Positions 1-64,000 of a stretch of DNA of 64,000 nucleotides are shown piece by piece. The translations under genes were made by a program, and so were the position numbers. Source of the DNA: Paragordius varius (taxonomy: Eukaryota; Animalia; Nematomorpha); NCBI GenBank assembly GCA_964247055.1, contig OZ176054.1, forward strand, positions 13,454,001 to 13,518,000, read 5' to 3'. Position 1 is the first letter of the stretch. Each line of letters begins with the position of its first letter. The notes beneath the pieces are model-generated. The model was not told where the DNA came from. It made no database searches and saw only the letters and a list, made by a program, of their open reading frames with translations.

Positions 1-842
1 GGAAATGGTGGAACAACGCTTTAAAATATTAAAAAGACTTTTTTTATAAAATTAGATGGTACTGAACATTTCTACCACTTAAAATTTTTAAATCAATTAT
101 TCCTTCATCTTAAAGTAAAAATGTGTTTTGTTACAAAAATAACTAAAAATTAACAAAACCTTAATATTAAAATTATGAGATTATAAAAATGTTCAGCATC
201 ATTGTATATAGAAAAAATATAATATCTTAGAACATTTTAAACACTTCGATTTTTGAGGTATCTAAATACCCCCAAACTAAATTTAAGTTGAAATTTTTAA
301 AAAAACTGTCCCAATTTAAATTTATGCTTTTATCCTAAAGATAATCATATAAATAATCCAAAATATCTAAATAAAACTTCGTTATGTAAAAAAATTCCAC
401 ATCAAATTACTTCGACGCCATTTTTATTTTACAACATTTTTGAAAAATATCGTGATTATTTGATTTTAAAGCTAAAAAGAACGCTATTTTTTTATTTATA
501 TCACATCTAACATTGATAAAAACAGAAAAAATGGTATTTAGAAATTTTTTAAATTTAGCATGGTCACATGTCATGTTGACTAAAATTTTACCTTGAGGTT
601 TTACCTAAAAATAAGTAATGTCAAGCATTTTTGTGAAATTTTTTATATAGTTCATTAGCGCTATAAATGTCCAAATTTTTGCCATGGTTTTAATTCATTT
701 CATATATTTTAATTATTTAATTTTAAACAGGCCTGGGGTATCCAATTACCCCAATTCGAATCGAGGAACTAAAATGAATGTGGTGTATCCAAGTGTTAAA
801 TCGTTTCTAACACACATCAAAAAAATAATAAACAATTAAGAG

Positions 843-999
843 CAGAGGTATTCAAATCGTGGCCATAAAATACTTTTTATAGCCCTGAAGTTTTTACTTT
901 GAGTTATATCAGAGAATTTTTTAAACCGCATTAGAATTTATCGATATTGCCATAAAACAGTATGTATTGGCCCTTTAAAAAATTATGGCCACCCCCACT
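843..999. mobile_element. hAT-type MITE remnant
   Basis: CAGAGGTATTCAAATCGTGGCC...GGCCACCCCCACTG ends; related to the copies at about 9632, 17305, 32075 and 44795. Confidence 0.5.
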
Positions 1000-1159
1000 G
1001 ATTAAGATTTGAAACATTTTTAAATGCATGCCGTGGACTTTCAATTCAGTACCTTTAATTACCATATTAAGCCACAAATATTTAAATTTATGGTTGAGCT
1101 AGACAGATGAACTCTATAAGTTAGAAAATTGTAAAAAGTAATCTAATAAAAGAAAACGT

Positions 1160-1221
1160 ATGTTTGGCAAAACAACTATTAAAGGAACACTAACTATCCG
1201 AAGTCATCGTCAAAATGAAAG
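1160..1221 (+). other. Probable upstream (5'UTR) exon carrying a short uORF
   Basis: ATG at 1160 is open to a donor AG|GTAATT at 1222. Splicing to either AG at about 1276 or 1282 reaches TGA before the main ATG at 1313. Confidence 0.3.
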
Positions 1222-1312
1222 GTAATTAAGTGTTAAAACACAAAATAAAACCTTTTTATTTTTCGCGCTTTACAAGGTCCAGGCACTCGTGAAATCATCT
1301 GTATTTTCCGTC

Positions 1313-3693
1313 ATGTTTGAACAAAAACCACTCTTTGGGGGAACATCTTCCTTTATTTTCGGGCAACAAACTCAATCAACTCAAAATATATTTGGGACTT
1401 CAAGTTTATTAATTTATTTCCTATTATAAAAATATGTTTTTTTTCCATTATGCAGTATTACAAATCATAAAATAAATTACAAATAAATATTATTTAAAGA
1501 CAACTATTTTTCAATATTCCACCATTGTTTTGTGTTGAAAAGAAATAAGATGTAAATTAATTGTAATCATAAGTCAGCCGTGTTTAATACAAATAGCTTC
1601 GCGGGCCGCATCTCAAAAATATGTCGGCATCAACAAATATTTTATTAAATTCCAAGCGTAAGACTGTAAAATATTATTTATTTTAACAAACAATTTCTTG
1701 TCAAAATTTACAAGAATATTTAAAAAAATGTTCGAAGTGCCGCATGGAAAATGTGCTTCTTTCATCTTTTACGTTTATTTTCTTTTCTATATAGTTTTAT
1801 TCTTTTCTCGTTTTAGATCCAACTCAAGCTGTGGATCCTTTCGGACAACACCCGCAACCCTCGGCGACCCCTTCTCTGTTCGGTCAACAACCAACCAATC
1901 CTTCAACAAATTTGTTTCAACCTCAAACACCTGGTACATCGGCTTTCTGTAAGTTAAACTTTTTAGATAATTTTGTCATTTAGTTTTTGAAATCGAAATA
2001 TTCCCTTTTTTGTTTGATTAGCAACATTGATTTTTTTATATAGAAATCATATCTCTAATTATTTACTATACAATGTTTGGGTTGAAATATAAAAATGAAA
2101 ACTTGACACTATTTAGATTACATTTCTTTACTTATAAACCATCGGATATACAAAATTTCCGTTTAAATAGTTGATTATTTAATAAAAAAGGTATTATAAC
2201 CCTTTAAAAAATTACAATTTTAATCGTATTTTTTACACTTCCTATCCTTAGAGATGATATTTTCAATTTTATTAAAAATGAAATAATAAAATTTATCAAA
2301 ATATTTTTTTTAACTCCTTTAGCCTTTGGTCAAACTCAAAATGCACAAACTACGCCATCTTTCCTTGGCGGTGCATCCACCGGTGGTGGACTTTTTGGGA
2401 TGGCCACTGCCCCACAAACAGCTAGTAATATACTTTTATTTTTATTGGTTAAAATTGGTTATAACATGATTTTAATTAAATGGTTAATTTTAAAAAACGT
2501 TGTTTTTTTTCAGATAATTTTTAAAATTTTATTTGCGTACAATAATAACATATTTTTAAAAGGTTTTATTTGGATTCTACATTCATTTTTGGTTTTATGT
2601 TTCCTATTTTGCTATTTCTTATTTGTGAACATAGGGAGGGCATATACAAAATGATGGCTCTAATAAAAATAACTTTTCTTTAAACAAAAAAAAGTATATA
2701 GTATTTTTTGCTGCAATTTTAACATTTTCTTAATAGGTAGAATTTTATTTTAAATTATTTTTGTGAAAAAAAAACATTTTATTCAATTTAAGGCACAACG
2801 ATCAAGTTTAAAGCCCCAACTGCGCAAGATACAATGCATCGAAATGGAATTGACGAAAATGTTACTATTAAAATTCAATGCATTTCAGCCATGGAGGAAT
2901 ATAAAAATAAATCTCTTGAAGTATCAATTAATTAATTAATTAACTTTTAAAAACTTTGAAATTGTAAAAATTTTTGCAAAGTTTTCGAAAAGTATATTGT
3001 TAGTTTTTCAGTTTTAAGTTTTAGGTGTGCATTAGTTTAACTTATATATGAATTTTTTATTGTATTAAATTAATATTAAAGAATTGATATTTTTGGTTAT
3101 AACTTTAAGGTTTTCCAAACTTTTATTATTTAAAAGCTTTTTATATAAGCTTTTTTGATTTTTAAAATTTGAATATATTTTACTTATTTTTTACATGTTA
3201 GGAATTACGCCTAGAGGATTATATGGCGAATCCAAAGTCTTCAACAGTAACCGGTTTAGGGTTAGGTTCAACCCCTTTTCAGCTCGGTCAAACAGGTGAG
3301 TCAGCTGTTTTTTTTTCAAAATATAAATAGTTAACGCAAATTTATAAATATGTGTGGAAACTGATTATTTCCTGCATATTAGAACTAAAATATTTGTTTT
3401 CAAGCAATATTAACAAAACTTTTTTTGCGTCTTGAAATAACATTTTTTTACCGCTTGATTAATTAACTTTTTTTTTGATAATTTTTTGTGCTTTTATATT
3501 ATAATGTTTTATATAAATATGATAAGAGTATACTACATTTTAGAAAGTAATAGAAAGATGAAAAAGATTTTTAAGGTTGAAAAAAGTTTAAAGTTTCTTT
3601 TATTGGAATATAAAAGAAAATATGGAGGTTTTTTTTCATAAAAATTGGGTTTTTTTTGCATATCGATTAAAATATTTTTGCCTTTTAATTTTT

Positions 3694-3728
<35 letters not shown>

Positions 3729-3859
3729 ATATAGGTTCCTCACTGTTTGGTGGAACCCCACAAAGCAGCGCGACGACCAACCTTTTTGGGGTAAATTCTA
3801 ACCCCAGTATTTTTGGTACTTCCTCGTCCTCGTTTCTGGTTTTATTTTCAATTTTAAAT

Positions 3860-3892
<33 letters not shown>

Positions 3893-5286
3893 CATTAATG
3901 TATTTAAAAAATAAGCTATTGAATATATATAAGTTTAATGTCCAAATTAAGGAGTATTTTAAAATTATCTAATTTTTAAAATGTTTTTTAAAAAATTTTA
4001 GACTAGTACTACACCTTCGCTCTTTGGAGCTGCTCAGATATTTTTTTATTTTTGGAGAATTTCAATTTTTTTTTCGAATTAAAAAGCAATATATTTTTTT
4101 TCAATTTTTTAAGTTATATATATATTTTATATTTAAAATTATATGTTTTTATATTTCACATTTTTAAATTATATCCAAATTTCAGAAAATAATATTTTTT
4201 TTTATAATAATAATAATTAATATTTTAATTTTTATATTTAATTTAGCCTTTCGCAACGCCAAGCCTTTTCGGGCAACAAACGGTAATAATTTGAAAATAT
4301 AAATTATTTTATATTTACAAAAAATAAATTATTTTTTTTATAAAATATAAATTTTATTTTTTTTATTTTATTAAAAATTTAATTTTAAAAAAATAAATTA
4401 TTTTTTTTATAAAATATAAATTTTTTGGACAATTTTTTTAGTCACAACCAACAGCTGCTGCTACCCCATTTCAATTTGGAGCTCGGGCTCAAAAATTTGT
4501 GCAAGATGGAACACAATGCGGTACACAATACTACAACACATTGCAAAAACGACTAAGCACCAATTATGAAAAACTGCAAGGCACTGAAGGTTATCGATCT
4601 CTGCGACAATTTTTGAAGGATCGCCCGCTTGTGTCGTTTGTGAGCGCAACTGTTTTGCTATATACCTTTTTTACCCTCATAACATTCCTTAGCTTTGTGC
4701 TTGGATCGTTTTGTTTTACCCTGTTTGGATTCATTATGATTGAAGGTACATCTAATGCACAAAAAAAGTCTTCCAGTGTATTGCTTAAGAATTACTTTTT
4801 ATTTACAGCTGTATTTTAATAAAATATTTATACTAATCAGGTACGCTATTATCCATTGCAACCATCATCGCTTTTTCATCCATTACCATTTTGGCTTGGA
4901 TTGGTTTATTGGTCGCCGTTGGACTTTTATTGGCTTACACGGTTACATCACGTATCGTACACTTTTTTCGGGGTACTCTCATCCCTTGTGGCAAACAGCG
5001 AGCAAATTCAGCCTATTGCTTTTTTCGTTCCCACATACCCAAAACACTTTTTATGGATGAGACTGTTTCCAACGGTATTTCTGCCTGTAAATGCTGTCAA
5101 GCAGGCACGAATGCTGAGTCGATGTGTCACACATGCACAAAAACTCTTAATAATAGCCATCAAAGAGTTGTGGGTTTGGTTGAGTCAAATCATTCTCCTT
5201 ATCATTACGGTCCACGTAATGCTAAGGATAGTGATGATGACGACACTAAGCCCATCGATATGGCTAGTTACAGCAATACTAAATAA
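1313..5286 (+). CDS. Chimeric multi-exon gene: NUP98-type FG-repeat/GLEBS N-terminus fused in frame to an LDAF1/promethin membrane domain and a Cys-rich tail
   Basis: Phase-consistent exons: 1313-1403, 1817-1948, 2323-2424, 2793-2920, 3202-3295, 3735-3838 (or -3790), [4002-4037, donor reads AT instead of GT], 4247-4282, 4442-4745, 4841-5286 (TAA). The protein begins MFEQKPLFGGTSSFIFGQQ, passes many xLFG repeats and the GLEBS motif, then reads ...TPFQFGA-RAQKFVQ...LQKRLS...QFLKDRPLVSF...GFIMIEGTLLSIA...AYTVTSRIVHFF. Confidence 0.8.
2793..3295 (+). CDS. NUP98: GLEBS (Rae1/Gle2-binding) motif exons of the NUP98-like N-terminus
   Basis: Exons 2793-2920 and 3202-3295 encode TTIKFKAPTAQDTMHRNGIDENVTIKIQCISAMEEYKNKSLE|ELRLEDYMANPK. 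This matches the Nup98 GLEBS pattern TTIKF..P...DTM...QCI.AMKEY..KSLEELRLEDY and is flanked by FG-repeat exons. Confidence 0.93.
3700..3732. repeat. (TA)n microsatellite
   Basis: TA run directly before the acceptor at 3734; a second TA run lies at about 3866-3892. Confidence 0.9.
4484..4975 (+). CDS. LDAF1: LDAF1/promethin (TMEM159)-like lipid droplet assembly factor domain (3' part of the chimera)
   Basis: Spliced at 4745/4841 (GT-AG, with TACTAAT branch just before the AG). Collinear with human LDAF1 as recalled: LQKRLS/LQKKLS, QFLKDRP/QYLDSHP, GFIMIEG/GVIILEG, AYTVTSRIV/SYVVVSSLI, with a long uninterrupted hydrophobic double hairpin. Confidence 0.8.
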
Positions 5287-6974
5287 CAATAGTACCAATA
5301 GTAATACGTATTTTCGAAGGAATATCACATCCACGAATAATACGTATAATGGGCGCAATGTCCCATCTAATCACTATTATACATCCAGTCCGACAAATAC
5401 TGTCATCACTTTTTCGGTCAAGACGGAAAAATCATCGAGAGAGACCAACACGGGACTGCCTCCGACTTTGGGGGATTCTACGACCAATTTTTAAGCGTTT
5501 ATCCAATACCCCACAAATATGATGACATTGGATTGTGATGGTTTTTAAAACTAAAATTGCAAAATTACCACATTCATTTTGTCTTTTAATTATTTTAAAT
5601 GAAACGACTTTTATGTAGATTATAAAGTGGAAATTAGTATTATATAAATAGAAATGTACATATATATAATTTTTCGTTTTTATAAATTTACGCATATATA
5701 TTATTATCAACTCAAATCTGATTTATAGATAACTGGACTGTCATTACAATATGCGTGTGGTTATGGTAAACAAAGGTGTCTGTTGAAGGTCAAATAATAT
5801 TTTAAGCTTAACGTTATGTCCAAAGTTTGTAGATAATCAATTTATCAAAAGATAAGCACAGTTATGAACACATCTAAAGATTGTCCAAAAAAATGATGAA
5901 ACCAATTTATTTAAATAAGAAATATCAAATGATTATTTGTATTGTTTGGATATTTTTATTGTTGTGGATTATAACGGTTATGATTTAGTGTTTTGATGTT
6001 AAATTTTGGATATTTTTTGATATTGATAATCTGTTTGTTCGTAGCCATTATGTCTCGAAATAAATGAAGTATAAGTTCAATTTTGTTAACATTGAAACTT
6101 TTCTACTATTTATAAAGATGACCAGCTTCGCTACCGACAAAATTGGATTAAAATTTTAATCAAAACTTCATAAGGGTTCTACCCAGTGTAATACAAGTGC
6201 TTTAGTAATGCCACTATGACGAAAATGTTTAACATTATTGAATTCATATAATTTGATGATCAGTAATTCTGTTCTAAAAACGGTTTAAACTATATGATGG
6301 CATATTTTACAGAAGGTGGGGCCCTACACAATTAAGAGCATTGGCCGAAATTTAGTATTAATCAGAGATTTGGCTAACTGCATTATCAAATCTCTATGGT
6401 GTGATAAGTTATTAAATTTGCTTTAATGCTATTTTTATATGGTGGCGTATCGTACTAACGGAGAAACCTTAGCCAACACATGTTGGAATATAAATACGGG
6501 AAATATATAAATACTTCATGAAATCCATATGGCTACAAAAGTTTTGAAAGTTAATTTCATAACACGTTTTATGTATGGTGGCACATTTAGATTCACCACA
6601 TATTTTATAAGCTCTTAACTAATTTTTTATACTACGGGATACACCTAAAACCATTTTTGATTTTGTATAATCTCCTAACTTGAGCAAAAAATGGCTTCAG
6701 GCCACGTTACTTTTACCAGGCAACATATACAACCTTGTGTCGACCCCTACACACAGGTGTATGTAACAAATGGCCATATAACCTTTGTATAGGAAATAGC
6801 TATAACCCTGATTGAATCCTTATGATTCTTTATTTTCCGAAATACATAGAATATACAGTTTAGAGTCTCTTTTTACCTTTTTTATTTAAAATAAAGGACT
6901 TAATTGTATCTAGACTGTGAAAGCTTTAACACTCGCCTGCCTGCCCAGGGCTGACAGTGATGATGAAAAAATTG

Positions 6975-7045
6975 CGTAGTTTCGGGCTTCGAACTCTGGC
7001 ACGCAGTCTACGAATTCAAGCCCTACCTTCCGAGAATTTGTTTAA
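6975..7045 (-). other. tRNA-like / SINE-head-like GC-rich element
   Basis: The minus strand reads GGTAGGGC...GAGTTCGAAGCCCG, a B-box-like GTTCGA with a weak A-box. No complete cloverleaf could be drawn. Confidence 0.2.
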
Positions 7046-7961
7046 AACCACGTGATGTGGCGCAATTTAAACAACGCGGAATGCTACTTGGGTGTTAGCA
7101 AGGGGAAAACTAAAATAAAAATTATTTCCAAAAGGTTCCATTTTCCAGTAAAAAAAAGGTTTAAAACCGCGTTATTTTAGTCAAGTGTTTTATAGAGAGC
7201 AAGAACTAACTCTACCACTATATTAAGATAAGCGCTGATTATACTAAATAATGAAAACATCTGAAACATTTGTTGATATCTTTTTTTTTCAGTATTTAAT
7301 TTAAAGCCAAGTTTACGTTATTTTATATGAATTTTACATAGAGCTAAGTTTTACCCAGCGGCCAATTAAAAAAGCATCGGATTGCTTTCATATTAGCAAA
7401 ATTTAAAATTTGTGTGTTAATCATAATCTCACAACTTGTGCAAAAATAGTTTTAGGGATTTTTTGAAAAAAATGTCATTTTACATGTGTAGAGCTAAATA
7501 ACGAACCAATTCCCATGGTAAGTCTACTATATTCGGATTCGTAATAAATTGAAATAATCAATTGAATGCATTTAATACACGTTTTCAGATGGCTTTAAGA
7601 CACGGCTTTGAAGCCAATTTTTTTAATACTTTTTTTAGACAAGTTGGGTTTCTGAAGCGGTTTGACCAATTTAAAAATGAATTAATATTCAGCACTTTAT
7701 AATTACATTTGGCATAACTTTTTTCGCATTTTTTCAAAGCCAACATCCCATATTTTATTAATAGTCAGATTAAGTTTTAGTTAATCGAAGCAAATTTTGG
7801 AATTAACCTATTTATTAGATAAGTTATTACATTATTATCTCTCGCACTTTAAAGAATAAATTTGGTAATCAGAGTTTTATATACATTACAAATGTTAAAA
7901 GATCATTTTTCAATAGTCATCAACAACTCAAATTCAATCAACTGATAAACATGATTTAAAG

Positions 7962-8235
7962 AATTATACGGACAAAACGTGAAGATATAAAGACATATTT
8001 TTTTAAAAAGACAACCATACTTTTTGATCTTGATTTTTTTAATATAACTCATTAAACTAAACTAAAAATTATAATATAGCAATGTAAATTGGTAACACAA
8101 TCAATTATGTATTTTACGATTGTAATTAAATGTTTTTTATATGATAAATTAAGGTTTAAAAAGCTATGAGGTTGTGTTTTGATAAAAAAAATTTGTCTTT
8201 TATTTTTACATTTTGTCGGTATAATTTCAATTTTA
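7962..8235. mobile_element. MITE family A (eroded ends)
   Basis: AATTATACGGACAAAACG...TTTGTCGGTATAATTTC inverted arms. Confidence 0.75.
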
Positions 8236-8568
8236 TGCAATACCATAATCCGATGTAGATTCCGGTCTCATAAATGTCCAAAAAACTTGAAAACATTGAT
8301 AAATTTACCCATTTTAATAAAATGCAACATTGTATATTTACTTATTTTATCAACAAATTTTAAAAAATTTAGGTATTAACCACGTTGCCATGATATATAT
8401 AAAACGCTAATGTAGGAAAAACAGTTTCAAATACCTGTCTGGTTTAAAAGGCTATTATTAGAATAATTGAGGCTGAGTTTATTGAACTGCTCAACAATGA
8501 TAAAATAACCAATAAAAAAATTGCCTATTTTACATTTTTTGATTTTAATAATAATAATAACTTTCGTA

Positions 8569-11500
8569 ATGATCGGATTGTATGTAGTTATAGGATGCGT
8601 AATTCTATGTGAAGCAGTAACCCTACCCACAGGTTATATTAACACATAAGATGAATAGTCATTTATTTAATAATTTTGAAAATATTTAAATAAAATTGTT
8701 TTTTATAATTTTATATTATTTTATTTTTGATTATATAACCGAAAAAATGGGATTTTTAGATAATTTTTAATTCAAAACATTTTTTGCCTGTAAAAGATCC
8801 AAAGTTAATATAGTGAAAATTGATACAGTAAAAACTGAAATTATACGGACAAAACGTAAAAATATAAAGACAAATATTTTTTTCTAAAAGACAACCAACC
8901 ATACTTTTATAAACCTTAATTTATCCTATAAAAAACATTTAATTGGATTCGTAAAATAGTCAATTCATTGTGTTTCCAATCGATATTTCTAAAAAAAATC
9001 AAGAATAAAAAAGTTTGGATCTCTTTTTGAAAAAATATTTGTCTTTATACTTTCACTTTTTGTCCGTATAATTTCAATTTTACTGTACAAATATATACTT
9101 AAAATTAAACCATTTAATCATACATCTATAATCTTACAGTAAAAATTGAAATTATACGGACAAAAAGTGAAAGTATAAATACAAATATTTGTTCAAAAAG
9201 ACACCCATACTTTTTTATCCTTGATTTTTTTTAGAAATATCAATTGGAAACAATGAATTGACACGAATCCAATTAGATGTTTTTTTATAGGATAAATTAA
9301 GGTTTATAAAAGTATGGTCGTCTTAAAAAAATATTTGTCTTTATTTTAACATTTCCGTATATTTCAAAATTTACTGAAAGTACAGCTATTTTATGATAAT
9401 TTTTGTCTTTATGTTTTTACGTTTTGTCTTTATAATTTCTATATTTTTTTCATTCAAATTTTTTAAGGGGAATTGTATGCCAAACACATTGGAGAACAGA
9501 AATGGTATATTTGTTTTAACCGGAGGAATGCTTCCTTAAATTATGAGCTTTTCATCAATTTTACCAACAATGGGACAGTCGCAAGCAAAAGACAAACTGT
9601 AATTTCCAACAAAAATATTTATAATCTTTACCAGGGGTGTCCAACACAAATGGCTTCGCGGGCCGAATTTGGAAAATATATGGATATTAACAAATATTTT
9701 TTTAGATATTAAACCTAAGACTGTATGTAATAAAAGTCACTATTTAAATTAACAATTTTACTCGTTCATTGCCAGAAAATACTTTCAAAAAATATTTTTT
9801 TCTTACATTCTGTGAAATTTATGCCGCGAATAGCTGAAATTTTTTTAAAGGCTGGGTGTTGTACACCCCTGATCTATACCAGCATTATATGTTAGACTAA
9901 ATATACACAGAAATGTAAAAATTAAACATATATTTTTTTACGAGCATTCACCTTTTTTTAATTTTCTTAATTCATGAAGTGATATTAATAAATTTGCCAA
10001 TTACATTTATTTCTTAATTTATGAGCCAAAACTATAGGTTTTAATTAAAAATTAAGGTTAAGTATGGTTGTTTTTATGAAAAAAACATTGTCTTTTAGTT
10101 TTTGCGTGTTGCCAGTAGAAATTCAATTATTAGAGTAAGTTTATAATTTCGTTGTTTATTTTATATGGTTTTTATAAAATTAAAATTAATTTTATAGTAC
10201 TTCTTTGTATTTTCAACAGTAAACACAGTAAAAGTTGAACGGATTAGGGCTTATTGTAACCAACTAATTTTTATAAATTATTTTACAATAAATTTTTTTG
10301 AATAAATAAAGCCCATTTTTGAAATGGCAATTATAAAGTGTCAAAATTTATTGTCTATTATCGAAAAATACAGACAACGTAAAAAAAATTTTTTATAAGA
10401 CAATGTTATTTTTTAACTTTGATATTTTCTACACAATCTACATAATTGAGTTGGGAAATGTAAAAATGTGAATGTTACCAATTTACATCACTAGTTCTTA
10501 TTTTGAAACCCAAACGATAGTTGATAAAAAAATATGGTTATCTTCGAAAAAAATATAAGTCCTTTATTTTTACGTTTTGCAGGTATAATCTCATTTTTTA
10601 CAATATATTTATATAATATGTCATAGAATCTTGTTGGAAACTGTTTTTATACCCAACTAAATACAAACTCCTCTGGTAATTATGTTGTCCGTATAAAAGT
10701 ATTCGAAAATGGGCTCACCAGAAATGATTTGCAATATCCAACCTTCTATTTACAATATGGTAAGACGAAACGGTCTGCTATGAATTTATTATATCTTAAA
10801 TGGAATTTATTTAAGCCCTTCAATATCTTTTGTAATCTATAATTTCATTTTAATCGATAGTATACGAAAATCACTTTTAAGCGGCTGAAAATTAATTTTA
10901 AATATTAGTGTTGATATTTTGGTAGGCTTGAATATGCTGCTTATAAACGTTATAAAACATAAATTTAAAAATTAACTTAAAAAAATTATATGCAAAGGTT
11001 GAATTTTATACATGAAGTGGACTCCAAAGTAATATCTATGGGAATTTTTTATAATTCAATTATATTTTAATATCTCTAAAAAATGAGATGTACGAATTAT
11101 ATCATAACTCCTTCCTAAACAGCTTTAATGGTATTAGCTGTGCAAATACAGTAAAAGTTAAAATTATACGGACAAATGTAAAAATACAGACAAATATTTT
11201 TTTCAAAAGACAACCCTGCTTTATAAAATTTTAAAATTTCCAATTATTTTAATCGAAAATGTATCTAATACAGATGTAAATAGGAAAACCTATTAATTCT
11301 AAATTTTACAGTGGTAGGGAAATATTTTAAATAAGTAATATTAATTTAAAAAAGTATAATTGACTTTTGAAAAAAATATTTGTCTTTATATTTTTACGTT
11401 TTGCCCGTATAATTTTAATTTTTACTGTAAACGCGGAGGAAAATTTAAAAATTTTGTTGATTTTAGCAAAATAAATTTTTCTTTTATAATTTCATATTCT

Positions 11501-14500
11501 ACCCAGCAAGAGCTTTCATCTTATCTTTGTAATTTGCAAAAATTTAGGTAATTGCGATAGTTCAAACCTTGGTCCAACTGCAATTTCAAGGTCTCAATGT
11601 TCCCTGGAAGCATTGAATAGCACATGCACGTATGAAATGTGTTTCTTAGACATACAAAATCCTTGCGGAATTATTCGGTATTGTTCAGATGCTTGTGCCC
11701 AGGGAGTGTTTTCCTATCCCCTACCAGTCAATATAATGTGCCGATGTAAGTAATTTTAATTACAGCAGTGAAATATAAGAAAGTGAGGGACAAATATTTT
11801 ATAAAGATAGGCATATTTATTCAAACATAACTTTATGGGTAGGACCTATCGTTTTGAGATGCGAGAAATTTGAAATATAGATGCAGATTGATAACACAGC
11901 CGAAAAACTGAAATTATAGCGACAAAATGTAAATACATAAAGACAAATATTTATTTCTAAAAGACAACCATACTTTTTATAATCTTATTTTTTTCTCATA
12001 TAAACTATTTAATTACAATTATATAGAATTGATTGTGTCACCAATATACATATCAATTTTATAAATTGCAATGTGAAACAATGAGTTTTATTTTAAAATG
12101 GAATTTAAAAAAGTATTGTTTTATTTTAGAAAATTTTTTTTTTATATTTTTACATTTTGTCCGTATAATTCCAATTTTCTGTGTAATATTTTACAATCGA
12201 ATATTTTTGTTGATTACAAATAGGCCTAAAAGTCTTTTTCATAACACTGAATTTTTTATATAATTATTAAATTGAAAATATCTGCATGTATGTCAGCAGT
12301 CGGACATTGTTTAAATATTATATGGTGCGCACGGCCTAATAAAATTAATATTTCCTGGCGAGAATTAGAAAAAATTGTTTCGTTTGCATTTTCCAGTTTG
12401 TATGTTTAAAATAACAAATTCCTAATGAAATATTTAAGCGACCCACGAGGCCATTTGTTTTGGACACCATTTATATAGAAAAGACCATATAGAGATGTAA
12501 AAAATTTACTTTTTTCCGTAAAATATTTAATTATTTTACTTTATAGATATTAAAACAGGGTTTTATAATTAATTTTCTTATAGCTTATTTTATCAAATCT
12601 ATGTTTTTGGCTTTGAATGGTTGGACCCTAACAATCAGTTATGAATCTATACGATCATCAATCATATTCGATCAAATAAAAATACTGCATCGCAATTCAA
12701 CTGGAATACGCAGAAATTTGATTCAAGTTAGTCTTTAGTTTGCGTGTATGTACAATTCGGTAATGAGTTTTAAAAAATTATATTTAATTTAATAACATTA
12801 AATTGGATATATGATTTGGAAAAATAATTTTTAAGTATACCATTTACACTTCAAATTGACTCTTGAACACTTCAACTCTTGAACAGTTCAAACTCACCCT
12901 TGAAAAATTCAAATCCTCGTAAAATTCGAATTCACCCTTGTAAATTCAAATTCACCCTAAAATAAATTATGTGTTTAAAGATAAAAATAGCTTACATTTT
13001 TTTATATTTTAAAAAATAAAATTTTTAAATTTACAAATTAAAAAATGAACTATGCCATAAAGATACATTTTAATGATTTATATTAGCCCGTATATGCACA
13101 TGATTTATTTTTAGGAAGAAATTGATTTGTTCAAGGGTAAATTTAAATTGTTCGAGTGTGATTGTGAATTGTTTGAGGGTGAATGTGAATTGTTCGATGG
13201 TGAATTTGAATTGTAAATGGTATATTTTATAAAAACATTATATTCGTAAACTTTTTTATGTAGAAATAATGACGGCGTGATAGGGATATTAGAACCCGTT
13301 GGTTGAAACGGTTTCAATTCCACACAAATTTTATTGAAATAAATCTCGTTCCAAATTTTTTACCATAATTGAGATTATAGTTCCATTGCTTTGTTGAACA
13401 AAAGACGGGCTCAATTCTTTGCTGATTTTAAAGCAATTTTTATGATTCAATTGGTTAAAAGATATGTAAAATATTTTTTTCAAAAAACAACCATACTTTA
13501 ATCTTGATTTTTTCTAATATAAATCATTGTTTTAAACTACAAATTATAATATAAATATAAATTGGTAACACAAACAATTATATATTATACGATTGTAATT
13601 AAATGTTTTATATAGGATAAATTAAGATTTAAAAAAGTATGGTTATCTTTTGAAAAAATTGTCTTTATATTTTTACATTTTCTCCGTATAATTTCAATTT
13701 TTAATGTAATCATGTGTACCTTTACCTTCTTTTCGAGAACCGCTTTTAGTTTTTCATTTCATTTTAAAAAGGTTTTAAGCTAATAATTTATTCATAAAAA
13801 TGATTATATTTAAATCGATCGGAGATAAATTTTATATAGTAAATTTATATTTCCTAAAAATCTTTTTACGTCCTTATACATTTAATAACTTATTAAAACA
13901 AACTTCTGATTAAATTAACAATGTGTCATTTTAACAATTCTTGACCTTTTGAGGTAGTTTTATACCCCGGGTCATTCAAAATTTAAATATCTTAAGTAAT
14001 GTTTGTAGCATATCCAAATTAAAAAAATGTTTTTTAAGCGCACGATACAAAATTATTAATAATTGTAAAAAAATGACCTAAAATTTTTTTGCAGCCATTT
14101 TTATCTTTTATTTTTTTCAATCGCTATTCAGTCAAATTTTATTTTTTGAAAATATTAATAATTAACTTTTGAAAGCTTTTAAACCACAATTTACCATATT
14201 TTTAATAGTTATTTATTGTAATATCATCTATTTGCTTTAATCGTATTTTGAAGCTATCCGAATTTAGGACTATAGAAGTTAAAAAATATTAAAACTAAGT
14301 GTTACATCTTATGCAGAAGGACAGAGTCTGGTAATTATATTTTTACTTAACAATTTTAAAACAGTAATTGGTTTTTATTAAGCTCTGGGTTAAATACTCC
14401 GTCCACGCGTATAGTAAATTAAAATATGACAATTAAATCACTCTAAAATCACAAAAATATTTAGATGAGTTTGAATTATGATTAAAAGGAGATAGTTTAT

Positions 14501-16728
14501 TTGTAAAATTGGGAATATATTGTTTTTCGCTTATTGTTTTTTGGTCTGTTTTAAAAACATCTATTGAACTCACATAGTCTCATTGGTTTTCTAAAATTTG
14601 GCTCTAAAGGCATGCTGTATCGATATAGTGACGCAGTTATATGCTAGCCCCCTACCCAGAGGCCATATAAAAAGACGATCAATAATATTTTTTGGCTTTA
14701 TATGGGAATACATGGAATCATTATTCATTCCAAATGTTCTAAATAGTTTATGGTAGAATGGCGCTTCAAAACTAAATAATAGTTCAATGATAAGGGCATT
14801 TTTAGGGCGTAAAGGGCTTATTTAACCGCTAATTCAAAATAACCGCTCGACTTAAATTTTTGCCTTTTTACGGGTAATATTTCAGTTATAAAATTTATAT
14901 GGCCTGATAAGTTTTCTGAAAATTAACTCCTAAGCAACGCAATTTTGATATGGTGGCGCAGTTTTGGGCGGGTAGCTCCCTACCCAGAATACAAAAAAAG
15001 CGCTTGATTAAAAATTTTGCCTTTTTACGGAGAATACCTGGAATCATGATTGATTCCATATGCTCTCATTAGTTTTTGGAAAAGTTGCCCCAAAATTAAA
15101 AAATCATGCTATGGTGGGGCATTTTTCATGGCGTGAGGGCCTAATTAACGGCTAATAAAAAACCGCACGATATCTATTTTTGCCTTGTTACGGATAATAT
15201 TTTAAGTAGCTATAACCCAACGGCACATTTCGATATGACGGATCAGTTTGTAGGCGGGTTGCCTTTTAACAGGGAATACTGGATTTTTACAGTCTCATAC
15301 TTTGGGCGAAAAATAGACTCAAAAAATAATTGTGGACTTATTATTATTAAAAAAATGGCATTTTACGGGGGGAGCGGGTAAAAAGTGAAATTAAAAAAGC
15401 GATCCGACTATGTTCGGAGCAATCGAAAATCATATTTGAAATCGAATGGTCTAACACATTTTCGGGAAAATTGTTTCAAAGACACGATTTTTGTGGACTT
15501 CTGTTTTCAAAAAAACTCGTTTTTTACATGGGGTGGGCCGGGGGCTTATTTCAAAAAAGGGCGAAGCTATTGTCGGGGCATTCAATAATGATTATATTTT
15601 TCGACATTTGGATTTGAATGGGTCTACCCGTTTTCCGAAAACAGATCACAAAGCCACCACTTTCCATTTTTAAAAATATATATATTTCTTAAACTATTAC
15701 CAATTTTTTAAATTATTCATAGAGAGAAGACACTATAACACTAACCATTTCCAACAATGAAATAAACTGCTTTTCTTTCAAACTCTATGATGTCCACACA
15801 ATCGCATCGACTGCCTATGAATTTTGCTTTCTGCGGATAACAGGTAAATATATACAATAAAAAACCACCCTTTAAAAGCAATTTTAATATATACAGTAAA
15901 ATTTGAAATTATAGAGAAAAAAAAGATAAAATCTTTAAAAAACACATATTTTATTTAAGCCACCATATTTTTACAATCTTAACCCCTATAATTTTCAAAA
16001 TTGTAATAATATTTGAGTTAATAAATAAGTGAAAAAATATGATTGTCGTTAAAAAACAAATTGTCGTTTAGTTTCCACGTTTTGCTTGTATAATTCCGAT
16101 ATTTTCCTGTAATTTTACACAAAATAACCAAAATGGCTAATACAATAAACATTGAAATTTTACGGACAAAACGTAAAAATATAAAGACAAATATTTTTTT
16201 TGAAAAGACAACCATTGCCAAATGTATATGAAATAGAGTTGTATATTGGTACACTTATTTATATATTATTATATATGCAATTATAATTCAGCTAAAATTA
16301 TATAAATTTATTACAATATTTCGATTACTACAAGTAACTTTGTCAAACGTAAAAAATAAAATTAAAATATAAACTAAAATTTAAAGTATTTAGTAAAAAA
16401 ATTATATAATTGTAAATATATAATATATGTAAGAATAGATTTAAAAAAGTATGGGGTTGTCTTTTGAAAAAATAAGATTGTCTTTATATTTTTACCTGTT
16501 TTCCGTATAATTATGATAGAAAGAAAGTTTATGAACTTGGTAACTGTGGAATCCAAACCTTTTGCAACAGGAGGAATGAATTTTCTTTGTGGAAAATGTT
16601 TTAAAGACCATTTGAACGAAAATTTGGGTAGCTATTTACCCAAATGCATAATGTGTGCAGAATTGGAAGGGAGCTTGGCTTACAATGTAACTCGCATCTT
16701 AGATAACATGAGAATATATCATATTTAA
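8569..16728 (+). CDS. Secreted multi-exon orphan protein (about 332 aa): signal peptide, beta-rich N-glycosylated module, Cys-rich module, C-terminal CxxC pair
   Basis: Phase-consistent GT-AG exons 8569-8632, 9468-9598, 10627-10759, 11548-11745, 12584-12726, 15723-15843, 16520-16728 total 999 nt. Begins MIGLYVVIGCVILCEA|VTLPTG; exon 4 holds 8 Cys; the last exon has CGKC and CIMC. The 3' end is uncertain (possible donor at 16687). Confidence 0.65.
8826..9085. mobile_element. Tc1/mariner-type MITE, family A (reference copy)
   Basis: TA|CAGTAAAAACTGAAATTATACGGACAAAACG...GTCCGTATAATTTCAATTTTACTG|TA. TIRs of about 80 bp, TA target duplication, no ORF. Confidence 0.9.
9137..9376. mobile_element. 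MITE family A
   Basis: TA|CAGTAAAAATTGAAATTATACGGAC left TIR; eroded right TIR ending TTACTG. Confidence 0.85.
9632..9871. mobile_element. hAT-type MITE with 8-bp target site duplication
   Basis: CAGGGGTGTCCAAC...GTACACCCCTG termini; flanks ATCTTTAC and ATCTATAC match 7/8. Confidence 0.85.
10365..10610. mobile_element. MITE family A (degenerate)
   Basis: Internal body and right arm (TTTTACGTTTTGCAGGTATAATCTC) are recognisable. Confidence 0.6.
11149..11427. mobile_element. MITE family A
   Basis: TA|CAGT...ACTG|TA with full TIRs. Confidence 0.9.
11900..12184. mobile_element. MITE family A
   Basis: Inverted arms present; outer termini eroded. Confidence 0.75.
12840..13220. mobile_element. 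Foldback MITE family B, arms built of 21-bp tandem units
   Basis: TATA|CCATTTACACTTCAAATT...GAATTTGAATTGTAAATGG|TATA. The arms repeat TTGAACAATTCAAATTCACCC. Confidence 0.85.
13455..13707. mobile_element. MITE family A
   Basis: Body and right TIR intact; left TIR truncated. Confidence 0.7.
14610..15260. repeat. Degenerate tandem repeat, unit about 290-325 bp, 2 units plus a partial
   Basis: GATATRGTGRCGCAGTT...CCCTACCCAG...TTTTGCCTTTTTACGG recurs at about 14622, 14947 and 15231. A related ATATGGTGGC motif recurs at about 6295, 6437 and 6575. Confidence 0.55.
16142..16512. mobile_element. MITE family A (abuts the acceptor of exon 16520)
   Basis: Inverted arms; another partial copy lies at about 15895-16010. 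Confidence 0.75.
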
Positions 16729-16776
16729 AAACTTTATTTATATATGTATATATATATATATATATGTATGTACATA

Positions 16777-17074
16777 CAGTAAAAATTGGAATTATACGAA
16801 AGCAAAATGAAAAAAATATAAATACATTTTTTTTTCAAAACAAACAACAACCATATTTTTTTATTATGCCTTAAATTTCGCCATATGAATTATTTTCTTA
16901 CAATCGTGAACTACATAATTGATTGTGCTACCAATTTACATTTTTCTTTTATATTTTGCATTTTAAAATGAGTTATATTTAAAAAAACCACATGCAAAAA
17001 ATATGTTTGTCTATGAGAAAAAATATTTGTCTTTATATTTTTACATTTTGTCCATATAATTTTAATTTTTACTG
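16777..17074. mobile_element. MITE family A
   Basis: TA|CAGT...ACTG|TA, next to a (TA)n run. Confidence 0.9.
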
Positions 17075-18118
17075 TATATTTATCGTTATTTTTATATTTA
17101 TATTTGCATTTGTCATTATTAATTATACTTTTTGGAGATTATGATATAAATAAATAAATCTGGTGTTAGAGTCAATTTTATAGATTTAAAATGAACATTA
17201 TTGACAATTAACATTTCGTACAAAAACTAACTTTTATTTTATTAAATCTTTAAATATAAAGCAAATTGTAAATTCAAACCTCGCTTCTCGATACTAATTC
17301 AATGATATTCAAACCACGGCTCTGTATTATTTTAAAAAATTGATTTATTTATTCCACTATAAATATCTTGAAATATGTCAAACAACTATGAAAATTGTAT
17401 CGGTATATGGTGCATTACCCTTGAGACATGATAATTATTTTTTGCGCCCTTTAAAAAATTACATGTGGACCACCGTTTTATATTAAACAAATCATGTTAA
17501 GGTAGTTAACCTGCTTAAAATAATATAATACTCACGATCATATTATTAACTGTCACGAGAGAAAGAGATTCCTTATTTTTTATAATTATTTATAATTTTT
17601 ATTCATTATATATGATCTTAACTGAAATGAAAATATTTAAAAGAAAGATTGTTTTACAAATGCCTCCCAGCAATTTTAATTAAACTTTAGTTTATCTATA
17701 GAGACTATAAAAAGCAGATTTCAAATGATTAAATATTTAATTGTAATCTGTGGTTTGTTTTGATGGTGTAGAATTAGATAAGGTTAAATAGGTATATTCA
17801 AATTACAAATTTAAATTACAGCAATTATTCAAAAATATTTTGAATGCCCCTTTTATCGATTCCACCCGATCACTCGTGGTGCTCATATACTTGAACAGAT
17901 AATTGAGTTAATAAAATTTTTCCTTCAATAACGCTCGATAATCCAAACTTATTTAATAAATAAGATTCTCTAAGCCATAGTTCCTTTATTGATAATAAGG
18001 TGCATATTGCTTTAAACCGCGGGAAATCTATAAAGATTAATTAAATTGTATATTCATATTATATGGAGTGTGAGGGCCATGTTCAAAGCTGCACAAATAA
18101 TATAAATTAATAAAATTA

Positions 18119-18397
18119 CAGTATAATAATTGAAATTATACGGACAACTAAAAATATAAAGACAAATGTTTTTTCTAGACAACCATACTTTTTTATATTT
18201 CATTTTAAAAAGATAACTCATTGTTGTTTTAAATTGCAAAGTATAAAATTGATATGTATATTGGTTAAATCACTTATATATTTTACAATTGTAATTATAT
18301 AATTTATGTGAGATTAAAATTTTTTAAAAGTATGGTTGTCTTTTAGAAAAAAGTATTTGTCTATATATATTTGTCCGTATAATTTAAATTTTTACTG
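18119..18397. mobile_element. MITE family A
   Basis: TA|CAGT...ACTG|TA. Confidence 0.9.
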
Positions 18398-18502
18398 TAC
18401 TTTCGAATAAAAAGATTATGAAATTCTAACTTAAAAAATGTCTTTATGATTCAGTGGTAACTATAATAATAAATAAAATCCGAAATTGAATATTACCACT
18501 TT

Positions 18503-18504
<2 letters not shown>

Positions 18505-18573
<69 letters not shown>
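18505..18573. repeat. (TA)n microsatellite
   Basis: Pure AT dinucleotide run of about 68 nt. Confidence 0.95.
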
Positions 18574-18579
<6 letters not shown>

Positions 18580-19513
18580 TCTTGTAGGAGGTGTTCTATC
18601 AATGATTATCAGGTTACGAATTGGAGCATTTGTGTGCTTGAATTATAATTAAAGGCATAAATTTGGATAATAATGCTAAAATGCATTAAAAAATATTTCT
18701 AACCACTTTTACTGATTATCATATGTAGTAGCAAGCGATACTTTAATAAAAAGTTATGAAAATAAAATGGCGGAAAAATAATTTGATGTTTGCAATATAT
18801 TTCTCAACACTTAATTTATTTATATTATTTTGCATAATTAATATATTAGTTAAAAGAAAAATAATTTATTGGAATCGCCTTTTTTAATAATTGCTTAATG
18901 CAAGGGCTTGGAATAACTAGATAATACTTTAGATCGAAGAGTTAAAGTCATCTCCAAAATTTTCTCGTTGATCATACTTTTTGACGCATCAACATTTTTG
19001 AGTTGAATATGGTTTGCAATCATTGTACATCTTGCCCTTTTTTATGGGGCATGTTTTGGGCTACTAAAAGGTATTTTGGCGAATATATATTTATCCAAAA
19101 ACATATTGAAAACTTAAATAATTAACAGTTTTGTAAATTATTCCGTCTAAAATTTGGATATATTTTACGCAATTGACACTTATCTGACTCTAGTAATGAA
19201 TATAAACCAAAATGCCTCTCAAAATTAAAATGCTTTTATAGTTTTTTAATGCACAAGGCACACAAAAACTATTTAATAAAATATTCTGATATAAATGTAT
19301 CACATCCTCATGGTGCTTAAATTTTGGAGACCAGACAAAAATTTAAAATCAAAAAAAGGTTATTTTTGAAAAATGGATATTTTGCTAATAATGTTTTGAA
19401 GCATGGTGGGAAAACGGTATAACACCTTTCAGATATTATAAAATCACTTTTCTATATTTTTCATAATGCTGAATATCCTAAGATTTATCGTTCACCTTCA
19501 ATTTAACCAAATA

Positions 19514-19796
19514 CAGTAAATTTTAAAATTATACACAAAACGTAAAAATATAAAGACAAATATTTTTTTCAAAAGACAAACATACTTTTTTATACCTTAA
19601 TTTTTCTCTTATACACATTTTTAAAATATATAATTGATTGTTTTACCGATCTACATATCGTTTTCATACTTTGCAATTGTTTAAAACCATTATTTATTTT
19701 TAAAATAATTAAAATTTAAAAAGTATGATTGTTTTATAGAAAAAATATTTGTCTTGATATTTTTACGTTTTGTCCGTATAATTTCAGTTTTTACAG
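19514..19796. mobile_element. MITE family A
   Basis: TA-flanked inverted arms. Confidence 0.9.
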
Positions 19797-20277
19797 TAAG
19801 ATAAAATAAGCCCCCTTATAAATCATTTTAAAAATTTAATTGTTCATTGGTTCTATGGGACAAACTTTGGGAAAATGCATATGTTGTTGCAACGTCAAAA
19901 AGCCCCAATATATTGAATATTATGAGAAAAAATCTCTTTAATTTTATAAAATTATCGAAATCTCCATGATTATTTAAGTCGGGCTTTTTATCAGAATAGA
20001 TAACCATAACAGAAACGATGCATTAATTTTTTACAATTACGTAATTTCATTAGGCTGCAAATATTTAATTAATAACATATAAAATAAGAAAAACATTTCG
20101 ATACGGCTTAAAAATATTATCCTAAATGGTTTGAAAAAAATCAATAATGATTTAAACGTTACAAAATTTTAGAAATGTATCATAGTAATATTGAATTCAT
20201 GTTTAAATATAATATGAGTGGAGAGGCACCCAATATAACTTTATTTATTATCAATACTAGTAATTACATTTACATAA

Positions 20278-21981
20278 CTAATAAATATATAGATTAATAA
20301 AATGTTTTATAGTATTTATCCATTTGATGCAAAAATTTGTAACACCGATTCTATATAACTGATTAAAGGTTAAATTGAAATAAAATGTTCCGTTTATATA
20401 AACATATTCCAACAGTTGAAGAAAAGACATGAGATTATATAGTAGGGATGTTGAAACATTTTTGACCACCAAAAATTCCCAAGTCATTTGGGCAATTGAG
20501 AGTGGTAACAAAAAACACACAAATTCCACTGATAAAATAATCATGGTTCTTATGTGTTCTTTGTTACGAAGCTCCTTTTTCCTCAGTAAACTTGAACGAC
20601 ACGGTATAATTTCATGAGTTGATAAATTTCGGGTATCAGGATTAGGGCTGATTTTGTTAACAGACCTAACATGCTCTATAGTGGGCCAAACCTTCGGGCT
20701 TCTTGAGAATTTTGTTTTATTTACAGAATTTGGGTTCAGATAAACCCCAAACGCATCATTTGTTTCACAATCCCCACCAATATTAGATGCATCAAAATAA
20801 ATTTCATTAGCTTGACAAGGTTTTGGTGTAAATTGTTGTTGTTGAGGATTGGAATGCTTTATATTATCGACAAATTTTATGAGCCAAAATTTGCATCCCA
20901 TAATTGTTAGGAAAGGCAAAATTCTCAAAAATACTTCGCGTATGATTTCATAAGCTATCGCTATGTAATACCATTTGGCATGGGGGTGTATTTTCCGCGT
21001 CCTGATAGCAAAAATATCAACGCCGTAATAATTAACAGTGGGTTTAGTTATGAATCGTGTTTTGGCCACATTTCTTCTAAGCTCTGGGGTCCATTGTATA
21101 CAAACTTTGAAAACTTCAAACCAATAGAAGACGGGTATGCAAAGCATACCACAGTAGAGAAATGTAAAAAGTAGGGCTATTCGCATTTTAGCTTTCGTTA
21201 TTAATGCCGTGTACATGAACGGTTTATAGATTGCAAAGAATTGATTCATAAAGTACAAAACAAAAATTCCATAACCAAAGTTAATCAGTGTTTTCGAGAT
21301 TATGAGGTGTATGTGAGCCAAATAAAAGTTCCAACCATATCGACCCCAGATATAATTTGTTATTGTGCTTGAATTTAATTTTATCAACGGTGAAGGGATC
21401 ATAAACAGGGTGCTCAGTAAATTTGTGCCATAAAACCATTGTAACAAATAATTGTTGAAGGAAAGTTTTTTGCCAGATTTTGAAGCTTTCGGTGCATTGG
21501 GTTCAAAAATGGACGCTGTAAGATTAGAAAAACTCCAATCCGTTCCAGTATTTGAGGAAGTTACAAGTGTAATTTTTCGATTATCGATTTGGTTTCGCCC
21601 CAAATAATTCTTACCTTTGCTTCGTTTGTGGGGAACTACTGTTGTACCATGTGATTGTGACACAATTTTAATCGATTTCAACAATGGTTCCTGAACGGCA
21701 AAAGCCAATCCAATCCCATTCCCCAGTAAACCAAGAATGAATAAAAGTATACTCATAGTTTTATTAATGCAATGCATCCACGTATCCGGGTATAAATTTA
21801 TTGTATCGTATGAAACACAATGGTAATAACTTGGTCGTTCTCTTACCATTAAAGTCGTCTGTGTTTGCAAATCGTATGCCGAGCTAATATTTGTAATTTC
21901 CATCGCTGACAAGTTGACAAATTTTGATGTTAACGTTAAATTTATTGGGTTGTGGGCAAATTCCATTATATGATTAATCAT
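20278..21981 (-). CDS. Intronless divergent rhodopsin-class (class A) GPCR, peptide/FMRFamide/srw-like orphan receptor, 567 aa
   Basis: Longest ORF in the window, with seven hydrophobic segments: TM1 ILGLLGNG (GN motif); TM3 ending NQFFAIYKPF (DRY replaced by NQF, then A-x-x-x-P); TM5 LRILPF; TM6 FVCFLLP; TM7 followed by NQLYR (helix 8). N-terminal N-glycosylation sites. Confidence 0.85.
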   Translation of the reverse strand: MINHIMEFAHNPINLTLTSKFVNLSAMEITNISSAYDLQTQTTLMVRERPSYYHCVSYDTINLYPDTWMHCINKTMSILLFILGLLGNGIGLAFAVQEPLLKSIKIVSQSHGTTVVPHKRSKGKNYLGRNQIDNRKITLVTSSNTGTDWSFSNLTASIFEPNAPKASKSGKKLSFNNYLLQWFYGTNLLSTLFMIPSPLIKLNSSTITNYIWGRYGWNFYLAHIHLIISKTLINFGYGIFVLYFMNQFFAIYKPFMYTALITKAKMRIALLFTFLYCGMLCIPVFYWFEVFKVCIQWTPELRRNVAKTRFITKPTVNYYGVDIFAIRTRKIHPHAKWYYIAIAYEIIREVFLRILPFLTIMGCKFWLIKFVDNIKHSNPQQQQFTPKPCQANEIYFDASNIGGDCETNDAFGVYLNPNSVNKTKFSRSPKVWPTIEHVRSVNKISPNPDTRNLSTHEIIPCRSSLLRKKELRNKEHIRTMIILSVEFVCFLLPLSIAQMTWEFLVVKNVSTSLLYNLMSFLQLLEYVYINGTFYFNLTFNQLYRIGVTNFCIKWINTIKHFINLYIY

Positions 21982-23705
21982 GATTATTTACCAATTAATT
22001 ATTAATTTTATCACATAATTTTTGAATATGCACGTATAATATATGTAAGCACATCATAAATAATTTATGTTAAAGGAAGCCCCAAAACTTGTAAATACCT
22101 TGCGCGATTTATTGTAAAAAAATTATGTTTTTGCAAAAATATTTACAATTCAAAAAGAGTTGCTGTATTTAAAATAAGCGCTCAATATTTAGTTGGTATA
22201 GTTAAGAGGTACAAGGAAGAAAAAAACGTTTTTAATAACGTCAAAGGGTAATTAATTACTTAATTAGAGTTCACTTTTTTTCCTTATATATAGACTGATA
22301 TGAATGCTTTGAAAAATGAAATTGATAGAAAATAGGAAATCTAAATTTAACGTATATTGCGTTTTTAATAATTATCCAAAAATAACATGATAATAATATT
22401 ATTAATATTATCATTATGATATGGGGGTACTGCTAAATTTTAAAAGTATATCATATTTATTTGATTATATTTGAAATTAAAAAGAATAACCCATAAAAAT
22501 ATGAAAATGTTTAAATTTAAACTTTCTTAAAAATATATCACAATTATATTTATGTGTCCCTTCACATTATATGTGTATACAATTCAATAGATGTTTGATT
22601 TAAGAGATCCAAAACGTTGGAAAATGGGTGTAGTGAGCAAAATAATGGTATTAATTAGAGTTTAAAATCAGGCTATTTGTTTGACTTAATACATAATAAA
22701 AGCAAAAATAATTTTTCTTTTCATGTCACAAAAAAAGATATTGTTCGGATAATCGCGTATTCCTATTATATAGAATGGTATGAAAATAATATCTTAATAA
22801 AAACGGTCATTTTAATTCTGTGTATTATAAAGCAGTTGTAACTAAAAATCATGAATGGTCAAATATCATATTTTTTGTCTCAAGGGTCGTGTACCATATA
22901 ATGCGACAAAAAATGCATTGCTGCTTACATATACACATATTATTATACTCAAAATAAGTAGTTCCCAGCCTATTATTGTTCACGCCCCCCAGATTGAAAA
23001 AATTCTTGCGCCTTTCCTGCTCTCAAGAAAATAAAAATGAAAAATTTATTATAGTATTATAAAAATCTCATTGGAGATCCTTTTATCTGCGATTGCTGAA
23101 ATAATTTCTGCATATCGAGGACAAATATTGATAAATTGCATCTAAATCCTTATTAATCTACACTTTGTTTCTAGTTATATTTTTAATTTCAATTTATCGC
23201 GTCCCCTAGATTTTTCTACGCCCCTATTGCAACCACTGCTCTAAATCACTACTAAAACTAGATTTTTTGTTTGCGGGCCGCATATTAATCCACACCTGCC
23301 AATTAGTTTAATAATAAAAAATATTTTGATAAATTAATATCAATCACTTAAAAGAACATTTAATATAGAGGCATGTATGGTAATATAGTTAACATCATAG
23401 ACAAATCCTATTTAATATGTCGTTTATATGGCATCTAAGTGAACAAACATAATATAATAAACGCTGGCTTGTCTAAGTTAAGAGAACAGTAAATTTACCT
23501 TGTCTTATATTTATTGACTATTTTTAAAATAAACCTTTCTTTGAGTTTCGTTTAAATATAATATAGGTTTTTATCATTTTCCAATGCGATAATTATAACA
23601 AGATACACGGGTGAATGAAAATTACTAAATTAAAAACATTAAAAAGAGAATCTATTAATAAAATATCAAAACAGATAAAATTATCATTTATATTAGTATT
23701 AATTA

Positions 23706-24826
23706 CACTAGACAACAAATTTTAACTTTTTTTAACTGCCATCCTTGTAAATTTAAAATTTATTTTATTAAAGTACCTAATTAGTATATCTGAAGAAAAA
23801 ATTTGTCTAGCATGGAAGAATTTTTTTATATTAGAGTTTATCGATAATTTTTGGCCCCGATTTAACATTAAACTCGAAATTTCGAAAATTAAAAGTCTTA
23901 GATATGAAGCCATATATTTTATATCATTCGAAAGAGCGCAAAAAACTGCATCTTTTAAATGGTAGTAAGTCATTTAAATCAACCGGATGTAAAAGTTATA
24001 TGGATTTAAATGGTCGAAATTTTCAATCCTTAAATAATTCAAGAATTTTCACAGACAAACTAATTTGAAAATCATATAAATTATTTTAATATAATTATTA
24101 GGGTTATATTAATATTTAATTTTAAAAAAATGTTTGAAAAAGCTTTTGGTTTGCTTTTTTAATAATAATTATTATTATCATAAATATTTTACCTAGACCT
24201 AGTGGATACTAAAATGCATAGTTATAACTGTAAATTTATTACATAATGGCTATAAAAGATCAAAAATACCTTAAACTCTGTTTTTATCTTTAAAATTTCG
24301 AAATTATCAGCCTTATAAAAAAAATAAATTATTAATATTGATGAGATGGTAATTTTTAAAAAACAAAAAACTTAAAAATGGTTGTTTTGAGTGACATAAA
24401 AGCAATAAAAAAATGTTTTAATCAAAAAAACTTTTTTGTGTTATCTTTTTTGGACATTCATCACCATCTAAACAAAGTTTGAGCTATTTTCATCCATTAG
24501 TTTTAAAAATATAATAATTAAAAAAAATGCTCTCGCTTCGCGCGTTTGTCGCTCTTTGTGTCCAATATTAACTGTCGATGTAATACATATTAGTATGTTT
24601 ATAGAGTTTTTTACTCTTTCGAATGATATATTACAAATGGGCATTTGTTTTTCAAAGAAAAATATTTTTTAGTAAAATTTTGATAAAGAGGGCGCATAAT
24701 CAAAAAAATCAAATTATACAAAATTCTTCCAACGAGTTATAATTTATTTCAGATTTACTGTTAAAATGATACTAAATATCAGAAAATTCAAAAAACTCGA
24801 GTGGCAGAAAAATTTGTTGTCCAGTG
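23706..24826. mobile_element. Non-autonomous about 1.1-kb DNA transposon with CACT(A/G) termini and TTA target duplication (family D, copy 1)
   Basis: TTA|CACTAGACAACAAATTTT...AAATTTGTTGTCCAGTG|TTA. A near full-length inverted homolog lies at 39317-40423. Confidence 0.88.
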
Positions 24827-24968
24827 TTATTTGTGTGTTCTTAACGCAAAATCTAATAAATTGCACTTTGATTTTAGTTATTTTAAAATTCATATAGCTG
24901 GGCCTAACTTTTTTTCAATTATTATCATAAATACAACTAACAATAAATAAACAATTGAGTTTAAAATA

Positions 24969-25222
24969 CAGTGAAAACTAAAATTATACGGAAAAATCGT
25001 AGATATAGAAAGACAAATATTTCTTCTCAAAGACAATCATACTTTTTAAATTTCCAAAGTATGAAAACGATATGTAGATCGGTAAAACAATCAATTATAT
25101 ATTTTAACATGTTATATAATTTACATGAGAAAAATTAAGGATTAAAAAGGTATGGTTCTTTTGAAAAAAAATATTTGTGTTTATATTTTTACGTTTTGTC
25201 CGTAGAATTTCAACATTTACTA
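24969..25222. mobile_element. MITE family A
   Basis: TA|CAGTGAAAACTAAAATTATACGG left TIR; eroded right TIR. Confidence 0.85.
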
Positions 25223-25436
25223 AAGTACAAAATATATTTTGTAACGCGAAATTAGCCTTATTCCGGGAATAAATTAGAGGGTACATTCTCACTAAATCTA
25301 TGTAAATCGATATCGTAAAAATGTCTCCCTCATGTAAAGAATAACCCTTTGAACCTAATTTTGTTATCAATAACTGTTTAATTTATAATATATTTTAATG
25401 TTTTTATGGACGCCTATAATTTACTTGCGTTATGAT

Positions 25437-26120
25437 TAGGGTTGAGCATTTGACTGTTTTTTCAAAAAAGCCCGGTCAGACCCAGTCAGACCATGGTCAT
25501 GACCACTTTTTACTTAAGGATATATAATCCGATATTGGATGTTGTGAAAATAATGCTCTAACAACACTTGCGTTTCACTAATTATGTCATTTTATTCTAA
25601 AAGTTTGAATTATACATTTTTAGATATTTATTATTTACAAATATTTTCAATAAGTATTTTAAATAAATTTTGCTACATGTTTGTGGCCTTTTGAATCTTC
25701 AAATACACAGCTTTTAATAAGGGATCTTTTAAAAAATGGTTTTACCTAGTTTTTTTTACACTTTTTTATCAATGAATTAATATCCAAATATAAAATGTTT
25801 TTTATTTTATTGGTTCACATTCAAGGGAAAATTGCATATTTTGCACAAAATGGTTTTGTTATTATATAACGGGATATGCTTAAATGCTTATGTTATTACA
25901 TGTTTAACAATTTTTGATATATTGTTAAATAAGCATATTTGAATATAAATTAATTAATACATTTAATTATTTAATTTATATAACATATATTAAAAAAACA
26001 ATAAAATCTTGCTACCTCTCTTTCAAAAAAAATTTACTAGCGATTTTTTATAAAACGGTGTTTTTTCAAATGACCATGGTTAAAAAATAAATAGTCACTA
26101 TCCTGGTCATGACATCCCTA
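25437..26120. mobile_element. Old hAT-like non-autonomous element
   Basis: TAGGGTTGAG...CATCCCTA termini, with GACCATGGTCATGACC subterminal motifs at both ends; flanks match only 5/8. Confidence 0.5.
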
Positions 26121-27919
26121 ATTATTACGCATATGTAGGAAAACCGTATAAAATAAGATTAATATGATGAAAATTTGGAATATTATTATTTTTCAATAGT
26201 AAAGAAGTTTCACAAAAAGTATAAAAATGCCAGATACATTTAATCGTATACATATAATATCCTAATTAATGTTAAATCAAAGTCGGTGTATATCAAATGC
26301 TATGTTATAGTTTAAAAGCTTTTTATAAAATAAATAGCAAACATTTTGCCGATTAGAATTCATAGGGTTATTATTTATCAATATTATAGATGTGGGCTCC
26401 TCTTCATATCCTATTATATTTCGGCGTATAAAAAAATTGTCAGCATAACAAAAAATTTGTCCGCATAACAAAAAATTTATCCGCATATTCAAAATTTTAA
26501 TCTTTTGATTTTAACAATATGTCTGTTATAAAAAAATTATGTCTGTTGGTTTAAAAATTCGTCCGGATGATTACATATTTTACTGTAATAATTTAATCAA
26601 TTATGGTCTAGAAAATAGGATTTTTCAGTACAGTAAGCGATACCATCAATCATCTCGTGTAAGCATATATTGTAATCATAGTGTGAAAATTTGGAATCAA
26701 AAATGTATTCTATTATATTTTTATATAAAGCATTCAGAATTCGAAAAATTTTGTGGGTTGTGTTAAACCCAATCGATTAATTAGCTATTTTGAATGATTC
26801 AGTTCATAAATATTTTATAATTTAAATGTCTAAACTTAGTAAATCTGATATTTGTAAAATAGATATTCAAAGTCCGTTTTCAATGAGTCATGATGATATT
26901 TAAGCGTCCAAAATCTAAAATTAGATATTTTAAAATAAATTTATATGTACTTATAAAAATTTTATTTTTATATGACGGTTTTAGAGCTTGAAAAACTTGA
27001 CAATATCTTTTTGAAAGTGCCTATTTTATATGCACTCCTTCCCCATCATTTTGTAATAGCATATATGGAAACTCCTAAAGTATGAAAAGAAAAGTTGAAG
27101 AGTATTAATTAAATTTTAAAATTTTTCACTCTTAAAGCCACTATTTGTTATTAAATTAGTTTTGATTCATATTTTATCCAAAAAAATTATGTATTTTTTC
27201 ATCTTAGGTTCCCCGCGTCATCAAATTATGATAATTTGTAAAATAATAATTTTAAATCAGGATTTATTTTGTGTGCCATTTATTTTGTAATGTAGTATAA
27301 TTTGAGGTATTTTAAATTTGAGCAATTACTCATGAGTTTTGATATAACGTTTTGAAATGACTTAGTCCCCAAACTAAAAGCGTACCAGAACTTATATTTT
27401 GTGTTATTATAAATTTTACCATATTTTACTAAGAAATCTCTAATATACCAATGATAATCCTTGCTTAAATATGGGAGTTTAAATTGAATTATTAATTCTT
27501 TGTTTACTAATGTTATAAACACTTATTAAAATCAGCCAGCGATACATTTTTTATGTATCACTAACCTAATTATATATAGAGTTTGGAGCTTTTATTACTG
27601 TCAAACATGCAAAATTTGTTAGGTATTTGAATTTTTATGGACACATTAATCCATTTCGTTTACTTTACACTATAATACCCCTTATATATTTATAATTCAA
27701 TATGTAATGTATAATTATTCCAAAACTTTATGATTTTAATGGATTGTGTCCTGTATAATAAGAATAATGATAAAAATGCGTTGTAAAAATTTCGGCGGTA
27801 GATAATGGAATGAGGGCTAACATAAACCCCATTTTGACCAGACTATATTTGATCATTTTCATTTCTGGCGTAATGCATATATCTGGATTAGGCAATGACA
27901 CTTCTATTATATATATAGA

Positions 27920-28504
27920 GTAAAAACTAAAATTATACGGATAAAACATAAAAATAAAGACAAATATTTTTTTCTAAAAGAAAACCATATTTTGTAAACC
28001 TTGATTTTTTTAAATATAAATATTTGTTTTAAATTGCAAATATAAATAGTAATGTAAATTGGTAGCACAATCAATGTAGTTTACGATTGTAATTGAATAT
28101 TTTATATAGCAAAAATTACAAAAAGTATGGTTGTCTTTTATAAAAAAATTCATGTCTTTATATATTTATATTTTGTCCGTATAATTTTAGTTACTGTATA
28201 TAATAAATATGAAATTTTACAGGCGAAAAAACGCAAAAATATAGACATCTATTTTTTTCAAACGACAACTACTTTATACATAATAACAATGTTTGACACA
28301 TAAATTTTAACTAAAAAACCGTCAAAACAGGTTTAATTACAAGAACCCCCCATATGTAAGCGCGAACAAAAAAATTGAAATGATGAAAATTGTTAAATGA
28401 GTTATATTTAAAAAATCAAGTTTATAAAATCAGCGAGCGGTCTATTGAAAAAATATTTGTCTTTATAATTTTGCGTTTTAATCTTATTATTTCAATTATA
28501 CTGT
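27920..28504. mobile_element. Two adjacent MITE family A copies (about 27920-28196 and 28200-28504)
   Basis: Each has inverted arms ending ACTG|TA. Confidence 0.75.
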
Positions 28505-28697
28505 AAATTTTGTTAGAATGGATAAATTTGAAAAAGATATCTGAAGAAACATCACTAATTATCCGCAATTATAAATAGCTTTTGTCACAAACTAATAAAT
28601 AATTTATCCATATTTTTTAAAAATATGTTTTATCAAAATTTTAGTACTATATATTTAAAATGCCAAATTAATCAGAAATACTGACATATATATATAC

Positions 28698-29274
28698 CTC
28701 GCTTTTGTGTTGATGTTAAATCTGGTAGTTTTCCTTTTTGGTGAATGAACCTTAAGAGACGACAAGATTTTTCAGGATCCTTGGAATTTTCATTACATAT
28801 ATAATTATTTAAAGTATGATTGGTAGATTTGAAAGTATTAAAGCATTTAATATCAAATATTTGGTTTGGTATTTGTTTCCTGTCTTTGACATTGGTAAGA
28901 CAAACTTGTTTATATAGATATTTATTCTCAAAATGATGTTTTTGGTTAACATAATTGTTGGTTGTAGGTAGATTGTATATGGATTGATTAAATAATTTAT
29001 TTGATTTATTTTGTAGCAAAATTGATTTTTTGATTTTATATTTTTTTCTGTAAGGATTAATATCATCAGATTTTAACGCATATGTTCCCGTCTTTTTCCG
29101 TTTAGAAACTGTTTGAGAAATTTTTCTGAAAAAACGATCCCTGACCTCTTTGTAAGCCAAAAAGGCCAAAATAATGATGAGTGTAGTGGCAAGAAAAACC
29201 GCTATGCGTAATCCTTTCATGGGGTTATAACTTCTAAAAAAATTTAACCATAAACAGTATAAAATTAACCACAT
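28698..29274 (-). CDS. Probable first exon of a type II membrane (signal-anchor) protein of unknown function
   Basis: 200-codon ORF in about 75% AT DNA, with MKGLRIAVFLATTLIIILAFLAY followed by a basic stem region. A donor G|GTATAT at 28697 is phase-compatible with an acceptor near 27903 (EVSLPNPDIC...). No family recognised. Confidence 0.5.
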
Positions 29275-30899
29275 ATCAAATACAACCTCTTGACAGACAT
29301 TTCAAATTAAAAATTTTATAAAAGCTTCAACACCTTAAATAATTTGAGAGTTTTTAAAAATTGTTAAAATAATTAGATATTTAATATTATCAAGTTTACT
29401 AATGATTTGTTTTGGCTTTGCTTCATAAATTTATTACAAAAAATTATTAATAGTTATTTTGGATGCGGAAGCGATTGTGAAAAATTTAATTATATCATTC
29501 AATTTTGTGTTTTTTTAACTGTATGGTTTGTAATAGAATTATATTTGGATATTTATAAAATAGCTCTAAGCAAATGATTAATATATAAAATTTGAAATAT
29601 TACATTAAATTAAAATTAATTTTTTAGGTTAAAAAACATATATAAATTATAAAATAAAGAGCTCTTACTCATAAAGAATCCGTTTACTTTCTTCTTTAAT
29701 AGCTGAATACAAATTATGAATTTTAGGAGTCTGGGTTGTTGTATTCATTTGAAAAAAAATTTGCTATCGAGATATAATTGATATTGGTAAGAAAGAAAAA
29801 AATTGAACGTAATTTTCAATTTTTATTCATAAACTTTAAAAGTTTTCTCACGATTGAATCCAAATGCCACCAATCGGTATTGGCAAAGCGATTGAAATAG
29901 ATAAAAAAATTTATTGAGCATAATATGTTATATTAAATCACACACCTTTAAAATTACTGCTAAAAGATTAGACTAGAACCTTCTAATAATGTCTCTATAC
30001 GATATAATAATGAGATAAAATAGATAAATCAATAAAGAAGTGAGTTCGCACTCGCATTGTTTTTAGTTAACCACCTATATATTTTAGATGTGCGCTATTT
30101 TTTAAAACGAGAAGATAATACGCGTTTTTAGACAAGATACTCTCATGTATACCAGAACGCATAAGCTTTTTATTTTAAATTTAGATATCTATCAACAACA
30201 CACACAAAACATTGCTATTGTTAAATAGTGTGATTTATTAGTTTTGTATCACATTTAGATTTATTATTTAATCCGTCTTTAGTTACGTATTAAAATATAG
30301 TTAAAATTATATAAACAGTCATGTATCCTTTATTTTATCAAAAATTTATTTTTTTCTCGTTAAATGAGTATAAATATTTGGTAAAGAATGGAAAAAACAA
30401 GAGTATGGTATTAACAATATCATATTCATCAAAAAAGTATAAGAATTACCATAGAGATAGAGCTCTTGTTTTTTCCATTCTTAACTAAATATTTATACCC
30501 ATTTAACGAAAAAAAATAAATTTTTGATAAAATAAAGGATACATGACTGTAATGGAAATATATAACATTATTTTCGAAAAATGATAACATAGATTTAAAA
30601 CGCTTGAATAAAAATCATGCAGGCAGCAAATTGGGTAGTTGACCCTTGAAATGGATATTCCAAAGAATATATGTTTATACCAGGTGTAATCATAAGCAAA
30701 TATCATTTTAACTACGAAAAGACGTTAGTTAAAAGTAGGGAAACGATTAATTTGATACACATAACATTATATTAATTTGACATTAAACGACAAATACGCA
30801 CAAGTTATGGCATACATTGTCATCAGGGGAAAAAACTGTAGAAAGTTATTGTTTGCTGGCCAGTACATTGGTGAGCATGTAACACATGGTAAACATAGC

Positions 30900-31650
30900 T
30901 TGGAAAAATTATAAATTGTGGTTTCGTGTGAATGAGTTTTGGGCGCTATGGAAGACAGTACAACTACAAAGATGATTAAGTCCAAGAATTTTTGGATAAT
31001 CCCAAAACTCATTATTGGCAAAAATAACATCGATTACAAATATCAATCATTAGACGTCTCCGAGAAATGGGATATGCCAATAAACTCAGTAAATGGGGCC
31101 AATACAATTTAAATGAACGTCAAATCAAAAATCGTAAAAACGTCACAAGAAGTCATTAAATCGAATTGGGACGGGTGTTGAGAAAGTCCTTTATTATGTA
31201 AATCAAAAGGGGAAAAATCGTGGCATGCATGCCAAGTTCCACAATAAAGCCAAATGGCTTCGACAAAACATTACACTTTCTGTTTGATGGGTCCAAAGCG
31301 GTATTAACAACTTTTGACCAAATTGTTTATAACCAACATGCTAACAACTAACCATGCATTAATCAAAAAAAATCGGAAAAAGCTAGAAAACATGACAAAG
31401 TGGTTTGGCAAGATGACACTATGTCTCACACAGCAAACAATAAAAGTTACTTTAAAATCGATGTGAAATTTCCCACCGTTGAATATTTATAAAATGACCC
31501 CATCTATCAATACAACTATGCATGGGACACAGTCTCGTAGAACAGCATTTCAAATGACTTGAATGGTTGGCCGCAAAAGTCAATCAGTTTTTGCACGGGA
31601 TTCATATATTAACCGAGAGATAAGCAAAATCAACTTTTAATATCAGAATG
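30900..31650 (+). pseudogene. Decayed mariner (DD34D-type) transposase
   Basis: Across stops and frameshifts: IIRRLREMGYANKLSKWGQYNL (WVPHEL-like), NRIGTGVEKVLYYVN (IVTGDEKW-like), TLSV*WVQSGI (MLTVWW-like) and VVWQDDTMSHTA (LLHDNARPH-like). Confidence 0.7.
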
Positions 31651-32074
31651 TTATTAGCCTCTACTAGATTGTATCTTAATTCTGTGCCCCATATAGGGAA
31701 TATTTTAAAAGAGTTATTTGAAAACGCGTCCTTTTGGCACAACTTAAGATAGATTATTGTGGGTGGATTTAAAATTATGTTTTTTGAATTAGAGAAAAAT
31801 AACCCGTTGCCCATTGAAATAATAATTACAGGTTTTCGAAAATTACTAACTACAATTTTATAATTTTAACACTGATGATCATATGATGATCCCAGAAATT
31901 TTGAGGCTTTACTATGTTGAGAGATTCATATAGATATACAAATTCAGGTGGACCTCCAATTATGGATAACTGGTTCAAGGCTTTGATTTATTGTAGGCTG
32001 ATAGCATAATTTAGTAAGCTAAACCCAGTTTAATACAAATAACCAATCACAATCGGCATAAAAAATAGCCAAGT

Positions 32075-32233
32075 TCAGTGATACTTAAACCGCGGTTCGT
32101 GGGCCGCATACGAGCCTAAAAGTGCCTTTTTATGGTCCTGTATATCTGCAAATTTGTAAAAGAGTCATAAAATTCTCATCGGTTTTATGGCTGAGAAAGA
32201 TTGGTCCTTTAAATTTTATGGTCAGTACCACTG
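32075..32233. mobile_element. hAT-type MITE
   Basis: CAGTGATACTTAAACCGCGG...GGGCCGCATACG...GGTCAGTACCACTG. Confidence 0.6.
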
Positions 32234-32752
32234 GCTAAATCTATAAGTGACTTCAAATGTCCCCTACGTGGTAAATTGCCTCAAATTACGATATTTAAGG
32301 GCCCATTTCCAAATGGGATGGAAGCAGTTGTGACGATCGATATAATCAGAATTTATGCTACTACCTCTGTGCATTATCGTATTGGTTACAAATAACGCTT
32401 TATAAACCTAGAGATATCGTTTTTTAAAAATAATTAATGCTTAACTTAGGACAGGATCATTGATACGTACATAAATAACTGGGATATTTTCTGAAAATAT
32501 AGTTAACTTTTTAAAATTATTATAAAAGATCTGGGCTAAAGACAGAAATTAATAAAAGCGCTTGTTATGCATATGGACGCATTATTCGCAAACAAAAATT
32601 AAATTCCATAGTCATTTCGAAAAATCGCTAATAACATAAAATTAAAAATTATAGCACAACAATATGTTTTGATTGAAAACAGTATATAAATGGCCTTTTT
32701 ATATTTAAATATATAATTTCTAAATAATTGCTTTAGTTTAGTAAATTACTTA

Positions 32753-33031
32753 CAGTAAAAACTGAAATTATACGGACAAAAGGTAAGACAAATATTTTTC
32801 AAAAGATAACCATACTTTTTTGAACCTTTATTTTCTCATACAAATTATATAATTACAATTGTAAAATATATAATTGTTTTTTTACCAATATACATATCAA
32901 TTTCCTACTTTGCGATTTCAAACAATGACTATTATTTAAATAATTCAATATTTAAAAAGCATGGTTTACCTTATAGAAAAAAATATTTGTCCTTATATTT
33001 TTACGTATAATTTTAATTTTAATTTTTACTG
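32753..33031. mobile_element. MITE family A
   Basis: TA|CAGT...ACTG|TA. Confidence 0.9.
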
Positions 33032-33141
33032 TAATTATAATATGTGGATAGATAGAGAAATAAATCGAAAATTCATCCATATATTTTATTTCCATTGTTC
33101 ACATTAAACCATCTGCATTCTTACCTTTAAAACAAAATTAT

Positions 33142-36100
33142 CTACTGAGATATTTCATTCATAATGTTTCGATATTTCAATTGTGTTCGATGCATATCAA
33201 GAAAAATCTCATATTTTGCCGCATAAAAAGCAGTTAGATGGGAATAAGGTCGTAAAATTTGGCCATCACATTTCATTCGGTCCATCATATCCTATCAATT
33301 AAAAAAAAAAACTTAAAATTTAAATTAAAAAATTTCAAATAAAATTTTAAATTTATCCAAAAAACTTGTTCTTACAAAAACTTTGAGTGGACTGGATTGT
33401 GGCAAACAATTTTTTTCGTAAGTATAGGCACCCATTAAAGCAATACCCAGCATTACACAATGCTCTTGATTGGCGGGTAGTATGACAATTTTACCTTTAA
33501 AATGTGACAAGTTTATGGTTAAATTACAATAAAAACTGAAATTATATGGACAAAATGTAAAAATATAAAGGCAAATATTTTTTCTAAAAGACAACCAACT
33601 ATTTATATTTTAAATTTTATTTCAATATAACTCATTGTTTTAAATGGCAGTGAAACAGAGATAAATATTACTAACACAATCAATTCTATTAACAATTGTA
33701 ACTAAATAGCTTATATGAAAAAAATTAAAGTATAAAAAAGTATGGTTGTCGTTTAGATAAAAATAATTGCCTTTATTTTTTCATGTTTTGTCCGTATAAT
33801 TTCAATTTTTACTGTATAAAAATAGTGTATATAGCAAACTTCTTTTAGTGTAGTATACGCGATATCACAAAAATGTAAAAAATTTATTTATCAATAAGGA
33901 TAATTTCAAACAAAAAAAGTTAAAATATGCCCACAAAAAAGTTTCTCAAAAAATATTTGACTGTTAAAAGAAATTACCAGTAACATCGGCAACTATTTGA
34001 GCAAACAAAGTATTATGACATAATCCACCGCCAATATGGATCACATCAATCTTATATCCACCTTCCGTAATAAGTTTGCTTATTATGAGCCTAATATATT
34101 TTTTATAAATAAAAGGAAAAGATTTTTATAGAATATACAGTAAAAATTATAGAGACAAAACGTAAAGACGAATATTTTTTATCAAAAGACAACCAAACTT
34201 TTTTAACCTTAATTTTTACTATGTAAATTATTTAACTAGAATTGTAAATATATAAATGATTGTGTTACCAATTTACATATTTATTTTAATACTTTGCAAT
34301 AAAACAATGAGTTTACAAAAAAATCACAAGTTTAAAAAAGTATTGTGGTGGTCTTTTGAAAATAAACTTTGTGTCTTTATGTTTAACATTGGTTATAATT
34401 ATTTTTTTTCTTAATATATGTTAGAAATAATTCAAAATTAATATATATATGGATATAAATTAATACCTAACACCCATAGCTAAAGCTTGCATAAGTGCAA
34501 TGTATAAGGCAACCATAGAACTTGTAGTCAAGACATCCATTCCAATAATCTAAAGAAAATGTTAAATTCTCTTTTCTTGGGTAAAAATTTAAATCTGTTA
34601 ATACCTATTAAAATGATTATATTATAATATAATCAATTGGTTTTCTTTATGACCTTCGGACTCCAAATTAGGCATTTATATAAATTAGTCGCTTAGATTT
34701 TCGAAAATATTATTTACCATTTACAATTCAAATTCGCCCTTAAAAAATTCAAAACCCTAAAATAAAAGATTAAATATTTCTTATATTTTTTTTATACTTT
34801 TAAAAAATGAAATTTTGTTTAAAATATAAATAATACTGAAAAAATGATAAACTATGCCATAAAGATATATTTCATATTAATAACACTAGTCGACAAATTT
34901 GGACATTTTTAAACACCACCACTCAAACTTTTTAAATTATGACTAATTTCAGTGTTTTAAAACCGAATTTGAAAAAAAAATTGATCCCGCCAATCAGAAT
35001 TTTGAAATTTTATAGGTTTTTCAATTTTTCAAAAACAAGTGAAAATCGAGAGATAATTAAATATAACTTATAATAAAATGTTATTATATTATAAACTTAA
35101 TATCATTTAATAAAGCGTTTTAAACTCTATCTTTTGAATATAAATATGTCATTTAAATATCAGAGAGAAAAAAATAGTACGGACTTAAACGTCAAAATTT
35201 AGTCTTTTTCTTTCAAGTGAATTTTTAATACGTATAAAAATTTTTTAAAAAAAACTAAAAAAGGCATTCTATGGTTTAAACCTTCGGCTTTTAGATAGGC
35301 TATATTTTTTTTGTTAGTTTTCGTCCTTTAGAGTACTTATTAGGCTTTTTTTCTTGAGTTGGTTCTTACAAAAAATCCTTTATTTATACCTAGTGGATAT
35401 GCTTTATTTTTTAAAATTATTGGTTGTTTTGTATTTTTAATTTCAGATGGATGTTGTGTAACCACTTTTAGTAGAATTTACTATTATGGGATTGGACCAT
35501 TTGTATTTACGTAATCTTTTTATTCAATTTAATTGTAGAATTTATCTAACTTTATTCTGTGAATTGGTTAATTTGACATGTCAATTTGCCTGGATTTTGC
35601 TTGCAAGTCTCTCTTATCGGGCTTTACGATTACTTATTGTTATCTTTGCCATATCTGGCATAATTGGATCGCTTGGGGGATATGCAGAGCTTGTGCAGCC
35701 GCCCGGATCTATCACACTATACTAAGCCCTTTTAATTTTTAATACTTTGGCTCTTAGCATGTTTAGTATCTTATTTAATGCCTAGAATTTGTTATCCATG
35801 CATGAAAAATTACTTGTATCGACTTGCTTGTTTGAATATTTAAACATATGTACACGAGGAATGATTGCTATTTTTGAATTAAATACAAATTTAAAAATTA
35901 AATTTTGGAAAAATCCTATTGGTGGCCTCAATTTTCTTTTTTGTTTTGGCCTTTCCATGCCATTAGGTATCAGAAAATGCAAAAATAATGGGGTGGTGCA
36001 AAACCTTGTTGAGCAGTGTAATATTTCGGAAACATAATATATTTTTAGGGTGATTTTGAATTGTTCAAGATTGAATTTGAATTGCGAAGGCGAGTTTGAA

Positions 36101-39100
36101 CTGTAAATGGTATATATGATTAAAAAATGTTCTACTTTAGCTAATCTTTCGATTTTTTTGTGGTTTTAGCTTGTTTGATAAAAATAAGTCCAGTTTAATT
36201 TATTCCGTAGCTCATAAAAATAATGTTTTTAGGTTTGTGAAACAAATACATTTTCGCACGTATTTAATGAATTAACTGCCCTTTGCGGTTGAAACGCCAA
36301 GTCAACACTAAGGACAGCACTTTTCTTTAGCCATATATAGAGGTATGAAATCGTTTTTATTTCACAGAATTGTTTATTTTTGACAATTCTTAAGCGATTC
36401 CTTGGCTAGAATGACATAAAATTCAAACAGCTGTTCTAAACCACCAAAATGATATTGGCTATAAAAGTATTTTAAATTATAAAAACATGGATGGACGAGA
36501 CTGACCTCAATTGTAAAAAAACATGATAAATGAGATCTAAAACAGAAATAGAGTTTTTTACAATGTGTGTGCAATAAAGGTTTAAAATTTCCGGGATATC
36601 ATTCAAAAAACATAGAAAAAGATGATAAAAATCCATTTCATATAAAAGGATTTGAATTTACTTTATTTTAAATGAGGGTTATAAAACATAACTAAATTTT
36701 TACCATTCCCCGAAGGTCAGGATCAGAAAAGGGTGATCGATTTCCAGTAAAATCTGGCCAGATATGAATGTGACGAGTCACATCTACAATTGTCTGGCTG
36801 TTTGTGGAATCAAAAAGCAAAGGTCCGATATTAGAACAATCTAGAACAATATATGTATATTAATGTTGGTTGGGCTATTGGGAATACACTCGCGTATGAT
36901 ATAAAACGAATGTTCTCCATGATTAAATAAAATTTAATGTTGTAAGGAGTAGGAAAAAAATGTAATTTCAGCCATTAGTACTTTTTTACACATATGCTAC
37001 TGTGTTGCCAATTTTACTAGTAATATATTATCCGTTTTTTACAAAAGTGAAAAATTATTTACATTTAAGTTCATAAACAGCGCAAAACTTAATTATATAA
37101 TGAAAACTAAAGTGTTAAAGCTTAAAATATTTTAAACCAATAGAGGTTTGGTTAGGTAGAAATTGTTTGATAATCGATTTTAATATTAAAATTCTCTCCG
37201 TTTTTCAAAAGTGAAACTTATTCGCATACAAGTTCATAAACAGCGCAAAACCTAATTATATAATGAAAAGTAAAGTGTTAAAGCTTAAAATATTTTAAAC
37301 CGATAGAGGTTTGATGAGGTAGAAATTGTTTGATAATCAATTTCTCTATCCGAGAATGGTAATTTTCCATGTTATGATTCGTGCTAACTAATTCAGAATT
37401 AGGATTAATAGATTGATTCGTATATTTATCATCATCAACATTCCCACAAGAAGGAGTCATTGAAAGAAATTGTTTGAAAAGAACATCAAAACTTTTTCCA
37501 GCAAAAGTTTGGCCTCCTTCGTGCGTGTAAAAACCCGTAAAAATAGCTGAGTAATATGGACCTACACCAAAAGTAAATATAAACATTTTTATAAAAGGAG
37601 TTTTTAGCCTATTCGAATATATAAAATATATCCATTTGTATTAAATACTTTTTAAACTACTTTAATATATCGCATTGACTGGTCATTTAAACGAATTTTT
37701 TTGTAAGTTAATATGATATGATATGATATTACTATACCTACAACAAAAATCAAATTTATCTTTATAAGTCTTCCACTTAAAATTAACAGTAAAAACTAAA
37801 ATTATACGGACAAAACGTAAAAATATAAAGACAAATATTTTTTTCTAAAAGACAACCATACTTTATAAATCTAGAATCATATCAATATAAAAATTGTTTA
37901 AAATGGCAAAGTGTGAAATGGAGATATATAGTCTTAAAACAATCAATTCTTTATTTTACAATTATAACTAAATGGTTTATAAGAGAAAAATTAATGTTTT
38001 ATAAGTATGGCTCTCTTTTAGAAAAAAATATTTGTCTTCATATTTTCACGTTTTGTCCGTATAATTTCAATTTTTACCTATTAACTTATCCAATATAACA
38101 ACATCATAAATATTTTCACAAAAATTAACCCCCCTCATATATGATATAATGATTAAACCACATAATATTGCGTAAAGGATGTAAAAACCGACTGACCCCA
38201 TATGCCTTCAACAAATGCAGCATTTTGTTGAGATATTAACAAACAATTCGAAGTTCCAGTCATAAGAACCAAAGTATGTGGTATCCTTGAATCTGAATGA
38301 ATTAAACAAAAAAGCAAACTGTTTCGTTAAAAATGTCTCTTCTATGGCAAACAAAGCATATAATTTGATTAAAATAATAATTGAATTAATAAAGGGCGCT
38401 CATAGTTTTTCGGTTTTCTATAAATTGAGTTATTACTACAGTATAGATATGTTAAACTTATTTGTTGATGATATAATTAACTTATGGTTTCCAATTCAAA
38501 TTCACACTTAAACAATTCAAACAACACCCTAAATATAAACTATGTGTTTTCGGGTTAAAACTCATTATTATTATGAAATATATCTTTATGGCATAATTTG
38601 TTATTTTTTCAATATTATATTAATTTTAAACAACATTTTATTTTTTTAAGAAATACAAGAATAATATAGGTAATTTTTAATCCTAAAAACTACATAGTTT
38701 ATTTAGGGTGAATTTGAATTGTTCAAGGGTGAATTTGAAGTGTAAATGGTATATATAATTATTAATCAACGAACAATACAATCAAGAAATCTAAAAAATA
38801 CCAAAAAATTACGTTTTTTTCTATTCAATTTTACGAAAATGTATTCATATATTTTACCAATACTCGCTTTAGAATCCACTGCGGTATCTTTAGAATTTCG
38901 TGAACAAATATTTGAAGTAAGTAATCCAATAGATCCAGCATGTGCATCTATCATAGAAGGACCAACTATCAAAGCATTTTGCATTAATGCATTCGAAAGC
39001 AATATTTCATATTCATTTTCATTTCTAATTCAAAAGTAATGTGCTTATACTGTATATAATAAATGTGATAATATTCTTATATTCTAAAAATGCTAAAATT

Positions 39101-39262
39101 ACAGTAAAAATGAAATTATACGGACAAAACAGGTAAAAATATAAAGACAAATATATTTGATTCTAAATGACAATAAAACTTTTTAAATCTTGATTTATAC
39201 GATTACAAATAATTGTTTGAAACTGCAAGTATGAAATAGAGATGTATATCGTAATAAGATTA

Positions 39263-39307
<45 letters not shown>

Positions 39308-42300
39308 CTTTAATTACACTGGACAACAAATTTTTATGCCAATCGAGTTTTTTGCATTTTCTGATATTTAGTATCATTTTAACAGTAAATCTGAAATGAA
39401 AATTATAACTCGTTGGAAGAATTTGTATAATTTGATTTTTTAGATTATGCGCCCTCTTTAAATTTTACTAAAAAATGTTTTTCTTTGAAAATATACAAGA
39501 AATGCCCATTTGTAATATATCATTCGAAAGAGTATTAAAAAATCTATAAAATGCATACTAATATGTATTACATCGACAGTTAATATTGGAGAGCGACAAA
39601 CACGCGAAGCGAGAGCATTTTTTTTAATTATTATATTTTTAAAACTAATGGATGAAAATAGCTCACACTTTGTTTAGATGGTGATGAATGTCCAAAAAAG
39701 ATAACACAAGAAAGTTTTTTTGATTAAAACATTTTTTTATTGCTTTTATATCACTCAAAACAGCTATTTTTAAGTTTTTTGTTTTTTGAAAATTACCATC
39801 TCATCAATATTAATTTATTTTCTTTGCGAGGCTACTAATTTCAAAATTGTAAGGATGAAAATAAAGTTTAAGGTATTTTTGATCTTTTATAGCATGTAAT
39901 TAATTTACAGTTATAACTATGCATTTTAGTATCCACTAGGTAAAATAATTATGATATTAATAATTTTTATTAAAAAAGCAAACCAAAAGCTTTTTCAAAC
40001 ATTTTTAAATTAAATACTAATATAACCCTTATAATTATATTAAAATAATATATATGATTTTCAAATTAGTTTGTCTGTGAAAATTCTTGACTTATTTAAG
40101 GATTGAAAATTTCGACCATTTAAATCCAAATAACTTTTACATCCGATTGATTTAAATGATTAACTACCATTTAAAAGATGCAGTTTTTTGCGCTCTTTCG
40201 AATGATATAAAATACATGGCTTCATATCTAAAACTTTAAAGTTTCGAAATTTCGAGTTTAATGTTAAATCGGGGCCAAAAATTATCGATAAACTCTTATA
40301 TAAAAAAATTCTTGCATGCTAGACCAATTTTCTTTTCAGATATACTAATTATGTACTTTAATGAAATAAATTTTAAATTTACAAGAATGGCAGTTAAAAA
40401 AAGTTAAAATTTGTTGTCTAGTGTTATTTATTTATAAGGGAAATAAGGTCAAAAAGTATGTTTGTCTTCTTTTAAAAAAATATTTGTCTTTATATTTTTA
40501 CTCTAATATTTATCTGGAAAAGGATAAATAGAGGGAGCCTTAAAAAAATAAAAAGTATTCTAATGTGTGTGTTTTCATACGTAAAAGTTAAAGGTCCCTC
40601 AACCCCATCTAAGAAATAAGGTTTTTGCCCAAAATGTAAGGCATTCCTTTCTGATAATTCAGGCAATCCTATAAAAATATCAACCATTGTTCATAAAATG
40701 ATATTATAGTAAAAATTATGCGGGCAAATTGTAAAAACATAAAGACAAATATTTTTTTTCTAAAAAAACACTTTTTTACCTCAATTTTTTAATATAACTC
40801 ATTGATTGCAATTTATAAAATTGATATGTATATTGGTGACACAATCAATTCTATATATAACAATAGTAATTAAATAGCTTATATGGAAAAAATTAAGGTT
40901 TGAAAAAGTATGGTTGTCTTCTTTTAAAAAAATATTTGTCTTTATATTTTTACTCTAATATTTATCTGGAAAAGGATAAATAGAGGGAGCCTTAAAAAAA
41001 TAAAAAGTATTCTAATGTGTGTGTTTTCATACGTAAAAGTTAAAGGTCCCTCAACCCCATCTAAGAAATAAGGTTTTTGCCCAAAATTTAAACCATGATT
41101 TTCGCCATCATTCCTTTTTGAAAATTCCGGCAATCCTATAAAAAAATCAACCATTGTTTAAAAAATGATATTACAGTAAAAATTATGCGGGCAACATGTA
41201 AAAACATAAAGACAAATATTTTTTTTCTAAAAAAAAATTATACTTTTTTTAACTCATTTTTTTAAAATACTCATTGTTTCAAATTGCAATTTGTAAAATT
41301 AATATGTATATTGGGGACACAATCAATTCTATTTATATACGTAATTAAATAGCTTATATAAAAAAATTTAATGTTTAAAAAGTATGGTTGTCTTTTAGAA
41401 AAAAATTTTTGCCTTTTTACTTTAACGTTCTGTCCGTATAATTTAAATTTTTACTGCAAGATAATAAATTAACCATAAATACCAATTTTGGTGTAAAATT
41501 CGCCTGGCCATTCACCCAGCAGTGCTATATTTCCCAGAAATATATTTTAGTTTAAAATTGTCCTTTATTTCAATATAAAATACTTATCAAATGATAGAAA
41601 AATGATATAAAATTATACTATTTTTCGTGGTTTGAATGAATTGATAATTCCACTTGCAAACGGAAGTACAAACGGATCTATTATAGGGCATAAACATAAG
41701 TTTATAAGTTTTTTAAGAAGACTATATTAATTATTATATATTATATAGGTAATAAGGTCTCTTTCGCCACTAGAAAATCCATTGATTGTGAAATATATAC
41801 ACCATTTACAGTTCAAATTCACCCTTGAACAATTCGAATTCATCCTTGAACAATTCAAATTCACCCTAAAAATAAATTATGTGTTTACGAACTAATATAA
41901 CTCATTATTAATATAAAATATATCTTTATCGCATAATTTATTATTTTTTCAATATTATTTTAATTTAAAACAAAATTATATTTTTTATAAATATACTAAA
42001 ATATAGGTAATTTTAATTCTTAAAATATAGGTAATTTTAAATCTTAAAAAACATGTTATTTTATTTATTTGAGGGTGAATTTGAATTGTTCGAGGGTGAG
42101 TATGAATTGTTCAAGAGTGAATTTGAATTGTTTAAGGGTGAATTTGAATTGTAAATGGTATATATAGGTTAGAATAATGAATTCCTTTTATTTACAGTAA
42201 AATTGAAATTATATGGAGAAAACCTAAAAGTATAACAAAAATATTTTTTTCTAAAAGACAGCCACACTTTTTTTAATCTTAGATTTTTAAAATTTAATAA

Positions 42301-44042
42301 TTGTTTAAAATGTAAAATATGAGAAATATATATTCACTTGTCTTTTAGAAAAAAATATTTGTCTCTATATTTTTACATTTTGTCCGTATAATTTTAGTTT
42401 TTATTGTATATGTACAAAATGTATTTTTTGGTTAAAAATTTTCTTCCTTGTTGTAAATTAATAAATTCTGTTCTATATATCTATCGATTTTAAAAAACAA
42501 TTTTTGCTCTTGTTTCTATATCATTAAGTTTAGGCAAAATTTTAAATAATTATCGGTCTACTGCTTTATTAAAAATTTGTTAACATATGATATCAAACAT
42601 AAATTACATATTTTTATATGTGCAGATTTTAAGTAAATTTTATATGAGAGAATGGGTTTTTTAATATATTTGCGTCTAAAAACTTGAAAAATGTATTTTA
42701 TCGAGTCATTAAATATACATAAATAAGGGTATGAAACTCTTTTAACGCGGAAAAAAACGATTATAGATGCGTCATGGTTATCGATTATCAGATTTTTATT
42801 TAGTTACAGATTATTTGATTGTAAATATTTAGATTAGCGGTAAGACCGGTTAGAATATGCGAGTTAATTAATCCAACTCTAGATAGATATTATAAATAAG
42901 GGTAGGGGGTTATATATTGGAAAGATGTATCAATAAAAAAGCATACCTAGTTAAAATGCCTGTGGCTTTATAACGCATAAAATCGGCAAGATCCATCATC
43001 ATTCCAATATCTTTCCATTTGATTAAATTCTAATAGACATTCAAAACAAAGTTGCATAATTACCGTAAAATTACAGTAAAAAATGAAATTATTTTAAAAA
43101 ATTCCAATATTTTTAAACCTTGATTTTTAGAAAAAAATATATAAATAGTTTTGAATCGACAAGGAAAATAAGTTGCTTAAACACGAAATTATATGAGTAA
43201 GTAAATATTGCTAGAAAGTTATTAATTATTGCCAAATAGCATAGAATATGCAACAAAGAGAATTATTGGCTAATAATAGTAAAAAGTGAAAAAAATAACT
43301 ATAAGCCAATAATACTGCCCCCTTTATTGTATATGCTATTTGGCTATATATAATAACTTTCTTAGCAATATCTACTGACTCATACTATTTAACAAATACT
43401 GTTTTAACGTTGTTTTATCTGTATAACATCAAACTCCACTGTATTAAAATTGTGATAAAAGCATAAAAACATTTAATAATTATTTTTTCCACTAGAAAAA
43501 ATATAAATCCTACAAATATTTGGAAAGGATACGCGTTTTAGCCAAAGCAACTTGGGAATTTGCATTTCCAAAGAAATTTTGCCCCCTAAAGAGCGCAAGA
43601 CTTCATCATTGCAACAAACAGAATTTATGTAATAAGCTTCCTGATCAGCTCTATGATCCATCCACATGATTATATTATATATTTCTTCATCAGTGTTCAG
43701 GCTGTTGATTTGATTGAAAGCATTTATAGGATTAGATTGGTGATCTAAAATTACTAATGAGCAGGTAGACGCAAATGAAATTGATTTTATACAATTGGAA
43801 TTTACATTCTGTAACATCTCCTAGATTTCAAAAGTATTGAGGAAATAATGTACTTTAAAGGCATCAATAAAGGACAACCATATATTATCGGATGATTGCA
43901 TATAGATATTAGAATTTGGGCTAAATATCTTGAGTGGCCTTACTGTTTTATAAATCAATTGGCCATAAAAATCAAAAACACCAATCCTTATGCTGCCTGA
44001 TCCAACATCAACTCCAATATGATAATCTAACAAGGGATTCAT
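33142..44042 (-). CDS. FGGY: FGGY carbohydrate kinase domain-containing protein (D-ribulokinase-like)
   Basis: Phase-consistent exons: 44042-43854, 43820-43533, 43029-42947, 41677-41619, 41524-41483, [41135-41033 or 40668-40581], 39024-38858, 38292-38197, 37561-37301, 36783-36704, 34549-34467, 34090-33978, 33494-33376, 33291-33142 (TAG). Motifs: IGVDVGSGSIR, ASTCSLV, IIMWMDHRA, SLEMQIPKLLWLK, DLADF, SVCKW, MIDAHAG, MTGTSNC, GIWGPY, HEGGQ, IWPDFTGNRSP, GGGLCHN, LGIALMG. Confidence 0.95.
33527..33814. mobile_element. MITE family A (in FGGY intron)
   Basis: TA-flanked TIRs; another copy lies at about 34138-34400 in the next intron. Confidence 0.88.
34717..36110. mobile_element. Foldback MITE family B split by a nested element
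   Basis: The left arm and body (34717-34880) match 12840-13060, and the right arm (36030-36110) matches 13100-13220. Confidence 0.75.
34884..36018. mobile_element. CACT-ended element with TAA target duplication (diverged relative of family D), carrying a coding-like block
   Basis: TAA|CACTAGTCGACAAATTT...CCTTGTTGAGCAGTG|TAA. The right subterminal TATCAGAAAAT.CAAAAA motif is shared with 24770-24826. Confidence 0.7.
37035..37345. repeat. About 164-bp tandem duplication covering a FGGY exon end and donor
   Basis: AAAAGTGAAA...AGTTCATAAACAGCGCAAAAC...GGTAGAAATTGTTTGATAATC occurs twice. Confidence 0.85.
37787..38077. mobile_element. MITE family A (in FGGY intron)
   Basis: Full inverted arms. 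Confidence 0.88.
38491..38749. mobile_element. Foldback MITE family B
   Basis: Short arms of 21-bp units; ends TGTAAATGG|TATA. Confidence 0.8.
39102..40510. mobile_element. MITE family A split by (TA)n and by family D copy 2
   Basis: Left half at 39102-39270, TA run at about 39268-39300, right half resumes at about 40440. Confidence 0.7.
39317..40423. mobile_element. Family D element, copy 2 (inverted relative to copy 1)
   Basis: TTA|CACTGGACAACAAATTTT...AAATTTGTTGTCTAGTG|TTA; reverse complement of 23706-24826 along its length. Confidence 0.9.
40581..40668 (-). CDS. FGGY: FGGY alternative exon 6B (88 nt, phase 1 to 2)
   Basis: TTTTATAG|GA TTG CCT GAA...ACT TTT AC|GTATGA encodes LPELSERNALHFGQKPYFLDGVEGPLTFT. 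Confidence 0.75.
41033..41135 (-). CDS. FGGY: FGGY alternative exon 6A (103 nt, phase 1 to 2)
   Basis: TTTTATAG|GA TTG CCG GAA...ACT TTT AC|GTATGA encodes LPEFSKRNDGENHGLNFGQKPYFLDGVEGPLTFT. Confidence 0.75.
41802..42158. mobile_element. Foldback MITE family B
   Basis: CCATTTACAGTTCAAATTCACCC...GAATTGTAAATGG|TATA; the two arms have unequal numbers of 21-bp units. Confidence 0.88.
42195..42406. mobile_element. MITE family A (internally deleted)
   Basis: TA-flanked arms with a shortened body. Confidence 0.8.
43191..43387. mobile_element. MITE family C
   Basis: TIR ATGAGTAAGT...TTGCTAGAAAGTTATTAATTATTGCCAAA; homolog at 50474-50660. Confidence 0.75.
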
Positions 44043-44794
44043 TAAATTTCCAAGTCAAAAATTGAATTTAAATAACCCATATGTGACAATGACAATAAAT
44101 AAATTTCGATGGTGAGTGTAATAATTAATTTTGAGGTAAATATTTACCCTATAATATTTAAGCCAAGAATTAATTGAGTATAGACAAAACGTAAAATTAT
44201 ATATATACATAGATACATTCGAAAATTTTATATTTTTTCATACGATGGGTTCCAGAGTTGAAAATTGGGATAGCTTTATAAAATTTGATGTTAAGAGTGA
44301 GTCAGAATATTTGCATATATGATTTTAAGAAAATGTTTCCAAAAGTTTGTGTGTTAAGTCTTTTAAGAAAATCAATCACCCCAGTATAAATTTAACCAAA
44401 TCTACTAATATTAAAAGTAGGATGGTTTCACCTTGAATTACAAGCTTCCGCAGGCTCCAAAATACTTTAATTGTCAAACTTTTTTAAAATGCGTTAGTTT
44501 TCTTAAAAATGATAAATTTGGGGAATATGAGGTGATTTTATTAAAATAATCAATTAAAAAATGTTCGCATAGCGTGAAGTGCAATGACATATTTCATAAT
44601 GGAAACCATAAAACACGCTATTGCATTTTTTCAAATTAATATATTTCGATTGAAAATATTTATTACCTTAGATTTGTGAAAAGATTTTGGCTTCTTTCTA
44701 GAATATCATAATCATGAAAATCAAGACATAAACCTAACTAATATTTTAAACTAAATTTTGGACAGATCACTTTAGCGGCAGAAAAATATTTATA

Positions 44795-44862
44795 GCAGCG
44801 ATACTTAAGCGGCAGCCCACAAGCCGCATGCGGCCCTTAAAGTTCTTTTTATGCCCCTGAAA
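44795..44862. mobile_element. hAT-type MITE 5' end
   Basis: CAGCGATACTTAAGCGGCAGCCCACAAGCCGCATGCGGCCC. Confidence 0.5.
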
Positions 44863-46200
44863 TACATAATTTTTGATTTTTAGAGTGCGAATATTTATTT
44901 ATTTTTCAGTATTTTAAAATGCGTTTAATTTGGTAATTTCTTAATAGAAATTAAATTAATCTTAAAATAATACTGCCTCGGTTTTAATAAATGCATCTGT
45001 ATATGATTCCAGGTAGGATTTGAAAAAAGTCGCAAAGGATAGGGTAAGATGAATAGCAAGTTATGTCAAATAAATATTAAATAAAATCTATAGTTATCCT
45101 GATTATTTTGTTTCAACTCACATCGGCATAACTATTATATTAAGACACATAGGATACGGACTTTAGAGACTGTTATAATAGCGACATTATCAAAAAATAT
45201 TGGTCAATTTTAAAACTTATCCATTTTGTCGAAGATTTTACAATATTTTTGTACATAACCCTCAAAAACAAAGTTGTTGTACTCATCTAGTTTATAAATG
45301 CCCGCGTATGAAGCTATGCAATATTTGTCGGCACTGTGCTCTGGCCTTTTATACAAAAAACATTTTACATGTCCCATCAAAATTTTTGGTTAGTGCACTG
45401 TCTTAAATTGTTTTCAGTTTCAGCTATGCTTAAAATTACCAAAAATAATGATGCAAAATTTGGCTTTTATTCGATTATTAACACTTCGATTCAAACAGGG
45501 GGTCTAGAGAATCCAAACTATATTTATATTGTTTTAAAACCACTGAAGAAAACGGTTGGATACAAATTTTTGCTTGTAAACTAATAAAAAATCGAAATAT
45601 ATAAATAAAATTTAATAAAAGTATCATATAAAACTACTTCGAGGCTATATTTGTTTCACAATATTTTTGCAAAACAGCCTGTAAATTCGATTATAACGCT
45701 AAAATTTAAGCTAATTTTTATTTGACATCTAAATTTATTATTTTATATTTGGCTAATGCATACATGTTATATTGACTAAATTTTAACTTGAGGTTGATCC
45801 ATAAAATAATTAATATCGGGTTATTAAATTAATCTTTTCGTATTTCTATGCATAAACTTATAGTACAAACTTTTGTAATGTAAATTTTAATCAAAGTAAT
45901 TATATTTTCAATATTCTTATAATTACTTAAATTCTTAATTCCGCTTTTTCCTTAGTTTTAAATACCCCAATTTAGATGGGTCCAAAGATTTCACATTTCA
46001 AACCCACGCTTAAATAAAATTTATGCTTTCTCTTTATAAAATTTAATTTTCTTTAAAATAAAGCACTTATATTACAATATTTATTGGATAAAGCACACAT
46101 TTTCAAAACTGACCCCCTTACTAACTACATTCGTTAATATCGACTGTAAATTAAAATATTTATATTAATGGTATGGCAGAATATAGGTTTGCATATATGG

Positions 46201-47945
46201 TTAATTAGCTTTTTTATTTCGTTTATCTCTTTCGTGAACATCATCATATTCGGCAACATCTTCATCGTTTGCAGTTAGATCTGAATCAGATTTCCTGCCT
46301 TCATCCGAATTCCTTCTATTATCATCACGGTTGTATTCCTCATCATCTAAATGAGAAAATAAAATAAAAACTTACCGATAACTGTAATGCACGTAAGCAC
46401 TTTTGTGGGTAACATCCGCTTTAAAAAGATTTAAGGTTCTTTTTTAAAAAACTTGGTTTTTACGGGGTTATACAGTAAAAATTGAAATTATACAGAAAAA
46501 AATATAAAGACAATTTTTTTTAAATGACAACCCTACTTTTACACCTTAAATATTCCTATTAAGATCATTTTTTAACAATCATAAAATATGTAATTGATTG
46601 TTTCACCAATATACATGTCTATTTTATACGTACAAAACAATAAATTTTATATAAAAAAAGCAAGACTAAAAAGTATGTTTGTATTATAGAAAAAAAATTT
46701 TGTTTATAAAGTTTTGTCCGTATAATTACAATGTTTATTGTATGTTAAGAGACTAATATATTCTTATTTGGAATAGTAAATAAAAAATCAACACATCTTT
46801 CAATCAAATACTTTGTTCCATTTTTTATTATAAGTAATCTTATTATCTGTAAATAAAAACGGTAGGTATAACAGGCGTGTATGGCTAAAACGATATCGAA
46901 AAACTCTCTAAATTTGTAAGAAACCAGTGATAAAATTAATACCCCTTCTATCTGCCTCTATTTCATCATGATCATGGTGATCCCTCGGATTTTTTCTAGA
47001 ATCATAATCACGGTCCTGAGAATTATTGGAAGAGTGATCATTTTCTTCTTTGCTTGAATCTTTTGAATCTCTATCACGTTCTCTTTCAATAATCTCATTC
47101 TTGCGGTCTTCCCTATCTATATATTTTTGCCAAAATGGCGGTGGTTTCTTTTCTCTCTCACTACTATTTCTGGTGACACCATCAATTTTTCTTTTATTAT
47201 CTGTTGATAAAAATTTACGTATTTCATGAATTAATAAACTAGAATTTATTTCATTTCTGTTGGGTTGGATCTCGACAGGATTAGAAATGTGACCATGTTT
47301 TACTGCGCTTTCCTTTATGTTGGCTATGATATCTGTATCTTTCCTTAGATTTTTATTACGGTTATTTAACTCGCTAAGAACTGTAAGTAGGCGTTGAGCA
47401 AACCCTTCTATAAATAAATTAAATTGATAATAAGTGGGCATTGGTATATTGTTTAGGAAGGATTTCCAAATTTTTATTCTAAATTAACAAATTTTCTTAG
47501 ACTTTTTCAAAAAAATATTTAACAAACCATGTTGCAAGGGTGTGGATTGCCCTTCGGTCGTAATGTTCCTAAAACCAAAAATGTATGTTTTTGTCTCATT
47601 CTTAGCTTCCCCCGGATATTCAGATACTTTGGCTAGAGTTTTTTCCAGTGAGTTTTTTGAGCCATTTAGATTTTTCTTATTAGGCTTGTGTTTAACACTT
47701 TTATTCGTGTAGTAATGATGATTATTCACAACGTGTACCAATAATTTTGCATCTACCGTGGCTTGAATTTCATTATTATAGTATATTATGTTGGTTGATG
47801 CGTTACGACCCAATAAGGTATCAGGACTACCGGATATTTTTAGTTTTCGCCCATTTGCGTAAAAGATTTCTTCCACAGCTCCATTGCAAATCAAATTAAA
47901 AATGTGCCCCCATATTAATAAAAATTCTAAAGACAATGTTTTCAT
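46201..47945 (-). CDS. Secreted orphan protein (348 aa) with a highly charged D/E/R/K-rich low-complexity C-terminal half
   Basis: Exons 47945-47528, 47407-46925 and 46346-46201 (TAA) are joined by phase-1 GT-AG introns and total 1047 nt. Hydrophobic N-terminus MKTLSLEFLLIWGHIFNLICNG. Confidence 0.8.
46473..46740. mobile_element. MITE family A (intronic)
   Basis: TA-flanked arms; a degenerate copy lies at about 48061-48205. Confidence 0.85.
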
Positions 47946-49225
47946 TGCTCAATACACGACTAGTGGAAATCTAAATCCATAGAAAAGATTATACTGTAGA
48001 TCATATTATAGTAGATAAAAACTTACGGATTAGAATCAAAGCCGTTTGTGACTTTGAAACACAGTAATGGAAATTATACGGACCAATATTTTCAAAAGAC
48101 ATCCATACTTAATCCGTAATTTTACCAACAAAATTATTTCATCACAAATGGAAAATATATAATTGATTGTCTTTTGAAAATAATATTATTAAAAAATTTG
48201 CCCGTGAAACCACCCAGATTAAAAACAAAATGCAAATCTTAACCGTGTTAAAATGGCACTTTACAATAATATATAGCATTTGACTAAAAAAATTTTTTTT
48301 ACAAAACGATGTTTTTGGAATAACATTTGTATATATTCATCTTCCATAAATTCAGGTAATTTAAGTTTTTTATCAGTGATGACTCGTTTTCATCAAAATA
48401 TTTCTATAAGAATTTCATATGATAAAAAATTTATATATATTTGCGTCATTATTAATAATAAATTTTATTAGATAATTTTTTAAAAAAGCCATAATTATTC
48501 GAAAATTTTCCATTGTGGTGGATAATCTAACTTATATTTATAATAATTAATATGTTGTAACCGGTGTCCATTATAAGTAATAATTCCATTATAAGTAATA
48601 ATAATAGTTTTTTGTAATATATTGATCTGAAGCCAGCGTTTACCAAAATTTATTGGGTATTTTTTATACTGATTTTGTGAAATGTATTGTAAATATATTA
48701 ATGGTTTAATATTAACGATTGCCATAATTTTTACCTATAAAATATATTCAAATTGGCCAAGAAGAAACTATATCACATACCACTGGATAGGGAATTGAAA
48801 GCGTTAAAGAAAGAATTTAAAATAGATAAAAGATAAGTTTATGAATTTAGGTTAAAAATGAACGACATTTAGCTCCCAGCATGATTTGATCATATTATAA
48901 TTATATAGGTAAACACATTAACATTATCATGACTCCTAAACCTATCAATCGATTTGAAATTAATTTTTTTTTCAGGTAAGCTTTTTATTTAAGTGATTAT
49001 AGATTTTTACAAATTATTCACTTATATAAAAAATTTTAAATTAAAAACATGTGCTATCAATGGGCGTTAAAAAATGAAAATTCTAACCAATTGTAGCGAA
49101 AAAAATACTGTTTTTTTAACCTAAAAAATTATTAAAAATATATTACACATGGTTGATATTGTGTGTTCAGGGCTATATTTTACAATACTTTGTGACAAAA
49201 AAAGCAATATTTCTTTTTAAAAAAA

Positions 49226-50433
49226 ATGTATAAAAATGTATATTTTCTCCCTTATTTTTTGGGTCTTTTCTTGCGACCTCAATATGCGTTCGTGTTTGTA
49301 TCCAAAGCACCAACTTACTTTCAATATCAAAACGCTTCCGATTCAGAATTAACCAATAATTTTAACACAATCGATGATATATCTCGTAATGTTGAGTTTT
49401 CCAACAATTTCAGTTTTGTCCATGCTGAAAAAATACCGGATAATTATTTAAGTTCACAAAGGCAAACCGAATTCCAAAGGCCAATAAGTCTCAAGGATAA
49501 TCGCGAGATATTAAAGGGTCGAACATGGGAGGAATACGAATTAGTTCAAAGATATATGACATATCTTGATAATAATCAAACTACTGTACATAAAAGTGGC
49601 AAAAATGTTTTTGCGCCCTCAACCAAAAGCAATGGCCTATTTGAAACGGATATTGTGTTGACACCTCAAACAGCACAATATTATTTCGGACGCAATTCCC
49701 AAACAACGGAACATTTGAATTCAATATTACCCAAAAAAGTTTCGAGGGTTTATAAAACATGGAAAGATACGATGCCAATACGATATAAATTGGAAGACTT
49801 GGAAGGTTGAACACGTTAAATAATTGTTTCAGTTTGATAAATATGAAATGTAAATAATGGATTAATTTAGTCATAACTTTGTCTAAGTATCTATTATTTT
49901 ATAAAAGCCAGACAGCTAATCATTTAGGCATAGGGATCTATCAAAATGAAGTTAAACAAGCAAAAATAAGGAAATGATTAAATGTAAATTTATAATGGGA
50001 TTAACCATTAGCCAGATTCCCATTTTATTCACATATATTTAGTTTTTGTAGTCATACAATATACTTTAGGTAATGATGTATATTAAGGGCGTTTTATATT
50101 TCATTTGCGCCTTTTTTTCAAAAACTCTATAATGGTTATTATGAATTTTAAAGCAACACAAATAATTTTATTAGATCCGTTGCTATATGACCAAATTATT
50201 GAAGCAATATATCTTTGGCAAAATTTGACTTGCGTACGATTCCAAGCCATACCTGACAACTCAAATGAAACTGTCCAAGGAGATCATTTAGTATTTTTTT
50301 CTGGGGCTGGGTAATTCATAATACCTTTTTCTTTCAAAAACAAAAGTTTACCTTTACTATTGTTAGCTGTTGGTCCTACATTGGTAAAACAGGCGGAGAA
50401 CAAACCATTTCAATAACCACTAAATGTGTGAAA
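49226..50433 (+). CDS. Astacin-family zinc metalloprotease, 5' exons only (signal peptide, prodomain, start of catalytic domain)
   Basis: Exons 49226-49805, 50175-50310 and 50367-50433. Motifs: LFETDIVLT (FEGDI-like Asp switch), W...IRY, IIEAIYLWQNLTCVRF, LVFFSGAG|CWSYIGKTGGEQTISI...C. The HExxH exon was not found in the window. Confidence 0.85.
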
Positions 50434-50473
50434 GTTAGTGTTTTTAGACAATCTTTTGATATACATACATATA

Positions 50474-50660
50474 CAGTATGAGTAAGTATACATTGCTTGC
50501 TAGAAAGTTATTAATTATTGCCAAAAAGCATAGACAACGGGCAGTATTATTGGCTTATAGTGATTTTTTCACTTTCTACTATAATTAGATACTCTCTTTG
50601 CTGCAGAAGCTATTTGGCAATAATTAATAACTTTCTAGCAATATATACTAACTCATACTG
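50474..50660. mobile_element. MITE family C (in astacin intron)
   Basis: TA|CAGTATGAGT...ACTCATACTG inverted termini. Confidence 0.8.
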
Positions 50661-51099
50661 TTGTATATAAATAGAAGTCTCAAGGTTAAAAAGTTGAATA
50701 TTTTTTTTATTCCTTTTACAATATGCATTGTGATGGTTGCTTATTGCACACAATAGTTGGGCAATTCGCAATACATTAGTGTATGGAAAAAAGAACAAAA
50801 TATTTAAAAAAAAACAAAGCAATGTAAGAAAGGAAAAACATTTTTATTCAACATTTTTTGTTTTTTCCATACATTCCTTTGTTGCAAATGGTCCAATTAT
50901 AGTGTTAAATAAGCAACAATTAAAATGCACACTGTATGTATAAGGTGACCAGATTTTTTGAAGGAAAAAGCGGGACAAATCTGAGAAAGGGGGGGGGGAT
51001 CATTGGGGGGTACAACCAAAAGATTTTATACATAAAATTTATTGTAATATTTATTTATTTTTAACACAAATACATTATAAATATAAAAAAATTTGTACC

Positions 51100-51880
51100 T
51101 TAGAGGTTGTTTGTACCTTATTCAATAAATTTACATGTGCACGAACAAAAGGTGAAGTAAAGACGAAATCATCACAAAGTGCGCTGGGTGATGCAAGAAG
51201 CGGCACAAAAAATATTTTTAACAATTTCGCGAATATAATCAAAACATTATTGGCAGATCAACGCTATTCAAACAGCTACTGATTTGTTACCCCTGGATGT
51301 GGAAAATATAGATTTTAAAATTCTTGGATAATGTAGAACTGTTGGTTAGCTCCTTTGCCAGCGATTGAAATATTTATAAAAATGTGATCTCCTAGAATCA
51401 TATTATTTATCACAGGACAAAGGTCAAAATTCCAAGTCAAAAAAGGTTAGAAAATAATTTTATACCATTACCTAATCGCAATATTATAAAGCATCTAGAA
51501 AAACAAGGCTCAATGAATAGCCAGAATATAAAAATGTTTTATACAAACAGAAACGATTATTTGGGAGACAAGACGGTGCACAATGACACTTTTTTATGAA
51601 GTCTCATTATTAAATAAATATATTGAAAAACTTATATTATGGACAACAGAAAATACGTAGGATAGAAATGGTTAAAATAATCATTTTTAAACAAATAATG
51701 TTCCATACAATAATATTTTAATTGTAGAATTTACATTATCTTTACCTGAACCACTGCCATTGAACGCGTTTTCCACAGCAAATTAAGTAAGGACACGGAA
51801 TCAAATTTAAATGTTGAATATATGCCATTTTATGTGTTCAAATATAATTTGACAAATCATGAAGACTTATACAATATTTT
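51100..51880 (+). pseudogene. Inverted, multiply deleted and diverged copy of the same hAT transposase inside the element
   Basis: 51105-51165 is the reverse complement of about 53385-53445; 51265-51310 of about 52955-52995; 51425-51520 of about 52500-52600; 51730-51780 of about 52100-52160. Confidence 0.8.
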
Positions 51881-51934
51881 AAGTAATTTTGTTTATTTTT
51901 TAATATAAAAACTTTATTAATATAAAGAAATATT

Positions 51935-53771
51935 TTATTCTTTGGTATATTTTTTGTTTGAGTGAATGCGTTTTAGCGGATTGTCATTTTAAAAATATTA
52001 TAGAAGTCTTCACAAGAATGTGTCTAATTATATTTGACAGATAAAATTCCCTTTAAAGTTTCAACAAAATAAATTTGATTTTTCCGATGTCCACACATAT
52101 ACTGTGGAAAAAACGCGCTCAGTAGCAGCGTGGGTTCCAGGTAAAGATAGTGCGAATTCCATAATTTTAATATTATTAATGTAATTATAGTTGGCTTCAA
52201 AATGATAAAATATTTCCAACCATTTCTTTTCTACTGTATATTTTTCTTTTGTCCATAATTTAAGTTTTTCATTATTAATATATCTTTTAACTAATGATTC
52301 TTCAGGAAAAAGATCATTTTCTGAAAGATTTTTTGAGAATTTTTGGGATCAGATATAATCAAATGATTTTTGAACATCGCACCAATTTGTTTTTATTGTT
52401 ATCCAAAGAAAATGATTAATTTTATTGAATTGCGTCGTCCAGTCTTCCAAATAATTTCTACAGTTTGTATAAAATATTTTTATATGGTACAGGATATCTT
52501 GGCGATTTATTAAGCCTTGTTTTTCTAAATTATTTATTATATTACGGATGGTTAATGGTATAAAATTATTTTCTAACCGTTCTTGACATTGGAATTTTAG
52601 GTTACTAACTTCATTGTCTACTTCGATTGCCGAAATTTTGTCACCTTCTATAAATTTAATAACATGAAAGAGAGAAGCTTGATTATGTAAGAATTCTAAC
52701 CATATTTTTGAAGAATCACTTTTAAAAAACTTTTTTAAAGTTGTAGGACATTTGTCCTGTGATAAAAAAATGATTTTAAAGGATCATACATTTTTAAAAT
52801 TCTTTCGATAGCTGGCATAAAAGCTAACCAACGAGTTTTACAATATCCAAGCATTTTTTGATATTGAACTTCTGCATTTTCACAGAATTCTTTAAGCGTT
52901 TCAACACGTACCGTTTATATATAAAAATAGGAATATATTTTAACAACTACATTTTCCACATCTAGGGGTAACAAATCAGCAGCTGTTTGAATATCATTGT
53001 GTATTATATGCGCTGCACACCCAACGCCAATGTCTTGATTAAGATTTTCTGCTAATTTATATTTTTTGTTCCCCTCCTTGCTTTTCCACCGAAGTTCGTA
53101 TTGGTGTTGTCAGCGCAATATGCGATAATTTTGTCTTTTAAATTATTTTTTTATAGAATATGCATTACTGAAGTAAATATTATTTCGGAATTTTCACCGG
53201 GTAAAGAAATTAAATCTAAAATTTTAATTTTAACTCCGGTTTCTGAACAAAATATCTTATTAAAGTGGGAAATAATTTTGTTTCATGGTGATTTGATGAT
53301 CAGAGTATAGGGATAAGAAATTAATTTTCAGCAAATCTTTTTGTATTTCTGAAAATGCATATGATGAAAGGACATTGCACACAATGGCTTCAGCCTTTGT
53401 ACGGGCACATGTAAAATTTTTATGGAATAAGGTACGAATAACCTGTGAGGTACAATCCATAGATCTAAAGGATTGATTGTGATTAACGGCGTGAAAAGAT
53501 AAAACACCTTCGGCTAGTGCCAAATTCTTTTCTTCCTCTCCAAAAGCGGTTTTTCGAAAAAAATCGCTCATTTTGTAGGATGATGCCGCCATATCTAAAC
53601 ATTTTATATGTTGTGTTTCCACATGCTTTGTAATATCATGCTTGCCGCCATGTGCTAGAGTGAATTGCCCCTCGCATATAAGACATTTAATTGATTCATT
53701 CTTCGTTTTTTTGATAAAAGAAAATTCTTTATTATTCCATCGTTGAATTTACAACCTCTTTTTGTGCTCAT
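51935..53771 (-). pseudogene. hAT transposase pseudogene (frameshifts and stops)
   Basis: BED-like CLIC...HGG.HDI..H finger, AEGVLSFHAVNHNQSFRSMDC, FTCARTKAEAIVCNVL, YCADNTNTNFGG, GCAAHIIHN, KTRWL, and the C-terminal dimerisation motif LSLPGTHAATERVFS. Confidence 0.9.
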
Positions 53772-54715
53772 ATTTATAAACTACTATTAGCATAATATTA
53801 CTTATATTACCATAATTTTCTGAAATAAACGTGTAAGCTACCGATTTGTGGTATTAATTTGTCTTTTAATCTAGAGATTTGTGGTATAAACTTGGCTTTT
53901 TGATTATGATGACAGTAGTAGTAGGAAGCAAAGTGTATAATCATATGATATAAATTCGAAAAAAATAAATATTTTTAATTTAAAAATAAAAAATTTTAAT
54001 TTAAAATTGAATAGATTTTAAAGATATTTGATGATAAAAAAAATTTATTTGTATTAAAAAATTTTTTTTAAATAATCGTGAAAAAGCGGGACATTTTAAA
54101 ACGTAGCGGGAGGCGGGAGAAAGTGTGAAAAAGCAGGACGTCTGGTCACCTTAATTATATATCATCTAAAAAACCTTAAATTTTGATTGAAATTCAATTA
54201 TATATGTTTTAACATTTTTTAGAGCTGGTTAATACTGAAAAGAGTGGACAACCCTGTTTTAACAAATATGGATATTCTTATATTAAAATATTTGCTTTAA
54301 GTTTTTCCGTTTTGTCTATATTTTAATTTTTAAAAAAATATGTAGAGGTGTAATCAACACAAGAGGGTTTTAATTTTAATTTTTAAAATAAATCTTGCCA
54401 ATAACTTTGATGTTGGTTGTAAAAAACATTAGTGTTTTAAAAAATTAAGGGTAACGGAATCGCTATCTCCTCTAATTGATTTTTGACAAGACACGAAAAA
54501 TAGATTGTAAAAATAACCATACCATATCTCAATATATTATATATGATTAAATTATTTATTTTTTTGATGATATAGTGACCCCATTTTGGGGGTTAATGTT
54601 GGATAATAAAACATTAATTAAATAATGGTTATAACAAAATTTTTTTAAAAATAAAAATGAGTGAGAGAGCTGTATTGGAATTATATGAAAAGGAAAAAAT
54701 GTATTGTATTATTAG

Positions 54716-57700
54716 ATGTTTTGATGCAACTGTCTTTATGGATTATCGTATATTCAGTTTACATCCATCCGTCACCGAAACCACCCCTTTTCAGTATTAG
54801 GATAGATGGAGTTAGGAATGTTGGACAACTGATTTTGATGTAACTGTGTTAATGGATTATCGGTTATTGAGTTTACATCCATCTGTCACCGAAACCACCC
54901 CTTTTCAGTATTAGGATAGATGGAGTTAAGAATGTTGGACAACTGATTTTGATGTAACTGTGTTAATGGATTATCGGTTATTGAGTTTACATCCATCTGT
55001 CACCGAAATCACCCCTTTTCAGTATTAGGATAGATGGAGTTAGGAATGTTGGACAACTGATTTTGATGTAACTGTGTTAATGGATTATCGTATATCCAGT
55101 TTACATCCATCCGTCACTGAAACCACCCCTTTTCAGTATTAGGATAGATGGAGTTAGGAATGTTGGACAACTGATTTTGATGTAACTGTGTTAATGGATT
55201 ATCATATATTAAGTTTACATCCATCCGTCACTGAAACCACCCCTTTTCAGTATTAGGATAGATGGAGTTAGGAATGTTGGACAACTGATTTTGATGTAAC
55301 TGTGTTAATGGATTATCGTATATTAAGTTTACATCCATCCGTCACCAAAACCACCCCTTAGTATTAAGATAGATGGAGTTAGGAATGTTGGACAACTGAT
55401 TTTGATGTAACTGCGTTAATGGATTATCGGTTATTGAGTTTACATCCATCCGTCACCGAAACCACCCCTTTTCAGTATTAGGATAGATGGAGTTAAGAAT
55501 GTTGGACAACTGATTTTGATGTAACTGTGTTAATGGATTATCGGTTATTGAGTTTACATCCATCCGTCACCGAAACCACCCCATTTCAGTATTAGAATAG
55601 ATGGAGTTAGGAATGTTGGACAACTGATTTTGATGTTACTGTGTTAATGGATTATCGGTTATTGAGTTTACATCCATCCGTCACCGAAACCACCCCTTTT
55701 CAGTATTAGGATAGATGGAGTTAAGAATGTTGGAATACTGATTTTGATGTAACTGTGTTAATGGATTATCGTATATAGAGTTTACATCCATCCGTCACCG
55801 AAATCACCCCTTTTCAGTATTAGGATAGATGGAGTTAAGAATGTTGGACAACTGATTTTGATGTAACTGTGTTAATGGATTATCGGTTATTGAGTTTACA
55901 TCCATCCGTCACCGAAATCACCCCTTTTCAGTATTAGGATAGATGGAGTTAAGAATGTTGGACAACTGATTTTGATGTAACTGTGTTAATGGATTATCGG
56001 TTATTGAGTTTACATCCATCCGTCACCAAAACCACCCCTTTTCAGTATTAGGATAGATGGAGTTAAGAATGTTGGACAACTGATTTTGATGTAACTGTGT
56101 TAATGGATTATCGGTTATTGAGTTTACATCCATCCGTCACCGAAAACACCCCTTTTCAGTATTAGGATAGATGGAGTTAGGAATGTTGGACAACTGATTT
56201 TGATGTAACTGTGTTAATGGATTATCGGTTATTGAGTTTACATCCATCCGCCACCGAAACCACCCCTTTTCAGTATTAGGATAGATGGAGTTAAGAATGT
56301 TGGACAACTGATTTTGATGTAACTGTGTTAATGGATTATCGGTTATTGAGTTTACATCCATCCGTCACCGAAACCACCCCTTTTCAGTATTAGGATAGAT
56401 GGAGTTAAGAATGTTGGACAACTGATTTTGATGTAACTGTGTTAATGGATTATCGGTTATTGAGTTTACATCCATCCGTCACCGAAACCACCCCTTTTCA
56501 GTATTAGGATAGATGGAGTTAAGAATGTTGGACAACTGATTTTGATGTAACTGTGTTAATGGATTATCGGTTATTGAGTTTACATCCATCCGTCACCGAA
56601 ACCACCCCTTTTCAGTATTAGGATAGATGGAGTTAAGAATGTTGGACAACTGATTTTGATGTAACTGTGTTAATGGATTATCGGTTATTGAGTTTACATC
56701 CATCTGTCACCGAAACCACCCCTTTTCAGTATTAGGATAGATGGAGTTAAGAATGTTGGAGAACTGATTTTGATGTAACTGTGTTAATGGATTATCGGTT
56801 ATTGAGTTTACATCCATCCGTCACCGAAACCACCCCTTTTCAGTATTAGGATAGATGGAGTTAAGAATGTTGGACAACTGATTTTGATGTAACTGTGTTA
56901 ATGGATTATCGGTTATTGAGTTTACATCCATCCGTCACCGAAACCACCCCTTTTCAGTATTAGGATAGATGGAGTTAAGAATGTTGGACAACTGATTTTG
57001 ATGTAACTGTGTTAATGGATTATCGGTTATTGAGTTTACATCCATCCGTCACCGAAACCACCCCTTTTCAGTATTAGGATAGATGGAGTTAAGAATGTTG
57101 GACAACTGATTTTGATGTAACTGTGTTAATGGATTATCGGTTATTGAGTTTACATCCATCCGTCACCGAAACAACCCCTTTTCAGTATTAGGATAGATGG
57201 AGTTAAGAATGTTGGACAACTGATTTTGATGTAACTGTGTTAATGGATTATCGGTTATTGAGTTTACATCCATCTGTCACCGAAACCACCCCTTTTCAGT
57301 ATTAGGATAGATGGAGTTAAGAATGTTGGACAACTGATTTTGATGTAACTGTGTTAATGGATTATCGGTTATTGAGTTTACATCCATCTGTCACCGAAAT
57401 CACCCCTTTTCAGTATTAGGATAGATGGAGTTAGGAATGTTGGACAACTGATTTTGATGTAACTGTGTTAATGGATTATCGTATATCCAGTTTACATCCA
57501 TCCGTCACTGAAACCACCCCTTTTCAGTATTAGGATAGATGGAGTTAGGAATGTTGGACAACTGATTTTGATGTAACTGTGTTAATGGATTATCATATAT
57601 TAAGTTTACATCCATCCGTCACTGAAACCACCCCTTTTCAGTATTAGGATAGATGGAGTTAGGAATGTTGGACAACTGATTTTGATGTAACTGTGTTAAT

Positions 57701-60700
57701 GGATTATCGTATATTAAGTTTACATCCATCCGTCACCAAAACCACCCCTTAGTATTAAGATAGATGGAGTTAGGAATGTTGGACAACTGATTTTGATGTA
57801 ACTGTGTTAATGGATTATCGTATATCCAGTTTACATCCATCCGTCACTGAAACCACCCCTTTTCAGTATTAGGATAGATGGAGTTAGGAATGTTGGACAA
57901 CTGATTTTGATGTAACTGTGTTAATGGATTATCGGTTATTGAGTTTACATCAATCCGTCACCGAAACCACACCTTTTCAGTATTTGGATAGATGGAGTTA
58001 AGAATGTTGGACAACAGATTTTGATGTAACTGCGTTAATGGATTATCGGTTATTGAGTTTACATCCATCCGTCACCGAAACCACCCCTTTTCAGTATTAG
58101 GATAGATGGAGTTAAGAATGTTGGACAACTGATTTTGATGTAACTGTGTTAATGGATTATCGGTTATTGAGTTTACATCCATCCGTCACCGAAACCACCC
58201 CATTTCAGTATTAGAATAGATGGAGTTAGGAATGTTGGACAACTGATTTTGATGTTACTGTGTTAATGGATTATCGGTTATTGAGTTTACATCCATCCGT
58301 CACCGAAACCACCCCTTTTCAGTATTAGGATAGATGGAGTTAAGAATGTTGGACAACTGATTTTGATGTAACTGTGTTAATGGATTATCGGTTATTGAGT
58401 TTACATCCATCCGTCACCGAAACCACCCCTTTTCAGTATTAGGATAGATGGAGTTAAGAATGTTGGACAACTGATTTTGATGTAACTGTGTTAATGGATT
58501 ATCGTATATTAAGTTTACATCCATCCGTCACCGAAACCACCCCTTTTCAGTATTAGGATAGATGGAGTTAGGAATGTTGGACAACTGATTTTGATGTAAC
58601 TGTGTTAATGGATTATCGTATATCCAGTTTACATCCATCCGTCACTGAAACCACCCCTTTTCAGTATTAGGATAGATGGAGTTAGGAATGTTGGACAACT
58701 GATTTTGATGTAACTGTGTTAATGGATTATCGTATATTAAGTTTACATCCATCCGTCACCGAAACCACCCCTTTTCAGTATTAGGATAGATGGAGTTAGG
58801 AATGTTGGACAACTGATTTTGATGTAACTGTGTTAATGGATTATCATATATTAAGTTTACATCCATCCGTCACCAAAACCACCCCTTTTCAGTATTAGGA
58901 TAGATTGAGTTAGGAATGTTGGACAACTGATTTTGATGTAACTGTGTTAATGGATTATCGTATATTAAGTTTACATCCATCCGTCACCAAAACCACCCCT
59001 TAGTATTAAGATAGATGGAGTTAGGAATGTTGGACAACTGATTTTGATGTAACTGTGTTAATGGATTATCGGTTATTGAGTTTACATCGATCCGTCACCG
59101 AAACCACCCCTTTTCAGTATTTGGATAGATGGAGTTAAGAATGTTGGACAACAGATTTTGATGTAACTGCGTTAATGGATTATCGGTTATTGAGTTTACA
59201 TCCATCCGTCACCGAAACCACCCCTTTTCAGTATTAGGATAGATGGAGTTAAGAATGTTGGACAACTGATTTTGATGTAACTGTGTTAATGGATTATCGG
59301 TTATTGAGTTTACATCCATCCGTCACCGAAACCACCCCATTTCAGTATTAGAATAGATGGAGTTAGGAATGTTGGACAACTGATTTTGATGTTACTGTGT
59401 TAATGGATTATCGGTTATTGAGTTTACATCCATCCGTCACCGAAACCACCCCTTTTCAGTATTAGGATAGATGGAGTTAAGAATGTTGGACAACTGATTT
59501 TGATGTAACTGTGTTAATGGATTATCGGTTATTGAGTTTACATCCATCCGTCACCGAAACCACCCCTTTTCAGTATTAGGATAGATGGAGTTAAGAATGT
59601 TGGACAACTGATTTTGATGTAACTGTGTTAATGGATTATCGGTTATTGAGTTTACATCCATCCGTCACCGAAACCACCCCTTTTCAGTATTAGGATAGAT
59701 GGAGTTAAGAATGTTGGACAACTGATTTTGATGTAACTGTGTTAATGGATTATCGGTTATTGAGTTTACATCCATCCGTCACCGAAACCACCCCTTTTCA
59801 GTATTAGGATAGATGGAGTTAAGAATGTTGGACAACTGATTTTGATGTAACTGTGTTAATGGATTATCGGTTATTGAGTTTACATCCATCTGTCACCGAA
59901 ACCACCCCTTTTCAGTATTAGGATAGATGGAGTTAAGAATGTTGGAGAACTGATTTTGATGTAACTGTGTTAATGGATTATCGGTTATTGAGTTTACATC
60001 CATCTGTCACCGAAACCACCCCTTTTCAGTATTAGGATAGATGGAGTTAAGAATGTTGGACAACTGATTTTGATGTAACTGTGTTAATGGATTATCGTAT
60101 ATAGAGTTTACATCCATCCGTCACCGAAATCACCCCTTTTCAGTATTAGGATAGATGGAGTTAAGAATGTTGGACAACTGATTTTGATGTAACTGTGTTA
60201 ATGGATTATCGGTTATTGAGTTTACATCCATCCGTCACCGAAAACACCCCTTTTCAGTATTAGGATAGATGGAGTTAGGAATGTTGGACAACTGATTTTG
60301 ATGTAACTGTGTTAATGGATTATCGGTTATTGAGTTTACATCCATCCGCCACCGAAACCACCCCTTTTCAGTATTAGGATAGATGGAGTTAAGAATGTTG
60401 GACAACTGATTTTGATGTAACTGTGTTAATGGATTATCGGTTATTGAGTTTACATCCATCTGTCACCGAAACCACCCCTTTTCAGTATTTGGATAGATGG
60501 AGTTAAGAATGTTGGACAACAGATTTTGATGTAACTGCGTTAATGGATTATCGGTTATTGAGTTTACATCCATCCGTCACCGAAACCACCCCTTTTCAGT
60601 ATTAGGATAGATGGAGTTAAGAATGTTGGACAACTGATTTTGATGTAACTGTGTTAATGGATTATCGGTTATTGAGTTTACATCCATCCGTCACCGAAAC

Positions 60701-63700
60701 CACCCCATTTCAGTATTAGAATAGATGGAGTTAGGAATGTTGGACAACTGATTTTGATGTTACTGTGTTAATGGATTATCGGTTATTGAGTTTACATCCA
60801 TCCGTCACCGAAACCACCCCTTTTCAGTATTAGGATAGATGGAGTTAAGAATGTTGGAGAACTGATTTTGATGTAACTGTGTTAATGGATTATCGGTTAT
60901 TGAGTTTACATCCATCTGTCACCGAAACCACCCCTTTTCAGTATTAGGATAGATGGAGTTAAGAATGTTGGACAACTGATTTTGATGTAACTGTGTTAAT
61001 GGATTATCGTATATAGAGTTTACATCCATCCGTCACCGAAATCACCCCTTTTCAGTATTAGGATAGATGGAGTTAAGAATGTTGGACAACTGATTTTGAT
61101 GTAACTGTGTTAATGGATTATCGGTTATTGAGTTTACATCCATCCGTCACCGAAAACACCCCTTTTCAGTATTAGGATAGATGGAGTTAGGAATGTTGGA
61201 CAACTGATTTTGATGTAACTGTGTTAATGGATTATCGGTTATTGAGTTTACATCCATCCGCCACCGAAACCACCCCTTTTCAGTATTAGGATAGATGGAG
61301 TTAAGAATGTTGGACAACTGATTTTGATGTAACTGTGTTAATGGATTATCGGTTATTGAGTTTACATCCATCTGTCACCGAAACCACCCCTTTTCAGTAT
61401 TAGGATAGATGGAGTTAAGAATGTTGGAATACTGATTTTGATGTAACTGTGTTAATGGATTATCGTATATAGAGTTTACATCCATCCGTCACCGAAATCA
61501 CCCCTTTTCAGTATTAGGATAGATGGAGTTAAGAATGTTGGACAACTGATTTTGATGTAACTGTGTTAATGGATTATCGGTTATTGAGTTTACATCCATC
61601 CGTCACCGAAACCACCCCTTTTCAGTATTAGGATAGATGGAGTTAAGAATGTTGGACAACTGATTTTGATGTAACTGTGTTAATGGATTATCGGTTATTG
61701 AGTTTACATCCATCCGTCACCGAAACCACCCCTTTTCAGTATTAGGATAGATGGAGTTAAGAATGTTGGACAACTGATTTTGATGTAACTGTGTTAATGG
61801 ATTATCGGTTATTGAGTTTACATCCATCCGTCACCGAAACAACCCCTTTTCAGTATTAGGATAGATGGAGTTAGGAATGTTGGACAACTGATTTTGATGT
61901 AACTGTGTTAATGGATTATCGGTTATTGAGTTTACATCCATCTGTCACCGAAACCACCCCTTTTCAGTATTAGGATAGATGGAGTTAAGAATGTTGGACA
62001 ACTGATTTTGATGTAACTGTGTTAATGGATTATCGGTTATTGAGTTTACATCCATCTGTCACCGAAACCACCCCTTTTCAGTATTAGGATAGATGGAGTT
62101 AAGAATGTTGGACAACTGATTTTGATGTAACTGTGTTAATGGATTATCGTATATAGAGTTTACATCCATCCGTCACCGAAATCACCCCTTTTCAGTATTA
62201 GGATAGATGGAGTTAAGAATGTTGGACAACTGATTTTGATGTAACTGTGTTAATGGATTATCGGTTATTGAGTTTACATCCATCCGTCACCGAAAACACC
62301 CCTTTTCAGTATTAGGATAGATGGAGTTAGGAATGTTGGACAACTGATTTTGATGTAACTGTGTTAATGGATTATCGGTTATTGAGTTTACATCCATCCG
62401 CCACCGAAACCACCCCTTTTCAGTATTAGGATAGATGGAGTTAAGAATGTTGGACAACTGATTTTGATGTAACTGTGTTAATGGATTATCGGTTATTGAG
62501 TTTACATCCATCTGTCACCGAAACCACCCCTTTTCAGTATTAGGATAGATGGAGTTAAGAATGTTGGAATACTGATTTTGATGTAACTGTGTTAATGGAT
62601 TATCGTATATAGAGTTTACATCCATCCGTCACCGAAATCACCCCTTTTCAGTATTAGGATAGATGGAGTTAAGAATGTTGGACAACTGATTTTGATGTAA
62701 CTGTGTTAATGGATTATCGGTTATTGAGTTTACATCCATCCGTCACCGAAACCACCCCTTTTCAGTATTAGGATAGATGGAGTTAAGAATGTTGGACAAC
62801 TGATTTTGATGTAACTGTGTTAATGGATTATCGGTTATTGAGTTTACATCCATCCGTCACCGAAACCACCCCTTTTCAGTATATAGATGGAGTTAAGAAT
62901 GTTGGACAACTGATTTTGATGTAACTGTGTTAATGGATTATCGTATATTAAGTTTACATCCATCCGTCACCAAAACCACCCCTTAGTATTAAGATAGATG
63001 GAGTTAGGAATGTTGGACAACTGATTTTGATGTAACTGTGTTAATGGATTATCGGTTATTGAGTTTACATCGATCCGTCACCGAAACCACCCCTTTTCAG
63101 TATTTGGATAGATGGAGTTAAGAATGTTGGACAACAGATTTTGATGTAACTGCGTTAATGGATTATCGGTTATTGAGTTTACATCCATCCGTCACCGAAA
63201 CCACCCCTTTTCAGTATTAGGATAGATGGAGTTAAGAATGTTGGACAACTGATTTTGATGTAACTGTGTTAATGGATTATCGGTTATTGAGTTTACATCC
63301 ATCCGTCACCGAAACCACCCCATTTCAGTATTAGAATAGATGGAGTTAGGAATGTTGGACAACTGATTTTGATGTTACTGTGTTAATGGATTATCGGTTA
63401 TTGAGTTTACATCCATCCGTCACCGAAACCACCCCTTTTCAGTATTAGGATAGATGGAGTTAAGAATGTTGGACAACTGATTTTGATGTAACTGTGTTAA
63501 TGGATTATCGGTTATTGAGTTTACATCCATCCGTCACCGAAACAACCCCTTTTCAGTATTAGGATAGATGGAGTTAAGAATGTTGGACAACTGATTTTGA
63601 TGTAACTGTGTTAATGGATTATCGGTTATTGAGTTTACATCCATCTGTCACCGAAACCACCCCTTTTCAGTATTAGGATAGATGGAGTTAAGAATGTTGG

Positions 63701-64000
63701 ACAACTGATTTTGATGTAACTGTGTTAATGGATTATCGGTTATTGAGTTTACATCCATCTGTCACCGAAACCACCCCTTTTCAGTATTAGGATAGATGGA
63801 GTTAAGAATGTTGGACAACTGATTTTGATGTAACTGTGTTAATGGATTATCGTATATAGAGTTTACATCCATCCGTCACCGAAATCACCCCTTTTCAGTA
63901 TTAGGATAGATGGAGTTAAGAATGTTGGACAACTGATTTTGATGTAACTGTGTTAATGGATTATCGGTTATTGAGTTTACATCCATCCGTCACCGAAAAC
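54716..64000. repeat. 114-bp satellite DNA array (about 81 units, continues past the window)
   Basis: Unit GATGTAACTGTGTTAATGGATTATCGGTTATTGAGTTTACATCCATCCGTCACCGAAACCACCCCTTTTCAGTATTAGGATAGATGGAGTTAAGAATGTTGGACAACTGATTTT. The period is 114 bp (CCACCC at 54781 and 54895), units are highly similar, and the first unit is the most diverged. Confidence 0.98.

Follow-up and report, generated by a model that had tools for sequence, protein, structure and literature searches.

The window analyzed here, a stretch of 64,000 nt from the genome of Paragordius varius, probably contains one genuine chimeric protein-coding gene in which sequence of the Nup98 FG/GLEBS type precedes a promethin domain. Spliced reconstruction of nine + strand exons from 1313 to 5286 gives a single ORF of 1437 nt, with compatible phases at every exon join and every intron GT-AG, and the two halves, which the initial annotation had claimed to be in frame, are thus readable as one run of 478 codons followed by TAA. 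At the level of sequence, three things can be established: the exon layout, what the two domains are, and that the promethin ORF depends on exons upstream of it. Coordinates were checked by direct sequence reading, three-frame translation and the spliced reconstruction. The features of the locus are listed below; E7 is exon-like and stands outside the nine exons.

1313 to 1403, + strand: exon E1, ATG start, MFEQKPLFGG..., three FG motifs, phase 1 end, donor CAA/GTTTAT
1817 to 1948, + strand: exon E2, FG repeats DPFGQ and SLFGQ, phase 1 to 1, GC 49% versus 20-24% in the flanking introns
2323 to 2424, + strand: exon E3, FG repeats including GLFG, phase 1 to 1, GC 52%
2793 to 2920, + strand: exon E4, first part of GLEBS, TTIKF...QCISAMEEYKNKSLE, phase 0 end
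3202 to 3295, + strand: exon E5, remainder of GLEBS, ELRLEDY..., followed by FG-like sequence, phase 1 end
3735 to 3838, + strand: exon E6, FG repeats SLFGG, NLFGV and SIFGT, phase 0 end
4002 to 4079, + strand: exon-like GC island E7 (island 4002-4037), TSTTPSLFGAAQ..., good acceptor, no GT donor, stop at 4080
4247 to 4282, + strand: exon E8, 36-nt FG micro-exon PFATPSLFGQQT, phase 0 to 0, preceded by AG and followed by GTAATA
4283 to 4441, + strand: 159-nt intron at the junction of the Nup98-derived part with the promethin-derived one, GC 4.4%, 69-nt tandem duplication
4442 to 4745, + strand: exon E9, SQPTAAATPFQFGA at its start, promethin N-terminal region and first hydrophobic hairpin, phase 1 end at IEG
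4841 to 5286, + strand: exon E10, second hydrophobic hairpin, polar tail, TAA
5285 to 5494, + strand: probable coding continuation in the +1 frame, 69 codons ending in ...TTNF and a stop, GC island

The exons have a GC content of 35-56% versus 4-24% for the introns, in a genome of 26% GC, and the GC islands between 1251 and 4441 fall within E1 to E8 except for three short intronic ones. The micro-exon E8 reaches 56%, while the introns on its two sides have 13% and 4%. The E1 ATG is the first to follow the in-frame stop codon at 1223-1225. Intron 1 has a further ATG-bearing stretch at 1621-1657 whose phase fits E2; it was rejected because it is part of a repeat also present at 9603-9749. E6 has an alternative in-phase donor (3790/GTAAAT), and (AT)n microsatellites lie on both of its flanks.

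Residues 1-241 of the predicted protein carry 12 FG motifs, are nearly uncharged and include the GLEBS. Among the 179 non-GLEBS residues of the FG parts, F occurs 21 times and G 23 times, and just 3 residues are charged, a composition that, judged from these counts, is that of a Nup98-type FG domain. Pfam Nucleoporin_FG scores under its cut-off when single exons are queried, E2 giving a weak match. The GLEBS spans E4 and E5 and matches Pfam PF21240 (Nup98_GLEBS) with 49.1 bits against a cut-off of 27. It aligns to the solved Rae1-bound Nup98 peptides 3mmy_B, 7byf_B and 4owr_B with E values of about 1e-10, E4 aligning to human Nup98 residues 160-201 in 3mmy_B (E=8.7e-11) and E5 giving a weak yet contiguous alignment to residues 202-225 of Nup98-96, with the EE pair retained at the E4/E5 junction. 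These matches bear out the claimed Nup98-type identity with an intact GLEBS, which occupies residues 110-165 here and 160-225 in human Nup98.

The likeness to Nup98 and Nup98-96 extends to the MF..K..FGG start, the charge-poor xLFG/xIFG repeats, the position of the GLEBS inside the FG domain and the FG repeats that follow it. The FG domain has about 180 aa here, against roughly 450 aa in vertebrate Nup98; the yeast GLFG counterparts of Nup98 are Nup116, Nup100 and Nup145N. Unlike Nup98 and Nup98-96, the gene has no linker and no Nup96, and its predicted ORF lacks a Peptidase S59 domain and ends in the promethin domain, a membrane-domain C-terminus. Pfam was run on 39 + strand segments between 5.3 and 20 kb that are stop-free and richer in GC, and none had a match, either to Nup96 or to the autoproteolytic domain, for which the use of single-exon fragments limited the sensitivity. 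A six-frame motif scan over the entire window found no HFSKY-type site and no additional FG cluster, and the earlier statement that autoproteolytic-domain and Nup96 exons are not seen downstream agrees with both scans.

The promethin half was recognized by Pfam from E9 alone, which matches PF16015 with 35.9 bits (cut-off 27) over E9 residues 37-101 and profile positions 2-66 of 106, so the proposed HMM check on the exons of the predicted protein came out positive; E10 alone gave no PF16015 match, and a search for homologous proteins with E10 gave none either. Kyte-Doolittle hydropathy places a hydrophobic block at residues 291-372, broken by IEG and by a turn containing W and G, and two hydrophobic hairpins with the short polar turn IEG between them are predicted. 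The amphipathic helix that had been claimed is modest only, with a hydrophobic moment of 0.43-0.49. In its canonical form LDAF1 is an independent protein of about 160 aa that has a start codon of its own. The gene shares with LDAF1/promethin (TMEM159, PF16015) the two hydrophobic hairpins and a short polar N-terminal region before them; unlike LDAF1, it has no separate start for this part, which comes after about 240 Nup98-derived aa and before a polar tail of 100-170 aa. No LDAF1 relative was found in the PDB, and E1 as a lone query was uninformative.

The dependence of the promethin half on upstream sequence follows from E9 itself. As had been noted, E9 runs without a stop or an in-frame ATG into the membrane segment, within which lies its first in-frame ATG (codon 98); the ATG at 4505 is out of frame. 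It follows that the promethin exon must be preceded by a coding exon that ends in phase 0. Among phase-compatible donors, that of the FG micro-exon E8 at 4282 is the nearest, across the 159-nt, 4%-GC intron, and it has no alternative in-frame partner nearby; a match in phase between E8 and E9 is expected by chance in 1 of 3 cases. Since the promethin half is not translatable by itself, the fusion would be fixed in DNA and not an optional read-through, and to that extent the earlier proposal of a DNA-level fusion stands. The argument that the junction lies inside E9, at about 4483, is not borne out, given that the ungapped tblastn alignment to Gordionus, weak before about 4590, already begins at 4469 (the F of FQFG). 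Because the homologous Gordionus exon is also internal, the junction may be the intron 4283-4441, brought about by exon shuffling; a hybrid exon E9 is possible. Inverted or direct repeats that would mark transposon capture were sought on the flanks, and only AT low-complexity sequence was found.

The horsehair worm Gordionus provides the one available comparison; the proteins encoded in the window itself do not occur in the protein collections searched. When E9 was searched with phmmer against 1.84 billion representative proteins with no length limit, only Gordionus was recovered (E=3e-10; P0002), together with two repetitive false positives. Canonical animal LDAF1 proteins also missed the E=0.001 threshold, so this search cannot exclude like fusions in distant taxa. 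The promethin region of the 486-aa Gordionus protein, used as a query against proteins of 267-850 aa, likewise returned only the Gordionus cluster. The sole homologue found for the promethin half is thus an uncharacterized protein of Gordionus sp. m RMFG-2023 (LOC135922822, P0004, XP_065313378.1), which matches PF16015 with 56.1 bits over profile positions 12-105 and is 37% identical over E9 and 47% identical over 58-59 residues at the start of E10. Both genes have an intron at the same position and phase (IEG/TLLS). Conservation over about 150 residues and this common intron position indicate that the promethin half is translated. The Gordionus promethin exon is internal and follows a long disordered N-terminal extension, as here. 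That extension differs in being S/N/P-rich with no FG repeats and no GLEBS, and the promethin exon starts 62 codons earlier from a phase 1 acceptor, has an in-frame ATG and is preceded by different 5' coding sequence. No FG/GLEBS exons were found in the 31 kb upstream of the Gordionus promethin part, so the fusion sought in a relative is not present at this locus and the junction gets no comparative support. The window gave nothing in blastn against the Gordionus locus. Gordionus has a metazoan BUSCO of 71.6%, and nematomorph genomes have reportedly undergone heavy gene loss.

In Gordionus the two promethin exons are joined to exons further upstream, of which the first lies 21 kb before the promethin exon and an alternative first exon 2.4 kb before it. 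This arrangement would fit two transcription units in Paragordius, an unlikely reading in our estimate, in which the promethin first exon or exons lie beyond the left edge of the window and are spliced over the region, with a truncated Nup98-like gene lying on the same strand inside the intron so formed. The nested gene would end at E7 (stop 4080, ATTAAA nearby) or by read-through of the E8 donor (VII, a stop and AATAAA about 30 nt on). The window holds only 4.4 kb upstream of E9 and 1312 nt upstream of E1, and the donor-less E7 could be a terminal exon, which makes room for such a reading. E7 itself, which the initial annotation had not recorded, would be either dead or the alternative last exon of a soluble FG/GLEBS isoform. 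Mutual duplication of E7 and E8 was considered and dropped, the two not being recognizable as such. What counts against two units is that E8 is a well-kept micro-exon whose donor would be pointless if the gene ended at E7, that seven well-defined in-phase exons would need to be skipped and that nothing like the Gordionus 5' exons occurs in the window. A transcript initiated at E1 and using E8 would, moreover, by default still join 4442.

The C-terminal end of the ORF may be affected by a 1-nt change, likewise absent from the initial annotation. The region 5285-5494 remains free of stops in only 1.4% of shuffles, and its C-terminal TTNF also ends Gordionus XP_065313378.1, BLASTP of the two tails not being significant; a 1-nt frameshift near the end of E10, at 5281-5283, is probable on these grounds. 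The apparent frameshift lies in an A-run and may be an assembly error. A small intron in E10 leading to the +1 frame was also considered and rejected, as the candidate donor at 5215/5216 is out of phase with both acceptors nearby.

Such a frameshift, with the stop at 5284 removing a conserved-looking C-terminal end, is also what a young or decaying chimeric duplicate might display, and the E7 donor, lost or never present, and an FG domain much shorter than that of canonical Nup98, as reflected in the GLEBS position, point the same way. On this account, which we regard as rather improbable, a segmental copy of the 5' part of Nup98-96 beside or in a promethin copy would be drifting to a pseudogene without maintained function, its exons, introns and splice sites being inherited from the parents and not selected. 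Yet no stop interrupts the eight FG/GLEBS exons or the two promethin exons, all splice sites are intact where neutral sequence has 4-24% GC, every GLEBS residue shared with the human Rae1-bound peptide is kept, and the frameshift may be an error in the A-run.

The junction intron, 96% A+T with its 69-nt tandem duplication, could in principle be a place where two unrelated loci were joined by the assembly in a low-complexity AT stretch, and the possible homopolymer error at 5281-5283 hints at an imperfect consensus. We consider this artefact very improbable: a random join is unlikely to set a phase-0 donor 159 nt before the phase-0 acceptor of an exon needing exactly that, and composition and repeat content are uniform across the join. 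Least credible of all is an operon-like arrangement, in which the FG/GLEBS transcript would receive its poly(A) tail after E8 and the promethin transcript a trans-spliced leader at 4442: the distance of about 100 nt from AATAAA to the acceptor resembles the spacing in nematode operons, but the first AUGs after 4442 are out of frame and none is in frame before codon 98, so the conserved promethin domain could be translated from such an mRNA only if the leader brought an AUG with it, the Gordionus homologue is annotated as cis-spliced, and Rfam over the window found nothing, spliced-leader RNA included. In the literature available for searching, nothing relevant links Nematomorpha with trans-splicing or nucleoporins.

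Under the preferred reading, a single chimeric gene, the 5' part of Nup98, from the gene itself or a copy, would have replaced the 5' end of a promethin/LDAF1-like gene, supplying the start codon, the charge-poor FG domain, the Rae1-binding GLEBS and a short second FG stretch. We infer that the E8-E9 splice is used, with transcripts from 1313 joining the donor at 4282 to the acceptor at 4442, and infer likewise the topology, the partners and the function of the product. The product would be about 480 residues long, rising to about 545 should the frameshift at the end prove an artefact, and a short soluble isoform ending in 4002-4079 is possible. As for LDAF1, both ends of the protein would be cytosolic, and the C-terminal hairpins would be embedded in the outer nuclear membrane or in that of the ER or of lipid droplets; the N-terminal disordered FG/GLEBS arm would therefore face the cytosol, where it could bind Rae1, transport receptors or further cohesive FG domains. 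An expressed and maintained fusion of this form, a membrane-embedded cohesive FG domain with a working Rae1 site and promethin hairpins at the ER, nuclear envelope or lipid droplets, is a tentative proposal with the odds somewhat against it. Conceivably it could anchor Nup98 function at the pore membrane without the autoproteolytic domain, or it could tether seipin or lipid-droplet sites to nuclear pores or transport factors.

Several known systems share parts of this architecture. In POM121, a membrane-anchored FG nucleoporin, the anchor is single-pass and N-terminal, and both GLEBS and hairpin domain are missing; it has the membrane-anchored FG logic in common with the product predicted here and differs in anchor position and type and in the GLEBS. 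In the NUP98 fusions of leukaemia, which are somatic, the N-terminal FG-GLEBS-FG part is kept and the C-terminus is replaced by partners that are mostly chromatin or transcription proteins; the same N-terminal part is kept in this gene. Literature mentioning Nup98 together with LDAF1 or promethin was sought and nothing relevant was found. The combination of membrane anchor and disordered tether would follow a logic like that of yeast Ldo45/Ldo16. Ldo45 is a promethin-like anchor that gains by splicing a long N-terminal part from an upstream gene, and its disordered part serves tethering (PMC5748981). In yeast the short form Ldo16 is also made, from its own start, so that the fusion is optional, and the upstream partner is unrelated to nucleoporins.

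Should the model be wrong, what we describe would be no more than a piece of a gene lying within an intron. If the fused mRNA exists, the gene would be a natural germline counterpart of the leukaemia NUP98 N-terminal fusions, with a membrane hairpin protein as the partner, and a natural test of what a membrane-bound cohesive FG domain and Rae1 site do. After yeast Ldo45, it would moreover be the second independent case of a promethin-type anchor taking a disordered tethering arm from a neighboring gene.

Over most of its length the window has a GC content of 23-32%, that of AT-rich eukaryotic DNA. Ten short GC-richer islands lie on the plus strand between 1313 and 5286, the remaining GC-richer stretches there being short and intronic. 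Nine of the ten have AG before, GT after, and compatible phases on joining.

Exons and exon-like islands of the predicted Nup98 FG/GLEBS–promethin fusion gene (window coordinates)
1313-1403, +, E1, AG/GT-flanked GC-richer island, joined in phase
1817-1948, +, E2, as E1
2323-2424, +, E3, as E1
2793-2920, +, E4, as E1; first part of GLEBS
3202-3295, +, E5, as E1; continuation of GLEBS
3735-3838, +, E6, as E1
4002-4037, +, E7, exon-like island, TSTTPSLFGAAQ; good acceptor, no GT donor
4247-4282, +, E8, AG/GT-flanked GC-richer micro-exon, joined in phase
4442-4745, +, E9, as E1; promethin
4841-5286, +, E10, GC-richer island, joined in phase; ends in TAA

Spliced together, the nine exons other than E7 give 1437 nt, or 478 codons plus TAA, with a GC content of 35-56% compared to 4-24% for the introns. 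Leaving out E7 preserves the reading frame. Its own FG-coding frame runs past 4037 to a stop at 4080. E7 could be an alternative last exon, making a soluble FG/GLEBS protein possible, or a dead exon. E6 is flanked by two microsatellites, (AT)18 at 3697-3733, which abuts its acceptor, and (TA)15 at 3862-3892.

The first 241 residues contain 12 FG motifs (PLFG, IFG, SLFG, GLFG, and others), and the 179 residues outside GLEBS, with 21 Phe, 23 Gly, and only three charged residues, have the composition of a Nup98-type FG domain. GLEBS, encoded by E4 and E5, matches Pfam Nup98_GLEBS with 49.1 bits (cutoff, 27). The whole of E4 can be aligned with 3mmy_B, the human Nup98 peptide bound to Rae1 (E=8.7e-11; human residues 160-201), and E5 weakly continues this alignment over residues 202-225. 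E9 matches Pfam Promethin (PF16015) with 35.9 bits (cutoff, 27) over profile positions 2-66 of 106, and together with E10 encodes a hydrophobic block, residues 291-372, interrupted at IEG. The initial annotation was thus right in recognizing FG/GLEBS exons and a promethin domain in one spliced frame, and the coordinates it gave hold.

When 1.84 billion representative proteins of any length were searched with E9, one true homolog emerged, the uncharacterized protein LOC135922822 (XP_065313378.1; isoforms of 203-486 residues) from Gordionus sp. m RMFG-2023, a horsehair worm. Its 486-residue isoform carries Pfam Promethin at residues 302-395 (56.1 bits). Three window queries against protein collections returned no matching protein. 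The Gordionus locus has a GC content of 28.6% (genome-wide, 26.9%).

Exons of the Gordionus promethin-like locus (its own coordinates)
10001-10609, first exon
near 29108-29206, alternative first exon
31599-32066, exon homologous to E9
from about 33030, exon homologous to E10

The intron after IEG is common to both species, alike in position and phase. No FG/GLEBS coding sequence was found anywhere in the 43-kb Gordionus locus, nor any nucleotide similarity between it and the window, which therefore represents a lineage distinct from Gordionus though probably related to it. The Gordionus counterpart of E9 is also internal, but its phase-1 start lies 62 codons further upstream. It has an in-frame ATG (…NGMSHSS…) ahead of the Promethin domain, so that a stand-alone product is possible there and not in the window. 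E9 itself starts at a phase-0 acceptor with TAG immediately before it, and its first in-frame ATG is codon 98. Translation of the conserved promethin domain depends on coding exons further upstream, and for this reason the conclusion that the fusion is fixed in DNA, first drawn from a junction within an exon, still holds. That junction had been placed inside E9 at about 4483, and a hybrid E9 is possible, but the ungapped alignment with Gordionus already starts at 4469 (F of FQFG; weak until about 4590). The simplest reading would put the boundary of the two parental genes in the 159-nt intron 4283-4441, which has 4.4% GC and a 69-nt tandem duplication.

On this evidence we consider it probable that the nine joined exons form one fused gene. 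We rate it as a chimeric gene predicted to encode a membrane-anchored FG protein. It is unlikely, though worth keeping in view because the first intron of the Gordionus homolog is 21 kb, that the promethin gene begins with an exon beyond the left edge of the window and that its intron houses a truncated Nup98-like gene; seven in-phase exons must then be skipped, and the donor of the well-kept micro-exon E8 is left without a partner. Also unlikely is decay of the chimeric locus, to which the missing donor of E7 and an apparent 1-nt indel in the A-run 5281-5283 would point; the indel may be an assembly error or a real C-terminal truncation. It is suggested by the region 5281-5494, where the +1 frame beyond the TAA at 5284-5286 runs through 69 stop-free codons across a GC island, an openness reached in 1.4% of shuffles, and terminates in TTNF plus stop, as does the Gordionus homolog. 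BLASTP of the C-terminal tails gave no significant match.

Against the idea that promethin sits within an intron of a Nup98-96 gene, neither the autoproteolytic domain nor Nup96 was found in 39 GC-richer plus-strand segments from 5.3 to 20 kb, and the rest of the window has no HFSKY-type site or FG cluster in any frame. A minus-strand ORF and further minus-strand genes come next. The segment and six-frame motif scans uphold the absence of these parts noted in the initial annotation. A misassembly joining the two parts would not be expected to place, by chance, a matching donor 159 nt before an exon in need of one. Trans-splicing at 4442 fails for want of an AUG unless the leader supplies it.

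Elsewhere in the window, an intronless 567-residue ORF with several hydrophobic stretches (20278-21981, minus strand) belongs to no Pfam family, and a collection of 5.8 billion proteins yielded no homolog. A sub-threshold Pfam FGGY_N match (43824-44054, minus strand) and a stretch FGGY-like by eye only (33967-34125, minus strand) could, as a guess, belong to one long minus-strand carbohydrate-kinase gene; a weak zinc-finger match marks a possibly transposase-like ORF (52352-53748, minus strand). Many short ORF fragments (e.g., KNICLYIFTFCPYNF...) recur across the window, indicating dense dispersed repeats, and a repeat fragment in intron 1 (1597-1683) resembles a copy at 9603-9749. A 114-bp satellite (54719-63998; 81.5 copies, 96% identity), with raised GC (37%) and strong GC/AT skew, extends to the window end.

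No literature linking Nup98 with LDAF1 was found among the papers searched, the sole co-mention of Nup98 and promethin being unrelated, and no second such fusion was found in searches reaching only close relatives of the divergent E9 promethin. An anchor of the promethin type that carries a long, disordered arm at its N terminus, as in the predicted fusion, is found twice more, in yeast Ldo45 and in the Gordionus protein. Ldo45 is described as an upstream gene spliced onto LDO16 and as serving organelle tethering (PMC5748981). The Gordionus arm is likewise long but S/N/P-rich. LDAF1-type hairpins are known to keep both protein ends cytosolic; the FG/GLEBS arm would then be exposed on the cytosolic face of the endoplasmic reticulum, outer nuclear membrane, or lipid droplets, with Rae1, transport receptors, or the FG meshwork of pores as candidate binding partners.
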